DNA of 64,000 bases from a virus (lineage: Duplodnaviria; Caudoviricetes): IMG/VR virus record IMGVR_UViG_3300042554_001750; one strand, written 5' to 3'. The translations under genes were made by a program, and so were the position numbers. How positions within the stretch are numbered: position 1 is the stretch's first letter; each line of letters opens with the position of its first letter. Under the pieces are notes generated by a model. That model had not been told where the DNA came from. It saw nothing but the letters and a program-made list of their open reading frames with translations, and did not search any database. This document shows, piece after piece, positions 1 through 64,000 of the stretch.

Positions 1-4
1 TGGT

Positions 5-1366
5 ATGAAGGCTCGTAAGTCTAGTGCTAACGCACTGGTTGATCTGTTCTATAACATCGGTGCAAGCCGTGGTAAGAACATTGTACCTGCTTTTACCTCT
101 GCCTATGTCCAAGATAAGGACTTGGCATTGCGTATCGCATTGTGGGCCCGCGATGCCCGTAGTGGAGCAGGCGAACGTCAATTGTTCCGTGATATCTTGA
201 CTCATTTGGAAAAGACTGATCCCGATGCGGCAGTCCGTCTGTTGAACAAGGTACCTGAACTTGGTCGTTTTGATGACTTGTTTGTTTTCAAGTCAAAGGA
301 CATGAAGGCTAAGGCTTACACTCTGTTGGGTGATAACCTTCGTGTTAAGAATGGTCTTGCGGCTAAGTGGACTCCTCGTAAGGGCCCTGTTGCCCGCGAA
401 ATCCGTGAGTTCTTCGGCATGAGTCCTAAGAACTACCGTAAGACTTTGGTCTCTATGACCAATGTCGTTGAATCACAAATGTGTGCCAACGACTGGGACA
501 ACATCAACTTCAGCCATGTTCCCTCACAGGCTGCACGAATCTACAAGAAGGCGTTCAACCGTCATTCTGTTAAGTTCGCAGAGTATGTACAGAAGTTGGT
601 TAGTGGAGATAAGACTGTCAAGGTTAACGCCGGCGCGATCTATCCTCATGATGTCCTGAAGGGTGTGATCAATGCATATGGTCGTGCGTCTTATGACAAG
701 ACCGAGTTGGATCACATTGTTGCGCAATGGGATGCATTGCCTAACTATGTTGGTGATGCTAACATCATGCCGCTTGTTGACGTTAGTGGTTCTATGACTT
801 GCCCTGCAGGTAAGAACACTAACGTTCGTTGCTTGGATGTTTCAGTCTCATTGGGATTGTACTTGGCTGATAAGAACAAGGGTGCGTTCCACGGAACCTT
901 CTTGACTTTCAGCGAAAAGCCTGAATTGATGACCCTAAAGGGTAACATCGTTCAAAAGGCTGATCAAATGATCAAGTCAACTTGGGGCATGAGTACCAAT
1001 CTACATGCGGCTTTTGACAAGATCCTTAGCACCGCAGTTAAGAATTCTGTTCCTAACAGCGATATGCCAAAGATGTTGTTGATCCTTAGCGATATGCAGT
1101 TCAACCAATGCGTCCGTCATGATGACTCAGCAATGGAAATGATTGAACGCAAGTATCGTGACGCAGGCTACGAAATGCCAGCAGTGGTTTTTTGGAACTT
1201 GAACAGTAGCGACAACGTTCCTGTCAAGTCAGACAAGAGTGGTGCGGCACTTGTGTCAGGGTTCAGCCCAAGCATCATGACTAGTCTGTTGTCAGCAGAC
1301 CCGCTGGAATTCACTCCAGAAGGTATGATGATGAAGACCATCATGGCAGATCGTTACGATTGCTAA
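5..1366 (+). CDS. DUF2828 / vWA-domain (TROVE-like) protein, probably 5'-truncated by the window edge
   Basis: N-terminal LVDLF..RDARSGAGER helical region and C-terminal vWA MIDAS-like VDVSGSM plus LILSDMQF; frame is open to the window start. Confidence 0.75.
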   Translation: MKARKSSANALVDLFYNIGASRGKNIVPAFTSAYVQDKDLALRIALWARDARSGAGERQLFRDILTHLEKTDPDAAVRLLNKVPELGRFDDLFVFKSKDMKAKAYTLLGDNLRVKNGLAAKWTPRKGPVAREIREFFGMSPKNYRKTLVSMTNVVESQMCANDWDNINFSHVPSQAARIYKKAFNRHSVKFAEYVQKLVSGDKTVKVNAGAIYPHDVLKGVINAYGRASYDKTELDHIVAQWDALPNYVGDANIMPLVDVSGSMTCPAGKNTNVRCLDVSVSLGLYLADKNKGAFHGTFLTFSEKPELMTLKGNIVQKADQMIKSTWGMSTNLHAAFDKILSTAVKNSVPNSDMPKMLLILSDMQFNQCVRHDDSAMEMIERKYRDAGYEMPAVVFWNLNSSDNVPVKSDKSGAALVSGFSPSIMTSLLSADPLEFTPEGMMMKTIMADRYDC

Positions 1367-1374
1367 TGGACTAT

Positions 1375-1406
1375 AAAGTTATATCGGATTAATCCGATAT
1401 AACTTT
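1375..1406. repeat. Perfect 32-bp palindrome
   Basis: AAAGTTATATCGGATT followed by its exact reverse complement AATCCGATATAACTTT. Confidence 0.95.
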
Positions 1407-1426
1407 TCTAGGAGTTATAATTTAAA

Positions 1427-2032
1427 ATGTTTGAAAAATTACAATTAATAAATCCTCATCCTAGCACAGAGTCTATATATGTAGGTGATATTCCTGCTGA
1501 AATTTTTTCAGAAATACAAACTAAGGTCAGTAAACTTCAAAAAAATTTTTTTGCAGTGTCTAAACTAACTTCTATGAATAAAAGTTTAGTTGGTCAAATA
1601 GAAAACTCGGTAAGAATGACTCCTCTACCTAGTTTAGAATCTTTCTTAAAAAACTTCTTTAAAGAAAATATATCAACTAAAGACATTGAAATTCATAGTA
1701 ATTGGGTAAACTTTCAAAAGAAAACAGAATACAATCCCAATCATACTCATACCGGTGACTGGGCATATGTGATATGGGTTAAAATACCCTTTTCATTTAA
1801 TGAAGAGGACATAGCACCCAATTCTATTCATTCAAGCACGAAAACTAATGGAAGATTTGAATTATCCTACATAAATGAAAATCTAGAAGTTACTTCAAAA
1901 AAGCTTGAAGTTGATTCAAAATTTGAAGGAAAATTTATTTTATTCAGATCCAATACACGGCATTGTGTATATCCATTCTATACCTCAGATGACTATAGAA
2001 TTTCTATGGCAGGAAATATTATATTTGTATAA
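1427..2032 (+). CDS. Putative 2OG-Fe(II) oxygenase
   Basis: NWVNFQKKTEYNPNHTH (HxH), distal H in RHCVYPF, terminal RISMAGN; typical phage 2OG-oxygenase pattern. Confidence 0.7.
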   Translation: MFEKLQLINPHPSTESIYVGDIPAEIFSEIQTKVSKLQKNFFAVSKLTSMNKSLVGQIENSVRMTPLPSLESFLKNFFKENISTKDIEIHSNWVNFQKKTEYNPNHTHTGDWAYVIWVKIPFSFNEEDIAPNSIHSSTKTNGRFELSYINENLEVTSKKLEVDSKFEGKFILFRSNTRHCVYPFYTSDDYRISMAGNIIFV

Positions 2033-2035
2033 ATA
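2028..2035 (+). promoter_or_regulatory. T4-type late promoter box TATAAATA
   Basis: Exact TATAAATA just upstream of a structured non-coding stretch. Confidence 0.65.
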
Positions 2036-2040
2036 AAATT

Positions 2041-2312
2041 GCAACTAGGTAAGTGTATAACGACACTTTAAACAAGATTGTGGACGCACATGATTCGGCC
2101 TAGTTCAACGATCACTCGGCTTACACTTTGCCGTAATCAAAAGTGGGTAGGCAGTTACCATATCTGCCGGGTACGCACGAACTTGACCTTAAGGCCCGCG
2201 ATGTATGGGCGACTTAAAAATATCGTGGGGCAGAACTTGACTGTCCATATGGAGACAAGTAGGACGGAACCTTACACCCATGTCGGGGCTTGGTAGTGCG
2301 AGTAGCCGACAT
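2041..2312 (+). ncRNA. Candidate ~270-nt structured RNA of unknown family
   Basis: Stems 2043-2049/2099-2105, 2051-2056/2063-2068, 2079-2082/2087-2090, 2150-2154/2164-2168, 2280-2286/2306-2312; GC-richer than its flanks; no ATG-started ORF with an RBS. Confidence 0.55.
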
Positions 2313-2317
2313 TCTTC

Positions 2318-2346
2318 TTGACAATAATTCCTACTTAGTATATAAT
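2318..2346 (+). promoter_or_regulatory. sigma70-type early promoter for the tRNA array
   Basis: TTGACA-17-TATAAT perfect consensus. Confidence 0.85.
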
Positions 2347-2401
2347 AAGTGCATACGCTGAGAAATCGGCAATGCTCTTTAACAGTTTATTGGTTTTATT
2401 T

Positions 2402-2478
2402 GGGACGTTAGCTCAGTTGGTAGCAGCACTCGGCTTTTAACCGATAGGTCATTGGTTCGAACCCAATACGTCCTACCA
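2402..2478 (+). tRNA. tRNA-Lys(UUU)
   Basis: Cloverleaf, anticodon loop CTTTTAA, GGTTCGA T-loop, encoded CCA. Confidence 0.93.
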
Positions 2479-2585
2479 TATTAAAACACATTCAAGGCAA
2501 AGTACAAGCCTGGCAGAAGGTGCAGCCTTGCCCCGTATGGAGCAATGGTGGACGGTGCTACTCCGTCGAGTGTGTTTTAATATGG
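2476..2585 (+). ncRNA. Candidate ~110-nt structured RNA with tRNA-like arms
   Basis: 17-bp closing stem 2476-2492/2569-2585, inner stem 2493-2498/2525-2530, T-arm-like GACGG-TGCTACT-CCGTC at 2551-2567. Confidence 0.55.
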
Positions 2586-2592
2586 TATCTTT

Positions 2593-2668
2593 GCTCGGTT
2601 CGTCTATCGGTTTAGGACGCTAGCCTTTCACGCTGGAAAGACGGGTTCGATTCCCGTACCGAGTACCA
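2593..2668 (+). tRNA. tRNA-Glu(UUC)
   Basis: Cloverleaf, loop CTTTCAC, GGTTCGATTCC, CCA. Confidence 0.93.
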
Positions 2669-2682
2669 GTATTAAATACAGT

Positions 2683-2877
2683 ATGATTGTTGAAACCGTT
2701 AAAACTTATACTCATTGGGCCCGTGATAATATTGTTACCAAACAATATGTCACCGAAGTGGACAATAGCAATAAAAGAGTTTTAACAGTTATTGAAAATT
2801 CTTACATGCCCTACAGTATCAGAGGTGAGTTGCAAAAAGAAGATACTAAAGGTAAACATATTGATGTAAAAGTTTAA
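2683..2877 (+). CDS. Hypothetical protein in the tRNA array
   Basis: 64-aa ORF preceded by a TAAATA box, fills the inter-tRNA gap. Confidence 0.55.
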   Translation: MIVETVKTYTHWARDNIVTKQYVTEVDNSNKRVLTVIENSYMPYSIRGELQKEDTKGKHIDVKV

Positions 2878-2880
2878 AAC

Positions 2881-2965
2881 GGAGATGAAGCATCAATGGT
2901 GATGCAGTGGACTGTAAATCCGCCGCCTTATGGCACGACTGGTTCGATCCCAGTAATCTCCACCA
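2881..2965 (+). tRNA. tRNA-Tyr(GUA)
   Basis: Loop CTGTAAA, long variable arm, GGTTCGATCC, CCA. Confidence 0.93.
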
Positions 2966-2972
2966 AGATATT

Positions 2973-3049
2973 GCACCGTTAGATCAGTTGGTTAGATCGC
3001 ATGCCTGTCACGCATGAGGCCAGGGGTTCAAGTCCCCTACGGTGCGCCA
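2973..3049 (+). tRNA. tRNA-Asp(GUC)
   Basis: Loop CTGTCAC, GGTTCAAGTCC, CCA. Confidence 0.93.
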
Positions 3050-3053
3050 AATT

Positions 3054-3130
3054 GGTCGGGTATCTTAAGAGGAAGTAGAGCCTCCCTCATAAGGAGGAAT
3101 GTGGGATTTCGAGCGTCCCCCTGACCACCA
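3054..3130 (+). tRNA. tRNA with CAU anticodon (Met or Ile2), non-canonical T-arm
   Basis: Acceptor GGTCGGG/CCTGACC, anticodon arm CCTCC-CTCATAA-GGAGG, T-arm GGGA-TTTCGAGCG-TCCC, CCA. Confidence 0.8.
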
Positions 3131-3145
3131 GATAAATAATTTTGT

Positions 3146-3222
3146 GCGGGTATAGTGTTTAACGGTAGCACGGCAGCCTTCCAAGCTTTAAGAGAGGAGT
3201 TCGAATCTCCCTACCCGCTCCA
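3146..3222 (+). tRNA. tRNA-Gly(UCC)
   Basis: Loop CTTCCAA, GTTCGAATC, CCA. Confidence 0.92.
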
Positions 3223-3223
3223 G

Positions 3224-3252
3224 TTGACAATATGTATGAAATCAAATATACT
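3224..3252 (+). promoter_or_regulatory. Internal sigma70-type promoter in the tRNA array
   Basis: TTGACA-17-TATACT, followed by a GATAAATA late-like box near 3270. Confidence 0.7.
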
Positions 3253-3284
3253 TCATACTTGTTCTTTAAGATAAATAGTTTTTT

Positions 3285-3369
3285 GCCCTGGTGGTGTAAT
3301 TGGTAGCCACGCTGGTCTTAGAAGCCAGTGCTTAATCGCGTGTCGGTTCGAGTCCGACCTAGGGCACCA
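3285..3369 (+). tRNA. tRNA-Leu(UAG)
   Basis: Loop CTTAGAA, long variable arm, GGTTCGAGTCC, CCA. Confidence 0.93.
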
Positions 3370-3412
3370 CAATTTATTGGGAAATCACTTGCCTAGAGGA
3401 ATAAATACTTAT

Positions 3413-3967
3413 ATGAAAAGAGTTTATATAAGTGATATGCCCTGGGAAGAAATACAAAGGCACTACAACGAAGGAATGTCTTTGCGTGATTTACAGAAAA
3501 AGTTCAGAATTAGTTTTAAAACTTTTCAAAAAGCAAAAAAATTGAACTTATTTGTGCCTAGAGATTTATCATCAGCAATGAAAATAACTTTGATGATTAA
3601 CCCTAGAAATTACTCACATATAAGAAAGAACAGGTCAGCACTTAAAAATTATAGGGCTGATTGTACTTTTAAGTTTAACTTGTCAGATTATCCTGACGAA
3701 TTCAATTTTGAATTGATTGAAAGCTATGGTTGGTATAAACCCAAAAATAGGGGCGATAATATCAATGGTGTTAGCAGAGACCATGCAGTAAGTGTAAAAT
3801 ACGGGTTCGACAACAATTTACCTGCTGAACATTTGGCTCACCCTGCTAATTGTGTTTTAATGAGACACGGTGATAATGTGTCTAAATATAGCAAGATATC
3901 AATGTCTTATGAAGAATTGCTCAAACGCATTGAAGCATGGGACCAGAAATATGGGGGATTGGTATAG
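3413..3967 (+). CDS. HNH-like homing endonuclease with N-terminal HTH-like region
   Basis: SRDH...HPANC...N..K HNH-type motif; ATG at 3413 after an ATAAATA box; inserted between tRNAs. Confidence 0.65.
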   Translation: MKRVYISDMPWEEIQRHYNEGMSLRDLQKKFRISFKTFQKAKKLNLFVPRDLSSAMKITLMINPRNYSHIRKNRSALKNYRADCTFKFNLSDYPDEFNFELIESYGWYKPKNRGDNINGVSRDHAVSVKYGFDNNLPAEHLAHPANCVLMRHGDNVSKYSKISMSYEELLKRIEAWDQKYGGLV

Positions 3968-4027
3968 TTGGGAACACGATGCCCTTGCAAGGCATAGTCA
4001 GCGGTTCGACCCCGCTATCCTCCACCA
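3953..4027 (+). tRNA. tRNA-Ala(UGC)
   Basis: GGGGGAT/ATCCTCC acceptor with G3:U70, loop CTTGCAA, CCA. Confidence 0.92.
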
Positions 4028-4033
4028 ATCAAT

Positions 4034-4109
4034 TGCGGCCGAGGGAGACAGTAACCCGCCAGTCTCATAAGCTGGAGATACCTGGTGCGACTCCAGGGGT
4101 TCGCAACCA
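4034..4109 (+). tRNA. tRNA-Met(CAU), initiator-like acceptor end
   Basis: Starts TGCGG and ends CGCAACCA; loop CTCATAA; T-loop TGCGACT. Confidence 0.82.
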
Positions 4110-4152
4110 ATTAATATTTTTATTCTATATCTTATAGATAAGTAAGTTTACT

Positions 4153-4228
4153 CTCGGATTAGTATAGCCTGGTAGTATCCGTGCTTTGGGAGCATGTGGC
4201 GGGGGTTCAAATCCCTCATCCGAGACCA
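4153..4228 (+). tRNA. tRNA-Pro(UGG)
   Basis: Loop TTTGGGA, GGTTCAAATCC, CCA. Confidence 0.92.
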
Positions 4229-4245
4229 TTTAAATTGAGGAAAAT

Positions 4246-4377
4246 ATGGCAGCAAAAAGTGAACAAAGAAAGAGTGTTGTAAAGCGTACTAGTCAAGGCG
4301 GTAGTAGCCCCAAGACCAGTTCAATGAATAAAACTGAAAAGCGTAGTTTCAAAAAGAATAGAGGACAAGGCAAATGA
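4246..4377 (+). CDS. Small basic hypothetical protein (43 aa; not in ORF track)
   Basis: GAGG RBS; MAAKSEQRKSVVKRTSQGG...NRGQGK. Confidence 0.55.
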   Translation: MAAKSEQRKSVVKRTSQGGSSPKTSSMNKTEKRSFKKNRGQGK

Positions 4378-4550
4378 GTGGCAAAGGTAGTAGTCCAAGA
4401 CCTTTTAGTGTGTCTCAAGAAGAATACGCAAATCGCTGGGACGCTATCTTTGGACGAGATTTAACTGATGATCTTAAAGTTAAGGAAGATGAACAAGCAT
4501 TGGACGAAGCTTTTGATCAAATAGAAACAGAGCAAGAAATTCGTAAATGA
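4374..4550 (+). CDS. Small hypothetical protein (58 aa; not in ORF track)
   Basis: ATGA overlap with the upstream stop; MSGKGSSPRPFSVSQEEYANRWDAIFG. Confidence 0.55.
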   Translation: MSGKGSSPRPFSVSQEEYANRWDAIFGRDLTDDLKVKEDEQALDEAFDQIETEQEIRK

Positions 4551-4556
4551 AATATT

Positions 4557-4632
4557 GGATCGTTAGCTCAGTTGGTAGAGCGGCGCCCTTACAAGGCGTA
4601 GGTCGGCGGTTCGAACCCGTCACGATCCACCA
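4557..4632 (+). tRNA. tRNA-Val(UAC)
   Basis: Loop CTTACAA, GGTTCGAACCC, CCA. Confidence 0.93.
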
Positions 4633-4647
4633 ATAATAAATAATGTT

Positions 4648-4797
4648 ATGAAATTGTTTGAGGCAACAATAAGAGTTAATGGTAAAGAGTTTAAAGATAG
4701 AGTCGGCGCAAACAACGCTGAAGAAGCTAAACTCTTACTGCAACAACGACATGGTCCAAGAGCCGTTCCTTATTTGCCAAAAATGATTCCAAGTTAA
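4648..4797 (+). CDS. Small hypothetical protein (49 aa; not in ORF track)
   Basis: ATAAATA box upstream; MKLFEATIRVNGKEFKDRVGANNAEEAK... Confidence 0.55.
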   Translation: MKLFEATIRVNGKEFKDRVGANNAEEAKLLLQQRHGPRAVPYLPKMIPS

Positions 4798-4798
4798 T

Positions 4799-4872
4799 GC
4801 GGGTATGATGTAAAGGTAACCTGAATCCTTGCCAAGGATTATTTGCGAGTTCGATTCTCGCTACCCGCTCCA
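4799..4872 (+). tRNA. tRNA-Gly(GCC)
   Basis: Loop TTGCCAA, GTTCGATTC, CCA. Confidence 0.92.
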
Positions 4873-4874
4873 AA

Positions 4875-5456
4875 TTATTTTATCCCAATTACCATAAATC
4901 TTTTATACTCAAAGTGTGAGTAAACAATGGGTAACTCATCCTTAAACAAGATTTGTTCTAATGGGTATTTGTCTATAATAGAATCAATAGTGGGTGTATA
5001 GTCTTTTATATACCATGGATGATCTGTGATATCAATGTCGGTAGCTTGTAAACACACAATGCTACCTTTTTTTATGTTTGGAAACCAATCTCTGTTTTCA
5101 AGGTGTTCAATTGAACAGTTGATGTAAATCAAATCACCCTCATGATTGGTATAATCAATATGATTGATATCAACTAAATGATTTTGTATTTTAGGTTCTT
5201 CATAGTTCCAAGCATCAGTAATTTGATTCGCAATAGTTATAGATGAAGTATCAATGTCGTAAGAATGAATTTCTTGATACTGATGACCTTTACGGACACT
5301 AAGCATAAAGCCCAAAATATTAGTCCAGCCGGCTAGAATATGCACATTGTACTTTACATCATTTTGTATAATATTTTCTAATTCATTGCATAGCCAAAGT
5401 TTGCTTTTAATCAAACCATGCTTGAACGATTCAAAAGTTTCAAACTCTTTTCCCAT
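4875..5456 (-). CDS. Putative class I SAM-dependent methyltransferase-like protein
   Basis: VHILAGW motif-I-like segment, SYDID, YINCSIEH. Confidence 0.5.
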   Translation of the reverse strand: MGKEFETFESFKHGLIKSKLWLCNELENIIQNDVKYNVHILAGWTNILGFMLSVRKGHQYQEIHSYDIDTSSITIANQITDAWNYEEPKIQNHLVDINHIDYTNHEGDLIYINCSIEHLENRDWFPNIKKGSIVCLQATDIDITDHPWYIKDYTPTIDSIIDKYPLEQILFKDELPIVYSHFEYKRFMVIGIK

Positions 5457-5525
5457 AATCTTACTTAGTCATAATTTTGTAACAATTTTTTTATATACTC
5501 TGTATAAATAATCGTAGAGGATATC

Positions 5526-5966
5526 ATGCTTCAATTCATCAAAGACCTAACTGACAAACTACTAGAATTCATTAAAGATGATCCCGTTAGACCCGAAATT
5601 TCAAAAGATTTTCGTGTCAGTGACGGACGAATGGTTGCGGCATTAGTTGATGAAGAACGGAACCCCGAAGCTATGGTATGCGTTAGCTTTCATGACTTTG
5701 TTCCTGAAACTGTAGAAGGATTGAACAAGACTACTCAAGTGCCCACAACTGCGGTATTCTATACAATTTGGAGTTATAAGTCAGGCGCCGGTGCTGAATT
5801 GTTGGCTGCGGCTGTACATGGCATCAAAGAACAATACCCCAGTGTAACAAGGTTTGTTACTTTAAGCCCAAAAACAAACATGGCTAGACGATTTCATTTA
5901 AAGAATGGTGCTATTGTTTTTCGTGAGAACGATGACACAGTAAATTATGAGTACATTACCAGATAA
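5526..5966 (+). CDS. Hypothetical protein (possible GNAT-like fold)
   Basis: TATAAATA box and GAGG RBS upstream; FYTIWSYKSGAGAELL. Confidence 0.45.
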   Translation: MLQFIKDLTDKLLEFIKDDPVRPEISKDFRVSDGRMVAALVDEERNPEAMVCVSFHDFVPETVEGLNKTTQVPTTAVFYTIWSYKSGAGAELLAAAVHGIKEQYPSVTRFVTLSPKTNMARRFHLKNGAIVFRENDDTVNYEYITR

Positions 5967-6396
5967 TGGTAAGATACAATTTATTTACAACACGGATACT
6001 TTTGATGGTGTCCGTGAAACTGTAATTACTAATCTTACAATCAAGGCTAGGAAATTTTTAGAACTTCCACCTAGCTTGGAAGTTGAATTTAAAAAATTAC
6101 CTATGCATATGCATGCTGAAACATTATTGAATCCTAGATTCAATAACAGAATAAGACTGCAGGATATGCTAAACAGCAAAGAAGTTATTGTTCCCTACTT
6201 GCATGAACTTATACACATAAATCAAGTTTACAAAAAAATACTGATTCCTAGAAATAACTCCTATGTGTCATGGAAAAATAGGTTGTATGTTATACAAGCA
6301 AACCAATCTGATCCTGACGAGTGGGCCAAACTTCCATGGGAAATAGACGTTGCCAATCGGCTGCCTACTTTAGTTCAAAATATCCTATCGGCTTGA
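5947..6396 (+). CDS. Hypothetical HExxH metallopeptidase-like protein
   Basis: YLHELIH and LPWEIDV motifs. Confidence 0.5.
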   Translation: MSTLPDNGKIQFIYNTDTFDGVRETVITNLTIKARKFLELPPSLEVEFKKLPMHMHAETLLNPRFNNRIRLQDMLNSKEVIVPYLHELIHINQVYKKILIPRNNSYVSWKNRLYVIQANQSDPDEWAKLPWEIDVANRLPTLVQNILSA

Positions 6397-6452
6397 CAAT
6401 AATTATTTGTTAGTAAGCACTCACTTACCAATATTGTAAGGAATCTGTAAGG

Positions 6453-6481
6453 TTGACAATAAATCAAATTGGGTATACAAT
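6453..6481 (+). promoter_or_regulatory. Phage early promoter
   Basis: GGTTGACAATAAAT-TTGGGTA-TACAAT, 17-bp spacer. Confidence 0.8.
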
Positions 6482-6488
6482 ATGAATT

Positions 6489-6824
6489 ATGTTGAAAGTT
6501 ACCCGTAAGCGCAGATCCGATCGTAATCAGGTCATCTACTTCATTGAGGATGTAGTGACCCGTGAGGTCTATATCGGTCTGACCGCACTCTCATTCAAAG
6601 GCAATGTGTTTCGTACCCTTCGCCGTCGTATGCAAAAGCATATGCAACGGGCCCTTGCTGAAAACAAGGATTGGGGTCTGAGCCGTGCATTGCGTGAGCG
6701 TGGTGCCGAGCGTTTTGTGTTCGGTGTTGTAGAGGTTGTGCGTGGTAAGAAAGCCGCTCATGCACGTGAGACCGAACTTATTAACACTATGCAACCCGCC
6801 CTTAACACTTTTGGAATCAAGTAA
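6489..6824 (+). CDS. GIY-YIG nuclease-family protein
   Basis: VIYFIE...VYIGLT...R...H...E...N pattern. Confidence 0.65.
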   Translation: MLKVTRKRRSDRNQVIYFIEDVVTREVYIGLTALSFKGNVFRTLRRRMQKHMQRALAENKDWGLSRALRERGAERFVFGVVEVVRGKKAAHARETELINTMQPALNTFGIK

Positions 6825-6841
6825 ATAGCCTTCTTAGCCTT

Positions 6842-6867
6842 ATAGGGACTTCGGTCCCTATTTTTTT
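6842..6867 (+). terminator. Intrinsic terminator with UUCG tetraloop
   Basis: ATAGGGAC-TTCG-GTCCCTAT followed by a T-run. Confidence 0.85.
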
Positions 6868-6928
6868 GGCTACCCAACCTACCTATAAATAATGTAGGAG
6901 CAGTAGCATGATTCGGGCAAAAACACTA

Positions 6929-6957
6929 TTGCGGGTTTTTAAGTACCTTGCTATAAT
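6929..6957 (+). promoter_or_regulatory. sigma70-type promoter with upstream ATTCGGGCAAA box
   Basis: TTGCGG-17-TATAAT; box at 6911-6921. Confidence 0.55.
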
Positions 6958-7013
6958 AATAAGTGTCATAGGATTTTTTATTCTGTGGACAAGTGTACCT
7001 GAAGATAATCTAA

Positions 7014-7547
7014 ATGAAACAGAGGTTAATCATGCATCTGAGCAAAGTAAATGAAGCACTAGACCATCGTATTACTGGTGGTAGCGAATATCAATGGGAC
7101 TGTTACGGTCTTGATGTGAGGTTTCTTGACTACGAAAGTGATTACGCACATGCCAGTGTAGTTTTTGATACTACCACACAGACTGTATACGAGGCTACGG
7201 TAAATAGCAAGGACGAGTCAGTTAGGCCATATCGTTGGTTGAATCCTAATACCAAACAAGAATATTTGGATGAATGTAAGGATAGAAACATTGACCCTAA
7301 TGAAGCATGGGACGATGTAAAGTGGGTAGACCTTGAAACTATGGAAGACTTCCTTGACAAGGCTAGTGCTATCTTTAATGGTGAATCATTTGATGAGCGT
7401 GTTCAAGTCCCTCTTGATTTGAGTCGTGATGAGTTGTTCCAACTTATGCAAATGGCGCATGAGCGTGATATGACATTGAATGAATTGGTTGAGGACATTC
7501 TTTGGGATGTAATAAATCGTGAGAAAAAGGTCGGGGTTTTTGAATAA
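7014..7547 (+). CDS. Hypothetical acidic protein
   Basis: 177-aa ORF. Confidence 0.6.
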   Translation: MKQRLIMHLSKVNEALDHRITGGSEYQWDCYGLDVRFLDYESDYAHASVVFDTTTQTVYEATVNSKDESVRPYRWLNPNTKQEYLDECKDRNIDPNEAWDDVKWVDLETMEDFLDKASAIFNGESFDERVQVPLDLSRDELFQLMQMAHERDMTLNELVEDILWDVINREKKVGVFE

Positions 7548-7603
7548 ATAATTTGTCAACTATATAATGCTCAAATGCGTTATATAGTATATAGGAGCAA
7601 GTT

Positions 7604-8005
7604 ATGAAGAAAATCATTCTAGCATCATTGGTATTGATAACACTTACCGGCTGTGCTACCAATCGTCAAAATGGTGAATTACTAGGGGCGATGACCGGTG
7701 CCGCAGTAGGAAAAACATTTGGCGGTACAGGGGGTGCAGTTATTGGAGCTGCTGTGGGAGCCGCGGCCGGAGGGCAAGTTGGTCAGTCTATTGACAATCA
7801 AACACCAATGGCTCCGCCCATTGTAACACATGTTGATCCTAAAGACATACCATATGTAGCACCTCCTTCAGTAGTATATGTTCAACCATATTGGCCAGCA
7901 CCATATGTAGGAATGCGTTGGATCTATGTTCCTAGATATGGATGGGGTTGGCATCATCATAGACATGGTTTTTACTATCGCCATCCACATCGCCACTGGC
8001 GTTAA
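7604..8005 (+). CDS. Glycine-zipper lipoprotein with Pro/Trp/His-rich tail
   Basis: Lipobox LTGC; GAxxGAxxG repeats. Confidence 0.7.
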   Translation: MKKIILASLVLITLTGCATNRQNGELLGAMTGAAVGKTFGGTGGAVIGAAVGAAAGGQVGQSIDNQTPMAPPIVTHVDPKDIPYVAPPSVVYVQPYWPAPYVGMRWIYVPRYGWGWHHHRHGFYYRHPHRHWR

Positions 8006-8022
8006 TTTTTTAAAGGAAAAAA

Positions 8023-8328
8023 GTGAACGATATTATTGTACCGGCACCTACCGCTGAATGGACTGATAAAGATTGGAATAAATTCCGTGATTGGTTGAAG
8101 GGTATGTTGAAAGTAGGTGAAATGACAATCACCTTCACAAAGAAAGATGGAACCGAGCGTGTTATGAATTGCACCTTGAATCCTGACCAGTTGCCTCCTG
8201 CACCAGTTACTGAAAATAAAAAAGAACGCAAGGTCAATGATGATGTTTTGGCAGTGTATGATATTGAGGCAAAAGGATGGCGTAGTTTTACACTTAAGAC
8301 CGTTATCCGTGTTCAACTAACCATTTGA
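8023..8328 (+). CDS. SH3-barrel / WYL-like phage protein (DUF2693-like)
   Basis: ITFTKKDGTERVMNCTL ... VYDIEAKGWRSF. Confidence 0.7.
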   Translation: MNDIIVPAPTAEWTDKDWNKFRDWLKGMLKVGEMTITFTKKDGTERVMNCTLNPDQLPPAPVTENKKERKVNDDVLAVYDIEAKGWRSFTLKTVIRVQLTI

Positions 8329-8353
8329 CAATAAATGCCATATCTGCTAGAAT
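8325..8353 (+). promoter_or_regulatory. Phage early promoter
   Basis: TTGACAATAAAT, 17-bp spacer, TAGAAT. Confidence 0.75.
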
Positions 8354-8379
8354 ATGGGTTATGTCGTTAGAGATTCATT

Positions 8380-8550
8380 ATGAACAAGCAACACCTTTCT
8401 TTTAAGATTCCACGAATCAAGCCTCGTTCACACAAGGCGCTTTTTGACAATGATCTTCCTTTCCAACCCAAGATTGAGAAGGCCAAAAAGTCTCAGTACA
8501 ATCGGCGTCCCAAGCATAGAAACACCCCAGATTGGGATTCCGAATATTGA
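8380..8550 (+). CDS. Small basic protein, ArfA-like (56 aa; not in ORF track)
   Basis: ALFDNDLPFQPKIEKAKKSQYNRRPKH resembles the ArfA core as recalled. Confidence 0.45.
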   Translation: MNKQHLSFKIPRIKPRSHKALFDNDLPFQPKIEKAKKSQYNRRPKHRNTPDWDSEY

Positions 8551-8575
8551 CAATAAATGGATATCCTGTTACACT
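8547..8575 (+). promoter_or_regulatory. Phage early promoter
   Basis: TTGACAATAAAT, 17-bp spacer, TACACT. Confidence 0.7.
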
Positions 8576-8581
8576 TAAAAC

Positions 8582-8992
8582 ATGGAAATCAAAGTAGAAG
8601 GTAGTCGCAGGAACCGTAAATTCGTAGAGGCATTATTGCCTTCTATGATTACTCAACTGAACCTGGACAACTGCCGTAAAGGTCTGCTCATTCGCATTTA
8701 TGATGAATGTGAGGACAATCAAGGGATAACACTAGACCTGACCAATCTTACTGGTTGCTATCTTGTTGTTATCAAGCCCGACCGTAACTTGAAAGAAATG
8801 GGACTTACCCTTGCCCATGAATTAGTACATGTAAAGCAAATGGCTAAAGGTACACTAAAGACCACAAAAAATGGAAACCATCTTTGGGCCGGCAAAAAGT
8901 ATAGTAAGAAAATGGCATACTTAAATATGCCTTGGGAAGTTGAAGCCTTCAGTCGCCAAGAACTCATCCTCCGTCGTGCATTTGAGGAATAA
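8582..8992 (+). CDS. HExxH metallopeptidase-like protein
   Basis: TLAHELVHVKQ ... MPWEVEAF. Confidence 0.6.
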   Translation: MEIKVEGSRRNRKFVEALLPSMITQLNLDNCRKGLLIRIYDECEDNQGITLDLTNLTGCYLVVIKPDRNLKEMGLTLAHELVHVKQMAKGTLKTTKNGNHLWAGKKYSKKMAYLNMPWEVEAFSRQELILRRAFEE

Positions 8993-8997
8993 AAAGG

Positions 8998-9026
8998 TTG
9001 ACAATAAATCAATTTGGGCATATAAT
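8998..9026 (+). promoter_or_regulatory. Phage early promoter with CATAGACAGTT leader
   Basis: TTGACA-17-TATAAT; leader motif at 9032-9042. Confidence 0.85.
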
Positions 9027-9059
9027 AGTCTCATAGACAGTTGATTAACGGAGCAACAA

Positions 9060-9344
9060 ATGGAACGATTGACGGAAATTCAGCAAATCAATTCTAGCAT
9101 CATGTTCGGTTCGTTTAGTAACGACCAACTGGACTCCATTATCATGGCAGTAAAGTTCGCTAGGAATCAGATTGCCAAACAAACCAAATATACCCTTGTC
9201 AAAGGTGCTAAGGTCAAGTTCACTTCTAGCCGTACAGGGCAGACCGTCGTCGGCGAAGTGACCGAGGTCAAGCGTAAGTTCGCACATGTCCGTAGCGGCA
9301 TGACCAACTGGCGTGTTCCCATGAATATGTTGTCGGCCGCATAA
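9060..9344 (+). CDS. Hypothetical early protein
   Basis: ACGGAG RBS; 94 aa. Confidence 0.7.
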   Translation: MERLTEIQQINSSIMFGSFSNDQLDSIIMAVKFARNQIAKQTKYTLVKGAKVKFTSSRTGQTVVGEVTEVKRKFAHVRSGMTNWRVPMNMLSAA

Positions 9345-9346
9345 GG

Positions 9347-9375
9347 TTGACAATAAATCGGTTTGGGTATATAAT
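9347..9375 (+). promoter_or_regulatory. Phage early promoter with CATAGACAGTT leader
   Basis: TTGACA-17-TATAAT; leader motif at 9381-9391. Confidence 0.85.
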
Positions 9376-9408
9376 ACATACATAGACAGTTAGATAACGG
9401 AGCAATAA

Positions 9409-9840
9409 ATGGCTTACATGAATCCGGAACGCAAAGCAAAGATCGCAACTGCTATCAAGCCGATCCTTAGTAAGTACGGTGTCAAGGGTTCCTTGAGTGT
9501 TAGGAATCATTCTAGTATCGTGTTGACCCTCAAGTCCGGTAAGATTGATTTCATTGAGAATTTTATCAAGACCGACACCGATAGTATTGTTGGTCGGAAA
9601 ATGGATCAAAGTCAGATTGATTACATCCGCAAGAATCAGAGTTTGGATGTAAATCCCTACTGGTTTCAGGAGCATTTCAGTGGTGATGCTAAGGCTTTCT
9701 TGGCCGAGGCTTTCAAGGCACTGAAGTCGGCTGACTGGTATGATGAGTCCGATCCAATGACGGATTATTTCAACATCGCCTACTATGTTGATGTTAATGT
9801 TGGTAAATGGGATCGTCCTTACGAGGTGACCAATGCTTGA
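9409..9840 (+). CDS. Hypothetical early protein
   Basis: ACGGAG RBS; 143 aa. Confidence 0.7.
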   Translation: MAYMNPERKAKIATAIKPILSKYGVKGSLSVRNHSSIVLTLKSGKIDFIENFIKTDTDSIVGRKMDQSQIDYIRKNQSLDVNPYWFQEHFSGDAKAFLAEAFKALKSADWYDESDPMTDYFNIAYYVDVNVGKWDRPYEVTNA

Positions 9841-9952
9841 CAAAATTAAAGAATGGCTGTATACTTATTTTTGGTGGCTAGAGCCTGCTGTATGGTTGGC
9901 TATAGTTTTGTGTAGTGTGTATTTTCTAGCATGGAATGCGAGGTTAATATGA
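9833..9952 (+). CDS. Small membrane peptide (39 aa; not in ORF track)
   Basis: MLDKIKEWLYTYFWWLEPAVWLAIVLCSVYFLAWNARLI, one hydrophobic helix, coupled overlaps on both sides. Confidence 0.35.
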   Translation: MLDKIKEWLYTYFWWLEPAVWLAIVLCSVYFLAWNARLI

Positions 9953-10107
9953 ATCAATATTGGGTACTTGTGAAGTTTAAAGATGAGCCTGGATCAGCTT
10001 TTCAACGGATGTATATTTTTGCTGGTGATCCTTATCAGGCAATTCAAATGGCCAAGGCACAGTACGGTCGTTTGCTGATTTCAGAATCAGCAACCCCGGT
10101 TTATTGA
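9949..10107 (+). CDS. Small hypothetical protein (52 aa; not in ORF track)
   Basis: GAGG RBS; MNQYWVLVKFKDEPG...AIQMAKAQYG. Confidence 0.55.
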   Translation: MNQYWVLVKFKDEPGSAFQRMYIFAGDPYQAIQMAKAQYGRLLISESATPVY

Positions 10108-10125
10108 ATTCGGGCAAATTAATGG

Positions 10126-10154
10126 TTGACATTTACTACGCCCGGTACTATAAT
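10126..10154 (+). promoter_or_regulatory. Early promoter with upstream ATTCGGGCAAA box
   Basis: TTGACA-17-TATAAT; box at 10108-10118. Confidence 0.8.
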
Positions 10155-10206
10155 AGTAAATGTCGCAATGACTTTTTTATCAACTCTAGACAACAAAGGA
10201 AACACA

Positions 10207-10605
10207 ATGTCTAATCAAACTTTCAAAGTCGCTGGTATTACTGTTCACAATGGCAACGCTAAGGTCCGTTTTACGGATGACATGGTCCGTCGCATTAAGC
10301 AATTTACGAAAGGTGGCGCAACCCGTGCTGACTTCGTAGAGTTGCCGAGTGAGATGACCAAGGTTGAAGCACTTACTTATATGCTTACTCTTCCCGAGTT
10401 CGCAAGTGCAGGAGATCAGGCAACCATCAATGATGCACTGGCTGACCGTGCTAAGGATGCAAGCAAGGGTACGGTCAAGGTCAAAGTGTCCAAGGCAAAG
10501 GCTAAGCCTAGCATTGACAGCATCAAGGCACGTGCCAAGAAGTCTGCTACTGTTGAGACTCCCGCCGAGACTCCTGTTGAAGCCCTTCCCGAAGCTCCTT
10601 TCTAA
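10207..10605 (+). CDS. Hypothetical protein with Lys/Ala-rich C-terminus
   Basis: AAAGGA RBS before ATG 10207. Confidence 0.7.
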   Translation: MSNQTFKVAGITVHNGNAKVRFTDDMVRRIKQFTKGGATRADFVELPSEMTKVEALTYMLTLPEFASAGDQATINDALADRAKDASKGTVKVKVSKAKAKPSIDSIKARAKKSATVETPAETPVEALPEAPF

Positions 10606-10640
10606 TAGGCAGGTGATAGGCAACTATCACCTTTATCCTT

Positions 10641-10874
10641 ATGCGATACTCTGTACTAAACAATTTTCATCAACGCCGCAGATTTGATCCTACGAATACT
10701 GAGGATCTTGCTGAACTGAAATTCTTTTTAGAACACAATCATTGGCGTAATGCTTGTCCGTTCTATGCTGAGTATCCTTGGGAAGATATTCCGGCAATGT
10801 GTTATTACAAATACACTGAACGCATGTTGTCACATTTAAAAGTGACTACACAAAAACAAAAAAGCCCCGAGTAA
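10641..10874 (+). CDS. Hypothetical protein
   Basis: 77-aa ORF ending at the terminator. Confidence 0.55.
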   Translation: MRYSVLNNFHQRRRFDPTNTEDLAELKFFLEHNHWRNACPFYAEYPWEDIPAMCYYKYTERMLSHLKVTTQKQKSPE

Positions 10875-10885
10875 GGGGCTTTTTT
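10858..10885. terminator. Bidirectional intrinsic terminator
   Basis: AAAAAAGCCCC-GAGTAA-GGGGCTTTTTT between convergent genes. Confidence 0.85.
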
Positions 10886-10902
10886 ATGGCTACCTAATTC
10901 AA

Positions 10903-13900
10903 TTAAGCGTTAGGTGCTTTTATAACCATAAATCTTATTGTTACTGCTTCATTGGCTGTACTAAATGTATCTATATTTTTTAAGTATAAATAAAATCCAT
11001 TACCCACAAGGCTTGTAGGCAATGGAGTAACTAAATAACACCCATTGTGATAACTTACTACTTGAGCATATACAATATCAGTTGCAGGATCTACTTGATT
11101 GTTATTGACCACAATAGCATCTACTTGATTTGGAACCATAACAGCACTTGTGGTGATGATAGTACCAGCTAAACTATTGATAGTTACACCTTGACTTCTG
11201 TTAGTAGTTTGAGTAACAGTAGAACCTGATGCATAACCAATTTTACCAGTTGAAGTTAATGTACCAGTTACATTAGCACCAGTACCAGTAACTGTCATAG
11301 TTGTGTTACCAACTGCGGAAATAGTTACATTACCGTTTGCTGTTGCGATAGAAACATTACTATTACCGTTAGCGATGATAGATGATGATGGAATAGCAGC
11401 GAATGCACCGTTGCCTAACAGGACCTGACTTGTGTTTCCATTCAAGTTGATAGTGGCGATATTACCAAATGCTGCCGAACCATTAGCAAATTTAATTGCC
11501 ACTGCATTACCCGGTAGTGTCAAGTTACCTGTGCTATCAAATGCCCAAGTGTTGATTGTACCAGTAGCATTGGTTTGAATAGTAGCGTTAGTAGCGTATG
11601 CTGATACGATACTAGTTGCAGCTCCTGCATTAGTCATTGACAACAATTGTGCTGGGTTGTTTGTACCATTATCAACTGCCGCAATACCGATAGAAGCATT
11701 TGCTACTGTTTTAATGAATCCACCTGATGAACCTGGAATAATCAAGTTACCAGTGCTATCAAATGTCCAAGTGTTTGAGTTGGCGTTGATAGTTACATTT
11801 GAGTTACCATTTGTGAATTGTAGTGCGCTTACGCTGCTAAATCCTCTGATGACTGGAGCAGGGCTTGCGCTTATTGCAACTAAGTCACCGGGTAATGTTA
11901 AGTTACCATCTACGCCAAAGGCCCATGTATTAGTATTGGCTGTGATATTAACACTAGTATTAGCAGTTTCACTTATTTGGCTACCTTGAGGCAATGTTAA
12001 TACACCGTCATTACCAAATGTCCAACTGTATTCAGTATTGCCGCCCGAGTTAGCCCAAATCTGAAGATTTGCTGTTGAACTAATTTCACCATCATCAGGA
12101 TAAATCTTAATTGCGTCACCAGTGAAACCAGTGAATATAGTATTAAGAGCCGAAATACCAAGATTAGCAGGACCTGCTAAACTAGCGTCAGTTGAAGTGA
12201 TTGTAGGATTTGCACCACCGATAATATTTAAGATAGGATCAGTAGTATTAGGACCAGTATCACGCGGGAATACTAGAGTACCAGCAGTGTCAAATGTCCA
12301 AGTGTTGTTATTACTGTGAATGTATAAGTTAGGAACATTACCGTTATAATAACCTACTTCAAAACTTGATGCTTCACCACCTAAGAAGATATTAGCATCT
12401 GGTTCGTCAATATTTGCACCTGGTGCTCGTAAGTGAATATGACTTGGACCAGTTGGGTCAAGTACTAGTGACTGTGAACTAAGGAGAGCATCAGGTGTAA
12501 AGACCATTGTGCTGACATTTGGATATAATGGCTCCGATGAACTGTTAGCGATACTTTGAATCACACTGTTGCCACCTGCTAATATTAAATTACCAGTTGT
12601 GTCAAGTGTCCAGGTATATGATGTGTTACCATCATACGAACTCATAATGATATTGCCAGTGCTGCTTACTTGAACAAACTTATCATCATTACCTACAATC
12701 AAATCATATGCTTCACTATTACCCGTATCAAAGTGAATATGACTTGCTACATCGCCCGCACGAACTTGCAAATATGCTAAGTTAGCAGTATAGTCTGGGC
12801 CGGCACTCAAGTTCAATTCATTGTCGCCCTGAACTGTTACGTCATCAAATGTCACATTGCCGAGTTGAGCAGCGCCAAGTGGTACTTGAGTACCGTTAGC
12901 ATAGTTAACTGCGAAAGTATTGTCTGGTAAGGTTAGGTTGCCAGTACCGTCAAATGTCCAAGTGCCACCGTTACCATTAGCACTGCTAGGTATGTTTATT
13001 TGCACTCGGCCCGCTAATGCGTTTGCACCAGCAAGACCGGTATTTAGAATGATTTCGCCACCACTATCACCATTGCCAGTACTATCACCGGCATTTATGG
13101 TTACATCACCGCCGCTAGCACCTAGGGCAATATTGCCACCGTTACCACCAGCATCGCCTGCACTAAATGTAAGAGAACCGCCACTTAACGCCTCGTAATT
13201 AGCAGAGGCTGCACCACCATCACCGGCTTCAATCCGAATAAATCCACCCGAACCACCAAAGTCAATATTAGATGCTCCGCCATTACCGGCTTCAATGATA
13301 ACATCACCTCCTGATGTGTCACTATCTTCAGCAGAATCACCGGCAAAGATATTAATGTCACCACCTTCTGAGGTAGATCCTGTAGCACGATCACGGGCTT
13401 GTAGTGTGATATCGTCGGCTGAATATAGATTAATATCTGCACTATTACCAGAAGCACGGTTGTCAATTTCTATTGTGCTTGATCCAATAATGTTCCCACT
13501 TAAATTAACATTACCTGCACCTATATTGCCTGTATATGTTGGAAGATATGCTGCAACATTACTATTTCCATAGTCTCCGTTTCCGCCGCCACCTGTTGCA
13601 TTAATAGTGACAACACCGGTACCACTAGCACCAGTAGAAGTAATAGTTACACCAGTGCCTGCAAGAATTTGACTGACTCCGGAATCTATAGAGGTATACT
13701 GATTGATGACTTGATTGATAGGATTTACAGTAATACGACCAGCAGTTGTATAAACAGTTGTAATATCTCCGGTATCATTATTAACTGATGAGTTAATTGT
13801 GACTGAGTTGCTACTTGTTGTTGTAGTGGACTGTGGGAAAATAACATCTTCACCTGATACTACAGGTGCTACGGCTCGGATTCCACTTGAAGTTACAGTG

Positions 13901-14031
13901 GGAGTTGTAGTTCCGCCCACTACCGTTGGATTAGAAGCGGGTTTAACAAGTGCCGTATCTGTTTGACGCTGAATTTGTCTTAAAATAGATGGGTCACTTC
14001 CGTTGACATTAGGTGCTGTATTTGCTGCCAT
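10903..14031 (-). CDS. Tail fibre / virion adhesin-like repeat protein (1042 aa)
   Basis: Gly/Asn/Thr-rich; about seven W(T/A)F/LxxxG(N/T/V)Lx(L/I)P repeats; Gly-rich AGD/GG tract. Confidence 0.65.
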   Translation of the reverse strand: MAANTAPNVNGSDPSILRQIQRQTDTALVKPASNPTVVGGTTTPTVTSSGIRAVAPVVSGEDVIFPQSTTTTSSNSVTINSSVNNDTGDITTVYTTAGRITVNPINQVINQYTSIDSGVSQILAGTGVTITSTGASGTGVVTINATGGGGNGDYGNSNVAAYLPTYTGNIGAGNVNLSGNIIGSSTIEIDNRASGNSADINLYSADDITLQARDRATGSTSEGGDINIFAGDSAEDSDTSGGDVIIEAGNGGASNIDFGGSGGFIRIEAGDGGAASANYEALSGGSLTFSAGDAGGNGGNIALGASGGDVTINAGDSTGNGDSGGEIILNTGLAGANALAGRVQINIPSSANGNGGTWTFDGTGNLTLPDNTFAVNYANGTQVPLGAAQLGNVTFDDVTVQGDNELNLSAGPDYTANLAYLQVRAGDVASHIHFDTGNSEAYDLIVGNDDKFVQVSSTGNIIMSSYDGNTSYTWTLDTTGNLILAGGNSVIQSIANSSSEPLYPNVSTMVFTPDALLSSQSLVLDPTGPSHIHLRAPGANIDEPDANIFLGGEASSFEVGYYNGNVPNLYIHSNNNTWTFDTAGTLVFPRDTGPNTTDPILNIIGGANPTITSTDASLAGPANLGISALNTIFTGFTGDAIKIYPDDGEISSTANLQIWANSGGNTEYSWTFGNDGVLTLPQGSQISETANTSVNITANTNTWAFGVDGNLTLPGDLVAISASPAPVIRGFSSVSALQFTNGNSNVTINANSNTWTFDSTGNLIIPGSSGGFIKTVANASIGIAAVDNGTNNPAQLLSMTNAGAATSIVSAYATNATIQTNATGTINTWAFDSTGNLTLPGNAVAIKFANGSAAFGNIATINLNGNTSQVLLGNGAFAAIPSSSIIANGNSNVSIATANGNVTISAVGNTTMTVTGTGANVTGTLTSTGKIGYASGSTVTQTTNRSQGVTINSLAGTIITTSAVMVPNQVDAIVVNNNQVDPATDIVYAQVVSYHNGCYLVTPLPTSLVGNGFYLYLKNIDTFSTANEAVTIRFMVIKAPNA

Positions 14032-14078
14032 GAGCTAGTTTCCTTATTATAATTATAATGTATTTATCGTGGAAATGG

Positions 14079-14099
14079 AAAAAGCCCTAAGGGCTTTTT
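14079..14099. terminator. Intrinsic terminator
   Basis: AAAAAGCCC-TAA-GGGCTTTTT. Confidence 0.75.
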
Positions 14100-14123
14100 C
14101 CATTTTGAGCAATCTAAATCAGA

Positions 14124-15521
14124 TTACCAACTTGTTGTACCTGTGAACTTAGCCCAAGTATTTGTTGACACACATACATACAAGTTACCGCCCGTATCAT
14201 ATGCAGCCTGTCCTGCTGTTCCTGCACTTGTGTTTGCTACAGGAGCAGTAGTCCAAACTACAGTGTTTGCGTTGATAACTGGAAGAGCAACGAATGTACC
14301 ATTGCCGGTTAGGACATTTGAAACGTTGCCGTCTAAGTTAGTAGCAACAATGTTTCCAAATGCGGCTGAACCATTAGCAAAGTTAATTGCTACAGTATTT
14401 CCGGGCAATTGTAAGTTACCATCATTGCCGAATGTCCATGTTGTAGTTCCGTTTGCAGTAATTGTGACATTACCGTTAGCGGTAGCAATATTAAGATTGC
14501 TATTACCATTTGATAGTGGTAAACCACCTCCACCGGCTTGTGCTACCCAAGCACCATTGCCTCCTAGTACTTGATTACCATTACCGTTTAGGTTGATACC
14601 AGCAATATTACCTAAACCAGTGACATTACCTGCAGGTAAACCATGTGCAAACGCTAAATCACCTACAAAATAAGTCGCATCTACTCTTGATACTGTTAAT
14701 ATTCCGTCTGCTGGATTATATTGAAAATCATCATCAATATCATTGTGTAATGTATAGTCATTAGGACCGGTTGTTAAAACCACATGATAACTAAAATTAT
14801 TACTTACAGCTTCTACATAAACACTATTTGCAAATTCTGCATTTTGAACTGTGCCACTTACATTTGCCCCATTAATGTTAGATAAATTTCCACCGTCCCC
14901 GGTTAAACTAACTGATGGGCTAGCAGCAAACACGCCGTTACCATATAGTATATTGCTTGTATTGCCGTCTAAATTTAACTCAGCTATGTTTCCGATATTA
15001 TTTGCAGAAATATTACCAGTAACGCTGATGTTTCCTGCTGTTAAATTTCCTGTATATGTTGGTAAATAACTAGCAACATTACTGTTACCATAAGACGTAC
15101 CATCTGCTACCCAACTTAAATTACCTGTACCGTCGGTTCTTAAAATTTGTCCTACTGATCCGCCTAGTATTCTAACATTTGCAACACTACCTAAATTTAC
15201 AGTGCCGCCTACAGTTAAGCTTGTTAAAGTACCAACACTTGTAATGTTTGGTTGTGCTGCATTGGTTACAGATTGAGAATAGATTGATGAATTTGCGCTA
15301 GGGAAACCGTTGCCTGCGTTGTTCAAAATTAAGTTACCAACAATCTGCAAGTTTGCTTTTTGCGTTGTTGGAGTCCCTGCCATGTTAACTACTGGCACTA
15401 GTGTATTTTGATTTAAACTATTGCCGATGTTTGTTAACTCAGTAATTTTTATTTGCGTTGTCATTTTTATTATCCTATTTATTATGCAAATGCTACACCG
15501 TTCTGTCCTATGCAATACCAT
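14124..15521 (-). CDS. Tail fibre-like structural protein
   Basis: AQPNITSVGTLTSL, GQILRTDGTGNLSW, GNIxxxNLxGN repeats; true start probably MTTQIKITEL. Confidence 0.65.
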   Translation of the reverse strand: MVLHRTERCSICIINRIIKMTTQIKITELTNIGNSLNQNTLVPVVNMAGTPTTQKANLQIVGNLILNNAGNGFPSANSSIYSQSVTNAAQPNITSVGTLTSLTVGGTVNLGSVANVRILGGSVGQILRTDGTGNLSWVADGTSYGNSNVASYLPTYTGNLTAGNISVTGNISANNIGNIAELNLDGNTSNILYGNGVFAASPSVSLTGDGGNLSNINGANVSGTVQNAEFANSVYVEAVSNNFSYHVVLTTGPNDYTLHNDIDDDFQYNPADGILTVSRVDATYFVGDLAFAHGLPAGNVTGLGNIAGINLNGNGNQVLGGNGAWVAQAGGGGLPLSNGNSNLNIATANGNVTITANGTTTWTFGNDGNLQLPGNTVAINFANGSAAFGNIVATNLDGNVSNVLTGNGTFVALPVINANTVVWTTAPVANTSAGTAGQAAYDTGGNLYVCVSTNTWAKFTGTTSW

Positions 15522-16582
15522 TTACTGTTTATATATTGCAAGGTGCATCCATCACCTATATCACCGAATGTGATTGTACCTGTTCCTGATGTTTTCCATC
15601 CAGCGTTTGTGACTGTGATTACCATGTCACCGCCGTCAGCTACCATCATAAATGTTTTGATTAATCCTGCGGTGCCAGCAGCTAATGTTGCTGTGCTAGC
15701 ACCAGTTGTTGTAAAATAACTAGCCGTTACTAATAAATTAGCAGCACTACCACTAGTTAAATTTTCACTACCACTTAAAGTAAGTTGACCAGTAACTGGA
15801 ACATTTGCTTTTAATTCTATACCGATCGTTCCTGATGTTACCACTGGGCTACTGGTTACATTCAATGTTGAACTAGAAACCCCTACACTGGTAACTGTGC
15901 CACCTGCTAGTGTAGTAGAAACTGTAACTTCTCCATTACTTCCACTTAGTAAAATACCAGTACCTGCACTTAACCGGGTTACACCGGTATTAGTAACTGT
16001 CATTGTTCCGCTGCTGGTTATTGGACTTCCTGTAACTTGTATTCCTGTGCCAGGAGTAATACCTACACTTGTAACTGTACCGACACTAGCACCATTGCTT
16101 GCCGCTGTTATTCTACCATACGAATCAACAGTAAAAGTAGGATATGTATATTGTCCTGCAACTACACCCGTGGTCGTCAAGTCTAATGTTATACTACCTG
16201 CTCCGACAATGGGGTTACCTGCGGCTGTAATTCTTGCATTGCCTGCAGCACCAAAAACACTAATGCTAGTAACTGTTCCGCCACCGTTACCACCGCCACC
16301 AGTACTACTAATCGTAACTTGGCCATTGCTTCCACTTAAAACAACACCAGATCCTGCAACTAAAGAAGTTACTCCTGTGTTGGTTATCGTTACAATACCG
16401 GTAGTAGAATTTGCAGATGCAGAAATTCCTGCACCACTGTTAAAAGTGTTATATGGACTGGCACAAGCAAATAAATTGTTAAAATTTTGCTTTGTTTTGT
16501 TGAAGGCATCGTATAAACTGTCGCTGCCTACGGATTCATTGGGTAATCCTACATTAATTACTTGTTGTCCGGAAATCGCCAT
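15482..16582 (-). CDS. Virion fibre-like protein with GTVTSV repeats
   Basis: Repeated GTVTS(I/V) and TGVTxLxAGxG..SGSNGxVT modules; GATAAATA box upstream. Confidence 0.65.
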   Translation of the reverse strand: MAISGQQVINVGLPNESVGSDSLYDAFNKTKQNFNNLFACASPYNTFNSGAGISASANSTTGIVTITNTGVTSLVAGSGVVLSGSNGQVTISSTGGGGNGGGTVTSISVFGAAGNARITAAGNPIVGAGSITLDLTTTGVVAGQYTYPTFTVDSYGRITAASNGASVGTVTSVGITPGTGIQVTGSPITSSGTMTVTNTGVTRLSAGTGILLSGSNGEVTVSTTLAGGTVTSVGVSSSTLNVTSSPVVTSGTIGIELKANVPVTGQLTLSGSENLTSGSAANLLVTASYFTTTGASTATLAAGTAGLIKTFMMVADGGDMVITVTNAGWKTSGTGTITFGDIGDGCTLQYINSKWYCIGQNGVAFA

Positions 16583-16608
16583 AGAAAAAGTTCCTCATAG
16601 TGTATTTA

Positions 16609-16932
16609 TCACACACTAAAGGAACTTCCACATCCGCAAGTAGTAGTAGAATTAGGATTGTTAATTACAAAACTTGAACCTAACAGTTCTTCTTTATAAT
16701 GAACTTCGGCTCCCTCTAGATATTGCATGCTCATACTGTCAACCAGGACACTTGTGGATCCTGCAGGAATTACAAAATCATCGTCATTTTGCTCGGTATC
16801 AAGTGTAAATCCATAGCTAAATCCTGCGCATCCGCCTCCCTGTATAAACATTCTTAATTTGATGTTTGGATCGTTATTTTCTGCAATAATATCACTAATC
16901 TTTAGTGATGCCTCTTTTGTTAATGTAATCAT
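16609..16932 (-). CDS. erpA: Fe-S cluster insertion protein, HesB/IscA/ErpA family
   Basis: GGGCAGFSYGF and C-terminal TCGCGSSF. Confidence 0.9.
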   Translation of the reverse strand: MITLTKEASLKISDIIAENNDPNIKLRMFIQGGGCAGFSYGFTLDTEQNDDDFVIPAGSTSVLVDSMSMQYLEGAEVHYKEELLGSSFVINNPNSTTTCGCGSSFSV

Positions 16933-17480
16933 AAATTCTTCCCCCATCTAGTGTTTATATAAACCCAATTGATTATTTTCCAGGTATTTTCTAAATATTG
17001 CTTCTTGTCAGCTTGGTAGTCTAAGGACCAAGCGTGTTCCCACCAATCAACTAACAATAGTATATCGTCACGGACTTCGTGGTTTACGATAGTTTTTATG
17101 TCACCGTTGTAAGACAAGTAAATCCAACCTGACCCTTGAATTTTCATTGCTTCAGTTTTGAACTGTTCTTTGAAATCTCTCCAATAACCATACTTGCGTT
17201 TGATAAGATTCAATACAGGTCCGTTGGGACTATTATCATCTTGTGGTTTACGGAACTGGGCAAAATAGATATTATGAAGGAATACACCGGCATAATTGAA
17301 TTCACTATCACCTTCTCCGGCGTTATATCGTTTAGCATATCCTTTAGCTAAACTATCAAAATGGTAATCCAGTGTTGCTTTAGACAACACTGGATTTAAA
17401 TCCGTGAGGGAATATTTAAGTTTATCTAACTCTATTCTCTTTTTCTTGGATTCTTCTATGCGCTCTACAATGTCATACAT
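16929..17480 (-). CDS. Fe/Mn superoxide dismutase
   Basis: DYH, FLHNIYF, GSGWIYL, DWWEHAW metal-ligand motifs. Confidence 0.9.
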   Translation of the reverse strand: MYDIVERIEESKKKRIELDKLKYSLTDLNPVLSKATLDYHFDSLAKGYAKRYNAGEGDSEFNYAGVFLHNIYFAQFRKPQDDNSPNGPVLNLIKRKYGYWRDFKEQFKTEAMKIQGSGWIYLSYNGDIKTIVNHEVRDDILLLVDWWEHAWSLDYQADKKQYLENTWKIINWVYINTRWGKNL

Positions 17481-17494
17481 TATAGAGTATTTAG

Positions 17495-17707
17495 TCACCT
17501 GCGGCGAGTGATTCTACCTTTTGTTAGGTCATATGGACTCAAGTCTAATTCAACTGTATCACCCAATAAGATTTTAATGTCATGCTGCCGCATCTTTCCG
17601 GATATGTATCCTAGAATTACTCCATTGCCCACTTTAACTTTAAATGTGGCATTAGGCAACACATCAACTACTTGACCTTCTACTTTAATTGCTTCTTCTT
17701 TAGCCAT
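17495..17707 (-). CDS. infA: Translation initiation factor IF-1
   Basis: [11 protein letters not shown]...LPNATF...ISGKMR...[18 protein letters not shown]. Confidence 0.95.
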
Positions 17708-17729
17708 GATTTTTAGCTATATTCTCCCT

Positions 17730-18110
17730 TTAACCTCTACGCATGGTGCTAATGTCCTTGGCTTGCTGGTCACTGAAGATTGGAACAGCGTTGGACTTGT
17801 GCATGGTACCGATACCGATAATCTTATCTCCGGTATATTGTTGTGTTTGTTTGACATTAACGGCCCCAGTAACCCAAGAATTAAGACTGGGGATTTTTTT
17901 AGTATCAGCAGTCTTGGTTACTGTACCGATCTTTTTAACTGTAAATGATTTGGGTGCAGGCTTGCTCATAGATTTCCATTTAGCCTGATTTTCTTCCCAA
18001 AGAGCCTGAAGGTCACGGGCCTTACGGGCCTCCTCAGCATTACGGAACTTTTGTTTACCCTTACGCTTGCCTGACATAGACAACCATGGGCCTTCAAGAT
18101 GCATGGTCAT
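17730..18110 (-). CDS. Hypothetical basic protein
   Basis: 126 aa; GIGTMHKSNAVP motif; early promoter upstream. Confidence 0.65.
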   Translation of the reverse strand: MTMHLEGPWLSMSGKRKGKQKFRNAEEARKARDLQALWEENQAKWKSMSKPAPKSFTVKKIGTVTKTADTKKIPSLNSWVTGAVNVKQTQQYTGDKIIGIGTMHKSNAVPIFSDQQAKDISTMRRG

Positions 18111-18139
18111 AACATTACCATATTAGTTATTACATGCAT

Positions 18140-18168
18140 AGTATAGCAGAAAAGGCAATTATTGTCAA
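18140..18168 (-). promoter_or_regulatory. Early promoter
   Basis: TTGACAATAATT, 17-bp spacer, TATACT on the minus strand. Confidence 0.75.
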
Positions 18169-18170
18169 AT

Positions 18171-18608
18171 TCACTTCTTTAAAATATCCCATATCTTTTC
18201 TTTTTCAATAATCTCTTTTTCTAGTTCCATGTACTGTTTGCGTAAGTTACGCAATTCTTCCCATTTTTCTTCTAGTTGTTCGTTGGGGCGTAGTATCGCT
18301 AATTTTTCTTCAATCTTTTCTAAACTGTCAATAAGACTCTTGCCTTTGATTTTAATATCACCTTCAAAGTTTGCGTCACCGTTGACTTGTAGTGTATTTG
18401 ACAGATTGCCCCAATCTGCGATGGTGATAGTATCTGTGCCGGTTCCCGTTGATATAGTATTCCAATTATAACCCGGCGATGTATAAATTGGGGCTGTGTT
18501 ACTTGTTTGTGTTATAGTGTATATACCACTAGATCCACTGCCTAATGTATTAGTTCCACTGCCCAAAGTGATGGTCATGTCGTTAAAAGTATATGGATCA
18601 TTATTCAT
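18171..18608 (-). CDS. Hypothetical protein (Thr/Gly-rich N-terminus, coiled C-terminus)
   Basis: 145-aa ORF. Confidence 0.6.
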   Translation of the reverse strand: MNNDPYTFNDMTITLGSGTNTLGSGSSGIYTITQTSNTAPIYTSPGYNWNTISTGTGTDTITIADWGNLSNTLQVNGDANFEGDIKIKGKSLIDSLEKIEEKLAILRPNEQLEEKWEELRNLRKQYMELEKEIIEKEKIWDILKK

Positions 18609-18796
18609 TTGTGTGCCTTTTTGATATACAATGTTCCATCTGAAGCTACTTCAAATTCAACATCATCTCCCTCTTGGAGCTTTAATGCGCGGAGTAGTTC
18701 TTCAGGAATAGGCAACAATAAATCACCAGTGGCGTCATCCTCTTGAATGATTACTTCATAACGAATTTGTGTTTTGGCAGGATCTTTTTTAGACAT
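18605..18796 (-). CDS. AbrB/MazE/SpoVT-like small protein
   Basis: LLLPIPEELLRALKLQEGDDVEFEV. Confidence 0.65.
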   Translation of the reverse strand: MSKKDPAKTQIRYEVIIQEDDATGDLLLPIPEELLRALKLQEGDDVEFEVASDGTLYIKKAHK

Positions 18797-18844
18797 ACTG
18801 CATTCTATATAATTTTCGTTGAATATTATATATTATTGGGTAAA

Positions 18845-19405
18845 TTACCATGCGCGGCATGACCAATATCTTGCCTTCCAGCGTGGACCTGGATTATCGC
18901 AATTATGTCTAGCACGGAAGCTCTTGCGGCGTGCGGGATTTGATTTCTTTATTCGCATCTTTTTGTCACCAAAGTTCACTTTGACAACATTTCCCTTTGG
19001 ACCGCGAACATAAACTTTAGATTTCTTAACATCACCTGCCATTGGCTTGCCAAGTTGAACTTCTCTTCCCTGATACTTAGCCTCATCAATATCATTTACA
19101 GTATGCCAAAATTCTTTTATCCATTCTTCATCACCGTACTTGTCGCAGAATTCTTCTAATTCCATGCGCTCTGCATCATCATGCATTGCTTGTTTGGTCA
19201 TACCTTCGGTTAATTGCTTTTTAGCGTCAATTATTAAACTAAGTGCAGTTTCATCTATTTTTACAATTACGCCATCTTCTGTGATATCTTCAATGTATGT
19301 TTCTACTAATGTATCACCTAAATCAATTCCAACTATATCACCAACCTGTGGTTCGTGGTCAACTGAAATATCTTCTAATTTGTTAAGAAAGTCTCTGAAG
19401 TTCAT
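18845..19405 (-). CDS. Hypothetical late protein with basic RARHxC...YWSC tail
   Basis: AATAAATA box upstream; RRKSFRARHNCDNPGPRWKARYWSC. Confidence 0.65.
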   Translation of the reverse strand: MNFRDFLNKLEDISVDHEPQVGDIVGIDLGDTLVETYIEDITEDGVIVKIDETALSLIIDAKKQLTEGMTKQAMHDDAERMELEEFCDKYGDEEWIKEFWHTVNDIDEAKYQGREVQLGKPMAGDVKKSKVYVRGPKGNVVKVNFGDKKMRIKKSNPARRKSFRARHNCDNPGPRWKARYWSCRAW

Positions 19406-19422
19406 AATTATTTCCTGATCTT

Positions 19423-19995
19423 TTATTTATTCAAAAATGGACGATAAATCTTTTCTAATTGTTTTATGGTTTCTGTAGCAGAGTTAGGATCCTCATGCTC
19501 ATCTTCATGCTTGACTGCGATGCCACCGGCGTTTCGCCAAGCTTGCAAATATTTGCCAAAGTCATCTACTAAGACTTGAGGTTGTCCGTCCTTCATAGCA
19601 TACTTGTACTTTTCACCAGTAAAAATAGCGTTACCTGAAGTTCCTGGATTGTATTGATCTAGCCAATCTTTTTTAGCTTCAATACTAGCATCGTTATATG
19701 GTCCTCTTAGAGGAGCACTTAAAACAGTAAATGGTATTTTATTTTGATGTAGCCAAGCTACAACTTTATTACCACCTTTTAAGGGCTTCAAATCTCTAAA
19801 AAAGTCATACACTTCTTTTGCTGAACTGTTTGCTAAAATCTCAATTTCTTTTTCTTTGTCATTGATTGCCTTCCAATGACCGACTTTATTTCTTTCAGCC
19901 CAGGCACCAAAGAAGTCAGCTTGCACCCCATCCATATCTAGATATAGATGTGGCATTTGTTTTAAATCTTCAAAAATAAAATCTTTAGCTCTCAT
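19423..19995 (-). CDS. HAD-family 5'(3')-deoxyribonucleotidase-like protein
   Basis: YLDMDGVQADF motif I, LSAP motif II, LVDD motif IV. Confidence 0.8.
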   Translation of the reverse strand: MRAKDFIFEDLKQMPHLYLDMDGVQADFFGAWAERNKVGHWKAINDKEKEIEILANSSAKEVYDFFRDLKPLKGGNKVVAWLHQNKIPFTVLSAPLRGPYNDASIEAKKDWLDQYNPGTSGNAIFTGEKYKYAMKDGQPQVLVDDFGKYLQAWRNAGGIAVKHEDEHEDPNSATETIKQLEKIYRPFLNK

Positions 19996-20399
19996 TAGTC
20001 ATCTCCGGCAGCATCTTTAACTTCTTGTGCTGTTGCCTTTCGTCCTTTAGGACCGCCTATAGGTTTGTTAGCTTCTTCGGCTGCCCGTTTAGCTGCCTCT
20101 TCTTCTTTGCGCTTTTTAAACGGATCTTGGTTAATATCCTGTTCGGCAATCATACGCTCTTTTTCAATAGTTTTACCACGCAATTGCATGACTGTTTCAA
20201 CTTTTTGATTGAGGCGTATCAAATCATTATCTAACATTCTGATGCGGTCAATCAATGCTATCAGGGTGCCATTGGCTTGACCAATCACGGGTTTAATTTC
20301 TGTAGTTACCCACTTCCAAACAAAGTATACGAAATACCCCATACCGACTGCTGCGATAATGGGGAATCCGTATTTGTTTACTAAATCAACTAGATCCAT
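19995..20399 (-). CDS. Membrane protein, GFPI-motif (YvrJ/holin-like) with coiled coil
   Basis: KYGFPIIAAVGMGYFVYFVW TM helix then heptads. Confidence 0.55.
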   Translation of the reverse strand: MDLVDLVNKYGFPIIAAVGMGYFVYFVWKWVTTEIKPVIGQANGTLIALIDRIRMLDNDLIRLNQKVETVMQLRGKTIEKERMIAEQDINQDPFKKRKEEEAAKRAAEEANKPIGGPKGRKATAQEVKDAAGDD

Positions 20400-20403
20400 A
20401 ATT

Positions 20404-20922
20404 TTATAGTATAAATGGTAACCACATCCATAGTGCCTGGCTTACGAATACAGACCCGACTGCTCCGACTACTACACTAATATAAAACATTGGCATACTA
20501 ACAGCAAGAATACTAGCAGTTAGCAGAACAATGGCGATCTGTAACACACTGCCGCCCCATGTAAACCAGGGTGACTTCTTGCGGGCTACCTCACGCTCGG
20601 CTTCGAGAGCCTTGGCCTTTTCCATAATTTCTTTCTTGTCTGCTTCCATACGGGCAGCTTCGGCTTCAAACTTGGCTTTGTTTTCAGGAATCTTGGCCTC
20701 CATTGCGGATGTTTCATATAGAACTTGACGCACATTTTTTGCTTGATACCAAGCCCACTGGTTATTAGCAGCAATTGTATTGTTCATAATTTTACTGCTA
20801 TTTTGACCACCTATCATAGTATTGATAGCCAATAATGCTGCAAAGAACACAATAACAAAGCCTGCTTTGTCTTTAATTTTAGCTTCTTTTTCACTTCTTG
20901 AAAGTGGTTTTACCTCTGACAT
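20404..20922 (-). CDS. DUF4337-like membrane protein
   Basis: TM - A.NQWAWYQAKNVR - coiled coil - two TM (LQIAIVL..SIL). Confidence 0.7.
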   Translation of the reverse strand: MSEVKPLSRSEKEAKIKDKAGFVIVFFAALLAINTMIGGQNSSKIMNNTIAANNQWAWYQAKNVRQVLYETSAMEAKIPENKAKFEAEAARMEADKKEIMEKAKALEAEREVARKKSPWFTWGGSVLQIAIVLLTASILAVSMPMFYISVVVGAVGSVFVSQALWMWLPFIL

Positions 20923-20946
20923 TTTATTTCCTTTATGGTTATTATG

Positions 20947-21228
20947 TTAATCTTTTCTTTGGTCTGCTTGTTCTGCTCTTGACAAACGGTCATAATCAGG
21001 CTGTAATCCCAATGCATGACTGACTTTAACATCAATTCTTTGTAATTGATTAGTCATGGTATCCACCCGAGCGTCAAGGCCCTTAATAATTCCGCCCATG
21101 CCGTTAACACTAGAAGTTACCCCGGCAAGTATAAATTTTAGTGTTAAAAACACGAAATATCCAGCCCCTAAAGCAGCAGCGATAGGGAATCCCAATTCAG
21201 CGATAAGTTTTAGCATGTCCATACGCAT
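20947..21228 (-). CDS. Membrane protein, GFPI-motif (YvrJ/holin-like), paralog of 19995-20399
   Basis: ELGFPIAAALGAGYFVFL. Confidence 0.55.
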   Translation of the reverse strand: MRMDMLKLIAELGFPIAAALGAGYFVFLTLKFILAGVTSSVNGMGGIIKGLDARVDTMTNQLQRIDVKVSHALGLQPDYDRLSRAEQADQRKD

Positions 21229-21274
21229 ATTTATCTAAAAAATAATATATGCGTACACATATACTAAATACCAT

Positions 21275-21646
21275 ATGGACGGTATTGTCATAATGCTATT
21301 GCTCCAAATAAAGCATTGGTATGCTGATTTTTGGATTCAAACATATCATCAAACGGTTTATAAAGGCGTTTATGGGAATCCTGTGGGTATCAGTCATACA
21401 TTAGAACATACCATTGGAACAGTTTTAGCATTGCTGATAGCTAACAGTTTTGTTCCTATATCAGTCTCCGTGATTATCTTACTATCGCTTTTGGATTTTA
21501 TAATCCACTATCATGTTGATTTTGTCAAAGTTAAATATGGCATTAAAGACAATAAAACCACAAGATACTGGCGAGAGTTTGGTCTAGACCAACTTGCACA
21601 CCAGCTTACATACATTTTAATAACCTACATTATAATTAGTCGTTGA
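21275..21646 (+). CDS. DUF3307-like membrane protein
   Basis: KHWYADFWIQ, HTLEH, HYHVDFVK, GLDQLAHQ. Confidence 0.75.
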   Translation: MDGIVIMLLLQIKHWYADFWIQTYHQTVYKGVYGNPVGISHTLEHTIGTVLALLIANSFVPISVSVIILLSLLDFIIHYHVDFVKVKYGIKDNKTTRYWREFGLDQLAHQLTYILITYIIISR

Positions 21647-21664
21647 GATTACTCCCCAGTTTTA

Positions 21665-21672
21665 TATAAATA
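21665..21672 (+). promoter_or_regulatory. T4-type late promoter box upstream of the curli-like operon
   Basis: Exact TATAAATA 35 bp before the csgF-like ATG. Confidence 0.65.
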
Positions 21673-21706
21673 CAAGTATACTAAAAACTAAATTTGGGAG
21701 TAATTT

Positions 21707-22177
21707 ATGAAAAGAATCCTATTAGGATTGTTGTTCATGCCGGTTGTAGCATCTGCACAACTTGTACAACAGTTTAAAAATCCGGCTTTCAATAGCCAGG
21801 GTTGGAGCAGCCATGCACTTACGATTGATAGTATAGAAAAAAGTCGCAAGGATGCTATAGCTGCCGAGAAAAAGGCTGAGTTAGCAGCATTAGAAGCAGC
21901 AGCACAAAATACACCTTTAGCTAGATTTATGAATTTGTTCAGCAGCCAAGTGTATGCGCAACTTGCTACTCAATTAAGTAATAATTTATTTCAGAACAAA
22001 TGTGCTGGAGTAGCCGGGCCTATTCCGGGTTGTGTCAATCCAACTACCGGACAGTTTCAATTAGACGGCAATACGGTTACATGGGTTAAAACAGATAAAG
22101 AAGTAACATTAACTGTTGTTGATGCCAAAGGTACAATCACAATTGTTAAAGTACCTATAGCAAGTTTTGGATTCTAA
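21707..22177 (+). CDS. csgF: Curli assembly protein CsgF-like
   Basis: Signal peptide then LVQQFKNPAF, similar to the CsgF N-terminal NPxF segment; directly upstream of csgG. Confidence 0.7.
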   Translation: MKRILLGLLFMPVVASAQLVQQFKNPAFNSQGWSSHALTIDSIEKSRKDAIAAEKKAELAALEAAAQNTPLARFMNLFSSQVYAQLATQLSNNLFQNKCAGVAGPIPGCVNPTTGQFQLDGNTVTWVKTDKEVTLTVVDAKGTITIVKVPIASFGF

Positions 22178-22178
22178 T

Positions 22179-22991
22179 ATGAAATATACTAAAATATTAA
22201 TTGCGTGTTTATCAGCCTTAGCATTTACTGGATGTAGTACTATAAGACCTATGCAGGATTTAGAAAGAACTACGGAACCTAGAATTGCTGAAAATATTAA
22301 TGAAAGTTTTAAGGATGTTGCAGCGCCTGCAGGCCCACCAGTTGTAGTGGCTGTGTATGGCTTCAAGGATCTGACAGGACAGCGTAAGCCTAGCACTACA
22401 CTAAGCAGTTTCAGCAGTGCAGTTACACAAGGCGCTGAAAGTTATCTAATTAAGAGTTTACAGGAAGTTGGCAACCGTCAGTGGTTTACTGTAGTTGAGC
22501 GTGTTGGTCTAGACAATCTGTTAAAAGAGCGTCAAATGATCAAACAAACCCGTGAAATCTATGATGGTGCCAATGCTAAGATGTTACCTCCTCTTGCACT
22601 AGCCGGAGTTATACTAGAAGGTGGAATCATTGATTACAATAGTCATACATTAACAGGCGGTACTGGTGCTCGTTGGTTAGGTATTGGACCATATACACAG
22701 TATACCCAAGATTTAGTTGTTATCAGTATGCGTTTAGTAAGTGTTCAAACCGGTGAAGTACTAACCACCGTAACCGTTGAAAGAGACCTACTAAGCACCG
22801 GAGAAGGTATAACAGCTTTAAGATTTTTCAATCAAGCAACTAAAGCTTTTGAATTTGACAGTAGCCAAACATACAACGAACCCGGCAACTATGCATTGCG
22901 TAGTGCCATAGAAACTGGGGTTGTTGAATTGATTCGCAAAGGAGAACGTCAGGGCCTTTGGAAGTACAAAACACCTGACACTAAAAAATAA
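22179..22991 (+). CDS. csgG: Curli secretion channel CsgG (lipoprotein)
   Basis: Lipobox FTGC; VAVYGFKDLTGQRKP, SSAVTQG, WFTVVERVGLDNLLKERQMI, LEGGIIDY. Confidence 0.9.
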   Translation: MKYTKILIACLSALAFTGCSTIRPMQDLERTTEPRIAENINESFKDVAAPAGPPVVVAVYGFKDLTGQRKPSTTLSSFSSAVTQGAESYLIKSLQEVGNRQWFTVVERVGLDNLLKERQMIKQTREIYDGANAKMLPPLALAGVILEGGIIDYNSHTLTGGTGARWLGIGPYTQYTQDLVVISMRLVSVQTGEVLTTVTVERDLLSTGEGITALRFFNQATKAFEFDSSQTYNEPGNYALRSAIETGVVELIRKGERQGLWKYKTPDTKK

Positions 22992-23015
22992 TAATAACAA
23001 GGGAGTATTCCTCAT

Positions 23016-23810
23016 ATGAAATTTAATAAAATATTTGCAGCAGCAATATTATCTTTAAGTGGGTTATCTGCATTTGCGCAAACTGCCGTGACACCACCCA
23101 CTGCACCCACTGTTCCCAACACAGTAACAGTTAGTCCCAATGCTACCACAGCATTGGGTAACAGCACAACCAACCGCATCTTTATTGATCAAAGTGGTTC
23201 CAATCCTGATGTGAACATGACACAAGATGGCAGTGGCAACAAGCAAGGAAGCGCACAAAGACCCATTTACTTGCGTGGTGCTGATCAGGTGATCATCACT
23301 CGTCAGATTGGCAACAACAATGAGATAGACTTAGAAGTTTCCAATCCCACAACAGGAGCCAGTGTGGGTGCCAAAGTTACCATTCAACAGATTGGCAACA
23401 GCAACAAAGTTGATGCAGCTTGCGGATATGGTAACAGCAGCACTGGCACAGCTCTAACAGGTTGCAAGAATGCTGACTTGAACTGGAAGTTCACTGGCAA
23501 CAGCAATGAGTTTCAGTTCCGTGCCAGTGGTGACGACATTCGCAGTGCTGTCACAGTAGCAGGCAATGGCAACAAGTTCTGGATTGACGCTGTGGGCAAC
23601 AAGCACAGTCAGACTCTAATGGTAACTGGTGACAACAATGAATTCAATCTAAGTCAAACCAGTACTGGCAGTGCTGGCAGCAGCATCTGGATTGATCAGA
23701 CTGGCACTGGCACCAAGTTCTTTGTGGCTCAAAGTGGAACTGTTGACAACGTTCTGAACATCAAGAGTGTTGCAACAGGAGGAACCTTTAATATAGTTCA
23801 GAAGAACTAA
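23016..23810 (+). CDS. Curlin-repeat secreted protein (CsgA/CsgB-like)
   Basis: Signal peptide; repeated xIxQxGxxN units (IDQSGSN, TRQIGNNN, IQQIGNSN, IDQTGTG). Confidence 0.7.
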   Translation: MKFNKIFAAAILSLSGLSAFAQTAVTPPTAPTVPNTVTVSPNATTALGNSTTNRIFIDQSGSNPDVNMTQDGSGNKQGSAQRPIYLRGADQVIITRQIGNNNEIDLEVSNPTTGASVGAKVTIQQIGNSNKVDAACGYGNSSTGTALTGCKNADLNWKFTGNSNEFQFRASGDDIRSAVTVAGNGNKFWIDAVGNKHSQTLMVTGDNNEFNLSQTSTGSAGSSIWIDQTGTGTKFFVAQSGTVDNVLNIKSVATGGTFNIVQKN

Positions 23811-23818
23811 GGATCATT

Positions 23819-25069
23819 GTGAAGCGACTACTTGTGGCCTTGTGTGGGCTAGTACTAAGCACAAGTGTACTAGCCAATGTGGGTTCTGTAGCAGAACTCA
23901 CGGGCACAGCCGTGATCAAGCGAGGCAAAACCACTGTACCAGTGACAAATGGCACAGTGGTTGAAATGAATGACCGAGTAGAAACTAAAAACGGTAAACT
24001 GAAAATTGTTTTCCGTGATAAAACCACTGTTAGTGTCACTGAAAGTAGTGCATTAGACATAGATGAGTTTGTGTATGATCCGAAAAATGCTGGTGCAGGC
24101 AAACTAGGTATAAAAGCTGCGGCGGGCACAGTACGATATGTCAGTGGTGCTATTGCTGGCGCTAATCCCAACGCTGTAAACATCAAAACACCCACAGCAG
24201 CCATCGCAGTTCGTGGTACAGATTTTGTCATGAGTGTGAATGAGATCGGTGGTAGCATGATTATCTTGATGCCACAGTGTGAGGAGCATGGTATAAATGT
24301 TCGTGGCATGATATGTGGTAGTGGCCGGATAGATGTTGAAAGTGGCGGAACAGTGGTGAACATGTCCAGACCCTATCAAGCCACACTAGTAGAAAAAACA
24401 GGCTCACCACCTAGTCCGCCCATTACAGTAAATCTATTCAATACACCAATTAGTAATAACTTGCAAATAGCTCCACCCAGAACCATGAGTGGTGGCAGTG
24501 TGGTAGCAGCAGCCCGGGCAGCAGTAGCACAAACTAGCAGTGGTGTTCGCAGTGCTGCAAGATCAAGTAGTGGCAGTGGTAGTTCAAGTGGCAGTAGTGG
24601 TTCAAGTGGCGGCGGAGCAGAACCTGCAGCAGCAAGCGATGCACCTCCAGCAGAGGCTGTTGTAGCCAGCGAATCAAATAAACCTGAAACGGTCGCCAGT
24701 AAAAGCGAAGAAACAACGACAGCAGTAGAAGCACCCAGTAATATCGTGTCTCTTGAACCAGTGCTTGAGCTAGTTACTAAAACAACAGAATCTGCCAAAG
24801 ATGAAAAAGCTGAACCCGCACCAACTGTGACAACCACTGAAACTAAAAGCGATGAAGATGCCAATCTCAGAAAGATTTATAGTGGAGCTTCACAATCAGG
24901 ATGGGGCTACGAAAGTTTGAGTAAAACCAGTCGTAACTATGCCAACATTGTGTTGCCTATCAATACTGCCATACAAATTTACATAGTTCAAGATAACATG
25001 GTTGCTGCTAAAAACTTTAGCAGTGGTCGCCCACAAGGGCAAATAGTAATCAATCAGACATTCAGATGA
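23819..25069 (+). CDS. FecR-domain exported protein with Ser/Ala/Glu/Thr linker
   Basis: Signal peptide; DRVET..IVFRDKT..IKTPTAAIAVRGTDF. Confidence 0.8.
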   Translation: MKRLLVALCGLVLSTSVLANVGSVAELTGTAVIKRGKTTVPVTNGTVVEMNDRVETKNGKLKIVFRDKTTVSVTESSALDIDEFVYDPKNAGAGKLGIKAAAGTVRYVSGAIAGANPNAVNIKTPTAAIAVRGTDFVMSVNEIGGSMIILMPQCEEHGINVRGMICGSGRIDVESGGTVVNMSRPYQATLVEKTGSPPSPPITVNLFNTPISNNLQIAPPRTMSGGSVVAAARAAVAQTSSGVRSAARSSSGSGSSSGSSGSSGGGAEPAAASDAPPAEAVVASESNKPETVASKSEETTTAVEAPSNIVSLEPVLELVTKTTESAKDEKAEPAPTVTTTETKSDEDANLRKIYSGASQSGWGYESLSKTSRNYANIVLPINTAIQIYIVQDNMVAAKNFSSGRPQGQIVINQTFR

Positions 25070-26889
25070 AACTCTTACTAGCATTCATATTACTGTTGTT
25101 TTCAAATTTCAGTCAGGCAGCTTTTACTGACATAAAGTTTGGCCGCTATCAAGTAGCCGACAGTCAGTGGAATGTGAGTGCCTGCTTGAATACAACCACT
25201 TGCCAGATATACAGCAAGAATCCAGGAACTATGTACAAGATACCCTGGACCAGTGGCCAGTGGAGTTGGCAAACTGGGCAGTATGTTCAGTTCAGCCTAA
25301 GTGGTAACGCCAGCTTTCCCTATGAAGGCAAAGTGTATAATAGTAACGGCACCTTAGCAGGTACTATAGGCATTGGCAAGATAGTAAACATGGGCCCTGA
25401 CTATTTCTTCTTTGTGGGCAGTGACAATAACACAGGTCAATTGTTCAGCGGTAGTAGTGGCATGAGTAACACCAGTGGTGTTAGTTGGACAGGAACATTG
25501 AATCCTACAACAGCACAAGCAGATGCTTATGCTGATGCAAGTTATAGCACAGTGCCTTTAGCGGCAGGACAAACTGCTACAGTAACTCCCAGTTCATCTA
25601 ATACACCTGCACCCAACCCCAGACCAGTTTGGCCTGTGATCAATCGTGCCGCCAATCAAGTTCAGTTTGGCAGTGGTCGCACTGGTGGCTGGAGTACATA
25701 CTGGCAAGATTGTTGTGGCAGTGGAGGCGGAACATGGGGGTCAATAAATTATGGTGGCAATGGAAACAGTTCAGCACAATTTTGGGCTACAACATATATG
25801 CGTTGGCCAGGAGCAGACAATGGGGTAAGCAGAACCATATGGTTTAGAACGGGTCTGGATGACGCCCATCAATTACGAATAAATGGTCAACTGGTCACTA
25901 GTGGTGGTTGCTGTAGTTGGGCATATGGGTCATATACTGCCAAGCCTGGCGAAATTGTAAAACTTGAGTTCTACAGTAATAACTCTGGCGGCAATGACTG
26001 GGTATTTCAGGTTGCCTGGGATCCGCAAGGTGATGGTAGTTATGAATTACTAGACAGCAACACAGTCGCACTACAAAGTGCCACAGATGGTGGTGGCGGT
26101 TTCTGGTACGGCAGCGGTATAACCACAGATCAAACTAATATCATGAACAGTGCCAGAACACGCACAGGAGCTGTAGCACTGGGCAATCGCATTGACCTAG
26201 AACAAAAAATAGGCACTAGTGGCAGTGTAGTTACAATAGAACAGACTGGTAACTATAATTTGATTCAGGGGTTAGGTGGCGGCAATGCCATCATTGATGG
26301 TCAGAACAACACACTAAACATCAAGCAAGGTGACACATTGGGTCGTAACTTGATTGAATTGGGTGTATACGGAAATACCAATACTGTTACAGTAAATCAA
26401 GCCCGTAATACTACCACTGGGTTGCAAGATGGCAGCGAAAGCGGCGGACATTATGCTGGCTTAGGCGTCAATGGTAATAGTAACACAGTCACAATTAGAC
26501 AGGGCAATGATGGTGGTATCAGTAGCGGACATTTCGGTTTAATGTACATCAAGGGTGATACCAACAACATGTCACTTACACAAGCCAACAACAATGACAA
26601 GAGAGCATTTATTAGTGTTGATGGTAACAATAATAATAGCATATTATCGCAATCAGGTTTGGGCAACCACTATATTGACTTAATGATGACTGGCAACGGT
26701 CACACAGCCAACATCACACAGTCAGGAAATGCCACACATAGAGCCACAATCAACTTGACCAATGCCGGCGGTTCAAGCATTCTAAACTTGATTCAGCAAG
26801 GTAGTACAGCACAACAATACAGTATTGTGCAGCAATGTGCTAACTTACAGGGCTGTAGTGTTACTGTAACACAAGGCAATGGACCGTAA
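25066..26889 (+). CDS. Secreted adhesin-like protein: N-terminal Trp/Gly-rich and PA14-like domains, C-terminal curlin repeats
   Basis: Signal peptide; FRTGLDDAHQLRINGQLV (PA14-like); about ten IxQxG/GNxN repeats in the C-terminal 230 aa. Confidence 0.65.
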   Translation: MKLLLAFILLLFSNFSQAAFTDIKFGRYQVADSQWNVSACLNTTTCQIYSKNPGTMYKIPWTSGQWSWQTGQYVQFSLSGNASFPYEGKVYNSNGTLAGTIGIGKIVNMGPDYFFFVGSDNNTGQLFSGSSGMSNTSGVSWTGTLNPTTAQADAYADASYSTVPLAAGQTATVTPSSSNTPAPNPRPVWPVINRAANQVQFGSGRTGGWSTYWQDCCGSGGGTWGSINYGGNGNSSAQFWATTYMRWPGADNGVSRTIWFRTGLDDAHQLRINGQLVTSGGCCSWAYGSYTAKPGEIVKLEFYSNNSGGNDWVFQVAWDPQGDGSYELLDSNTVALQSATDGGGGFWYGSGITTDQTNIMNSARTRTGAVALGNRIDLEQKIGTSGSVVTIEQTGNYNLIQGLGGGNAIIDGQNNTLNIKQGDTLGRNLIELGVYGNTNTVTVNQARNTTTGLQDGSESGGHYAGLGVNGNSNTVTIRQGNDGGISSGHFGLMYIKGDTNNMSLTQANNNDKRAFISVDGNNNNSILSQSGLGNHYIDLMMTGNGHTANITQSGNATHRATINLTNAGGSSILNLIQQGSTAQQYSIVQQCANLQGCSVTVTQGNGP

Positions 26890-26902
26890 TAAATAAAAGA
26901 CT

Positions 26903-28960
26903 ATGAAAAAAATCTTATTAAATCCCTGGACAGCACTTGCCACCCTCGTAATTGTGTTATTCGTCCGTATGTTAGATCCTACATTTGTAGAAAGTGTAAG
27001 GTTACGCTATTTTGATACACTAATTACTAGCCAACCGGATAAACCTGTCAGTGTTAGTGTTGTCAACATAGATGAAGCTAGTTTAGACAAGTATGGACAG
27101 TTTCCATTTCCAAGAGATGTATATGCTCAAATAATACAGGACATTTATAAACGAAACGCAGGATTAGTTGTATTCAATGTATTGATGCCTGAAAAGGACA
27201 GATTTAACAAAGATACCGTTTTAGCTCAAACATTAGAAAAAAATCCAGTTGTATTACCTGCATTAGGTAGCACTAAGAGTAAAAATACTGATGTTGGTAG
27301 CGCAGTTCAAATTGTTGGAAAAAATGTAGAAGGCAGTCTAGTACAGTACCCTGGATACATTACATCAGTTAATGAAATATCTGATAAGGCTGCAGGAGTT
27401 GGTATCGTTAATACTTTTCCAGAAGTTGACGGTGTTGTTCGTCGCATGCCATTAGTTATTATTGCAGGAGAAAATGTTCACCCTGCACTATCATTAGAAG
27501 CATTGAGAGTTATAGCACAAGATACAAAAATTCAAGTTAAAATTTCAGAGTTGGGCGTTGAAGCATTGCGTATTCCAAATTTTGCAAAAATCAAAACAGA
27601 CAATTTAAGTCGTATATGGATAGATTATAGTGGTAAACCCGAGCAGTATAGTTTAGTTGATATGCCAAAAGATTTTGAAGGCAAAGTTGTTGTGGTTGGT
27701 TTAAGTGCAGCTGGATTAGTAAATCCTGTGCCAACAAGTCGCGGAGAAATATGGCCACAAGAACTACAAGCCAGTGTAATGGGAACCATCTTAAATGATA
27801 CAGTAATCAGTCGTCCTAATTATGCCAATGAGTTAGAAATACTTGCAATATTAGTTGCAGGTATATTATTGATATTCTTAATGAGGTGGACATATGTTGG
27901 TATTGCGGCAACAGTTGTTACGGTTGGTGGTGTTATTGTTGGTAGCATCTATGCTTACAGTAACTTTTTATTCTTATTTGATAGTACTGCCTTCGCAGTT
28001 GGCGTTGGATTGGTCGCTCTGCACGCCTACATGGTCAAGTTCGTATCAGAATTCTTACAGAAACAGCAAATAAGAAAACAGTTCCAAAGTTATCTAAGCC
28101 CTGACTTAGTTGCTAAGTTAATCAAAGATCCTAGTTTATTAAAACTAGGCGGTGAGGAAAAAGAACTGTCTATTATGTTTACTGATGTTCGCGGATTTAC
28201 ATCAATCTCTGAACATTATGGTCGTGATGTACAAGGACTTACTAGCATCATGAACCGTTATATGACTGCCATGACTAGAACTATTCTAGAAACAGGTGGC
28301 ACATTAGACAAGTACATCGGTGACGCACAAATGGCATTCTGGAATGCACCATTAGATGAAACTAAGCACTGCAAAGATGCTGTTAAAGCCGCGTTAGAAA
28401 TGTTAGGAAGTTTAGATGGGTTTAATGCAGGTATTAAAGAAGAAGGGGTTCCTCCATTCGGTATGGGCATTGGTATTAACACTGGTGTTGTTGTGGTTGG
28501 CAATATGGGTAGTGAGCAACGCTTTGACTATACTTGCCTTGGCGACGCTGTTAATTTGGCTAGTCGTTTAGAAGGTCAATCTAAGAACTATGGCGTACTA
28601 ATTGTTCTTGGTCCTGTGACTGCTGAACGGTTAGGTGATGAATACTTTACATTAGAATTAGATTGTATTGCTGTTAAGGGTAAAAAAGAAGGTGTTAATA
28701 TCTATACAGTATTCTACAATCCTTCAACAAATGTTGAAATGGTAAAATGGAAAACAGCAAAAGAGTTACATGAATTAATGTTAGCTTATTATCGCAAACA
28801 ACAGTGGGATAAGGCAATAGAATTGATACACAGCCTTAAGGGAGAATTTAGTGGCGGCATGGATAATTATTATGATCTATGGCTTGAAAGAGTTGAAGAA
28901 ATGCGCAATGCTAATTTACCAACTGATTGGGACGGAGTGTTCCGGGCTACAAGTAAATAA
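26903..28960 (+). CDS. CHASE2-domain class III adenylate cyclase
   Basis: N-terminal TM, CHASE2 (VNIDEASL..GQFPFPR, DGVVRRMPL), three TMs, FTDVRGFT, DKYIGDA, DYTCLGDAVNLASRLE. Confidence 0.92.
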   Translation: MKKILLNPWTALATLVIVLFVRMLDPTFVESVRLRYFDTLITSQPDKPVSVSVVNIDEASLDKYGQFPFPRDVYAQIIQDIYKRNAGLVVFNVLMPEKDRFNKDTVLAQTLEKNPVVLPALGSTKSKNTDVGSAVQIVGKNVEGSLVQYPGYITSVNEISDKAAGVGIVNTFPEVDGVVRRMPLVIIAGENVHPALSLEALRVIAQDTKIQVKISELGVEALRIPNFAKIKTDNLSRIWIDYSGKPEQYSLVDMPKDFEGKVVVVGLSAAGLVNPVPTSRGEIWPQELQASVMGTILNDTVISRPNYANELEILAILVAGILLIFLMRWTYVGIAATVVTVGGVIVGSIYAYSNFLFLFDSTAFAVGVGLVALHAYMVKFVSEFLQKQQIRKQFQSYLSPDLVAKLIKDPSLLKLGGEEKELSIMFTDVRGFTSISEHYGRDVQGLTSIMNRYMTAMTRTILETGGTLDKYIGDAQMAFWNAPLDETKHCKDAVKAALEMLGSLDGFNAGIKEEGVPPFGMGIGINTGVVVVGNMGSEQRFDYTCLGDAVNLASRLEGQSKNYGVLIVLGPVTAERLGDEYFTLELDCIAVKGKKEGVNIYTVFYNPSTNVEMVKWKTAKELHELMLAYYRKQQWDKAIELIHSLKGEFSGGMDNYYDLWLERVEEMRNANLPTDWDGVFRATSK

Positions 28961-28963
28961 CCT

Positions 28964-28992
28964 TTGACTCATTGGTAAAAATATGTTATACT
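28964..28992 (+). promoter_or_regulatory. sigma70-type promoter
   Basis: TTGACT-17-TATACT. Confidence 0.65.
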
Positions 28993-29011
28993 ATAAAGAA
29001 TGGATTAATTT

Positions 29012-29770
29012 ATGCTACGATCATTATACAAAATATTTTTTATTGGTATACTACTTTCCTTATTTCCTAGCTGGGGCAGAGCCGATCCTCTGCCCAACAT
29101 CACCGCGCAAGCCTGGTTAATTGCTGATGTAAATGGTAATATTTTACAAGGTTCTAACACAACTGATGTCCGTAGTATAGCAAGTATTACAAAATTAATG
29201 ACTGTGATGGTTGTTATTGATGCACAACAAGACCTCAATGAAGTTGTCACCAAGAAGTTATTCAATAAAAATCTAACTAGAATGGATCTTATTGATTTAG
29301 CAATCGTTAAATCAGATAATGAAGCTTCAAAAATATTATGTGACAAGTACCCGGGTGGGTACAAAAGTTGCGTTCAGGCTATGAATGATAAGGCGCGTGG
29401 ATTGCAAATGTACAATACCAGCTTTACTGATCCAACTGGAAGAATGCATGACAATGTAAGCACTGCTCAAGACTTAATAAAATTAGTTATAGCCTCTAGC
29501 TCTTATCAAGTAATTGTTGATGCTAGCAAAAAGGATCATTTAAGTTACTCAACAGGAAAAAGAAATTCTATAGTATTCAACAATACTAATAATTTAGTCG
29601 GAAAAGGTTACGATTTTATTGTCACTAAAACCGGCTTCATAAACAAAGCAGGTGGCTGCATTGTGTTTATGATAGACACTGTTCGTGGAGTAAGAACTGT
29701 GATTGTATTGGGAAGTAAAAATACTAGAACTAGAATCCCCGAAGCTTTCTTGTTATCTACATTATACTGA
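29012..29770 (+). CDS. Peptidase S11 D-alanyl-D-alanine endo/carboxypeptidase (PbpG/DacA-like)
   Basis: Signal peptide; SxxK (ASITK), SxN (KSDN), KTG. Confidence 0.88.
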   Translation: MLRSLYKIFFIGILLSLFPSWGRADPLPNITAQAWLIADVNGNILQGSNTTDVRSIASITKLMTVMVVIDAQQDLNEVVTKKLFNKNLTRMDLIDLAIVKSDNEASKILCDKYPGGYKSCVQAMNDKARGLQMYNTSFTDPTGRMHDNVSTAQDLIKLVIASSSYQVIVDASKKDHLSYSTGKRNSIVFNNTNNLVGKGYDFIVTKTGFINKAGGCIVFMIDTVRGVRTVIVLGSKNTRTRIPEAFLLSTLY

Positions 29771-30064
29771 CTTTAAAGAATCCAAATACTTTTTGTATTT
29801 TAAATTACCTTCAGGTATGTAGTCAATATTCATAACAGGGCTGTAATCAGTTTCAACTAGATTGACAATTTCATCCCCGAACTTAATGGTCAAGTATGAT
29901 AATGTTTTATCACTATTTTCTTGACCTTCACTGAATGCCAACAATAAATGATGTAGCCACTTGATTTTTCTTTTACAATATTTTTTAACTTGGGAATCTG
30001 ATAAGATATCAGTAAAGTTATTTGACTCGCGGTAAAATACTAGATATTTCATTATTTCTTCCAA
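29762..30064 (-). CDS. Hypothetical protein
   Basis: 100-aa ORF in a coupled minus-strand run. Confidence 0.55.
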   Translation of the reverse strand: MEEIMKYLVFYRESNNFTDILSDSQVKKYCKRKIKWLHHLLLAFSEGQENSDKTLSYLTIKFGDEIVNLVETDYSPVMNIDYIPEGNLKYKKYLDSLKSV

Positions 30065-30255
30065 ATTGTAAAAGCGATGTAGTCTCTTTCTGATTCAAAA
30101 AAGAATATCCAGCTATTATACATTTCTTCATGCGGATCTTCCATGTACCTCCACTCACTAGTACAATTACGATCACACCATTCAACAACGGGTCGTAGTT
30201 CGCCGTATGGTAATTTTATCTCAACTTTATACGCTGTCGGTATACTGATGGACAT
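30052..30255 (-). CDS. Hypothetical protein
   Basis: 67-aa ORF. Confidence 0.55.
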   Translation of the reverse strand: MSISIPTAYKVEIKLPYGELRPVVEWCDRNCTSEWRYMEDPHEEMYNSWIFFFESERDYIAFTIWKK

Positions 30256-30757
30256 TGACCCCGCCTTGTTTTAAAAAGGTTACTCCTGAGTCATCGCGGT
30301 ATTGCTCACGGTAGTATAGTGTATTGATTCCTGATTGGTATATCAGTTTAGCGCACTCAATACATGGCGCATGTGTACAAAACATAGTTGCCCCGTCACT
30401 GCTTTCAGTGGACCTGGACACTTTAGCGATGGAGTTACTTTCGGCGTGAAGTACCTCTGGTTTGGTTCGTAAGCGATAGCGTCCCTCTACCTCGTTCCCG
30501 TTGGCATCTACATATGTGCCTTCATGGGGCCAACGTTCCTCAATTTCATCAGGGTTTAGCCAACCACCTGCGTCACCGCTCATCCATTCCCGATCTTCAC
30601 AATTGTTTTCCCAACCAGTGGGCATACCATTGTAGCCTGTGCCAATGATTTGATTACCTTTAACGATTACTGCACCTACTTGTAATCGTTTCGCATAGCT
30701 TAACTTACTCGTCAAGTTTGCTATACTCATAAAGTAATCAATAAATTTCTTTTTCAC
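30227..30757 (-). CDS. dCMP deaminase
   Basis: VGAVIV..GYNG, HAE, PCIECAK. Confidence 0.9.
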   Translation of the reverse strand: MKKKFIDYFMSIANLTSKLSYAKRLQVGAVIVKGNQIIGTGYNGMPTGWENNCEDREWMSGDAGGWLNPDEIEERWPHEGTYVDANGNEVEGRYRLRTKPEVLHAESNSIAKVSRSTESSDGATMFCTHAPCIECAKLIYQSGINTLYYREQYRDDSGVTFLKQGGVNVHQYTDSV

Positions 30758-30993
30758 TTAATATAACCTAGTTTTTCAATATGAAGTTTGGCAGTTGAAT
30801 CACTTAATGCTTTTAGAAAAAAATTGTTAAATCCAAATCTTTCGCAGAATGCTTCTCCGAATGTCTTACCTTTTAATTTATCAAAAATAAATTCCTCACA
30901 GAATATTTCATAGTCAACAGTACTTATTGTTTTTTCACTGTTGGTTGTTAAACTTTCTAATGCACCCAACGAATACATAAAACTGTCGTTCAT
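30754..30993 (-). CDS. Hypothetical protein
   Basis: Likely ATG at 30993. Confidence 0.5.
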   Translation of the reverse strand: MNDSFMYSLGALESLTTNSEKTISTVDYEIFCEEFIFDKLKGKTFGEAFCERFGFNNFFLKALSDSTAKLHIEKLGYIK

Positions 30994-30994
30994 A

Positions 30995-31534
30995 TTAATC
31001 CCAAAGATTCCTATAATACTTACCAAACAATTCAAGACCTTCTTGAATTCGTTCTTCGTGTAATTGGTGACCAACATGATCATACCAATGTTGATTGGGA
31101 TTTTTATCTACCATGCGAAATGTATCTTCCATCTTACCTGAAATGGGATTAGGATATTGTTTATCAGACTTTACAAAATCATACTCACTTTTTCCATGCC
31201 GATATTTATCTTCGTATGATTCTAGTGCTATCTGTTGGAAACTCCAAATCATCTTGTCAAGAACTTCGTCCCAAAGTTTACACTTTTCATCAAATGCTTC
31301 TTTGTGTGTTTCTTTGTAAAAGTCAAAACTGTCTTGATCAACATAATCTTCTCCCCCTATATCAGCAATAAAATCACCAGGAACACCGTGTTTTGTTGCC
31401 TTCAATTGTAAAAGTGCAGGAAGGATAATTAATGCAAGTGTGTAATCTAAACTGAATGTGTCGTGTCTTTCAATATCAATATCAAATCTTTGTCCAATTT
31501 CTGATTTGAGATACTTACCAATCTTTACCTTCAT
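30995..31534 (-). CDS. Conserved phage hypothetical protein
   Basis: DTFSLDYTLALII ... W..VLDKMIWSF ... IQEGLELFGKYY. Confidence 0.65.
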   Translation of the reverse strand: MKVKIGKYLKSEIGQRFDIDIERHDTFSLDYTLALIILPALLQLKATKHGVPGDFIADIGGEDYVDQDSFDFYKETHKEAFDEKCKLWDEVLDKMIWSFQQIALESYEDKYRHGKSEYDFVKSDKQYPNPISGKMEDTFRMVDKNPNQHWYDHVGHQLHEERIQEGLELFGKYYRNLWD

Positions 31535-31872
31535 TGTATTTTACCATTAATAATTTTAATAATTTTATTATCCGGCGCCGCAAGTAAAGCAAAGTTCACA
31601 TTTTTATTTTTAAATAGATTTTCTGCAACTTCGTCTAATGATGATCCTTGCGCCATAAAATCATTTGATTTAATGTCGTATGTATAAAAAACATTGTTAT
31701 GAGTTTCTACTTTTAACATTCTAATATCAGGTGTCACAACTTTATTTTCTTCTAGGTTTATGCCTTCCTTTTCTGCTAACTTTATAAGTTGACGATATAC
31801 TTTGAATGCAAAATAATTATAGCCCAAAAAACAGCCTATAACAAATCCTATGAGGTAATTTAGAAGTTCCAT
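31531..31872 (-). CDS. Hypothetical protein with N-terminal TM
   Basis: 113-aa ORF; late-like box upstream. Confidence 0.55.
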   Translation of the reverse strand: MELLNYLIGFVIGCFLGYNYFAFKVYRQLIKLAEKEGINLEENKVVTPDIRMLKVETHNNVFYTYDIKSNDFMAQGSSLDEVAENLFKNKNVNFALLAAPDNKIIKIINGKIQ

Positions 31873-31881
31873 GATGTGTAT

Positions 31882-32160
31882 TTATTTGATTTTAATGTTA
31901 GAATAGACTTTCAATTTCTCAAACTTTTTATTTTTGGCAGTGTTAATACCATCTTGTGAAACACCTACCTTTTGTTTCACAAGAAGTTGAATCATAGCCT
32001 GAAGATCACCGATTTCTTTTTCAAGTCGTTGAATGTTTGTTACATCAATACCATCCATCATTTGATCGGGTCCAAAACGAAAACACTTACTGACCTCTAC
32101 GATAACTTCGGCGCATTCTTCTTGTAGAATGGTTAATATTTCTTTAGTTTGTTCATTCAT
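31882..32160 (-). CDS. MazG-like nucleotide pyrophosphohydrolase
   Basis: LQEECAEVI..SK ... EKEIGDL. Confidence 0.7.
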   Translation of the reverse strand: MNEQTKEILTILQEECAEVIVEVSKCFRFGPDQMMDGIDVTNIQRLEKEIGDLQAMIQLLVKQKVGVSQDGINTAKNKKFEKLKVYSNIKIK

Positions 32161-32575
32161 TTGTGTTTTCCGTTTCAAGGTCTTCTGGTTTTGTATGCTC
32201 GTCACAAGCAGTATATAGCCAACCGCCTCCCCTTAGTTTACCCGGTTTACCACAAACTTCACAAGTATTAGCCGCCCAACTTTCAGCCATGCGAACCATA
32301 CCATCTATATAGTCATCGCCGCCGTTGTAATAGAATCTAAGTCCACCAAACTTCTCTTTAACTTGTGTAGCTACAACTTGTGCCACCTCCACCTCATTTC
32401 GGTTTTGCCAATCAATGTGACGTTGAATTTGACTGCAAAGACTATCAAGTATTTGATACCAGCCGTCGCCGTGATCAAACCCCCAGCACATTGCTGTTAA
32501 TGTCATGGGCTTGTGTCTATCAGCAAAAATCTTTGGATACTTTTTGCAAAGTTGGTTATCTAGTTCTTTACGCAT
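32153..32575 (-). CDS. Conserved phage hypothetical protein
   Basis: GDGWY..L, QVKEKFGGLRFY, CEVCG. Confidence 0.65.
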   Translation of the reverse strand: MRKELDNQLCKKYPKIFADRHKPMTLTAMCWGFDHGDGWYQILDSLCSQIQRHIDWQNRNEVEVAQVVATQVKEKFGGLRFYYNGGDDYIDGMVRMAESWAANTCEVCGKPGKLRGGGWLYTACDEHTKPEDLETENTNE

Positions 32576-32576
32576 A

Positions 32577-32828
32577 TTACATTCCAAAATGTTCTTTAAC
32601 TGCCATCTTGCTTTTCTCAATAGTAGCCATAATTAAATTGTGATCAAAGGTTGCATGAGCATGGTGTAGATTGGTATTGTCAATTGCAGTCAAACACTCC
32701 TGAATAATTAACTCGGCAAATGTGTAGAAGGCTTCTGTGGTTTTAACCAAGCCAGTGTTACCTTCATCATCGTATTTCTTACAACGATCAAATGCTTGGC
32801 CCAAAATATCTGCGATTCTTTCATTCAT
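32577..32828 (-). CDS. Hypothetical protein
   Basis: 83-aa ORF, coupled overlaps. Confidence 0.55.
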   Translation of the reverse strand: MNERIADILGQAFDRCKKYDDEGNTGLVKTTEAFYTFAELIIQECLTAIDNTNLHHAHATFDHNLIMATIEKSKMAVKEHFGM

Positions 32829-33046
32829 AGAATTTTCTTTTCGTGTACCAGTTTTTCAAAGGTGTTGAACAATTCATTAAACTTCATTTCATACAATGTT
32901 TGTATACCCAGTAATGCGTTAGCAATCTCATCAGTAGTCATTTCCTTAGGACCATCTAACAAATTGCGATATAACAAATCAACATCCTCAGTAACATTCC
33001 AGCACTTCAAAATCTGCTGTTCAAGATCAAAACGGTCTACTTTCAT
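32825..33046 (-). CDS. Hypothetical protein
   Basis: 73-aa ORF. Confidence 0.55.
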   Translation of the reverse strand: MKVDRFDLEQQILKCWNVTEDVDLLYRNLLDGPKEMTTDEIANALLGIQTLYEMKFNELFNTFEKLVHEKKIL

Positions 33047-33055
33047 GTTAATTCC

Positions 33056-33586
33056 TTAAGGTTTCTTTTTGCTCATTGCCATAGCCATCTTAGGCTCAAT
33101 ATAACGCTTGTGATAATCTTTATAGTTATTCAGATAGTGTTCCCATTGAATCCATTGTGTTTTTTGCTTAGTGCGATTCACTAGAAAGCCCCAGTCTCGT
33201 TGCTGCCGACCCATGAAGAAAAGAGTAGTAGCAGGACCCACGCTCTCATCAAGTTCAAGCCAATGAAAATCTTTTGCACGGCGCCGAATAATACTACCGG
33301 GGCCACGCCATTGACATAGTTCTCCAATGATCTTACCATCGTTTCCGTAAAGAGGTGTATGCTCGTAATAGCCACCCTTAAGAATGATTGTAAGAAAAGG
33401 CCAAGGATGATCATGCAAAATAGGATCATCACTCTTTACAATCTTATGTAGTGTAAGATTGAAGGGAAAATTTTTACGGTCTTTCAAAAACAAGTAATAC
33501 CGATGCATATAATCTTCACCAGTGCGGCGATCAGGAATCAAACGATACCGATCTAGTTTGTTCATAAGATTGTGAAAGAAACCCAT
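33056..33586 (-). CDS. Cupin-like protein
   Basis: HDHPWPFLTIILKGGYYE and a distal FH. Confidence 0.6.
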   Translation of the reverse strand: MGFFHNLMNKLDRYRLIPDRRTGEDYMHRYYLFLKDRKNFPFNLTLHKIVKSDDPILHDHPWPFLTIILKGGYYEHTPLYGNDGKIIGELCQWRGPGSIIRRRAKDFHWLELDESVGPATTLFFMGRQQRDWGFLVNRTKQKTQWIQWEHYLNNYKDYHKRYIEPKMAMAMSKKKP

Positions 33587-33646
33587 TGATTGCTCCTGTA
33601 ATCAGATATACTATTGTAACATATTTTACATTTTTGCACAAGTAGG

Positions 33647-33669
33647 AAAAGGGCACGAATGCCCTTTTT
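33647..33669. terminator. Intrinsic terminator
   Basis: AAAAGGGCA-CGAA-TGCCCTTTTT. Confidence 0.8.
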
Positions 33670-33687
33670 GCTCATCTCATCCCGAGA

Positions 33688-33945
33688 TTAGTCGTTGCTC
33701 ATTGCAAGAGCACGGTAGCCTGCGGCAACAACTGCGCGGCTGGGGGTACCCAAACGGTACTTAGTGAAAGTATCACCACGGCTGTTGGTACGCTTGTTAG
33801 CGTAAACTGCAAAACCTGCAAAGCGAAGGTCGCTTACGGTTGCGGTAGGATTAGCAATACCAAAACGGCTAGTGATTTGCTTTGCGGTCAATTGCTCACC
33901 GCGCTGAAGTGCCTCAAGAAGGGCTTGTTGCTTAGTAACAGTCAT
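33688..33945 (-). CDS. Small winged-HTH-like protein
   Basis: LLEALQRGEQLTAKQITSRFGIANPTATVSDLR. Confidence 0.6.
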   Translation of the reverse strand: MTVTKQQALLEALQRGEQLTAKQITSRFGIANPTATVSDLRFAGFAVYANKRTNSRGDTFTKYRLGTPSRAVVAAGYRALAMSND

Positions 33946-34051
33946 TTTATTTCCTCTTAAAAAATCGTTGTTCTCACAACGTACATAGATGATAACACGA
34001 TCAGTAGTCTTTAACAAGACATAAGGGCAACGAAGTTGCCTTAATTTGGAT

Positions 34052-34882
34052 TTATAGTTCCAAATACTGCAATTTAAAATTTTCAGCTTGTTTTTCATAA
34101 TTAATATAACCACGAGGATTACAAACAATACGGCAATCACCGATCATATAATCAAAGTTATGATGGGTATGCCCATGGGTCCAAACTTTAATCTGCGGAT
34201 GATCCAAAATAAAATCACTAAGATCGGAACTATAAGCACCGTTCATGAGTGTGTCATCAGCATATTTTGGATGCGTACTCAACCGTGAAGGTGCCATATG
34301 GCCTACCACTACAAATTTTTCATCAAACTTGCCTTCAATGACAGTACGAATGTACTCTACACTATGACGGTGTCTAGCCGCGGTATGGGCAGGACGCAGT
34401 TTGGTATATCCCTTACTATCCTCACGAATGATACGGTAATCATTCATCATATCAGTAACAGTATGTAGTGTAAGTGGGTCATAATTATTCATGTTAGTCC
34501 AAAGTGTACAACCAATGAATGTAATATCATTGATCTTTTTGGTCATGTTTTCCAAAAAGTAAACATTCGGAAACTTACTACACTCGTTCATCAGGTCGTC
34601 AAGGCTACCGTGGAATTTTCCGTGGTAGAATTCATGGTTGCCTGCAATGTAGATAACATGCGGAAACTCTGAGCTACAACGCTTCAAAAAATCACGATAG
34701 CGTTGGGCACTTAGTTGACGCCGACCCAAATCAATATTATTGGCTGCACCCTCAGGATGGTCGTGCAGATCCTGAGCGATCATAATGTCGCCACTCAGGA
34801 TCAATACATCTGCATTTCCATCATTGGTTAAATTGATATCACCAAATTCAAGGTGAAGATCACTTGCTAGTGCTAGTTTCAT
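34052..34882 (-). CDS. Calcineurin-like metallophosphoesterase
   Basis: SDLH, GD, GNHE, GH, HGHTH. Confidence 0.88.
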   Translation of the reverse strand: MKLALASDLHLEFGDINLTNDGNADVLILSGDIMIAQDLHDHPEGAANNIDLGRRQLSAQRYRDFLKRCSSEFPHVIYIAGNHEFYHGKFHGSLDDLMNECSKFPNVYFLENMTKKINDITFIGCTLWTNMNNYDPLTLHTVTDMMNDYRIIREDSKGYTKLRPAHTAARHRHSVEYIRTVIEGKFDEKFVVVGHMAPSRLSTHPKYADDTLMNGAYSSDLSDFILDHPQIKVWTHGHTHHNFDYMIGDCRIVCNPRGYINYEKQAENFKLQYLEL

Positions 34883-34969
34883 TTCTTATTTCTTTTAAAA
34901 CATATTGTGAGCTTAAATATCCTAAGAATAAGCACACAACAATTATAATTAGTTCACGGACAACTGGTT

Positions 34970-35359
34970 TCATACGAAAAATCCCGCATTACGCAACTCG
35001 TTCAAAGCAGAATTACGGACCTTCGCATCAATATAAATTTTCTGCGGCTTGCCACTAGTCAAGTAGTCACACAGGTCCTTCGCCTCTTTCAGACCCAAAC
35101 GCCGATTGTCAACACTACGCACAGCCTTAATCATAGCGACCTTGTTTGCCGAAGCACTATACCCAGTAAGAGTAATGATACCGTCGTAGTCACCAGTCAA
35201 CAGAGAAAAGAAAATCTGACCCTTAACATCAGGGTCAAGGACACTTGCGATTTGGTCCCAAAGTTTCATACCATCATTAGTTCCGTAGGCATCCGTGATG
35301 CTACGCATGAAGTTGATACCACTTTGGATAATGTCTTGTTTGTGTTCAGCGGGAATCAT
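34970..35359 (-). CDS. Protein with ribosomal bL12 (L7/L12) C-terminal-like domain
   Basis: KVAMIKAVR...LGLKEAKDL matches the bL12 CTD signature; N-terminal half differs. Confidence 0.6.
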   Translation of the reverse strand: MIPAEHKQDIIQSGINFMRSITDAYGTNDGMKLWDQIASVLDPDVKGQIFFSLLTGDYDGIITLTGYSASANKVAMIKAVRSVDNRRLGLKEAKDLCDYLTSGKPQKIYIDAKVRNSALNELRNAGFFV

Positions 35360-35556
35360 TTCGTTGGACGTCTAAGTTTAGAAATTTGAGGAGTATAAAC
35401 AGGTTCTTCTTCTACGATTTTAACTGATTTTGATTTGCTTGTCAATAGCACTTCCAAATCATCATAGAAAATATAAACCAATAATCCTATCCAATAAACT
35501 ATGGAAAAGAAAAATAAGATTACGGTAAATGTTAAAAAGGCTGTGTCACTTAACAT
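35356..35556 (-). CDS. Small membrane protein
   Basis: Single hydrophobic helix. Confidence 0.45.
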   Translation of the reverse strand: MLSDTAFLTFTVILFFFSIVYWIGLLVYIFYDDLEVLLTSKSKSVKIVEEEPVYTPQISKLRRPTK

Positions 35557-35920
35557 CTTGAATATGCTTGCAAGTATGCCTGAAAGTAAATCCAGGACAT
35601 GTACAAGAATATTTACCAGAACTGTTTTTTGTAAGTAGATAGACTTTTCCGTTGCTACCTTGAACCTCTATAGCATTATTAGGCTTAGTCTCAACAACAG
35701 GCTTACCGAAATAAACCTCGTCACGCTCAGCCTTCTTATCCTTCAATTCTACAAATTTGCGACCACGGACATCAATGGTCATGGGCTTTGAAAACTTGAA
35801 CAGTGCCTTAGTACCAACCTTGATGTAGCCGACCATTTTAGTCTTGCTGTCGTTTACATAGTAAATGTGATTGGGAGTATTGTGCGACCCCCAATCAGTA
35901 GTCTCCTGAAGATATCGCAT
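35546..35920 (-). CDS. SWIM zinc-finger protein
   Basis: CTCPGF...CKH. Confidence 0.7.
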   Translation of the reverse strand: MRYLQETTDWGSHNTPNHIYYVNDSKTKMVGYIKVGTKALFKFSKPMTIDVRGRKFVELKDKKAERDEVYFGKPVVETKPNNAIEVQGSNGKVYLLTKNSSGKYSCTCPGFTFRHTCKHIQDVK

Positions 35921-35935
35921 TAGGCTACCACCTGC

Positions 35936-36379
35936 TCACGCACGAAAGCCTCGGCCGAGGGTAATGTAACCATCAGTATCATAAGACTTGACATACCAGC
36001 GACCATCCTTACGGAGAATGTACTCATACTCCTCGTATTGATGATGAGCCAAGTAATCCTGAAAATCAACAAAGTACCGGGCGCTGACACCTGCCTCGCC
36101 CCTATCACGACCATAGAAGGTAGTCATGTTACCATAGAGGTTGTCAAACTCAGCATCGGAGATAGTAGCATCCAACTTGGAAAAAGGATGCTTGGTACCA
36201 ATCATTGGCTTAAGGCTTGAAACATCTCCAAGGTCAATCAAGTCACGCAGGATGAAAGGATTGCTATAGTTTTCAAACAGGATCTTGCCGTTGTGCGACA
36301 GGTAACCGTCCCAATGACAATAAACTTGACCAACAGTACCGTCAGCAAATTCCAGAGCGATAGTAGAGCGAGTAGCCAT
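35936..36379 (-). CDS. Conserved phage hypothetical protein
   Basis: MATRSTI..VYCHWDGY. Confidence 0.65.
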   Translation of the reverse strand: MATRSTIALEFADGTVGQVYCHWDGYLSHNGKILFENYSNPFILRDLIDLGDVSSLKPMIGTKHPFSKLDATISDAEFDNLYGNMTTFYGRDRGEAGVSARYFVDFQDYLAHHQYEEYEYILRKDGRWYVKSYDTDGYITLGRGFRA

Positions 36380-36412
36380 TTGTGAGTCCTTTTCTTAACT
36401 GTCTATGTATGT

Positions 36413-36441
36413 ATTATATACCCAAATCCATTTATTGTCAA
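36413..36441 (-). promoter_or_regulatory. Early promoter with CATAGACAGTT leader
   Basis: TTGACAATAAAT-17-TATAAT; leader at 36397-36407. Confidence 0.85.
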
Positions 36442-36443
36442 CC

Positions 36444-36845
36444 TCAGAAAAGCATAGGAGTGTAGGTTTCTTCACCTTTTAGGGTCATCCAAATTTCTTT
36501 TTCCTCTGAGTAAATCAGTTCAGCATGTTCCAGTAGTGCCCTGCGTAAGCCTTCATCCATACGCAACCATCTATCAACGGTATCATAATCACCCCAGGCT
36601 CGGGTTTTCAGTCCTGTATTTTGAAGCCAAACACTCAACATCTTGAGACCTTCAACTGTATTGGCAGGATGACTGCGGCACATTGCTCCAACAAAATCAT
36701 TGGCAAGCAATGCAGTGAAAAAACTGCCAGGTTGAAACCCATGAACAAAGTAATTGAAAACGGGATCCGCAAATTCTTTCGGCACGTTGTATGTGACAAA
36801 AGTTTCGTAAAACCTATTTTCACTGTATTTGGTAAGTTTCATCAA
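36444..36845 (-). CDS. Hypothetical protein
   Basis: 133-aa ORF. Confidence 0.6.
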   Translation of the reverse strand: MMKLTKYSENRFYETFVTYNVPKEFADPVFNYFVHGFQPGSFFTALLANDFVGAMCRSHPANTVEGLKMLSVWLQNTGLKTRAWGDYDTVDRWLRMDEGLRRALLEHAELIYSEEKEIWMTLKGEETYTPMLF

Positions 36846-37138
36846 TCACCTGAGTCAATTTCATAGGATGATTGGCAATGCTTACAAGTGTACCGAGTCA
36901 GGCAACGACCGATAGTACGGCTTTCGTATTCATGTAAACAAGGAGTGCCGTCTGGGCGCAGTAGTACCTGACCACTAGCACGACCATACATGGTTTGAGC
37001 ACCACAGTTGGTACAGGCTACAGTATCATCTTCAGCACGATAGCCATACCATCCATACTTCTGACCGCCGTCACGCAAACGATCGGGACAGGGCATATGA
37101 CCGGTACCGTTACACGCAGGACAAGTTCCAAGACTCAT
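36842..37138 (-). CDS. Cys-rich zinc-binding hypothetical protein
   Basis: CPACNG, CTNCG, CLH...CKHC; AAGGAG RBS before ATG 37138. Confidence 0.6.
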   Translation of the reverse strand: MSLGTCPACNGTGHMPCPDRLRDGGQKYGWYGYRAEDDTVACTNCGAQTMYGRASGQVLLRPDGTPCLHEYESRTIGRCLTRYTCKHCQSSYEIDSGD

Positions 37139-37162
37139 TACATTCTCCTTTAACATATCCAT

Positions 37163-37191
37163 ATTATAGTATAAAACGGATTTATTGTCAA
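37163..37191 (-). promoter_or_regulatory. Early promoter
   Basis: TTGACAATAAAT-17-TATAAT. Confidence 0.8.
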
Positions 37192-37195
37192 CCAT

Positions 37196-37218
37196 TAAAA
37201 AAACCCCTTTCGGGGCTT
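37196..37218 (-). terminator. Intrinsic terminator
   Basis: CCCC-GAAA-GGGG followed by a T-run on the minus strand. Confidence 0.75.
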
Positions 37219-37220
37219 GA

Positions 37221-38198
37221 TTAAGTACGATTACTGGGGAAAGGCCAGAATCCTTGTGACTCATCAGGATTAACATAGCGATAACGCTCTGGTCTACCTT
37301 GTTCACGGTCTCGCTCACCCTTGACATAACCTTCTTCGTAGTTATTGCCATCCTCGTCGGTTTCATATCCCCAAGAATCGTATTCTTCACCATTGAATCC
37401 ATGACTGTAACCATCATAGAACGGAGTGCTACCAGTTTTGGGTTCGGTACGCACACTGTTGGCGTTATGCTGTACAGGCTTAGTAAACTCAACCTCATCT
37501 TTAGCATCACGCTCAACTTCACCGATAACCTCGTAACGGCAAGTACGACCCTTAGCATTGTTGTAATCGCTAGGAATGGACACTACGTCAGCAGGGTCAA
37601 TCTTAACGATAACAGTACGATCACCACTAAAACTCTGTAGATAACTATGGCTACAGAAGTGCAGACCTGCCGAGCAAGTATTGTCACGGTTGTCATCAAC
37701 CATGTTGCGTTCCATTTCTACAACACGACCAATGCTGTTGTCCATAGTGCCAGTATGACAATCAGTATAGTCACCACGCACACGCTTGTATGCGAGGAAG
37801 TGACCATCGGGAGTAATCGGCAGACTGTTCTTTTCTAAGAAGCCATAGAGTTCATCAACGGCTCGCTTGCTAGGATTACGCATGAGGTTGTTCATAAACT
37901 GAACCATTGGTTCAATGTCAAAGCCTTCTTCAAGCATACTTACAATGCGAGTAGCCAAAGCATTGTGGAATGCCTGACCACGCCAAAACATTTCACCGTC
38001 AACAACACTAACATTGCCGCGGCTGTAGTTAACAAGAACCTTAGTAGGGTTGATCAATTCCTTGACACTACCCCAATCACCAGCCTTAATAGCCTCTACG
38101 ACCTTGTTATAGGTCATGTGTGTTTTGTTGATGGTATGCGGTTCACCATCAATAACGATAACAACATTATCACCTTGGAGAATAAACGGATAACTCAT
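37221..38198 (-). CDS. rIIB: rIIB-like protein
   Basis: NPS.RAVDELYGFL, ITPDGHFLAYKRV, CSAGLH, VKIDPADVVSIP; follows rIIA. Confidence 0.85.
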   Translation of the reverse strand: MSYPFILQGDNVVIVIDGEPHTINKTHMTYNKVVEAIKAGDWGSVKELINPTKVLVNYSRGNVSVVDGEMFWRGQAFHNALATRIVSMLEEGFDIEPMVQFMNNLMRNPSKRAVDELYGFLEKNSLPITPDGHFLAYKRVRGDYTDCHTGTMDNSIGRVVEMERNMVDDNRDNTCSAGLHFCSHSYLQSFSGDRTVIVKIDPADVVSIPSDYNNAKGRTCRYEVIGEVERDAKDEVEFTKPVQHNANSVRTEPKTGSTPFYDGYSHGFNGEEYDSWGYETDEDGNNYEEGYVKGERDREQGRPERYRYVNPDESQGFWPFPSNRT

Positions 38199-38199
38199 T

Positions 38200-40329
38200 T
38201 TAGATTCCTTTAACTTGATCAACCATATTAATGTAGTCAACTACATCATCAATTTTAGCATAATAACTAGAAATATGTTGTAGCATTGGGTAACGACTCA
38301 TAACCTTTTCAACCTTAACCTTGTATTGTTCAATAAGTTTGTTAGGATCAACATTGTTGACAACGATACCAAACAGTTTGAACAATTGTTCCAAATAGTG
38401 TCGCTTGTGGTCATCAACTGCCTCTACATCCTTAAACTCAGCAAACAACTTGTAGTACGGGCTGTTTTGATTTAGATTACCGTTAATATACTTGAAATTG
38501 TTTTTAATGTCAATGCTGGCTTTGACCAAACCTAGTACATTACTGGTATCAGTAGCCAACAATTTTTCACGGACATGATCAATCAGATTGACCCAATTCT
38601 TTTGCTTACGAACCAATTCAATGTCACTCTTGCGAACACCATGAACGGTTTGACTAAAGATTTCTGCCCGTTGAAGATTCTCAACAAACATAGCCATGTC
38701 ACTCATGGGCACTCCAACTGGCTCCCAGTGATTCATTTCTACATAGTAGAATGTCTTGTTGGCATCGTAGTCACTAGCAGTACCGCCATTAGCCCAAACA
38801 TACTTGCGTTGATAACGGCTACGCTGGCGTTCAACAAATTGTAGGATACTTGCCTTACCCCAGTTGCCACTAACATCACGATCCTTCTCAAGCAATTGAG
38901 TAGCATACATGGTGTTGATTGGGCTGTGCAGGTCACGCAAGAAACTACCAACACTCATAGTTTTGGTTTTGTCAAATGGCTCAATCACAATGACCGACTC
39001 ACTATAAGTATCCATCTTTTTATTACGCCAGTGATACTTAGCCCGTTCCAACGCACCACGCTTGGTATCAGTAATAACAAAGTGAACATTCATAGACGGT
39101 TGAATGCGCCAAGCATGAACATATTTCTTGGTAACATCATCCAATATGCTGTCGGGCTTAAAATTATTACACTTGTCACTACTACGCTCCTTATGGAAGC
39201 CACGGATAGTGATGTTGTACTTTTCCTGAAGGTCAGTAACCTTCAACATAAAGGGCTTGATAAGATTGTATGATGTAGCATCAGCAAGCGGGAATTTAGA
39301 ATCAGTCACATACTTAATAGTAGCCGCCTTGAACAAGGCTTCACTATGGCGCTTGCTAAGATAATCTGCCCGTTGCCAAAAATTATCAATCTTGTCGGCT
39401 TCAGTAGCAATATGGATAGCCAGTTGGTTGTTTAATGCCTCAAGTTTATTTTTGATGGACTGAATTGTAGAAGGAATATAACTCAGACCTTCACGACTTG
39501 CTTGGAAGTCAAGTTCACCGATATTAAATTCCATAACAAGACCGCAACCAAGAAGACCGCGTAACTCGCCTAGTGTACTATCAGCCGCCGGCACATCAAT
39601 GGGATACTGAATGTTACCCATGATTGCTACACTAGATGAACGGTCACTACCAAGACTATGTACGCCTGGGATAATGTCACGATCCTTGTATTCGGGGTCA
39701 AGGAAAGTAAAGTCCTTAGAGCCGTGAATTACAGGGCGCAGTTTGAAATACTTGTAGACATACCTTGTCTCAGTACGGAACTTATCAAAGTCCCAGCGGT
39801 CGTTTACACTAAACTTGACCTCAACACCATTGGGTTCGGTAGTATCATTCTCAGTCATCAATGCGATACTAGGCACACCTTGATCATTGATAAAGGCTGT
39901 GTAGATACCCTTGCGACCGTTTTGAATAGCGGTTACAGTAAAATTATCTGTATAGCTAAACGGAGACTTACTACCAAGACCAAGAGCACCAATAAAATCG
40001 TTAGAATCGGTTTTAGTAGATTCAAAATAGGTAGTATAGATGTTTGTAACTTGTGCATGGCTAAGTCCTGTACCATAGTCACGAATACTGAACCATGGCT
40101 CTAGTTGATTCGGAAGATGAATATCAAAAGGCAAGTCTGGTTTGCCTGCGGCAACATGACTATCCACAGCATTGCAGGACAATTCACGGATGATAGCGCG
40201 GATCTTGTTAGCATACAGACCCGAACTCAGAATGTTAAAAGCCTTAGCTGAATTGCGAATACGGAACTCGCCAATCTGGCCTACATTACTAAGGATGGCC
40301 TCATTTTGAGGCGTGTTATTCAAAATCAT
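38200..40329 (-). CDS. rIIA: rIIA-like protein (GHKL ATPase N-terminus)
   Basis: LYANKIRAIIRELSCNAVDSH, IRDYGTG, GALGLGSKSPFSY. Confidence 0.88.
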   Translation of the reverse strand: MILNNTPQNEAILSNVGQIGEFRIRNSAKAFNILSSGLYANKIRAIIRELSCNAVDSHVAAGKPDLPFDIHLPNQLEPWFSIRDYGTGLSHAQVTNIYTTYFESTKTDSNDFIGALGLGSKSPFSYTDNFTVTAIQNGRKGIYTAFINDQGVPSIALMTENDTTEPNGVEVKFSVNDRWDFDKFRTETRYVYKYFKLRPVIHGSKDFTFLDPEYKDRDIIPGVHSLGSDRSSSVAIMGNIQYPIDVPAADSTLGELRGLLGCGLVMEFNIGELDFQASREGLSYIPSTIQSIKNKLEALNNQLAIHIATEADKIDNFWQRADYLSKRHSEALFKAATIKYVTDSKFPLADATSYNLIKPFMLKVTDLQEKYNITIRGFHKERSSDKCNNFKPDSILDDVTKKYVHAWRIQPSMNVHFVITDTKRGALERAKYHWRNKKMDTYSESVIVIEPFDKTKTMSVGSFLRDLHSPINTMYATQLLEKDRDVSGNWGKASILQFVERQRSRYQRKYVWANGGTASDYDANKTFYYVEMNHWEPVGVPMSDMAMFVENLQRAEIFSQTVHGVRKSDIELVRKQKNWVNLIDHVREKLLATDTSNVLGLVKASIDIKNNFKYINGNLNQNSPYYKLFAEFKDVEAVDDHKRHYLEQLFKLFGIVVNNVDPNKLIEQYKVKVEKVMSRYPMLQHISSYYAKIDDVVDYINMVDQVKGI

Positions 40330-40547
40330 TATTCAACTCCGAAATGTTTCTTGAGTTTATCGCCAAAACTGTCGTAGGGATAACTAGTATCATCACTATC
40401 CAATATCCGAGCACACTCCCTGATAACCCTGTGAGCATACTCTAGCATCTTCTTTTCATCGTATAGATCAAATCCACGACCATCATGTGGCTCTTGATAA
40501 TCAACTGCCCAGGGGTTAGGCAGCAGTTCTTTTAAAAGTTCATTCAT
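40329..40547 (-). CDS. Hypothetical protein
   Basis: 72-aa ORF. Confidence 0.55.
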   Translation of the reverse strand: MNELLKELLPNPWAVDYQEPHDGRGFDLYDEKKMLEYAHRVIRECARILDSDDTSYPYDSFGDKLKKHFGVE

Positions 40548-40553
40548 AAAACC

Positions 40554-40775
40554 TCAAACGTAGAAATCTTCACCACGCTGATAAGCGCCGATGGCGTCAT
40601 AAACTGCCTCACGAACCACAGTGTCAAGAGCCTCACCGTACTTCTTGGAGTCAAAATTAGCGAGGTCTTCAAGATTCTGATATACAGTTTTCCAGGAAAG
40701 ATTATGCTCCTTAGCATACTGAACGATGCCAAAAACTGCGACATTGCCTTCTGAAGTGAACATACCGAAATCCAT
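40554..40775 (-). CDS. Hypothetical early protein
   Basis: ACGGAG RBS. Confidence 0.6.
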   Translation of the reverse strand: MDFGMFTSEGNVAVFGIVQYAKEHNLSWKTVYQNLEDLANFDSKKYGEALDTVVREAVYDAIGAYQRGEDFYV

Positions 40776-40808
40776 AATTTGCTCCGTGTCTTAACTGTCT
40801 ATGAGACT

Positions 40809-40837
40809 ATTATATAACCAAACGGATTTATTGTCAA
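40809..40837 (-). promoter_or_regulatory. Early promoter with CATAGACAGTT leader
   Basis: TTGACAATAAAT-17-TATAAT; leader at 40793-40803. Confidence 0.85.
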
Positions 40838-40840
40838 CCA

Positions 40841-41164
40841 TTACCACTGATGATAAATCACCATATGATCAACATTTGGGACATTGCCCACTGGCCGGTA
40901 TATTTGTTGCTCACCGTCCCATTGATCCGGGTCAAAAAGTTTATCATGTTCACCGACTACAACAAAACGCACATCCTTGCCGGTGTGATGGCTCTTGACA
41001 AAAAATTCCTGAGGCATACCGAAAAACTCAGAAGCCAACTTAAGGACTTTGCGGGTCTTGTCGTATTCGCAATACTTGAGTGAAACAGTCGGGATTGTTG
41101 CCTCTTCGGTCATTTGACGATGCCGAGCAGCCTCGTACTTGCGGTCGGTAGCACTACGATACAT
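40841..41164 (-). CDS. Hypothetical early protein
   Basis: ACGGAG RBS. Confidence 0.6.
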   Translation of the reverse strand: MYRSATDRKYEAARHRQMTEEATIPTVSLKYCEYDKTRKVLKLASEFFGMPQEFFVKSHHTGKDVRFVVVGEHDKLFDPDQWDGEQQIYRPVGNVPNVDHMVIYHQW

Positions 41165-41193
41165 TGTTGACTCCGTTTTCTTACTGTACCCGT

Positions 41194-41222
41194 AGTATAT
41201 AAGAAAACGGAATTATTGTCAA
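41194..41222 (-). promoter_or_regulatory. Early promoter overlapping the clpP stop codon
   Basis: TTGACA-17-TATACT. Confidence 0.75.
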
Positions 41223-41809
41223 CCTCTGTTAGTAATTACTTTGTCAGCAAGTCCATAATCTACGGCTTCTTGGGCGCTCATAAAATTATCACGCTCCATA
41301 TCGGCGCTCAACTGCTCAAATGTTTTACCTGCTGAGTTATGCTTGACATAGATATTGGTCAAGTTGCGCTTCATTTCAAGTATTTCGTTAACCTGAATAA
41401 GCATATCGGTTGCCTGACCACGGGCACCACCACTGGGTTGATGAATCATGTGCCTAGCACTGGGAAGAATAAAACGCTTATTGGGTGCACCTGCTTGTGC
41501 AAGCAAACTCCCCATGCTACACGCCTGACCCATAACGATTGTGTGAATGTCAGGCTTAATAAATTGCATAGTATCATAGATGGCCATTCCAGCGGTTACG
41601 CTACCGCCTGGGCTATTAATATAGAGACTAATGTCCTTATCTGGGTTTTCACTTTCTAGGAACAACAATTGGGCAACAATTAAGTTTGCCATTTGATCGT
41701 GAACTTCACCTTCAAGCAAAATTACACGGTCACGCAATAGACGGCTGTAGATATCATAACTGCGTTCACCTCGGGCTGTTTGTTCCAAAACAATAGGTAC
41801 TAGACTCAT
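41219..41809 (-). CDS. clpP: ATP-dependent Clp protease proteolytic subunit
   Basis: [24 protein letters not shown] (catalytic Ser), MIHQP (His), RDNFMSA. Confidence 0.95.
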
Positions 41810-41857
41810 AAATTTCCTCTATAAAATAGTATTATTATACAGGAAATTTACAATATG

Positions 41858-43372
41858 TCAACGCTTCTTTCGCCCTACATCACCGACTTTTAATTTTTGT
41901 GATGGTTTAGATATGGTGCCAGCACCAGTAATATCTTTGGCTTTAGAAACCAAATCCTTTTCACTACTTGAATAATCTACCTCAGGTTCTCCGGGTTCGT
42001 CACTTACACTGTTATCAGTTCTTCCTAGTTTAAAACTAAATCCACCGGCAGTAGGCTCCGTGGAGCTTGATTTGTTCTCAACAGATATTTGACCGTCAAG
42101 TTTAGCAGGCCATTGTGTGGCAAATGTTAATTGACCACCCTTATAATCTGTGTATTGCTGTATGAAATTCATTTCTAATATTTGTAATACTGCATCTTGG
42201 AATTCAGGTAAGCCATCTCTAGAATTAATTGCTTCGGCTACATCTTTTTTAACAGCATAAACTATTTTACCGCCATCAGTTCCTGCACCCGAAACGCTAT
42301 CTATGATACTATTATATTTTGCTGGCATTAAATAATCATCTCGTTTTCTACCTGCTGCAATATTTTCTCTGCACATTTCTACGATGTTTGGATGCTTATT
42401 TGACCATGGCAAATATTTATGAAATTTTTTACTAATAGCTTGGGGATTTACACTGTAAATTAAATCCATTGCGCTGAATGCTTGTTGAATTGTTCCTTCT
42501 TTCTGGCAGATATCAATAAATTTAACTGCATTTTCAAAATTAGGATCATTTCTAATGTAATCAGGAACTTTTAATCCTGATATAGCAGGGGCTGCACCTC
42601 CGCCTGTGCCTTTACTTGAAATGTTTAATGTGTGGCTAGTTTTGGGGTTAGTAACAGTGGCAAAGCTGTCAGCAAGGTTGGTGTTTGCTTTACTGGGAAA
42701 GTTTAAAACTAACTCACCTATATCTGAACCCAACCATTGTTCAAATTGTGCTTTTCTTGGGAAACGACTACGGTCATACAACAACGCCAAAACACCTAGA
42801 TATTCACCTGCGTAATCAACAATAGCCTTTCTAACTTTTTCTTTATTCTTACCTTGATACTCTTCGGGCAACATTACATATTCGCCGGATGTAATGTATT
42901 TTGCTAATTCAATAATAACTTGACCGTAGTCGGTGCTGTTCAACGCCTTATTTTGAACGATTGTTTCATAAAAATCATGTGCAGGAATATTTTTATCTGT
43001 TATTCCTATTTGGCTAGGTTTGACTACTAAACCTTCTTTACCTGCAGTGCTAGCATCTTGACCTGCGGCAACCGCGGCGCCACCAAATTCATTTGTTTTA
43101 GCTAACTTACTTAGGGGAATTTCTCCCCCATCTATTGTTTTAGCTTTTAAAATACCTTTAAAAGTTTTACCAATATGATACATGTTGAAAAATTTGTTAG
43201 CTTCAACTGGATCAATGATAACTTCTTCCCCGTCAACAGTGGTGAACGGTTCTTGTTTTTTGATTTTATCTATAAATTTCTCAAAACGCCAGTCATATTT
43301 TGATATCTCGCCGGCACTTAAGCCAACCGCAGCTTCCGAAATTGTATCTAGAATGTTTAATAAATCACGCAT
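41858..43372 (-). CDS. Large hypothetical late protein
   Basis: CATAAATA box then ATG 43372 (MRDLLNILDTISE). Confidence 0.65.
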   Translation of the reverse strand: MRDLLNILDTISEAAVGLSAGEISKYDWRFEKFIDKIKKQEPFTTVDGEEVIIDPVEANKFFNMYHIGKTFKGILKAKTIDGGEIPLSKLAKTNEFGGAAVAAGQDASTAGKEGLVVKPSQIGITDKNIPAHDFYETIVQNKALNSTDYGQVIIELAKYITSGEYVMLPEEYQGKNKEKVRKAIVDYAGEYLGVLALLYDRSRFPRKAQFEQWLGSDIGELVLNFPSKANTNLADSFATVTNPKTSHTLNISSKGTGGGAAPAISGLKVPDYIRNDPNFENAVKFIDICQKEGTIQQAFSAMDLIYSVNPQAISKKFHKYLPWSNKHPNIVEMCRENIAAGRKRDDYLMPAKYNSIIDSVSGAGTDGGKIVYAVKKDVAEAINSRDGLPEFQDAVLQILEMNFIQQYTDYKGGQLTFATQWPAKLDGQISVENKSSSTEPTAGGFSFKLGRTDNSVSDEPGEPEVDYSSSEKDLVSKAKDITGAGTISKPSQKLKVGDVGRKKR

Positions 43373-43391
43373 AGTTAAGTATTTATGCGTT

Positions 43392-43883
43392 TTAGCATTT
43401 ATATAAGTTTTGATGCCTAAACCATCTGCGCATTCCAAATGCCCGTTTTAGGGGTATGTTTACTTCTTTTAGTTTTTGTTTATAGATAAAAAATGAAGGA
43501 CCGTGGCTCATTAATGGTTCTAAACCCAACTTGTGTCGCTTAAAACTCTCAACATCCCACTGATATTGGTGACACATTTCATGCGCTAAAGTAGCTATTA
43601 GCCATTGTTTGCAAAACCACTTGTCACTTAATCTAATTAGACAACTTGACTTATTTTTCTCTATGACTCCTGACAATCCAACACAATACCCCCAATATTT
43701 TCTGCACCTGGGTAAAATTTCAAATTCTGGGGTGGGAAGTTTGTTGTTAAAAACTTCTTCATTTAATAGCTTAAAAAGATGTTGTACTTCCCGTTTTGAT
43801 GTTCTATAAGAAAGTCTTTTTTGGTAGGTTCTGGATGGTAGTTCCTGAGCCATTAGTCTTTTGATTTGACTTTCTTTAGACAT
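43392..43883 (-). CDS. SprT-like zinc metalloprotease
   Basis: LFKLLNEEVF, TLAHEMCH, HGPSF. Confidence 0.8.
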   Translation of the reverse strand: MSKESQIKRLMAQELPSRTYQKRLSYRTSKREVQHLFKLLNEEVFNNKLPTPEFEILPRCRKYWGYCVGLSGVIEKNKSSCLIRLSDKWFCKQWLIATLAHEMCHQYQWDVESFKRHKLGLEPLMSHGPSFFIYKQKLKEVNIPLKRAFGMRRWFRHQNLYKC

Positions 43884-43986
43884 AGTATTTGTATGTAGCA
43901 TATCTCACTTGCGTAAAAAATGCTGATTTTACGGGAAAAATTGCCATTTGCTTCAGGTCAAGTAAATAGTATTTTAGGAGAAAATT

Positions 43987-44295
43987 ATGGAAATTATTAT
44001 CATTGCTGGCGTTGTAATTCTTGCAGGTTGGTACATCTTTTTTCGTCAACCCAAGAAGTCAGTAAGTGACCCAGTTGTTGCTGCACCATACAAAGTTGAG
44101 GCAGAACCAGCTCCAGTCGTAGAAGCCAAGGTAGAAGCACCTAAGGTTGAAGAAACTGCTGTTCCAGAGACAAAGGTTGAAGCTCAACCCAAAAAGCGTG
44201 CCGCTAAGCCAAAGGCTCCCGCAGCACCTAAGGCTGAAAAGAAGGCCCCGGCTAAGACAGCTAAAGCTAAGTCAACCCCACGCCGAGTTAAGTAA
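43987..44295 (+). CDS. Membrane-anchored Pro/Ala/Glu/Lys-rich protein
   Basis: N-terminal TM then low-complexity tail; AGGAG RBS. Confidence 0.65.
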   Translation: MEIIIIAGVVILAGWYIFFRQPKKSVSDPVVAAPYKVEAEPAPVVEAKVEAPKVEETAVPETKVEAQPKKRAAKPKAPAAPKAEKKAPAKTAKAKSTPRRVK

Positions 44296-44301
44296 TAATT
44301 C

Positions 44302-45000
44302 ATGGGCGTCGGATTTGACGTAATAAGCGATTTGCATTTATCACCAAATGATAGTTTCAATTGGGAAGGTAAAGCAACTAGTTTATATTTGATTGTAGCA
44401 GGAAATGTAAGCTCTGATGTACGAACCATTGGACTTACATTATCCCATCTTTCAAAGTTTTATCAAGGGGTGTTTTATACCCCAGGTGCGCTTGAGTATC
44501 ACGAAGTTTCAGATGTAGATGCTAGAACGGATGAGATATTAAAGATAACGAAAAGAATCGGCAATGTCGCCGTTCTTTACCATCATGTTGTTATAATAGA
44601 CGGCATAGCGGTATTAGGAACAAATGGTTGGTATGGAAATACTAACACTGATGACCCAGTTGCAAACTTAAAAGTTGAATTACTAAGAAATGATGACATT
44701 CATTATCTTAAAAATTCAATAGAAAAATTACAAAAACATTTGGATGTAGCTAAAATTATTGTAGTTACAAACTCAGTCCCTAACACTAATTTATACTTCG
44801 GAGAAATACCCGATTATGTTAGAGGACAATTGCCATTAGATATTGCTCTATATGCGGATACTCAGTCAAAAGTATCTCATTGGGTGTTTGGCACACATGG
44901 AAAAATAGTTGACATTACTGTTAATAACATCAACTATTTGAACAACCCAAGTTATAAAATTAAACCTTACTGGGCTAAAAGACTAGAAATAACTGTTTAG
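44302..45000 (+). CDS. Degenerate metallophosphoesterase-like protein
   Basis: SDLH retained; expected GD and GNHE read GN and GALE. Confidence 0.6.
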   Translation: MGVGFDVISDLHLSPNDSFNWEGKATSLYLIVAGNVSSDVRTIGLTLSHLSKFYQGVFYTPGALEYHEVSDVDARTDEILKITKRIGNVAVLYHHVVIIDGIAVLGTNGWYGNTNTDDPVANLKVELLRNDDIHYLKNSIEKLQKHLDVAKIIVVTNSVPNTNLYFGEIPDYVRGQLPLDIALYADTQSKVSHWVFGTHGKIVDITVNNINYLNNPSYKIKPYWAKRLEITV

Positions 45001-45302
45001 GCTTCTGCTTCAACTTTAATTTGAAGAGGATAACCTTGAGACCTTGCATCTACAGTTACCTCAATGCCTTTTTGCTCTGCAATTTCATAGGGTAAAATAG
45101 CAACAACAGCACTACCTTCTTCATGAATATTTTTAGTTATATTCGTGGCAGTTTCTGTGTTGTAATTAAAATAATCAATTAATGATTTTACTACGAACTC
45201 CATTGTCGTTACATCATCGTTTATGTAAATGATTTTAAACAATGGGGGTTCTTGAAGTGAAAGATTGGGTTTAATCTTAATCTTGGTTTCAGCTTTAGAC
45301 AT
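44997..45302 (-). CDS. clpS: Clp protease adaptor ClpS
   Basis: PPLFKIIYINDDVTTMEFVV..IHEEGSAVV..EIAEQK. Confidence 0.9.
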   Translation of the reverse strand: MSKAETKIKIKPNLSLQEPPLFKIIYINDDVTTMEFVVKSLIDYFNYNTETATNITKNIHEEGSAVVAILPYEIAEQKGIEVTVDARSQGYPLQIKVEAEA

Positions 45303-45347
45303 ATTGAATCCTTAGTACGGTGCGTATTTCTACGCACCTCTATAATA

Positions 45348-45788
45348 CTATTTATTAAACGAAATAGCAATTTTCTTGGGCTTTTGTTCTTCAGGAACAA
45401 TACGCTCAAGTGAAATTGTAAGAATGCCATCAGCAACAGTAGCACCTGAAACTTCAACATGGTCTGCAAGAGTCCAGGAGCGATTGAAGTTGCGGCTACT
45501 GATACCATGATGTAGGTATTCTACATTTTCTTTTAGTTCAATTGCCTTTTCTCCCTTGACACTAAGTTGGTTCTTTTCAACAGTAATGTCAATGTCTCCT
45601 TCTTTGAATCCTGCTACTGCAAGTTCAATAGAAAACTTATCCTCACTATGTTTCACAACATTGTATGGCGGATAATTTACTTGTTGAGTTGCAGTCTGAC
45701 GCATAAGTTCATCAAACACATTTTCAAATCCGACTGCAAATTTATGGATAGAAGGAATATCCAAGGAACGAAGTGATAGATTTGTCAT
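45348..45788 (-). CDS. Small heat-shock protein Hsp20 (IbpA-like)
   Basis: YPPYNV, ELAVAGF, YLHHGISSRNF, GILTISL. Confidence 0.92.
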   Translation of the reverse strand: MTNLSLRSLDIPSIHKFAVGFENVFDELMRQTATQQVNYPPYNVVKHSEDKFSIELAVAGFKEGDIDITVEKNQLSVKGEKAIELKENVEYLHHGISSRNFNRSWTLADHVEVSGATVADGILTISLERIVPEEQKPKKIAISFNK

Positions 45789-45846
45789 ATTATATCTCCT
45801 TTTTTAAGCAAGAATGACATTGTAGACCCGACCATCGGCATCTACA
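45789..45846 (-). promoter_or_regulatory. ROSE-like RNA thermometer in the hsp20 leader
   Basis: mRNA UCUUGCUU-AAAA-AAGGAGA pairs UUGCU with the SD; upstream hairpin 45821-45846; AATAAATA box at 45851-45858. Confidence 0.6.
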
Positions 45847-45893
45847 TTACTATTTATTCTAACAGTAATTCTATATAAAAACTATTTTTTTGG

Positions 45894-46115
45894 TTAAAAT
45901 AACTTTGGGGGAAGAGTTTGGCTTTGGAGATAACGCTGCCAACGTTTTTTAGCTTGATTCTTTGCTAGTTTCTTTTTAATTGTTGGCTTGACATATGACT
46001 GACGGTTTTGTAATTCCTGTAATAATCCATCCTCCGCAATTTTCTTTTTAAATTTGCGAAGTGCTTTGTCCACATTACCGTCATGAACGATAACTTTTTT
46101 ACCTTTTATATTCAT
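45894..46115 (-). CDS. rpsU: Ribosomal protein bS21
   Basis: NVDKALRKFKKK..GLLQELQNRQSYVKPT. Confidence 0.88.
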   Translation of the reverse strand: MNIKGKKVIVHDGNVDKALRKFKKKIAEDGLLQELQNRQSYVKPTIKKKLAKNQAKKRWQRYLQSQTLPPKLF

Positions 46116-47314
46116 ATCAATGCTTTAGGATGAATTACTAATTCCTGATTAATATTTATCTCTTTAATGTTATTTTTTTGGTATCTTTTGATATTATACA
46201 TATGAGGCATTAAAGTTCTTTCTATCTCTGTATGTAACCCGCGGGCCCCAGTTTTCAACTTAATACAATTATCTACTATTTGATCAATAGCTGATTCATC
46301 AAACTGAAGGTCTACTTCATCCAAACTAAAAAGATATTGATATTGACTAATGTAGTTGTTTTTGACATTTAGTAATACTTGCTTTAATTCATCCTTAGAT
46401 AATTCAGTAAGTGTAACGGTAGTAGTAAAACGACCTATAAATTCGGGAATCATTCCAAACTTCGTAAGATCATCTGGGCTTACAGATGATAAATCTTGTT
46501 CTTTGCTTGATTTATTAATCACTGCACTAAAGCCCATTGTGGTGCCTTTAGTGCGGTTCTTTAAGATTTCGCTTAAGCCCACGAATGCGCCACCGGCAAT
46601 GAATAAGATATCTTTGGTGTTTACTTCTATCATTTCACCACCGGGATGTTTACGGCCACCTTGATTGGGGATTCTGCAAACAGTACCTTCTACTAGTTTA
46701 AGTAGAGCCTGCTGAACACCTTCGCCAGATACATCTCTTGTTATACTAGTAGATTCACCTTTACGGGCGATCTTATCAATTTCATCTACGAAAACAATTC
46801 CGCGCTCTGCTTTTTTAACATCGCCATTTGCGGCATTGAGTAGCATGCTAATCATAGATTCTACGTCATCACCAACATAACCTGCTTCAGTTAAGCTTGT
46901 TGCATCTGCTACTACAAAGGGAACATCCAAAAACTTAGCTACACTTTTTGCTAGTAATGTTTTGCCTGAACCAGTGGGCCCGATTAATAACACGTTGCCT
47001 TTGCTTATTGTTAAGTCAGTGGGAGGATAAGTAATCCGTTTATAATGATTAGCAATAGCTACACTTAAAATTGTTTTCGCATCATTTTGACCAATTGCAT
47101 GTTGGTCTAAGTATTCTTTAATAGCTATGGCATCAAATGTAGATTTATCTTTGCTTACATCTTGTACTACTGCACTATCATCGGCTATGAGTTTGTTACA
47201 CAAATCAATGCAGTCATTACAGATTGCAACGCCTTCACTTACTATTAATTTTTTAACAATATCTTTGTGATTACCGCAAAAAGAACAATGGTTCAATGTG
47301 TTTTCAATGGTCAT
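46112..47314 (-). CDS. clpX: Clp protease ATP-binding subunit ClpX
   Basis: CSFCG..CNDC zinc finger, GPTGSGKT, EAGYVGDDVE, RKH loop, MGF loop, GARGL. Confidence 0.95.
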   Translation of the reverse strand: MTIENTLNHCSFCGNHKDIVKKLIVSEGVAICNDCIDLCNKLIADDSAVVQDVSKDKSTFDAIAIKEYLDQHAIGQNDAKTILSVAIANHYKRITYPPTDLTISKGNVLLIGPTGSGKTLLAKSVAKFLDVPFVVADATSLTEAGYVGDDVESMISMLLNAANGDVKKAERGIVFVDEIDKIARKGESTSITRDVSGEGVQQALLKLVEGTVCRIPNQGGRKHPGGEMIEVNTKDILFIAGGAFVGLSEILKNRTKGTTMGFSAVINKSSKEQDLSSVSPDDLTKFGMIPEFIGRFTTTVTLTELSKDELKQVLLNVKNNYISQYQYLFSLDEVDLQFDESAIDQIVDNCIKLKTGARGLHTEIERTLMPHMYNIKRYQKNNIKEININQELVIHPKALI

Positions 47315-47337
47315 AAAGTACTTATCAGGTGTTTTAT

Positions 47338-48993
47338 TTAAGATTTATTTTTAGTTATGAATGTTTCAACGCTTATTTTCTCATTTTCTGTTAGCATGTC
47401 AACATCATATTCACCCGATGAAATTTTATTTGCCAAATACTTCATATATTCATCATCATACAAATAGCTTGATGATATGTGCTTATTAATTTCTATCCAT
47501 TTTCTACCATCAAACTTAAATGCTTTGTTTGGCAATACATCAACTCTAACAAAAATATCTCCTTTGTTTGAGACTCTAGGAAATTCAGTACCAAAATTTG
47601 TTGTAGACTGTTTTATGGCATCAGCATTTAACAAAAACAAGTCTGGGCGTAATTCTTTTAATGCTACCTTACTGAATACTTTGTTTTCAAAACTTACATA
47701 TCCATCCATTAAATCCTTTACAGCACTTTCTTTTGTTACATTTTCTATTTCTATAACAACTTCTTTTGCTGGCTCGGGTGTAGGTTCAGGAGTTGGCTCT
47801 GTGGATTCTTCAGTTACTGGATTATGAATTTTTTGCAAAATTTCTAATTTTTTTCCGATATTGTCAACAGCTTCATCTGACACTTCAACTGGTTCATTAG
47901 TCTCAGTGATAACATCGGGTTTGTAAACTTGCGGTCCTGACCTATCAATGCCGGGAACTTTATCAGACCAGGGGCGATTTAAATAAGCATATTTTGTAAA
48001 GTCAGTTTTTTCGTTGTCAGTACTACTGATTGTAGCTTCGGGTACTTTTTCTTCTACAACTTTTTCTTTTATAGGTTCGGGTTCTTTCCATTCAGTTGGC
48101 CATGGTGTTGACCCTTCAATAGGTTTGTCTAATATTTCTTTTTCTTCTTCCGTGAATGGTCTAATAGTAACACCTTTTGGTTCGGGATTTATGTTAGTGG
48201 CGTCTTTGTCATCATCTACTTCTTTATCCCATTCTTTACTTGAGTTGGCAGCTAGCACAAGTGCAATAGCTAATGGATCAAATACTACAACAAGTAATAT
48301 GATAACCCAACGAACTGCTCGTTCTAGTAAATTACTATCGGGGTTATCACCGTATATCAATGCGGCAACATACTTTATGGGACCAACTTCAGCCTCTACT
48401 TTACGGTTTTCTGCGGCGATCGGTGCTCGTTCTTCGTTTAATCTAGCAATTTCTTTTTGTGCTTCACCAATTTCTTTTTGTAATTTGGTTCTTTCAGATG
48501 CTTGTTGTCTACGAATCTGTACTGCCCGTTCTGCGCCCGCCTCACTATCACCTCTATTTAATCTTGCATCAACTTGAGCATCCATTTGCTGTAATGCTTT
48601 ACGGGCAATATCAATATTGTCTCGTTGGGTTTTTATTTTTTCATCGTACAACGCCAGTTTAGCTTGAACATCACCCGATGTTATGCCAGCATCCATGTGT
48701 GCTCTGGACAAGAATCCAAATATTCCCATGCTGGTTAACAACGCCAGTGCTACAACAGCAGGAACAAGATATAACTTTAGTAGTAATCCAGACTTGTGCC
48801 AGTATTTGCGTAACCATACTGTAGCGGTTATCTTTCCCACTTCTAGGATAGAACCCATAACAATAATGGGTATAACCGCACCTGCGAAGATAGCGGTTAA
48901 TCCAATAATACTGTAATACGCGGCAACTGTGCTAAGTGCTAGTGCTACAAGTAAGGTTAAGTTTGATAAGTTTAATAAATTTTTAAGTGGCAT
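47338..48993 (-). CDS. Membrane protein with coiled coil and acidic Pro-rich linker
   Basis: Several N-terminal TMs, heptads, EP/PE repeats. Confidence 0.65.
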   Translation of the reverse strand: MPLKNLLNLSNLTLLVALALSTVAAYYSIIGLTAIFAGAVIPIIVMGSILEVGKITATVWLRKYWHKSGLLLKLYLVPAVVALALLTSMGIFGFLSRAHMDAGITSGDVQAKLALYDEKIKTQRDNIDIARKALQQMDAQVDARLNRGDSEAGAERAVQIRRQQASERTKLQKEIGEAQKEIARLNEERAPIAAENRKVEAEVGPIKYVAALIYGDNPDSNLLERAVRWVIILLVVVFDPLAIALVLAANSSKEWDKEVDDDKDATNINPEPKGVTIRPFTEEEKEILDKPIEGSTPWPTEWKEPEPIKEKVVEEKVPEATISSTDNEKTDFTKYAYLNRPWSDKVPGIDRSGPQVYKPDVITETNEPVEVSDEAVDNIGKKLEILQKIHNPVTEESTEPTPEPTPEPAKEVVIEIENVTKESAVKDLMDGYVSFENKVFSKVALKELRPDLFLLNADAIKQSTTNFGTEFPRVSNKGDIFVRVDVLPNKAFKFDGRKWIEINKHISSSYLYDDEYMKYLANKISSGEYDVDMLTENEKISVETFITKNKS

Positions 48994-49000
48994 CTAATAT

Positions 49001-49228
49001 TTATTCAGAATCGGGCCACGGAATATCTTCAGTCTTTACGCCGAATAAGTGACCAAAGGTATTTACAAACTCGTCAATTTGCATGACTTGTTTTCTAGGT
49101 ATACCCGGACCTTGCTGTAAATGGTATGTAACCCAAGGTACGCCGCCATCCCGAACTTTTATTTGAATAACGGTAATACTGTCACCATCTTCAAATGTAT
49201 GGCTTTTCCCAATTAAATCATTCATCAA
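49001..49228 (-). CDS. Hypothetical protein
   Basis: 75-aa ORF. Confidence 0.55.
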   Translation of the reverse strand: MMNDLIGKSHTFEDGDSITVIQIKVRDGGVPWVTYHLQQGPGIPRKQVMQIDEFVNTFGHLFGVKTEDIPWPDSE

Positions 49229-49766
49229 ATACTTCTCTGTCCAATTCAGCCATTAAATCCTTATAATGTTGATCTTGGGTTTTTCCTTCTTCAGTCAACT
49301 CCACATCACTATCGCACATTGGGCATACATCTTTGGTGCTGTGTGAATCTTCATCACTTTCAAAGTAGTTTTCAATAACTGTGCCATCTTCACGCAAGTA
49401 TTGCGTTTGTGTTTGATACTTAGACCCAGTCCAACGACATTTGGTACACTTATGTGTGGGTTCAGGTTCTTTGTCGGGTTCTATCCAACTAGACTCGTCA
49501 CCTAGCTCATATGTAATTTCGTAACCACCTTTGCGGTCAGTCCAACAATCATCGTATTGGAAGTCCCATTCTATTTCAACATCGTTATCGTAGGCTGCTT
49601 CAATAACTTCGTCAACTGATACTTCGCCATTTTCAATTTGCTCAAGCATATTGGCGATTTCGTCATCATCCAAGTCAGGATAAATTTCACTCAATAGTTG
49701 TTCATCAAGTTCAATAGCATATTGTCTATCGTGTTGATGCCATTCATGTTTAACAAGTGTAACCAT
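49218..49766 (-). CDS. Acidic hypothetical protein with CxxC...CxxC
   Basis: CTKC and CPMC. Confidence 0.6.
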   Translation of the reverse strand: MVTLVKHEWHQHDRQYAIELDEQLLSEIYPDLDDDEIANMLEQIENGEVSVDEVIEAAYDNDVEIEWDFQYDDCWTDRKGGYEITYELGDESSWIEPDKEPEPTHKCTKCRWTGSKYQTQTQYLREDGTVIENYFESDEDSHSTKDVCPMCDSDVELTEEGKTQDQHYKDLMAELDREVFDE

Positions 49767-49767
49767 T

Positions 49768-50028
49768 TTATTTATATACCTTTACATTTTTATGCTCTAC
49801 GCTGATGACGGTGCGTGCAACACCAGATTTGATGATAGGCAAATCCAAGATTACATACACCAATGGTGTGGTGTCAGGTCCACCTATTTGGCTGTCATTT
49901 CCAACTGTACCCACAAATGGAATTCCATTCCACTTACCACATACTCGGTCACCGATAAAGTATTTGGGTTTGTAACTTTCTTTTGCAAAGTAATCAGCAA
50001 GACTCGCCATGATTGCACTCCTCGTCAA
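49768..50028 (-). CDS. Hypothetical SH3-like protein
   Basis: YFIGDRVCGKWNGIPFVGTV. Confidence 0.55.
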   Translation of the reverse strand: MTRSAIMASLADYFAKESYKPKYFIGDRVCGKWNGIPFVGTVGNDSQIGGPDTTPLVYVILDLPIIKSGVARTVISVEHKNVKVYK

Positions 50029-50203
50029 AAACGCTATCCAACATTCTCTTAAGTCTATTTACTTCGGTTTTACTCATACGCAAAGTCATAGACATGGTAT
50101 CGTTCATAAGTGTAAGTGTTGCCATTTCATATGTTGAATCATAACCTACTCTATAGAGTTCATTACTAGATTCAATAGAAGGCACATTCAATTCATTTTC
50201 CAT
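49994..50203 (-). CDS. Hypothetical protein
   Basis: Likely ATG at 50203. Confidence 0.45.
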   Translation of the reverse strand: MENELNVPSIESSNELYRVGYDSTYEMATLTLMNDTMSMTLRMSKTEVNRLKRMLDSVFDEECNHGESC

Positions 50204-50251
50204 GTCAGAAGATTCTTTTACCATAGGTTTTCCTAACCAATTAAACATATA

Positions 50252-51589
50252 TTATTTGTCATCCCTAAAACGAACGAACCTTGGGAAACGCAAGCTATAT
50301 GTACCGTCTTGATTCTGCGTGATTACATCACAAAGGATTTCAACTGTACGACCAATAACCATATTGCGATCATTCCAAAAATTATCTCGGTCATCGTCAC
50401 TAAAGCCAGACCCCACATTGACACTGATTTCTTTACCATCATCTACTCCTTCACAAACAAGAGCACCAAGCCGACCTTCATTGCGACCAGTTCCTTCTTC
50501 AAGGTCAACCACAGTCAAGTCAACAGTAATAGTGGGCTTCCACTTCATCCAGAATGTGTTTCGCTTGCACTCGTAAGGAGCATTTACATCCTTAATCATA
50601 ATGCCTTCAAAGCCCGCGTTGACTTGATCCTTAGCATACCGGTTTAGTACATCACGACCTTCTGCGGTATCAAGGTCAACCATGATATGTGGCAACAGTT
50701 CAACATTGGGCATATTATCAACAACATGCCGCATGTTTTCAAGAATTACAACACGCTTACTCAATTGTGCGTTCCAATGTCCACGACGGAAATCTTCAAG
50801 TGGAACAACATCAAAGATGTTGAATACACTATCATCGGCTTGAACATTTTCCTTACGCCGTGCTTGTCGCATAAGTTCTTGGAATGTATTACCGATCACT
50901 TCACCATCAAGTACAAAACCATTTATTAGTGACATTGCTTTAGCCTTGCCAACCAACATAGTAAAGTTATCACGGATTTGATTTTCAATGTGCGTGAAGT
51001 TCTCAAACACCTTGCCATTGCGGCTAAGACTGATAACAGATACCTCTCCATCATCGGCAGGGATAACCATCATCAACACACGCACACCATCCAATTTAGG
51101 TTCAAGTCGCTTGATGCCCTTCATTTCGGGACGACCTTCACTATTGGTAGCAAGTTGACAACCGAATACAGGAATCTCGTACTCAGTCTTTTTACAGATT
51201 TTATTGATAGTCTTGTCTGAAATGCCTGCCCGCATATCACGGCGAATCACAGGAGCGCAAAAATGATTCCACTCATCGCTATCAAAACGGTATGACATTT
51301 CTTCAATAGCATCACGGGCGGCATTGCCAGTTAGTTGGCGTTTGCTAAGTTTAATCAGCAACTCGTTAAATTCTTGCCACGGATTCTCAGCATTGGTAAT
51401 GCAAAAAGTATCAGGCACTTGCCGCACATTGAAAGTTACGAAGGGATTGTAACAAGCCTTGAGCAGACCCAAAAAGATTTGAGCATTGGTGCTGCCTAGG
51501 ACACTTGCCTCAAGGGCTTGCTTAATTACATCTTCTTTGTGAAGGCGACTATCACTCTCGTTTAGTTTATGAATCCAACTTGCTGACAT
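50252..51589 (-). CDS. ATP-dependent DNA ligase
   Basis: EPKLDGVR (motif I), VLDGE, EGIMIK, KWK, LRFPRF. Confidence 0.93.
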   Translation of the reverse strand: MSASWIHKLNESDSRLHKEDVIKQALEASVLGSTNAQIFLGLLKACYNPFVTFNVRQVPDTFCITNAENPWQEFNELLIKLSKRQLTGNAARDAIEEMSYRFDSDEWNHFCAPVIRRDMRAGISDKTINKICKKTEYEIPVFGCQLATNSEGRPEMKGIKRLEPKLDGVRVLMMVIPADDGEVSVISLSRNGKVFENFTHIENQIRDNFTMLVGKAKAMSLINGFVLDGEVIGNTFQELMRQARRKENVQADDSVFNIFDVVPLEDFRRGHWNAQLSKRVVILENMRHVVDNMPNVELLPHIMVDLDTAEGRDVLNRYAKDQVNAGFEGIMIKDVNAPYECKRNTFWMKWKPTITVDLTVVDLEEGTGRNEGRLGALVCEGVDDGKEISVNVGSGFSDDDRDNFWNDRNMVIGRTVEILCDVITQNQDGTYSLRFPRFVRFRDDK

Positions 51590-51596
51590 TATTTTC

Positions 51597-52103
51597 TCAC
51601 TTAAAAGGCCAAGAACTATTGGGATTTAGTTTCGGGCGAGACTCCAATTTGATATTTTCTTCAATGACTTCATTATACTCATCACCGTTTATAATGTCAA
51701 CCGTGACGGGTCCGATAATTTCTACATAATCTTCCTCTACCATCCAATCACTAAAATCGTATAGCCAGGCTGCCCCTACTCGTTCAAACTCGTCATCAGG
51801 ATCTCCGTTATACCATTTATCTTCAATATCTGCTTTTTCCTCGTCAGTCAATTCGTCATCAAATTCAAAATCAATACTGATACTGTCATCAAGTTCACAA
51901 CCCCAACCCAGTCCCGGATCACAGATTACCCATTTATCTTCAAGATAAACAGGTTCATCAAACTCACGGAAACCTTGCCCCCAGCGATAAAGTTCACGCA
52001 CTACAAAACCGCGGGCGTTGCCCCTTTCATCAGTTTTGTAGGCAGCATAAACGGCTGTAATAGATTTTTTATCTACGGGCTTGATGCGGTATAGTTTACC
52101 CAT
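51597..52103 (-). CDS. Acidic hypothetical protein
   Basis: 168-aa ORF. Confidence 0.6.
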   Translation of the reverse strand: MGKLYRIKPVDKKSITAVYAAYKTDERGNARGFVVRELYRWGQGFREFDEPVYLEDKWVICDPGLGWGCELDDSISIDFEFDDELTDEEKADIEDKWYNGDPDDEFERVGAAWLYDFSDWMVEEDYVEIIGPVTVDIINGDEYNEVIEENIKLESRPKLNPNSSWPFK

Positions 52104-52287
52104 TATTATCTTTCTTATACTCAGCCGCGTCCCAAATTAAAAACATACCGATCACTACCCAAAGAACGGCCAAACCTGTTTGACCAGTTAAATAGTAATT
52201 AAGTGCGGCAAGCAAATTAAGCCCGCCAATAGTATAACCAACTGCCTTACGCTTGCTACCAAGCCATTCAAGAAATTTACCAAACAT
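52096..52287 (-). CDS. Small two-TM membrane protein
   Basis: Two hydrophobic helices. Confidence 0.55.
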   Translation of the reverse strand: MFGKFLEWLGSKRKAVGYTIGGLNLLAALNYYLTGQTGLAVLWVVIGMFLIWDAAEYKKDNNG

Positions 52288-52297
52288 AATTTTTCCT

Positions 52298-52693
52298 TTA
52301 CCAACTAGAATTATAAAACACTTTTCGCTTTAGAAACAATTCTGCCTTGGCATCAACACAGAATTGTAGGTCTTGCTCATAGTAAACATCATCGCTGGGA
52401 TTACCAAAAAAGAATCCTTGCGTGTGTAGTTTGGCTACTACACCTGATTTAATATCTTTCTCAAGCCTATCAACATCTTCCCAGGTTAGTTCAAGTTCAA
52501 TGCCATTGAACCCACCGTCCCAATCAGCCATTTCAGGAGGCACACCATTGGTTTTCAGTTTTTCAAACCACAGTTGTTCCATCCAACCTTGCAGATTAGG
52601 ATGCTTACGCCAGTAACTAATCTCCTGACGGCTATCATCATCGTAATCAGTACCAGCCTTACTGGCAATGTATGCGTATTGATCAAGTCCCAT
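52298..52693 (-). CDS. Conserved phage hypothetical protein
   Basis: MGLDQY..YWRKHPNLQGWM..GFFFG..YNSSW. Confidence 0.7.
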   Translation of the reverse strand: MGLDQYAYIASKAGTDYDDDSRQEISYWRKHPNLQGWMEQLWFEKLKTNGVPPEMADWDGGFNGIELELTWEDVDRLEKDIKSGVVAKLHTQGFFFGNPSDDVYYEQDLQFCVDAKAELFLKRKVFYNSSW

Positions 52694-52696
52694 AAC

Positions 52697-52906
52697 TCAG
52701 ATACCCTTTTTGATTTTGCCAATCACTAGTTCAGCCAGATCAGTTTCCATCTTAGTGTCATAATGACTGGCTAACATCATGTTCACTACAGTAACAGCAT
52801 CAGCGCCGTACATTGCTACAATTTGTCTAATCTTTTCAGGATCGTGGGTTGTATATAGCAACATAGCAATGTACTGTTGAAGTTCATTTGCCAGTTGAAT
52901 ATGCAT
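52697..52906 (-). CDS. Hypothetical protein
   Basis: 69-aa ORF. Confidence 0.5.
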   Translation of the reverse strand: MHIQLANELQQYIAMLLYTTHDPEKIRQIVAMYGADAVTVVNMMLASHYDTKMETDLAELVIGKIKKGI

Positions 52907-53541
52907 TAGATAACCTTGACACGGTTGAGTTGGGTGCTGTTGTCACGGTGCGCCTTGACAGTGCCTTCAGCAATAATCAATTTTCCGATAGCGATAGGTT
53001 GCTTATAAGCAAAGAATACAGCCTGATCATCAGTAGTGACACCGCTAATAAAATGTGTCATCCATTGCTGACTGAAAGTGCAACGAACAACCTCAACAGT
53101 AACCTTAACCTTGTCACCGGGACGACCAATAAAACCACCTGAGGCATTCTCAAGTTTACGATTTATAGTGTCACGCTGGACTGCCCGTTCATAGCAACTA
53201 GGTAGACTTGCGATCACCGCAACATCGTAGGAGTTTTCAATAACATCACGGTTAGCAATCACCATTGCGGTGTTGTCAAAATCGTTCAACTTCTTGCCTT
53301 GAAGAATCTTAAAGGTAAGACCCTTGTAATACTTACGAACTAGTTCGCCTTGCTCTCGGTCAGCTTGTGTGATAAGGTCTGTGTTAGCAAGGAAGTTATC
53401 AATGATCTGCCGATTGGTCTCGCCGGTTTTGCCTTCCTCGATATACTTAAGGTAAGAACCGTTAATGCGTTGTGCCGCACATGCCGCAGACCAAACATCG
53501 TCGGCTTGAAGATTGAGAACTGGACGTTGATAGCGAGCCAT
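52906..53541 (-). CDS. Hypothetical protein with probable C-terminal OB-fold
   Basis: GRPGDKVKVTVEV...GTVKAH..TQLNRV. Confidence 0.55.
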   Translation of the reverse strand: MARYQRPVLNLQADDVWSAACAAQRINGSYLKYIEEGKTGETNRQIIDNFLANTDLITQADREQGELVRKYYKGLTFKILQGKKLNDFDNTAMVIANRDVIENSYDVAVIASLPSCYERAVQRDTINRKLENASGGFIGRPGDKVKVTVEVVRCTFSQQWMTHFISGVTTDDQAVFFAYKQPIAIGKLIIAEGTVKAHRDNSTQLNRVKVI

Positions 53542-53551
53542 TTAATGGTCC

Positions 53552-53836
53552 TTACTTAACTTTGATGACGATACCCTTGTTCTTAAATACAGCCCAACGT
53601 TTTGCGGCTTCAAGGGGTGCATAATCACTGCCGCCGCGACTGCGATAAGTTGGTCGGGCACGAATTTGCAATTCAGTCAGTCGGACCCATTCTTCTTTAC
53701 GGAAGAGTTTACCCGCCAATATTTGTGCTACTGCTCCGCCTTCACCGCTACGGTCAAGGTCCTTCCCGCCGAGCCTTGCTCCGGGGCGGTTTTGAACAAT
53801 AACAAACAATGCATCGTTATCAGTACTCTTAGTCAT
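53552..53836 (-). CDS. Hypothetical early protein
   Basis: ACGGAG RBS. Confidence 0.55.
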   Translation of the reverse strand: MTKSTDNDALFVIVQNRPGARLGGKDLDRSGEGGAVAQILAGKLFRKEEWVRLTELQIRARPTYRSRGGSDYAPLEAAKRWAVFKNKGIVIKVK

Positions 53837-53866
53837 TTCTATCTCCGTTGTTTCAGACTATACCTT

Positions 53867-53895
53867 ATTATATGACAATTTGGATTTATTGTCAA
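53867..53895 (-). promoter_or_regulatory. Early promoter
   Basis: TTGACAATAAAT-17-TATAAT. Confidence 0.8.
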
Positions 53896-54128
53896 CCAAT
53901 TACAACTACACGGGGGAACTCGGCACGGTCCATGAAGTGTTCACCCTGCAAAGGAGCCGTGAAGTAGTCAGTCTTAAACTTCTGATCCTCAGAACCTTGC
54001 CAAACACGCTTGATAAACTGAGCACGGAAAGTGCCGTCAGACTCAAACACGCCCACGACCTTACCGACCATGAAGCAGTCATCAATACCGACGAAATCAA
54101 AAGACTTGACAATATCACCAACTTGCAT
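53892..54128 (-). CDS. Hypothetical early protein
   Basis: ACGGAG RBS; MQVGDIVKSFDF. Confidence 0.6.
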   Translation of the reverse strand: MQVGDIVKSFDFVGIDDCFMVGKVVGVFESDGTFRAQFIKRVWQGSEDQKFKTDYFTAPLQGEHFMDRAEFPRVVVIG

Positions 54129-54161
54129 TGTTTGCTCCGTTATCTAACTGTCTATGTGACT

Positions 54162-54190
54162 ATTATAGACCCAAACCCATTTATTGTCAA
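54162..54190 (-). promoter_or_regulatory. Early promoter with CATAGACAGTT leader
   Basis: TTGACAATAAAT-17-TATAAT; leader at 54146-54156. Confidence 0.85.
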
Positions 54191-54208
54191 CCTTTTCCGT
54201 ACCCGTGG

Positions 54209-54231
54209 AAAAGCCCCTTTCGGGGCATTTT
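54209..54231. terminator. Intrinsic terminator
   Basis: GCCCC-TTTC-GGGGC flanked by A and T runs. Confidence 0.75.
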
Positions 54232-54236
54232 ATGTA

Positions 54237-54506
54237 TTACTTTTTGTTGGTTTGATTAACAAAAGCATACATCTTTTCGGCGGTTTCCAAAACTTTGTCT
54301 AGACCTGGAAACTCTGGCATAGAAACTGTACTAACAAGTTGTCCACTTTTTTCATCACGCTTGGCGCTCATTTCCCAACCGTGAAACTTCATACTGTATT
54401 CGCTTTGAACCATGTCCTTAGCCATTGCTAGGATATCGGCACGAATCTCGTAACCGTTCTTATTGAACTTGACTTCTGGCAGTCCGGGTAGCTTATTTTC
54501 ACTCAT
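54237..54506 (-). CDS. Hypothetical protein
   Basis: NGYEIRADILAMAK..VLETAEKMYAFV; AAAGGAG RBS. Confidence 0.65.
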   Translation of the reverse strand: MSENKLPGLPEVKFNKNGYEIRADILAMAKDMVQSEYSMKFHGWEMSAKRDEKSGQLVSTVSMPEFPGLDKVLETAEKMYAFVNQTNKK

Positions 54507-54715
54507 GTACTTCTCCTTTGTGTGTATGTGTGATATTACTTCTTTTCTTGTTCTTTGTCAACAGGTTGATTAAATTTTTCTGGGTAATTTAACCTTTCCC
54601 ATTCTTCATCACTAACTGGCCACCAATTAGTAATACTTGTTTTGATTTGAGTTGCGATATTCATTTATAGCCTCCGCCCATGCAACAAGGAAGTCATAAA
54701 ATCCTTTTAAAAATT

Positions 54716-54910
54716 TCATAAAAAATTCCTTTCTTGTTTTCTTTGAAAATCAATCGCATATCTTTCAACATCACCTGGAGTTTGTGGATTACGGTTGATA
54801 ATATAATTTTCTAATTCTTTTCCATATGTTGTTTCTCTAAACATACCTACCATGCTTATGAAAATTCCAGCCAAGGCAAGTACTATAGAAACTACTAAAG
54901 CACCTAACAT
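54716..54910 (-). CDS. Small membrane protein
   Basis: MLGALVVSIVL..LENYIINRNPQTPGDVE. Confidence 0.5.
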   Translation of the reverse strand: MLGALVVSIVLALAGIFISMVGMFRETTYGKELENYIINRNPQTPGDVERYAIDFQRKQERNFL

Positions 54911-54911
54911 T

Positions 54912-55181
54912 TTATTTTCCCTTCTTTTTGCTAATAGCAGGAACAAAGGAATTGAAGCTATTGGTCATCTCATCAAAGAATTCTTTGCTTGCAAAGATCA
55001 TTCCCAATGATGTGGCTGCAGTTGTTCCTGCTGATATCGCAGATTTTGTATATGAGGTTTGTGTGTCAACGAATTGATTTAACGCTCTTGCGATGCCTTC
55101 GTGTGAAACAAAGGTGTTGACAAAATTCTTTTTGGATGTTTGAACCGCATCAATGGCGGCATCTGTAAATGTGTTAAACAT
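54912..55181 (-). CDS. Phasin-like amphipathic protein (tentative)
   Basis: Helical Ala/Thr-rich MFNTFTDAAIDAVQTSKKNFVNTF..; AAGGAG RBS. Confidence 0.4.
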   Translation of the reverse strand: MFNTFTDAAIDAVQTSKKNFVNTFVSHEGIARALNQFVDTQTSYTKSAISAGTTAATSLGMIFASKEFFDEMTNSFNSFVPAISKKKGK

Positions 55182-55255
55182 GTGTGTCTCCTTGTGTGTA
55201 TGTGTTTTAACATTAGTATTTATACTAATATATTGACGCAAAATATTTAGATATA

Positions 55256-55280
55256 AAAAGTGGGGACTAGCCCCACTTTT
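55256..55280. terminator. Bidirectional terminator-like hairpin
   Basis: AAAAGTGGGG-ACTAG-CCCCACTTTT. Confidence 0.75.
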
Positions 55281-55527
55281 CTTCATACCTCTTTAGTGCC
55301 ATTTGTCTTGCAAACCAAAGTCTGAATTTTACATAGTCACTAAGTTCTTCGTCATCATCAACAGGAATAAATCTGAAATCCTGAGGTCTTCTAGAATAAC
55401 CAACATAAATGTCGTCATCGTAAACTTCTATTTCTACTGGATCATATCCCTGAAGTAATAATGTGAACCGATGAGGATTACTTCTTAGGAGCCTCGGCTT
55501 TAGGGGCTTCCTTTTTAGCAGGCTCAC
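55267..55527 (-). CDS. Hypothetical protein
   Basis: 86-aa ORF. Confidence 0.45.
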   Translation of the reverse strand: MSLLKRKPLKPRLLRSNPHRFTLLLQGYDPVEIEVYDDDIYVGYSRRPQDFRFIPVDDDEELSDYVKFRLWFARQMALKRYEEKWG

Positions 55528-55708
55528 TTTTGGTGGCGTCAGCAGGCTTGGCTTCTTCCTTCTTCTTAGCCAACTTCATTTCAGGCTTCTTTTCTTCAGC
55601 CTTGGCAGGAGCTGCGGCTGCAGGCTTAACTTCTTCTTTCTTTGCAGGTTCTGCGGCAAAAGCAGAAACAGCGAAAAGACCAGCGATCATAGTTGCGATA
55701 AGTTTCAT
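55478..55708 (-). CDS. Exported Ala/Lys/Pro/Glu low-complexity protein
   Basis: Signal peptide ending AFA; AEPAKK repeats. Confidence 0.65.
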   Translation of the reverse strand: MKLIATMIAGLFAVSAFAAEPAKKEEVKPAAAAPAKAEEKKPEMKLAKKKEEAKPADATKSEPAKKEAPKAEAPKK

Positions 55709-55815
55709 GTTAATTTCCTTTTTAAAAACACAGAACATAATTGTTACTGTGTACATATATAACGCTTGAACTATCAAACCAGTTTACAACTAATTACCCA
55801 AATACTAAATACTCT

Positions 55816-56304
55816 ATGATTTATATTTCTTATCTAGGTGTTTACGACGGACAAAACTTTGAGAAGGCTAATACGCCTAATCAGATCGGTACAGCGATTA
55901 CCTCAGGATTCTCTTGTATGATAAATGTTTGGAGAATTGGCGGCAATGTTTGTGTGGGTACTCAAAACAATCCTATCGTAGTGCCCGAACGGTCTATACA
56001 AGGCCCCAGGTATATTATAAATGCTATGAATACAGATATGCAGAATTGGCTACAAACACAGCCTAGTAAATTGTATCCATCATATTTTTGGTTCCCTACC
56101 GCAATGGAGAACACAAATGTTGTTACTAGTAACAACAAGATTATAACCCCGGGTACAGTCCCAGTCAATAATACCAGTATTATGTTCTTACCTGAAATAA
56201 CTGATCGTGGATTGTTAAGTACCGTAAAGTTGCGTTGTTTCGGGGTTATCAGTAACTATCTGACTTTCATCAAACGAATGCGTAATGAAGGTACTTGGTA
56301 CTAA
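55816..56304 (+). CDS. Degenerate glycerophosphodiester phosphodiesterase-like protein
   Basis: ISYLG...NT..I..A...GF.C.INVW pattern, where GDPD-like proteins have HRG and ExD. Confidence 0.45.
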   Translation: MIYISYLGVYDGQNFEKANTPNQIGTAITSGFSCMINVWRIGGNVCVGTQNNPIVVPERSIQGPRYIINAMNTDMQNWLQTQPSKLYPSYFWFPTAMENTNVVTSNNKIITPGTVPVNNTSIMFLPEITDRGLLSTVKLRCFGVISNYLTFIKRMRNEGTWY

Positions 56305-56458
56305 CCGCCCCTACCACTTCTTCTAACTACAGTTGCACCTCCAAAGCCTTTATTAGGTTTCGGTGCTTTACTTTGTTTTTGGTTATTGAATGGATTAGCA
56401 TTCTTTTTTGCGGCATTGGCCATATTAATGAATGGGTTTTTGCTTTTCTTTTCTTCTG

Positions 56459-56863
56459 TCATCTTCTTTCCTTTACTGAATCTAAGTATTCATGGATCGT
56501 TCCGTATAATTTAACTAGCATAGAAGTTTTGCTGTCATACAGTCTTATATAAGCTGATTTGTTTCCGTTGTCTAATTTTTTAACTCCCAAATAATAAGGA
56601 CATTTCAACTTTCTTGTAAGTTCAGCAAGCACAATATAATAACTTTTTTTGTCCTGTCTAAAGTCGTGGTCATAGTATTCAATATTAGCCAACTCAAAAG
56701 CAACAACGCCTTCGTCTGTTAAACGAAGGCCTTCTTGTCTGCCCGTAAACCAAAGCTTAAATATTACTTGGTCAATTGGTAATTCATGGTAAATGCTGGG
56801 ATGATGAATCTCAGAAAGTATTGCCTCTGTGATTTGTTGCTTGATTGATTTAGGATTGCTCAT
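56459..56863 (-). CDS. Hypothetical protein
   Basis: 134-aa ORF. Confidence 0.6.
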   Translation of the reverse strand: MSNPKSIKQQITEAILSEIHHPSIYHELPIDQVIFKLWFTGRQEGLRLTDEGVVAFELANIEYYDHDFRQDKKSYYIVLAELTRKLKCPYYLGVKKLDNGNKSAYIRLYDSKTSMLVKLYGTIHEYLDSVKERR

Positions 56864-57149
56864 CGGGGTAAACTGTAGTACCCGTGTTCATAAAGACTAC
56901 AGCAAATTTATTTGTTTTAAACTGTGCGTTTAATTTCCTACATAAATTTCTAGCATGTCCAGGATTACTAAAGCTAGTCTTTTTATACTTAGGTGTGCTT
57001 TCATTATCTAAGTAATGTTGACTTTTTAGATTAATAGGCTGGCCATCGTAGAATACTGCCCAAATGCCAGAAGCTTCAACAATCTGATCACATTTGTAAG
57101 TTTTCTTATCTACGATTTCAAGCAAAACCTTTGGTTGCGTCCTACTCAT
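56850..57149 (-). CDS. Conserved phage hypothetical protein
   Basis: MSRTQPKVLLE..KYKKTSFSNPGHA. Confidence 0.65.
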   Translation of the reverse strand: MSRTQPKVLLEIVDKKTYKCDQIVEASGIWAVFYDGQPINLKSQHYLDNESTPKYKKTSFSNPGHARNLCRKLNAQFKTNKFAVVFMNTGTTVYPDEQS

Positions 57150-57352
57150 CTAAAAGTGCCACCCTTCAATTCAATTTTAATAACAGGTTCTTCAACGGGT
57201 TTCTTTTCCTGAGACTGTGTGTAACAGTCTGCTAATATTTTAGTCAGTTCGTCCCTCAACCCTCTGGCTTCAGAGATGGGAATAACGAAATCTTTACTTT
57301 GTTTACTTTCTAATAATGAAACCCGATCTATGAACCTTTTAATGTATATCAT
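57146..57352 (-). CDS. Hypothetical protein
   Basis: 68-aa ORF; GATAAATA box upstream. Confidence 0.55.
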   Translation of the reverse strand: MIYIKRFIDRVSLLESKQSKDFVIPISEARGLRDELTKILADCYTQSQEKKPVEEPVIKIELKGGTFR

Positions 57353-57804
57353 AGACTATTTATCATAGCGTTTGCTTCGGTTTCAGATTTGTAGGGACCG
57401 ATATAGGGATATCTTTGTATAAAGATGTATTTTGGACAAAAAATGACTTGATTTTGTCCATTTTGATTGATTACATAATATCCGGCTGCGTAATAACACT
57501 TACTTTTTTGCGTTTTTGTATACAAATGCAGTTTGCGCTTAACATCAAACATGCTATTGTATACCTTTGCTGTAGTTGGATAAATCGCAAAAGGTAACTG
57601 TATTTTAGTCTTGTTTGTTTTTAAAGTTTGAAATTCAATTTTAGTTTTGCGTCTAAGGTCAGATGTATTTTTGTAGTGAACATTTGTTCCGTTTAGCTTT
57701 ACATTGAACCCGGACCCCTCAGCAATTACATTACCGACCTTTTTATCTCCGTCGGTAACTACCCAATATTGATCTTTAACAATAGGTTTGGCTGTCAATG
57801 TCAT
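57349..57804 (-). CDS. Hypothetical protein
   Basis: 151-aa ORF. Confidence 0.6.
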   Translation of the reverse strand: MTLTAKPIVKDQYWVVTDGDKKVGNVIAEGSGFNVKLNGTNVHYKNTSDLRRKTKIEFQTLKTNKTKIQLPFAIYPTTAKVYNSMFDVKRKLHLYTKTQKSKCYYAAGYYVINQNGQNQVIFCPKYIFIQRYPYIGPYKSETEANAMINSL

Positions 57805-57988
57805 TTTTTATCTCCATATATGGTGCAATATTATTATCAAAAATTTGTGCCATAGTTTGCCACAAACCTTTTCGTTCTTTATCTGTCATGCCCGCCACCC
57901 ACGGCGGATCGTCATCACTGCGGGTAAGTCCGTAGTCATGACGGTAAGTATAACACATATTTGTAATTATTTCATCCCTTGTTTTCAT
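57776..57988 (-). CDS. Hypothetical protein
   Basis: 70-aa ORF. Confidence 0.55.
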   Translation of the reverse strand: MKTRDEIITNMCYTYRHDYGLTRSDDDPPWVAGMTDKERKGLWQTMAQIFDNNIAPYMEIKNDIDSQTYC

Positions 57989-58451
57989 CTTTTGTCAATT
58001 CACAAACAAGTAAGAAATGTTCATAGGCTTTCTTCACACTAGGATTAGTCATAAGTTTTTCTGCCTCTGTAATCATTGCCCTTACACCTGCGTCAACATG
58101 GTCACGTGTGCTACCATAGGTCAATGAACATAGTTCATCGCCCATTTCTTTAGCAAGTTTTTTCCATGCTTTATGTTGTGCTTCGGTAATTGGCTTACGC
58201 ATGGGGCGAGCCTCACTAGCTTTAACCATAGCACTACAAATAGCATCCTCAGCAACACGACCCGCGGCAATTAATGGTGCATATTCAATTTCAACATTGT
58301 AGCGAGTGCTTTGTCCGCCGGGATAAACCATAACTAGATGAGCACCTTTGGGCATGGCATCCATGAGTGTTTGGTCATACTCATAGACGGGCTTGTAACG
58401 CCGACCAACCTTTTCATAGAAAATCTTTTTCATTTTGAAAATTCTTCCCAA
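57972..58451 (-). CDS. Hypothetical protein
   Basis: 159-aa ORF. Confidence 0.6.
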   Translation of the reverse strand: MGRIFKMKKIFYEKVGRRYKPVYEYDQTLMDAMPKGAHLVMVYPGGQSTRYNVEIEYAPLIAAGRVAEDAICSAMVKASEARPMRKPITEAQHKAWKKLAKEMGDELCSLTYGSTRDHVDAGVRAMITEAEKLMTNPSVKKAYEHFLLVCELTKDENKG

Positions 58452-58657
58452 AACAATTCATTATCTCTAACTGTTGCTACAGGCTTTAACCAGCCATAGT
58501 TAATGCATTCTTGAATAATTGATCTATATTCTTTTGGACAACTATTACTAATTTCAAACCCTGCTCTAGGCGCCGTGACCATACCATCAGTTAACATCCA
58601 TTTGGAATCGCCTTGCTTGACAGTACGCAATGATGTTTGCCTAGTAGTGAAACTCAT
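58430..58657 (-). CDS. Hypothetical protein
   Basis: 75-aa ORF. Confidence 0.55.
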   Translation of the reverse strand: MSFTTRQTSLRTVKQGDSKWMLTDGMVTAPRAGFEISNSCPKEYRSIIQECINYGWLKPVATVRDNELFWEEFSK

Positions 58658-58884
58658 TTTTTCAATTCTTCAAACACAAGTTGTTTTGCCTTATGCACAA
58701 GCATTTCTTCTTCTTTTTCTAGTATGTGAGGAGCCATCATTGTGACATATTCTAATACTGCTTGTTGGCCTTTTTCGGTTAGTTTATTATACTTGGAATC
58801 AATGGTACTAACATAATAAAGGTCTTTATCCTGTAGTATTTCCATCACGCCTGCACTAAACTGTTTCTTAAGCAGGTTGTCCAT
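58654..58884 (-). CDS. Hypothetical protein
   Basis: Likely ATG at 58884. Confidence 0.55.
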   Translation of the reverse strand: MDNLLKKQFSAGVMEILQDKDLYYVSTIDSKYNKLTEKGQQAVLEYVTMMAPHILEKEEEMLVHKAKQLVFEELKK

Positions 58885-59878
58885 GTAGTTCCCCTTTATA
58901 AGGAGCATTAAGCCACTTAGCATAAGCCTCAGCGTTTTCACTGATTTTGTTAAGTTCATATTTGCCACAGAATTTCATAAAGTGAACACCAACTTGGGGT
59001 GTAGTAGTAACACGCACCCCTGTACGAATAGATTCATCAACTTTATCTTTGATATCTTGAGGTTGTGCAGTCAAGTCAATCAATGTACGGTTACGCTCGT
59101 AACAATCACGCACCCGATGTTCTTCGCCATTGTGGTCTACCCATCGTTGTAGCATCATGTTGTTCCAATTAAAGCCTTGCTTGTTGCGGTCAGCGTAAGC
59201 CTCAATCAATCCAACCTTGTTTTTGCTACCCTTTTCACGCACACCGGGATATGCACTAAACACATTGTCGGTACTATCACCACGCATACACTTTTTGAAC
59301 AACAGGTATTGAGGATCCTCAAGTAACTTGTGTTCTTTAGTCTTTTTGTCTAGTACCGGTTTTCCATTATCCTTGAAGTATCCGTCAAGTTTGATGAGTT
59401 CGTTGGATACGCCGTTGTATTGGAACACGTGTTCAGCAATAAGCTGAACGTAATCAGTATCAGAAGAAATAATGTAGTGCGAGTCATTGGGATGTAGATG
59501 AATAAAACGGGCAATCAAATCATCTGCCTCAGCGTTAGGTTCACGCAGTACAGATACATTGGTCTTTTCACGCAAGTAATTGGTAAACATTTCGTATGTT
59601 TCCCAAAACATCTTATTTTCTTCAATCTCGGCATCAGTCATTGCCGTTTCATCAAGTTTACGATTAGCCTTGTATGGCTTGTAATAATCTTTACGCCATG
59701 ACCTTCCCTCTAAGCAGAATACCACATGGTCAATTTTATGTGTGCGTACAATTTGATTTACACTTGCCAGTGTAAGATGTAATGCCATACCAATCTTTTC
59801 CCATGTATCCGAGTTGCGGCTTGCAACATGTCGGGCACGGAAGAATGTATTGGCTGTGTCAATGAGTGCGTAATTCAT
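58868..59878 (-). CDS. rnh: T4-type RNase H / 5'-3' exonuclease (FEN family)
   Basis: LIDTAN, WRKDYY..YKANR, EADDLIA, SSDTDYVQL, GDSTDNV. Confidence 0.88.
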   Translation of the reverse strand: MNYALIDTANTFFRARHVASRNSDTWEKIGMALHLTLASVNQIVRTHKIDHVVFCLEGRSWRKDYYKPYKANRKLDETAMTDAEIEENKMFWETYEMFTNYLREKTNVSVLREPNAEADDLIARFIHLHPNDSHYIISSDTDYVQLIAEHVFQYNGVSNELIKLDGYFKDNGKPVLDKKTKEHKLLEDPQYLLFKKCMRGDSTDNVFSAYPGVREKGSKNKVGLIEAYADRNKQGFNWNNMMLQRWVDHNGEEHRVRDCYERNRTLIDLTAQPQDIKDKVDESIRTGVRVTTTPQVGVHFMKFCGKYELNKISENAEAYAKWLNAPYKGELHGQPA

Positions 59879-59913
59879 GTATGGGATAATATATAGTTGA
59901 ATAATATGCGCTT

Positions 59914-59942
59914 ATTATACGCATATTATTCAATTTTGTCAA
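59914..59942 (-). promoter_or_regulatory. Early promoter
   Basis: TTGACA-17-TATAAT. Confidence 0.75.
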
Positions 59943-59943
59943 C

Positions 59944-60366
59944 CTATACTAATTCCAAATACTTATCGGGAAAGTTTTTAATACCTTCCTCAATAGTTTT
60001 AGCATTGTATCTAGTAATGGGCAAGAAAGTCTTTTTCAATCTTAGGAGTTTAAGTGGGTGACACTTAATCCTATCCTCAACCAAATTCTGAATATACTTG
60101 ACATTGATATGAATGTGTTTGGGATCTACATATTCACTGGGCGTACGGTTACCTTGTGGATTTTCTAAATAAGGGAAAAGTTCCCTTTTCACATAATGCT
60201 CACAATTTTTAACGTGTTCATCGTACCCTTCTCTCGCAACGTAGATAGAGTGAAAAGATGGATTGTTATTTCCTTTATCGTAGGATTTAATGCGTGAACT
60301 AATCTTATGTGTAATACCCGGCTTTAGTTTACTGTATACCTCTGCAATGTACAAAAATTGACTCAT
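59944..60366 (-). CDS. GIY-YIG/T5orf172-like protein (tentative)
   Basis: FLYIAE..LKPGIT..SRIKSY..E. Confidence 0.4.
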   Translation of the reverse strand: MSQFLYIAEVYSKLKPGITHKISSRIKSYDKGNNNPSFHSIYVAREGYDEHVKNCEHYVKRELFPYLENPQGNRTPSEYVDPKHIHINVKYIQNLVEDRIKCHPLKLLRLKKTFLPITRYNAKTIEEGIKNFPDKYLELV

Positions 60367-61559
60367 TTGAACAACTCCCTTTTTTCCTTACTGAGACATT
60401 GGAACATTGTCTTACCTTGCTCACAGTAACGACTGGTCAAACTTGTAGGGACATATTGATATGTTCCGCCTGCCTTTTGATAAAGTTGCATCAATAGTAC
60501 CAATGAAGCATCACGGGGGCAACCGCTAGGTCTTTCACCAAATGCCTTTTCATAATAATCAGGATATGCTTTTTGAGTAAGGTTCTTAAATTCAGCATAG
60601 CCACCTGCAACTTCCTTAATAACAGCATTCAAATCTCGCATAAAATCTTTGAATTCTTGTGTTGAAAAGTCAGCACCCTCTTTCAACAATTTTTTACGCA
60701 AGTCTTGGAAGGGCAATACTTCCATGGCATCAAGGGGTTCTTGTGGCCAGTATTTCTTGTGGTTCTCGCCAATGAACTTGATGTCCTCTACTTCTAGCTT
60801 CTTAAGCAGATTAACATCAATAACAGCTCCTGGTTTGAAACGGTCACTACTGTCAGGATGAACAGGAATCAAATCATGCTTTTCAAGCTCGGCTTGCTTA
60901 CGCTCCGCCATGACATATTTTTCTTGTGAACTGTTGTCCAGGCGACTACCGAATACATGAATTTTATGAGTGTCAAAAGGAAGAATAGGAAGTTTATCTT
61001 CACCGTTGATGCCCAAAAAATGTTCACGGGCAAAACTGAAATCACTTGTTTCAACAACTTGACAATTTACTTCTACATCCAAAAAGTCTTGTGGATCAAC
61101 ATCAGGGAACAAGCCTAGCATTGCTCGTACAGCAATAGCAAGTACCGTATGCTGTCCGTCAGTAATATAATATGTATCAGTTCCAGGAATACGAATAACG
61201 TTAACTGTCATGGGCCTGCGTGAATCCCATGTTGTAACGATCCTAATCAAATGATCCCAGTCAATTCGGCGTTGTACTGCCAATGCCGTAAAGAGATTGC
61301 GAATTTTAATTCGCATAAGCTTTGGCATCTGATTATATTTTTGGGGTTTACCTTTTCTGTCTTTCTTATACTCGTCAGACTCAAGGATTTTTTTCAATGC
61401 CTTCAATAGGTCACTATCTTTGAAGTTTTGAATAAGATTGGTAACGCTATTTTGCTCAATGTAACCAGGCTTTTTATCCAGTTCATTTTCTGGAAGATCC
61501 TTTTTAGTTACCTTTTTAGAGTTGGAAACCCATGCGAACTTAAAGTTAGATGTTGCCAT
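60363..61559 (-). CDS. ParB/Srx-like N-terminal domain protein
   Basis: RPMTVNV..YYITDGQHT. Confidence 0.55.
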   Translation of the reverse strand: MATSNFKFAWVSNSKKVTKKDLPENELDKKPGYIEQNSVTNLIQNFKDSDLLKALKKILESDEYKKDRKGKPQKYNQMPKLMRIKIRNLFTALAVQRRIDWDHLIRIVTTWDSRRPMTVNVIRIPGTDTYYITDGQHTVLAIAVRAMLGLFPDVDPQDFLDVEVNCQVVETSDFSFAREHFLGINGEDKLPILPFDTHKIHVFGSRLDNSSQEKYVMAERKQAELEKHDLIPVHPDSSDRFKPGAVIDVNLLKKLEVEDIKFIGENHKKYWPQEPLDAMEVLPFQDLRKKLLKEGADFSTQEFKDFMRDLNAVIKEVAGGYAEFKNLTQKAYPDYYEKAFGERPSGCPRDASLVLLMQLYQKAGGTYQYVPTSLTSRYCEQGKTMFQCLSKEKRELFK

Positions 61560-61662
61560 AATTTTTCCTTTCATTAAATTAAATTAGGCTGTGCAAAGAA
61601 TATTATTCAACGCACAACCTAAGTATACATGAAAAGCTTTTTATTGACAACAAAATGGGTAT

Positions 61663-62100
61663 CTAACTAACCTCTGTACGCCCATTTCCTATATCTCGGG
61701 TTCTTATAACTCGCATGTCCCTGTTATCAGGATCTGCTTGTTGCTGTTCATAAACTTCTAGTGCTACATTCCTACATACAGTTTGGAACCAACGATCAAC
61801 AATTAAAGCCTCGTTGTCATCTTCACGGATTTTGTATCCTGCACGAATCAGATTTAGTACGAACTTATCATTCCAGTCTAGTTCAAATGCACCGTTATTC
61901 ACATCGTTAGGATCAAGTTGGACATGAACAATAGCTACATATGGTTCATTGTTTAATGTAGCTTGTTCTTTGGCTGAAAGCTCAGGTGCTGCTTTCTTCT
62001 CTCTGGGCTTGCGCTCCTTTTTAGGCTTAGGTTCTTCTGCCTTAACAGGCTCGGGTTTTTTAAACCATTGCTTGATTTTGTCTAACATTCTTGGCCTCAA
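61663..62100 (-). CDS. Conserved phage hypothetical protein
   Basis: EPYVAI..GAFELDWND.F. Confidence 0.6.
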   Translation of the reverse strand: MRPRMLDKIKQWFKKPEPVKAEEPKPKKERKPREKKAAPELSAKEQATLNNEPYVAIVHVQLDPNDVNNGAFELDWNDKFVLNLIRAGYKIREDDNEALIVDRWFQTVCRNVALEVYEQQQADPDNRDMRVIRTRDIGNGRTEVS

Positions 62101-63103
62101 ATAGTTTTGTGCTTGCTAGGTTCTTAGCCTTGCTCTCGCACATAATATCAAATTTATCATTGAAAGTCAATGCCCAATTATTAGTAGCATGATTCCAATA
62201 ATAATCACTATGGGCGCGCAATTTTTGCTTGTTGTGTCCCAAATTCATCAATGTTGTCAAAGAAGGTCTTTCATGTGTGGGATGGTCAACCAAAAGGTCT
62301 TCTCTTGAAACAGAATAGTGTATAACAGGGCGAATGCCGCGCCAACTATCAATAACCTTTTGAACCCTAACATCAGATGGTTCAATATACTCCCCGCAAT
62401 TAATCCAGTGGTGATGAATGTCCAAAACGATCGGAACCAAATCGCTAATTTGTAAACATGTGTTAAGATCATGTGTCATTTCCTCGTTTTCAATAGTAAG
62501 TGAATTTCGTGCTTCGGGTGATAAACGTTGATAAGCACGCCTAATACCATCAGGACCTTGCCGACCCGCAATGTGTACATTAATTTTAATGTCTTGAAAT
62601 TGTTTGCCATAACCCATCCAACGGGCCATGTCAACATGGTATTCAAATTCTTTGATACTCTTATTTACTACCTCTTCGCGGTCACTTGCTAGAACAACGA
62701 ATTGGTCAGGATGAAAACTTACACGGACATCATGTTGCCGTGCTGTTTCACCCAATGGTGCAAACCATCGTTCAAGACAATTCTGCACATCCGTACTTTG
62801 CCAAAAGTCTGTGTAATCATCGTGCGTATAGAAACTTAGCATGTCACTTGTGATACGCAACATCCGCTGTCCATGGGGTAGACTAGCAACCTTTTTGATT
62901 AGTGCGTGAGTATTCATGATGTTCTTTTTAGCAACATCAATAATTTTTTCTTCTACCTTATTACGGTTGTTACGGCTGGCCCAAGCTAGTGTTGTACCGC
63001 CCGTGTTAAGACCCTCTACGGAAACTATTTCGCCTTTTTTGTTAATTTCCGCAAACTTACATGCGAAGCCAATACGACGGATAGTAGTGTCAAAAGAATG
63101 CAT
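62060..63103 (-). CDS. uvsE: UV DNA-damage endonuclease (UVDE)
   Basis: IGFACK, MLRITSD, SFHPDQF, IENEE, VLDIHHH, HYS, HSDY, IMCESKAK. Confidence 0.92.
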   Translation of the reverse strand: MHSFDTTIRRIGFACKFAEINKKGEIVSVEGLNTGGTTLAWASRNNRNKVEEKIIDVAKKNIMNTHALIKKVASLPHGQRMLRITSDMLSFYTHDDYTDFWQSTDVQNCLERWFAPLGETARQHDVRVSFHPDQFVVLASDREEVVNKSIKEFEYHVDMARWMGYGKQFQDIKINVHIAGRQGPDGIRRAYQRLSPEARNSLTIENEEMTHDLNTCLQISDLVPIVLDIHHHWINCGEYIEPSDVRVQKVIDSWRGIRPVIHYSVSREDLLVDHPTHERPSLTTLMNLGHNKQKLRAHSDYYWNHATNNWALTFNDKFDIMCESKAKNLASTKLFEAKNVRQNQAMV

Positions 63104-63181
63104 AAGAAAACCCAGATTGATAAATAATAGATATAGTGTAGCATAGTTACGCAATAAAGTCAACTATTTACGGAAACCAAT

Positions 63182-64000
63182 ATGAAATTTATAGAACTAA
63201 TGGAAGGCGCAGAGCCAAAACTACCCGGAGCACCCAGTGGCATACAGATTATGACTCCTCAGCAATTCGTTGCTAAGAGTGCAGCCGGTGAAGAACCTGA
63301 ACCTGAAAAAGGTGTAACGGAAGGTCTAGGGGACACCAAAACTGAAGTCTTAGGCACATACAAAGGCTGGAAGTTTGAAATTGAAACTCAAGAAGAAGAC
63401 GACCGCTATGTTACATTCTACGGTGCTGTAAGTCCTGAAGGTAAGTGGCACAGTTTACCCAAGCGTGCCAGTGCTGAACAGTTTAAGCAGTTTGTTGACA
63501 GTAAAAGTGTAACGGAAGCAACCAAACTTGCTGCTCCTACCCGTCCAATTGGTGATCCAGAACTAACAGACTATTTGGATCGTATTCGTAATCAAGAGAA
63601 AAAGAAAACAGACAAGTATAAGTTACCATATATTCACCGTAGTAGCGTAGTTGGTTACTATAACGAAGAAGGTAAAAAGTATAATGTTGATGCTATCAAA
63701 CAGGCATTAGCTGAAAGACCAAAAACACTTCTCAAAAAGAATGAGAAGATGAAGCATAGCGACGGAACTGATGAACAATTTTTTAACGTTGGTTTTGCTG
63801 CACTTGTAGGTATCGCACTAGATGAAAACACAAATGAATTAATAGTAGTAAATACATGTCCTGGTGCGGGTAGTTGCAAAATAGATTGTTTTGCAATGAA
63901 GGGAGGCAAGGTGCAATTCCAAGGCCCATGGCTAAGCGATGGGCGCATTCTTACATATCTATTAAATGACCCAAGTGGTTTCTTCAATCAATTAAAAACA
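63182..64000 (+). CDS. Late protein with GP88-like Cys motif, 3'-truncated (not in ORF track)
   Basis: ATG 63182 open to the window end; GATAAATA at 63119-63126; NTCPGAGSCKIDCFA. Confidence 0.65.
   Translation, partial: MKFIELMEGAEPKLPGAPSGIQIMTPQQFVAKSAAGEEPEPEKGVTEGLGDTKTEVLGTYKGWKFEIETQEEDDRYVTFYGAVSPEGKWHSLPKRASAEQFKQFVDSKSVTEATKLAAPTRPIGDPELTDYLDRIRNQEKKKTDKYKLPYIHRSSVVGYYNEEGKKYNVDAIKQALAERPKTLLKKNEKMKHSDGTDEQFFNVGFAALVGIALDENTNELIVVNTCPGAGSCKIDCFAMKGGKVQFQGPWLSDGRILTYLLNDPSGFFNQLKT

Follow-up and report, generated by a model that had tools for sequence, protein, structure and literature searches.

The window, a stretch of 64,000 nucleotides of viral DNA, carries at 21707-28960 six tightly packed, co-directional genes on the (+) strand, encoding in order CsgF, CsgG, a curlin-repeat protein, a FecR-domain protein, a 607-aa curlin fusion and a CHASE2 cyclase. 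We consider, with a probability of about one half, that this block is a phage type VIII secretion (curli) module in which fibre export is combined with lectin display and cAMP sensing. This type of module is already published and the window is a freshwater variant of the known phage curli-cyclase cluster; the new details of this instance are a PA14 lectin head, predicted from a structural model, that is swapped for discoidin in sister phages, and signs of late expression.

Gene layout, phage setting and probable late expression of the cassette

The six genes are separated by 1, 24, 8, −4 and 13 nt, and their products have N-terminal hydrophobic signal-like segments or, in the case of the cyclase, predicted membrane spans. 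The sequence-only reading had named the same six genes, with signal peptides or transmembrane segments on all products and a T4-like phage around them, and the Pfam and PHROG matches, the fold model and the gap sizes agree with it. The phage setting is confirmed by rIIA (38200-40329; phrog_612, 1.5e-130), an ATP-dependent DNA ligase and 10 tRNAs in the window, and by the T4 Gp23 capsid gene, which in relatives shares contigs of 250-383 kb with the cassette. Complete relatives are T4-like jumbo phages of 344-383 kb, and the window phage is a member of a large freshwater clade of such phages.

The (+) strand block in full covers 21275-29770, since it takes in a DUF3307 membrane protein gene upstream (21275-21646, +; Pfam DUF3307, 2e-7; phrog_2470 'membrane protein', 3.7e-17) and the gene of a Peptidase_S11 DD-peptidase with a signal peptide downstream (29012-29770, +; Pfam Peptidase_S11, 8.2e-37). 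The DUF3307 gene, which is conserved in the window's phage clade and lies outside the late-promoter box, is found directly 5' of csgF in nearly all loci whose CsgG identity is at least 66%. The peptidase gene adjoins the cyclase in two loci only (L005 and L006) and has in front of it a sigma-70-like promoter (28964-28992, +; 10 of 12 matches plus TG); 28964-29770 is a separate unit, a neighbour of the cassette and not a conserved part of it.

A hairpin is predicted 5' of csgF (21646-21706, +; MFE −16 kcal/mol, z −3.3, outer stem of 11 pairs), with the T4 late-promoter consensus TATAAATA (21665-21672) inside it and a 3' arm (21696-21706) that covers the csgF GGGAG ribosome-binding site. Of 41 distinct regions 5' of csgF, 40 have TAAATA at −50 to −15, compared with 22% of other genes. 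The ribosome-binding site is paired in 31 of 38 sequences (82%), which is only moderately higher than the background of 55% and comes from mutually related sequences. With its conserved, late-promoter-like TAAATA box the cassette looks late-expressed, and metatranscriptomes contribute a handful of short contigs.

The secretion pore and its predicted cargo

The CsgF-like protein (21707-22177, +; Pfam CsgF, 1.2e-8; phrog_35372, 2.4e-33) has a signal peptide followed by the channel-inserting motif: its mature N-terminus carries QFxNPxF, which aligns with FQFRNPNF of E. coli K-12 CsgF. CsgG, the outer-membrane lipoprotein channel (22179-22991, alternative start 22167, +; Pfam CsgG, 3.6e-46), matches the E. 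coli CsgG structures 3x2r and 6l7a over its full length (phmmer, 1.2e-42), and its N-terminus is a lipoprotein-type signal ending in FTGC, as expected from the intact lipobox read earlier. At the constriction, formed in E. coli by Y51, N55 and F56, the Phe is kept and the other two positions are Ser. In E. coli, CsgE is the periplasmic gate of this channel, which delivers and gates the substrates. The curli set had been described as near-complete without CsgE or CsgC, and neither could be found even over the 108-kb record; CsgE was also not found in two complete relatives.

The first curlin-repeat protein (23016-23810, +; 264 aa, signal peptide) is recognised by Pfam Curlin_rpt at 6.9e-5 (23.1 bits, cut-off 20.7) and has about nine Q-x-G-x-x-N units, the motif columns being invariant in alignment A4. 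It is a candidate major fibre subunit; its profile similarity to E. coli CsgA is weak (24%), and Curlin_rpt scores above cut-off in 8 of 18 of its homologues. For the 607-aa protein (25066-26889, +; signal peptide for Sec export, as in the first curlin) a Pfam search returned nothing above cut-off, and its layout comes from AlphaFold2, Foldseek and hhalign. The model, computed with alignment A3 (pLDDT 69 overall, 83-92 in the PA14 part), places an N-terminal beta domain after the signal peptide, a PA14 fold at residues 205-336 and curlin repeats at 375-603, the latter as about nine strand-turn-strand units with a period of ~23 residues. An hhalign comparison (97.8%, E 1e-12) makes this C-terminal half a homologue of the first curlin. 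The best Foldseek matches in the PDB are the PA14 sugar-binding domains of the Marinomonas RTX adhesin (E 5e-5, TM 0.58 by target), which supports the adhesin-curlin fusion seen in the letters alone. The pair D265-D266 is conserved at 90% or more and corresponds, going by the literature and not by superposition, to the place where these PA14 lectins bind calcium and sugar. Homologues of the fusion number more than 1500; F5/8 type C (discoidin) domains stand at the place of PA14 in 13 of the 25 sister phages examined, and in many of the 120 homologues listed.

We propose that, late in infection, transcripts starting from the TAAATA box 5' of csgF would free the ribosome-binding site and allow the operon to be translated. 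CsgG and CsgF would then come together in the outer membrane of the host and both curlins would be exported unfolded, the short one polymerising into beta-solenoid fibres. The lectin-curlin would co-polymerise with the short curlin or nucleate it, and the fibres would thus display a sugar-binding head, PA14 or discoidin depending on the sister phage. The likely effect would be that infected cells or debris stick to neighbouring host glycans ('sibling capture'), or that the cell is coated. Against fibre export, the fusion of 607 aa, which has a folded lectin domain and conserved cysteine pairs, must pass the narrow CsgG channel unfolded, disulfides formed in the periplasm could block this passage, and the delivering and gating CsgE is absent from the phage module. 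An amyloid or adhesin coat, aggregation, masking against superinfection, retention of progeny and coupling to cAMP, all of them put forward from the sequence alone, are reasonable hypotheses, and the same ones are already in print for the marine phage cassette (PMC7029224, PMC9599517), aggregation and superinfection protection being hypotheses in Wittmers et al. 2022 (PMC9599517).

The proposed FecR-CHASE2 pair and other readings of the module

The exported FecR-domain protein (23819-25069, +; 416 aa; Pfam FecR, 2.1e-9; phrog_37870, 5.9e-60) consists of a signal peptide, a FecR domain at 52-146, a low-complexity linker and a conserved C-terminal part; Pfam detected no domain besides FecR and no anti-sigma N-terminal domain, and its Atlas neighbours are viral FecR clusters (0.96). 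The CHASE2 class III adenylate cyclase (26903-28960, +; Pfam CHASE2, 1.3e-41, and Guanylate_cyc, 1.1e-19) matches phrog_35576 over its full length (8.4e-234). Its CHASE2 domain is periplasmic and lies between membrane spans (predicted hydrophobic spans at the N-terminus and three or so at 311-381); the catalytic domain is cytoplasmic and is followed by a short helical tail at the C-terminus. Alignment with P. aeruginosa CyaB (3r5g) matches the catalytic residues Asp, Asp, Lys, Thr, Asn and Arg, by which the active site is predicted to be intact and adenine-specific.

In alphaproteobacteria, a FecR-domain gene lies within about 3.5 kb of seven of eight CHASE2 genes (five genomes). The pairing is also described for the Burkholderia BiofilmReg operon (PMC5192318) and for S. 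meliloti, where the FecR-domain protein SMc02177 occurs with the CHASE2 cyclases CyaD1, CyaD2 and CyaK (PMC5498481). Since bacterial FecR-domain genes adjoin CHASE2 genes, 'FecR' is better read as the periplasmic partner of the cyclase than as an iron regulator. The two proteins would form a periplasm-sensing pair, as in bacteria, that responds to a cue from the envelope, which may be secretion load or fibre assembly, by making cAMP. No cNMP-binding protein was found in two complete relatives, so the cAMP would need a host receptor.

The position of the FecR gene between both curlin genes, and its conservation alongside pore and cyclase in ~80 phage contigs, could instead reflect trans-envelope signalling, in which the CsgG/CsgF pore with the curlin and lectin proteins would sense at the cell surface and the FecR-like protein would relay to the cyclase. 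As the relay would resemble that from FecA to FecR, the main output would be cAMP and not adhesion. The FecR domain of E. coli FecR does contact an outer-membrane protein (PMC5498481) and FecR-CHASE2 pairing is general in bacteria, but a sensor would not need two long curlin proteins of at least nine repeats, and the cyclase is missing from some podophage versions (PMC9599517); we regard this reading as unlikely. The late expression suggested by the promoter-like box and the hairpin over the ribosome-binding site, and the lack of the CsgE gate, would also suit a gated outer-membrane pore of CsgG with or without CsgF, secretin- or pinholin-like, that times or executes lysis with the curlins as accessory or vestigial components, as proposed for Melnitz (PMC9004378). 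We find this rather improbable, because CsgG resides in the outer membrane and therefore cannot depolarise the inner one, and none of the genes adjoining the cassette is a lysis gene. Moreover, selection on the cargo is suggested by the two exported curlins, which persist in phages so diverged that CsgG identity falls to 43% and which have been elaborated with lectin heads. There is a still smaller chance that an ungated CsgG, without CsgE, admits larger nutrients or cofactors, as suggested in PMC7029224 and PMC9599517, with FecR and cyclase as unrelated regulators; CsgF, both curlins and the lectin head would be left unexplained, and iron-signalling FecR has an anti-sigma part and a membrane part that the FecR-like protein lacks.

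The higher GC content (0.43-0.46 within 22-26 kb, ~0.38 in the flanks) and the (+) strand island between (−) strand genes might indicate a misassembled bacterial fragment or a very recent host capture, but this is refuted by contigs from three lake samples of different studies, which bridge both borders (18000-23111 and 28120-32000) with zero differences and thus exclude a chimera, by the occurrence of the stretch in 20 freshwater runs of 20 studies, by the linkage to gp23 in the complete relatives and by the CsgG tree. In this tree, a 99/87 branch sets the viral CsgGs together and apart from bacterial ones, and the window's clade (100/99) joins the lineage of Melnitz and HTVC008M. The closest bacterial CsgG loci, from Rhizobiales (40-45% identity, GC 0.56-0.66), are without FecR and cyclase. 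The six-gene order is common to Melnitz, HTVC008M and about 80 viral contigs. Our preferred explanation, to which only as a whole the even odds given above apply, has the module inherited within T4-like phages and not recently captured from a host.

Comparison with known systems

E. coli curli share with the window a homologous CsgG (1e-42 to structures), the CsgF N-terminal motif and the curlin repeats, and an alphaproteobacterial curli operon (L116; csgF-csgG-curlin-curlin) has the same csgF-csgG-curlin order. The phage module differs in having no CsgE, CsgC or CsgD, in the insertion of a FecR-domain gene and a CHASE2 cyclase gene, in the fusion of a lectin with a curlin, and in its carrier, a lytic-type phage; the constriction is S/S/F instead of Y/N/F in E. 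coli. The bacterial FecR/CHASE2 pairs likewise have an exported FecR-domain protein encoded beside a CHASE2 membrane sensor, with a class III cyclase output domain in S. meliloti as in the phage, whereas the phage has a curlin gene separating the two and has the pair joined to type VIII secretion. PA14 adhesins, such as the Marinomonas primoryensis ice-binding RTX adhesin and yeast Flo and Epa, have a fold like residues 205-336 (Foldseek E 5e-5 to 1e-3), but their stalk is an RTX repeat or yeast cell-wall stalk in place of the predicted curlin beta-solenoid with type VIII export.

Among the closest systems is that of the pelagiphages (HTVC008M, pelagimyophage MAGs and HTVC023P-type podophages; Zhao 2013 annotation; Zaragoza-Solas 2020, PMC7029224; Wittmers 2022, PMC9599517). 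Its gene order is identical, described by Wittmers et al. for marine myo- and podophages as CsgF-CsgG-CsgA/B-FecR-CsgA/B-cyclase and found in the annotations of Pelagibacter phage HTVC008M and of Methylophilales phage Melnitz (GenBank MZ577097). CsgE, CsgC and CsgD are likewise missing, the viral CsgGs group together and the functional hypotheses are the same. However, protein identity to the window is only 27-47%, and the carrier is a marine phage of ~140 kb or a podophage instead of a freshwater T4-like jumbo phage; freshwater SAR11 myophages are reported to be without the module (PMC7029224). The second curlin has ~230-250 aa in pelagiphages and 460-760 aa with lectin domains in the window's relatives, the upstream gene is a histidine kinase in podophages and DUF3307 here, and the late-box hairpin 5' of csgF is a feature of the window. 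Among cultured phages Melnitz, which has the same six genes, comes closest in CsgG (44%) and cyclase (38%); Buchholz et al. 2022 (PMC9004378) saw no clumping of infected cells, treated csgA/B as absent and did not discuss FecR or the cyclase, whereas in the window both curlins are recognisable and one of them bears a lectin head.

A six-gene block in a freshwater jumbo phage

The sequence-only reading had described six tightly spaced genes on one strand whose products all carry signal peptides or membrane spans. Assignments in the window, by Pfam for all genes but the fifth, agree with this description and place on the + strand CsgF (21707-22177; Pfam CsgF, 1.2e-8), CsgG (22167/22179-22991; Pfam CsgG, 3.6e-46), a first curlin protein, curlin 1 (23016-23810; Curlin_rpt above cut-off), a FecR-like protein (23819-25069; Pfam FecR), a 607-aa putative lectin-curlin protein, curlin 2 (25066-26889; a PA14-like fold in its model and homology to curlin 1), and a CHASE2 class III cyclase (26903-28960; Pfam CHASE2, 1.3e-41, residues 14-322, and a cyclase domain). 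The genes are spaced by 1, 24, 8, -4 and 13 nt, and the sole sizeable gap in the block lies upstream of csgF. Every product has a signal-like hydrophobic N-terminal segment except the cyclase, which has membrane spans instead. The limits first drawn around the block were slightly too narrow, its true extent being 21275-29770, with DUF3307 upstream and Peptidase_S11 downstream. The DUF3307 membrane protein (phrog_2470; 21275-21646) is encoded directly upstream of csgF, and its gene holds this place across the window's clade, the freshwater T4-like jumbo phages, with few exceptions, but not in the pelagiphage-like group (HTVC008M/Melnitz-type loci). The Peptidase_S11 gene, directly 3' of the cyclase and behind a sigma-70-like promoter of its own (28964-29770 with the promoter), encodes a 252-aa DD-carboxy/endopeptidase with a signal peptide and visible SxxK/SxN/KTG motifs; it adjoins the cassette only in loci L005 and L006 and so is likely to be a separate gene for peptidoglycan remodelling. 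The region from FecR to the cyclase is hypervariable within an otherwise fixed cassette: its length in relatives runs from 1.2 to 7.1 kb, and as many as six ORFs are added between curlin 2 and cyclase in loci L004, L043, L049 and L056.

The cassette represents the known viral module that joins a type VIII secretion (curli) system (T8SS) to FecR and a cyclase, in a variant from freshwater jumbo phages. CsgF, CsgG, CsgA/B, FecR, a second CsgA/B and adenylate cyclase were described in marine myo- and podophages by Wittmers et al. 2022 (PMC9599517), and the Methylophilales phage Melnitz and the Pelagibacter phage HTVC008M have the same six genes in identical order, annotated accordingly; the genes assigned in the window follow this order. 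PHROGs families exist for phage CsgF, CsgG, FecR and the full-length cyclase. A megablast search of the cassette against deposited phages gave no match, and its relatives were found at the protein level only. A scan of viral contigs recovered 109 CsgG relatives, with the six-gene order kept in ~80 loci. In a midpoint-rooted CsgG tree, whose bacterial sample is what the pattern scan returned, a 99/87 branch separates all viral sequences, that of the window included, from the bacterial ones; the window's clade (47 sequences, 100/99) joins the Melnitz/HTVC008M lineage. This instance shows the module to extend beyond marine SAR11 and OM43 phages and to be stable in freshwater T4-like jumbo phages, where the clade that carries it is abundant.

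The nearest bacterial CsgGs, from Rhizobiales, are 40-45% identical and lie in loci without FecR and cyclase. We looked for the fused cassette in bacteria among 34 genome loci, and the ~25 that are truly bacterial have CsgG without FecR or cyclase; the alphaproteobacterial locus L116, for instance, is a plain csgF-csgG-x-curlin-curlin operon, and the dCache cyclase that lies 3 kb from it is unrelated. Low-GC contigs with the full cassette also occur in bacterial MAGs labelled Sphingobacteriales, Luteolibacter and Synechococcus (L109, L110, L114), and these are most likely binned phage, because the same bins contain T4 gp23 genes.

The window also encodes rIIA and an ATP-dependent DNA ligase. 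Its array of ten tRNA genes (2402-4872) reads Lys, Glu, Asp, Met, Gly, Leu, Ala, Pro, Val and Gly, and is preceded by a gene for a DUF2828/Ro-like RNA-binding protein (5-1366). The IMG/VR viral record that holds the window is 108 kb long and 31% complete by CheckV; a 339,748-bp contig encodes an identical cyclase protein, and relatives have contigs of 250, 344 (with terminal repeats) and 383 kb on which the cassette and a T4 Gp23 capsid gene occur together. Cassette sequence was detected in metagenome runs from lakes or freshwater, 20 in all, which come from 20 studies. The possibility that the block is a chimeric host fragment is refuted because contigs in 3 of these runs span both borders (18000-23111 and 28120-32000) with zero differences.

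The predicted pore and its putative lectin-bearing cargo

The phage CsgG aligns over its full length with the E. coli CsgG structures (1.2e-42) and its signal ends in Gly-Cys, as would be expected of a CsgG-family outer-membrane lipoprotein channel. At the constriction, formed in E. coli by Y51/N55/F56, the Phe is retained and Ser occupies the other two positions. CsgF has QQFKNPAF immediately behind its signal peptide, where the E. coli counterpart is FQFRNPNF, and this N-terminal segment is predicted to insert into the CsgG barrel; a phmmer comparison of CsgF with solved CsgF structures gave no meaningful match. CsgE, a periplasmic adaptor and gate, and CsgC, a chaperone, serve as accessory factors of the T8SS, and many non-enterobacterial curli systems do without them. 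Neither was found in the 108-kb record, which extends their absence from the window noted at the outset, nor was CsgE found in two complete relatives, and both are also missing from all published phage modules (PMC9599517).

Curlin 1 scores above the Curlin_rpt cut-off, and the repeat also turns up in 8 of 18 and 9 of 25 homologues in two homologue sets. A profile of curlin 1 against E. coli CsgA alone reached a probability of 24%, too weak for use. The C-terminal half of curlin 2 is homologous to curlin 1 (hhalign, 97.8%). Modelled from an alignment of 36 homologues (overall pLDDT 69), curlin 2 shows nine strand-turn-strand units from residue 375 with a period of ~23 residues (pLDDT 70-91), in keeping with the repeat fold proposed for it; a single-sequence fold of the 607-aa protein gave a pLDDT of 39 and was discarded. 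The model points to secreted subunits built of curlin repeats as a beta-solenoid, and an amyloid-type fibre is predicted. The first curlin repeat of the lectin-curlin (residues ~392-400) reads EQTGNYNL, near DQTGDYNL of the E. coli nucleator CsgB. The resemblance hints at a possible nucleating role for this protein, but so short a motif cannot be given weight.

Residues 205-336 of curlin 2 form a confident beta-sandwich in the model; among solved structures it best matches the sugar-binding PA14 domains of a Marinomonas RTX adhesin and, next in rank, yeast flocculins and Epa adhesins (PA14 fold match: Foldseek E 5e-5, TM 0.58 by target). The window's protein misses the Pfam PA14 threshold, one homologue scores 1.4e-13, and a putative calcium/sugar-binding DD pair of this region is conserved among homologues. 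The adhesin-curlin fusion seen by the sequence-only reading is thereby refined to a putative lectin, a modelled PA14-like fold joined to a curlin half. In the pelagiphage-like loci curlin 2 is plain and ~230-250 aa long, whereas in the window's clade it measures 460-760 aa and carries extra domains; 13 of 25 such proteins have F5/8 type C (discoidin) domains and 1 has PA14 by Pfam. No description of a natural lectin-curlin fusion was found in the literature searched. This interchangeable putative lectin head is the most useful new feature of the window's module, and it favours a fibre or adhesion reading over pore-only readings. The cargo is elaborated with interchangeable putative sugar-binding heads, which argues for selection on the secreted fibre and not on the pore alone.

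The proposed FecR-CHASE2 pair and control of expression

The sole Pfam domain of the FecR-like protein is FecR (residues 52-146), behind a cleavable-looking signal peptide; neither Pfam nor hydrophobicity analysis revealed an anti-sigma domain or a membrane span within the protein. An anti-sigma FecR combines a cytoplasmic N-terminal anti-sigma domain, one span and a periplasmic FecR domain, with an ECF sigma factor and a TonB-dependent transducer as partners, an architecture that the phage protein does not have. Because its FecR domain stands alone, without anti-sigma domain or membrane span, it shares FecR's domain yet is no orthologue of the iron-signalling FecR. In five alphaproteobacterial genomes, a FecR-domain gene lies within ~3.5 kb of 7 of 8 CHASE2 genes, a FecR-CHASE2 pairing has been described in the Burkholderia BiofilmReg operon (PMC5192318), and a FecR-domain protein was studied alongside CHASE2 cyclases in S. 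meliloti (PMC5498481). By analogy, the phage FecR should be read as a putative periplasmic partner of the CHASE2 cyclase and not as an iron regulator; a complex prediction for FecR-like (20-225) and the CHASE2 domain (25-310) scored 0.00, speaking neither way.

The cyclase has hydrophobic spans at residues 3-30 and in a cluster at 311-381, which would place its CHASE2 domain outside the cytoplasm between membrane spans. Alignment with CyaB (3r5g) and a phytochrome-cyclase fusion (6fht) shows two metal-binding Asp, a substrate-specifying Lys-Thr pair like that of CyaB, and the transition-state Asn and Arg to be all present. The protein is predicted to be a class III adenylate cyclase that selects ATP. 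Since no cNMP-binding protein is encoded in two complete relatives, the cAMP receptor would be the host's.

Ahead of csgF, the T4 late-promoter consensus TATAAATA (21665-21672) lies within a hairpin (21646-21706; -16 kcal/mol, z -3.3) whose 3' arm pairs with the GGGAG ribosome-binding site. Of 41 distinct upstream regions, 40 have a TAAATA core at 15-50 nt ahead of csgF, as against 22% of other genes at the same loci; pairing of the ribosome-binding site is seen in 31 of 38, the background being 55%. These counts come from related phages and do not amount to independent trials. The 7 copies of TATAAATA in the window are at chance level (6.3 expected), so that only the site ahead of csgF and the conservation of the core there carry weight, not copy number. 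In the T4 genes e, soc and I-TevI, the ribosome-binding site is hidden in early read-through transcripts and exposed in late ones that start inside the hairpin. The csgF arrangement looks like this control and, because of the resemblance, late expression of the cassette can be proposed with moderate confidence. Four aquatic metatranscriptome runs contained short contigs only (34-270 nt, 90-100% identical) that cover parts of csgG, curlin 1, fecR and cyclase and give neither strand nor timing; they are compatible with transcription and prove nothing.

Possible role and comparison with known systems

Phages with the curli module are found widely in aquatic viromes, and several functions have been proposed for it. 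Zaragoza-Solas et al. 2020 (PMC7029224) reported phage T8SS genes and proposed 'sibling capture', Buchholz et al. 2022 (PMC9004378) proposed a lysis pore, and Wittmers et al. 2022, who detected the module at every one of the 65 GOV2.0 stations, considered protection against superinfection, aggregation and import (PMC9599517). The finding of the sequence-only reading, and its suggestion of an amyloid or adhesin coat coupled to cAMP signalling, are therefore already in print; the interpretation is reasonable and the functions are hypothetical. The freshwater habitat, the swappable heads and the reading of FecR leave the basic published picture unchanged.

Taken together, these data allow a tentative joint reading, to which we would give a probability of about one in four. 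The module would build lectin-displaying amyloid fibres whose PA14 or discoidin head is swapped among sister phages to fit the glycans on the host surface; production late in infection would let the dying cell capture neighbouring hosts for the progeny, and the FecR-CHASE2 cyclase would signal their assembly as cAMP. If true, such fibres would give freshwater plankton a phage-encoded device for glycan-specific capture of hosts, and the putative lectin head offers a concrete property, glycan binding, that can be assayed. The published phage T8SS modules are marine, and freshwater SAR11 myophages were stated to be without the module (PMC7029224), whereas the window's clade consists of freshwater jumbo phages. 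Lectin-displaying fibres of these phages would be nature's equivalent of the fusion display that has been engineered with CsgA.

Follow-up and report, generated by a model that had tools for sequence, protein, structure and literature searches.

What does a secreted FecR-domain protein do in a phage operon that also encodes the curli secretion machinery and a CHASE2 adenylate cyclase? The question arises from a window (the whole 64,000-nucleotide stretch analysed here) of the IMG/VR virus record IMGVR_UViG_3300042554_001750, whose source is a lake-water giant T4-like (jumbo) phage. rIIA, DNA ligase, a 10-tRNA array, and other phage families lie within the window, and the complete relatives of this phage are about 330-344 kb in size. 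The initial annotation of the locus proposed an outside-in relay from the FecR protein to the cyclase, which would report fiber assembly or surface contact and let the phage reset host cAMP levels or lysis timing. We find such a relay plausible but unproven, and tentatively favor the FecR protein as an adaptor that joins the two halves of the cassette, a reading that we place somewhat short of an even chance.

The cassette is a single operon on the + strand, in the order csgF, csgG, a curlin gene, the FecR gene, a gene for a 607-aa curlin-repeat protein, and the CHASE2 cyclase gene (Table 1). In this window, the FecR gene is not adjacent to the cyclase gene; the 607-aa curlin-repeat gene intervenes, and its start overlaps the FecR stop (ATGA). 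The position of csgF upstream of csgG is conserved in most related loci, and the CsgG open reading frame, which opens at a TTG, probably has its true start at the ATG at 22179. CsgE, CsgC, and CsgD were not found among the cassette genes by Pfam. By pattern count, the 264-aa curlin-repeat protein has five hydrophobic-x-hydrophobic-x-Q-x-G/S repeats and is likely a fiber subunit. In the 607-aa protein, seven curlin-type repeats come after an N-terminal region of ~370 aa that matches no family; the sole Pfam match of the protein, DUF7529, is sub-threshold, and homologues of the protein occupy the same place in many relatives. At the borders of the cassette, the DUF3307 gene is co-located in the closest relatives (43-57% identity), and the Peptidase_S11 gene is an accessory present in only some relatives, at the same position in loci L020-L022 and L067. 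A candidate T4 late promoter before csgF, TATAAATA at 21665-21672, was rejected: the motif occurs at chance level in the window (7 found, 6.3 expected), and it is not conserved before csgF in the relatives (2 of 66).

Table 1 Features of the curli-FecR-cyclase cassette and its borders, in window positions.
Feature	Position	Strand	Basis or remark
Small membrane protein DUF3307, 123 aa	21275..21646	+	Pfam DUF3307 E 2e-7; opens + strand block
CsgF-like curli assembly protein, 156 aa, signal peptide	21707..22177	+	Pfam CsgF E 1.2e-8, over cut-off
CsgG outer-membrane curli channel lipoprotein	22167..22991	+	Pfam CsgG E 3.6e-46; GC lipobox-like motif
Curlin-repeat protein, 264 aa, signal peptide	23016..23810	+	Pfam Curlin_rpt E 6.9e-5, over cut-off
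Secreted FecR-domain protein, 416 aa	23819..25069	+	Pfam FecR, AlphaFold2 model, Foldseek, linker composition
FecR protein, Sec-type signal peptide, residues 1-19	23819-23875	+	ends VLA
FecR protein, beta domain, residues 20 to ~205-215	23876-24463	+	pLDDT >90 (AlphaFold2)
FecR protein, linker, residues 226-345	24494-24853	+	74% S/A/E/T/G/P
FecR protein, C-terminal beta domain, 70 aa, residues 347-416	24857-25066	+	folded, pLDDT about 80 (AlphaFold2)
Secreted curlin-repeat protein, 607 aa	25066..26889	+	ORF/translation, repeat count
CHASE2 class IIIb adenylate cyclase, 685 aa	26903..28960	+	Pfam, PDB sequence matches, catalytic residues
Cyclase, CHASE2 domain, residues 14-322	26942-27868	+	
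Cyclase, catalytic domain, residues 420-601	28160-28705	+	
Sigma-70-like site	28964-28992		ahead of Peptidase_S11 gene
Peptidase S11 (D-Ala-D-Ala carboxy/endopeptidase-like), 252 aa	29012..29770	+	Pfam Peptidase_S11 E 8e-37

The cassette is not new: it represents, in a freshwater jumbo phage, the viral type VIII secretion (curli) module that has already been published. The initial annotation had treated the arrangement as unrecognized, but Wittmers et al. had described a phage curli (T8SS) cluster that includes both FecR and adenylate cyclase in 2022 (PMC9599517); their text mentions the CHASE2 domain 0 times. The module of pelagiphages and methylophages has the same order of CsgF, CsgG, curlin, FecR, second curlin-repeat protein, and adenylate cyclase, which is also the annotated six-gene order of the cultured phages HTVC008M (KC465899) and Melnitz (MZ577097), and both the module and the present cassette reside in T4-like phages between the replication and structural genes. 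HTVC008M and Melnitz encode homologous N- and C-terminal FecR domains and a full-length cyclase; in tblastn searches, the present cyclase shares 38% identity with the marine cyclases over 99% of its length, and the N-terminal half of the FecR protein shares 37-46% identity with those of the two phages. Megablast of the cassette against GenBank phages gave no match, and Melnitz and HTVC008M were found at the protein level only. The present cassette differs from the published module in the DUF3307 gene that precedes it and the Peptidase_S11 gene that trails it, and its linker is low-complexity S/A/T/E, whereas that of most relatives is Leu/Asp-rich. Its habitat is lake water, with near-identical DNA in lake metagenomes from ~15 or more studies. 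The cyclase is encoded on at least 598 IMG/VR viral contigs, and the search with the FecR protein returned at least 2,906 matches among 8,000 scored candidates, the listed ones being phage-like metagenome proteins. In aquatic T4-like phages, the cassette ranks with the most widespread multi-gene additions.

The genes of the cassette are tightly linked, and the linkage is almost complete. FecR and CsgG lie within 10 kb of the cyclase in 42 of the 44 well-flanked phage loci, and in the two exceptions (L007 and L017) they are encoded about 15 kb upstream of the cyclase on the same contig. Conversely, 36 of 38 FecR-centered phage loci have a cyclase within the flank. The csg-FecR block is inverted in 11 loci, and the linkage to the cyclase persists there. 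Frequent separation of these genes in relatives, which the initial annotation had named as evidence against its relay, was not seen. The FecR gene always directly follows the first curlin gene, whereas its distance to the cyclase gene ranges between -3 and about 15,000 bp; in 11 loci, the stop codon of FecR overlaps the start codon of the cyclase gene.

The FecR gene has a GTG start with an AGGA ribosome site 5 nt ahead. Pfam matches the FecR family at residues 52-146 (E 2e-9, over the cut-off), and the signal peptide and long Ser/Ala/Glu/Thr linker recognized in the initial annotation are both present. Ala19, at the end of the signal peptide, is nearly invariant in 46 homologues, and the sequence predicts export of the protein to the periplasm. 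In the AlphaFold2 model, residues 253-345 are disordered. A PDB sequence search with the FecR protein returned low-complexity noise only; by structure, Foldseek matched the FecR fold to the C-terminal signaling domain of PupR (6ovk, E 6e-4) and to BDI_1681. Related FecR domains also open giant secreted proteins, with no evident iron link there. Beyond the signal peptide, the protein is free of hydrophobic or transmembrane segments, and an anti-sigma domain is likewise absent. The 108-kb record (~31% of the genome) yielded neither a Sigma70_r2 domain nor a TonB_dep_Rec barrel. Given these absences from the protein and from this part of the genome, the system is not a FecIRA system, in agreement with the initial annotation.

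The C-terminal domain of the FecR protein, which the initial annotation did not mention, appears confined to the phage cassettes. An HMM of the domain recovered the marine phages HTVC008M and Melnitz (E about 1e-15), whereas 80 + 20 bacterial loci, including the FecR neighbors of CHASE2 cyclases, yielded no match. No Pfam family matched the domain, VIA-align against 48,161 chains returned only generic Ig-like sandwiches (Z ≤4), the best AFDB cluster match was the C-terminus of another FecR-domain protein (E 0.047), and Foldseek matched 5ix9 over 63 columns (E 7e-3). We also considered that this domain is a curlin repeat. In hhalign against the curlin family it reached a probability of 17% (P 0.0015; controls 0.025-0.24), and a repeat-pattern scan found no curlin repeat in the FecR protein, which left the idea unsupported.

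The cyclase is an inner-membrane receptor enzyme with a periplasmic CHASE2 domain that is flanked by membrane segments and lies upstream of the output domain. Pfam matches CHASE2 (E 1.3e-41) and Guanylate_cyc (E 1.1e-19), the hydrophobic segments span residues 3-30 and 306-382, and a conserved C-terminal tail of 80 aa follows the catalytic domain. The motifs on which the initial annotation based an active enzyme, FTD (D428), DKY (K470), IGD (D474), and NLASR (N551 and R555), are all in place, and the enzyme lacks none of the residues that ATP-specific class III activity calls for. The initial annotation did not list T544, the second residue to specify the substrate, which gives the Lys-Thr pair of subclass IIIb. 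D428, D474, K470, T544, N551, and R555 align with CyaB (3r5g) and CyaC (1wc0) in PDB sequence matches, and the catalytic residues are invariant in 46 phage homologues. Since the ATP-specific Lys-Thr class IIIb catalytic domain is intact, the cyclase should be specific for ATP and is predicted to produce cAMP. Neither the 108-kb record nor five large related phage genomes, three of them 92-100% complete, yielded a cNMP-binding domain; the cAMP would need host receptors.

FecR domains and CHASE2 sensors are also neighbors in bacteria, though in a minority of cases: 7-21% of the sampled bacterial loci have a FecR gene next to the CHASE2 cyclase, none of them with CsgG. Among the upstream neighbors of the nearest bacterial CHASE2 cyclases, Pfam FecR was present in 15 of 73, and FHA and HD-GAF neighbors were about as common in the same sample; a broader sample of Pseudomonadota had the pair in 2 of 30 loci. 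Of the best 20 alphaproteobacterial FecR loci, eight encode CHASE2, a class III cyclase, or both within 9 kb of FecR; CsgG occurs in none. A precedent for outside-in input to CHASE2 cyclases comes from Sinorhizobium meliloti, whose CyaD1, CyaD2, and CyaK perceive a signal via the outer-membrane barrel NsrA (PMC13001267). The FecR-domain protein SMc02177 of S. meliloti, encoded next to cyaD1, is dispensable for the perception of the plant signal (PMC5498481).

The co-variation among the phage homologues ties FecR to the curli machinery. FecR distances track those of CsgG and CsgF (partial Mantel r 0.75-0.78, p 0.001), and the C-terminal domain of FecR co-varies with CsgG when the N-terminal domain is controlled (partial r 0.5, p 0.001). 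Between FecR and the periplasmic domain of CHASE2, the partial Mantel r was -0.01 (p 0.54), in a test of low power since the CHASE2 distances correlate weakly with everything, including those of its own catalytic domain. A co-fold of FecR (residues 18-226) and CHASE2 (residues 22-314), supplied with alignments, scored 0.15 against a mark of 0.32 and speaks neither for nor against a contact.

In the adaptor model, each end of the FecR protein would serve one half of the cassette. Since the N-terminal FecR-type domain recurs by CHASE2 sensors in bacteria without curli genes there, it may contact or condition the CHASE2 domain. The C-terminal domain, which is exclusive to the phage cassettes and whose protein co-varies with CsgG and CsgF, may dock on the pore or the fiber machinery. 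With ~120 residues, the flexible linker could reach from the inner to the outer membrane. How much cAMP the infected cell makes would then depend on the state of the pore or envelope, and the cAMP would act through host receptors. Against the adaptor model stand the lack of residual co-variation between FecR and CHASE2, the dispensability of SMc02177 in S. meliloti, the minority status of the bacterial pairing, the podophage cassettes that have no cyclase, and the intervening gene here. A more specific version, in which FecR is a trans-periplasmic tether with its C-terminal domain on the CsgG/CsgF pore or the emerging curlin and its N-terminal domain on CHASE2, so that pore occupancy or fiber growth is converted to cAMP, seems to us unlikely. 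If true, it would be a phage-encoded outside-in signaling chain that arose when an old bacterial FecR-CHASE2 sensor pair gained one domain.

The most serious competitor separates the two halves: FecR would be solely an accessory of the curli machine, for example a substitute for the CsgE gate or chaperone or a fiber anchor, the cyclase would sense separately, and a shared late envelope program would link them. We regard this as somewhat unlikely, though it accounts for distances that follow CsgG and CsgF and not CHASE2, for a FecR gene fixed behind the first curlin gene while the cyclase moves, and for the cassette-specific C-terminal domain. Podophage cassettes keep FecR, often without the cyclase, and the cassettes lack CsgE (Wittmers et al., PMC9599517); FecR must therefore have a role that is independent of the cyclase. 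The separation of the two halves leaves unexplained the recurrence of FecR beside bacterial CHASE2 cyclases and kinases without curli genes, as well as the FecR-cyclase overlaps in 11 loci. To our knowledge, the FecR fold also bears no likeness to the CsgE structure. The CsgG/CsgF pore could alternatively be a channel for lysis timing or uptake whose opening is tuned by the cyclase and FecR, as proposed for Melnitz and the pelagimyophages (Buchholz et al. 2022; Zaragoza-Solas et al. 2020; PMC9004378, PMC7029224), and the gene that comes after the cyclase in the window does encode a peptidoglycan peptidase. However, with two clear curlin-repeat proteins of five and seven repeats, fiber secretion is the simpler reading, and we consider such a channel very unlikely.

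The direction of the signal may also be reversed, with the cyclase as the sensor and FecR as an envelope effector downstream of cAMP, as in the clr-cyaD1-smc02177 locus of S. meliloti. There, SMc02177 is a downstream gene induced by cAMP/Clr that is required for the phenotype and dispensable for perception (PMC5498481). The phage genes, however, form one operon and are often translationally coupled, which fits co-production better than a regulatory cascade, and a phage-encoded cAMP receptor was not found in the 108-kb record or the five large relatives; we hold an output role for FecR to be quite unlikely. We give hardly any credence to an iron (ferric citrate) regulator, for which the family name and the discussion in Wittmers et al. 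(PMC9599517) are the only grounds. Neither a cytoplasmic anti-sigma domain nor a membrane anchor is present in the FecR protein, the ECF sigma factor and TonB-dependent transducer were not found in the 108-kb record, and related domains adjoin CHASE2 sensors or start giant secreted proteins with no evident connection to iron. Recognition of the cyclase as a CHASE2 receptor and of FecR as a possible adaptor, not an iron regulator, leads to specific tests of binding and activity. If cAMP is made in response to the state of the envelope, the cassette would clearly exemplify a phage that equips its host with a second-messenger sensor of its own.

Among the known systems, E. coli csgBAC/csgDEFG shares CsgF, CsgG, and curlin-repeat subunits with the phage cassette, which has no CsgE, CsgC, or CsgD and to which FecR and the cyclase are additions absent from the canonical operons. 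The FecA-FecR-FecI and PupB-PupR systems share the FecR beta fold, as the PupR match indicates, and the general idea that a signal from an outer-membrane protein is passed across the periplasm. Unlike their FecR proteins, the phage protein is fully secreted, without the anti-sigma domain or transmembrane helix, and the sigma factor and TonB-dependent transducer of these systems have no counterpart found in the 108-kb record. The CyaD1/CyaD2/CyaK-NsrA-Clr system of S. meliloti likewise has CHASE2 receptor cyclases that answer an outside signal via an outer-membrane protein, with the FecR-domain gene smc02177 adjoining cyaD1; it differs in having no curli genes at the locus and in encoding alongside a Crp-type regulator, which was not found in the 108-kb phage record or the five large relatives. 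Operons that pair LysM-FecR (COG4254) with a CHASE2 histidine kinase are reported from Burkholderiales and P. aeruginosa (PMC5192318); in them, the gene of a secreted FecR-domain protein comes immediately ahead of the CHASE2 sensor gene. The output of these operons is a histidine kinase, whereas that of the phage is a cyclase, and where the bacterial partner carries LysM, the phage FecR protein carries its cassette-specific C-terminal domain instead.

The phage curli cassette (csgF, csgG, a curlin gene, a FecR gene, a second curlin-repeat gene and a CHASE2 adenylate cyclase gene) lies in a block of eight + strand genes with small gaps (21275-29770), flanked on both sides by - strand gene blocks. 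The identity of the cassette parts is secure. Curlin-type repeats number five in the 264-aa protein and seven in the C-terminal third of the 607-aa protein. An AGGA site lies ahead of the GTG start of the FecR gene, whose 3' end overlaps the 607-aa gene at the stop and start codons.

Features of the curli gene block, with associated sites and reading frames
Feature	Position	Strand	Remarks
DUF3307 small membrane protein, 123 aa	21275-21646	+	Pfam; precedes csgF
CsgF		+	Pfam; second gene of block
CsgG		+	Pfam; third gene of block
Curlin-repeat protein, 264 aa		+	Pfam; fourth gene of block
Antisense ORF	23788-24363	-	Probably not a gene
FecR-domain protein, 416 aa	23819-25069	+	Pfam
Antisense ORF	24376-24864	-	Probably not a gene
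Curlin-repeat protein, 607 aa	25066-26889	+	No Pfam family above threshold
AATAAATA	26888-26895		8 nt ahead of cyclase start
CHASE2 + Guanylate_cyc protein, 685 aa	26903-28960	+	Pfam
Cyclase C-terminal tail, residues 606-685	28718-28957		80 residues, conserved
Sigma-70-like site	28964-28992		Ahead of Peptidase_S11 gene
Peptidase_S11 (D-Ala-D-Ala carboxy/endopeptidase-like)	29012-29770	+	Pfam; directly after cyclase

The DUF3307 gene also precedes csgF in the closest relatives, and 10 of 14 relatives have a TATAAATA box in the 120 nt ahead of this gene (background 0.45%). Wittmers et al. (PMC9599517) may have meant the DUF3307 gene by the short one that they term a histidine kinase; a kinase domain is absent from the 123-aa protein. 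Of 79 relatives, 15 have a [TA]ATAAATA box in the 120 nt ahead of the cyclase (background ~1%), and this box, AATAAATA in the window, may be an internal late-type promoter. The N-terminal ~370 residues of the 607-aa protein, which match no family above threshold and DUF7529 below it, may be displayed on the fibre. The two long antisense ORFs across the FecR gene mirror its low-complexity linker. The Peptidase_S11 gene, seen at the same position in only a few relatives (L020-L022, L067), may serve peptidoglycan remodelling for pore assembly or lysis.

The module is real, strongly conserved and already published in 2022. Pelagimyophage operons with CsgF and CsgG were described by Zaragoza-Solas et al. 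2020 (PMC7029224), and the complete module, FecR and adenylate cyclase included, by Wittmers et al. 2022, in myo- and podophages, at 65 of 65 ocean stations examined and also in metatranscriptomes; the latter paper nowhere mentions CHASE (PMC9599517). At the protein level, all six genes recur in unchanged order in two cultured phages, Melnitz (host OM43) and HTVC008M (host Pelagibacter), where GenBank labels them CsgF, CsgG, curlin-associated, FecR domain protein or hypothetical, curlin-associated or hypothetical, and adenylate/guanylate cyclase. The window copy is a diverged freshwater jumbo-phage member of this module. Its source is a 108-kb IMG/VR virus record, estimated to be 31% complete, and the window carries rIIA, an ATP-dependent DNA ligase, the PHROG 'RNA-binding protein' phrog_850 and 10 tRNA genes. 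Some 15 or more separate studies of lakes and other freshwater have metagenomes with near-identical DNA. At least 598 IMG/VR contigs encode full-length cyclase relatives, with 54-80% identity among the 80 relatives kept, and some are genomes of 330-344 kb with 92-100% completeness.

Hydrophobic segments of the cyclase (residues 3-30 and 306-382) bracket CHASE2, which would therefore be periplasmic, with a cytoplasmic catalytic domain. Among the solved class III cyclases with which the catalytic domain aligns, the top sequence match is a bacteriophytochrome-adenylate cyclase fusion (6fht), followed by CyaB (3r5g) and CyaC (1wc0). The catalytic residues had been called correctly from the sequence: the metal-binding aspartates D428 and D474, the adenine-specifying K470 and the transition-state pair N551 and R555 are all present and invariant across 46 phage homologues. 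The second specificity position is T544, and we take the K470/T544 pair to place the enzyme in subclass IIIb. A Lys-Thr pair marks this subclass, whose members are ATP-specific and often bicarbonate-responsive. The C-terminal tail has invariant Y630, Y656, Y657, R663 and K685 and, in a scan of the whole protein, no Pfam family; it may serve in regulation or dimerisation. Since no phage-encoded cyclic-nucleotide receptor was found in the 108-kb record or five large related phage genomes, whatever cAMP is produced has to act through proteins of the host.

The initial annotation described the FecR protein as having a signal peptide and a Ser/Ala/Glu/Thr-rich linker, and both descriptions hold. 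A Sec-type signal peptide (residues 1-19) is the sole hydrophobic stretch, and Ser, Ala, Glu, Thr, Gly and Pro make up 74% of residues 226-345. The AlphaFold2 model, based on 46 homologues, shows a confident beta domain (residues 20 to ~205), disorder at residues 253-345 and a folded C-terminal beta domain of ~70 residues. The profile of the last matches the FecR proteins of Melnitz and HTVC008M (E ~1e-15). With HMMER filters off, the 80 bacterial cyclase loci gave no match to it up to E = 1, and the 20 alphaproteobacterial FecR loci gave no meaningful one. Phage FecR therefore resembles a bacterial-type FecR domain extended, by way of a long flexible linker, with a second domain specific to the cassette. 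This second domain has no Pfam family and matches only generic beta-sandwich folds; its likeness to a curlin repeat was not significant.

FecR, CsgG and the cyclase are seldom separated in phages, as co-occurrence counts proposed at the outset revealed. Of the cyclase-centred loci flanked by at least 6 kb on each side (n = 44), 42 contain FecR and CsgG inside the flanks; both exceptions, together with another related contig, carry the two genes on the contig itself, ~15 kb upstream. All 38 FecR-centred loci with 8 kb to either side contain CsgG, and 36 contain the cyclase, one of the remaining two being the 15-kb case. FecR is upstream of the cyclase on the same strand in 54 loci, while the csg-FecR block is inverted and downstream of it in 11, so that the linkage survives rearrangement. 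In 11 loci the FecR and cyclase reading frames abut or overlap at the stop and start codons, and the gap in most others holds a curlin-repeat gene, as in the window.

The nearest bacterial cyclases are 28-35% identical to the phage enzyme, and the best match, from a Rhizobiaceae genome, agrees with the alphaproteobacterial affinity given by Wittmers et al. Upstream neighbours of bacterial CHASE2 cyclases (L086-L165) encode FHA (17/73), Pfam FecR (15/73) and HD-GAF proteins (10/73), and the last could be cAMP phosphodiesterase partners. The phage-type FecR domain occurs in 137 of 401 sampled Alphaproteobacteria genomes, and at 8 of the best 20 loci a CHASE2 domain, a class III cyclase gene or both lie within 9 kb. 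CHASE2 occurs in 100 of 151 sampled Pseudomonadota genomes, with a FecR domain within 1.5 kb in 2 of the 30 best loci. From these neighbour counts, FecR and CHASE2 do pair, and far more often than expected by chance, yet the arrangement is a minority one in bacteria. Within the sampled loci, the curli link is absent: tblastn found no CsgG, CsgF or curlin in 80 bacterial cyclase loci, and CsgG is in none of the 20 best FecR loci. Phage-type FecR domains often open very long reading frames in Alphaproteobacteria (L182-L211, up to ~6,900 codons), which suggests that the domain serves giant secreted proteins in general as an N-terminal module.

The proposal that FecR relays fibre assembly or surface contact to the cyclase is a reasonable hypothesis. 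In its general form, FecR would be an adaptor, with its N-terminal domain on CHASE2 and its C-terminal domain on the CsgG/CsgF pore or fibre machinery; judging from its length, the linker between them could cross the periplasm. The CHASE2-neighbour type of the N-terminal domain, the near-universal linkage of FecR, CsgG and cyclase, and the frequent translational coupling to the cyclase would all fit such an adaptor, as would a C-terminal domain that follows CsgG and CsgF. This model fits more of the observations than any other, and we hold it tentatively, as somewhat short of probable; that the pore or fibre state is the signal, as a specific claim, is doubtful. The main rival, which confines FecR to the curli machinery and gives the cyclase a different signal to sense, we consider only slightly less likely than the adaptor model. 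Distance matrices of 59 non-identical cassettes bear on both. FecR tracks CsgG and CsgF with both cyclase domains controlled for (partial Mantel r = 0.75 and 0.78, p = 0.001), and its C-terminal domain tracks CsgG with the N-terminal domain controlled for (r = 0.5, p = 0.001); tighter physical linkage instead of contact can produce this tracking. Neither FecR domain has residual association with the CHASE2 periplasmic domain across the 59 cassettes (r = -0.01 and 0.04), a weak negative because CHASE2 distances correlate poorly even with those of its own catalytic domain. The comparison thus ties FecR to the pore genes and gives no support for FecR-CHASE2 contact.

FecR as a downstream effector is another possible reading; the FecR-domain neighbour of CyaD1 in S. 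meliloti is cAMP-induced and not required for signal perception (PMC5498481). A lysis pore is likewise possible, and CsgF/CsgG of Melnitz were considered a possible lysis-timing pore by Buchholz et al. 2022 (PMC9004378). Wittmers et al. assigned FecR to iron regulation and suggested that the cyclase might feed into the control of curli (PMC9599517). The iron role is very unlikely: FecR lacks a cytoplasmic anti-sigma part and a membrane helix, and neither a sigma-70 region 2 nor a TonB-dependent receptor barrel was found in the 108-kb record (~31% complete), so it is a FecR-domain protein and not a FecIRA-type regulator, as initially annotated.

Among known systems, Foldseek groups the FecR N-terminal domain with the PupR periplasmic signalling domain and an anti-sigma factor from Bacteroidales (E 6e-4 to 2e-3). 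Phage FecR thus shares its N-terminal fold with the anti-sigma regulator PupR, whereas the cytoplasmic anti-sigma part and membrane helix of PupR are missing in the phage protein. A conserved operon of LysM-FecR and a CHASE2 histidine kinase is known in Burkholderiales and P. aeruginosa (PMC5192318), and S. meliloti has the gene run clr, cyaD1, smc02177 (PMC5498481). CHASE2 cyclases of S. meliloti receive their signal through the outer-membrane barrel protein NsrA (PMC13001267), a precedent for an external signal reaching CHASE2.
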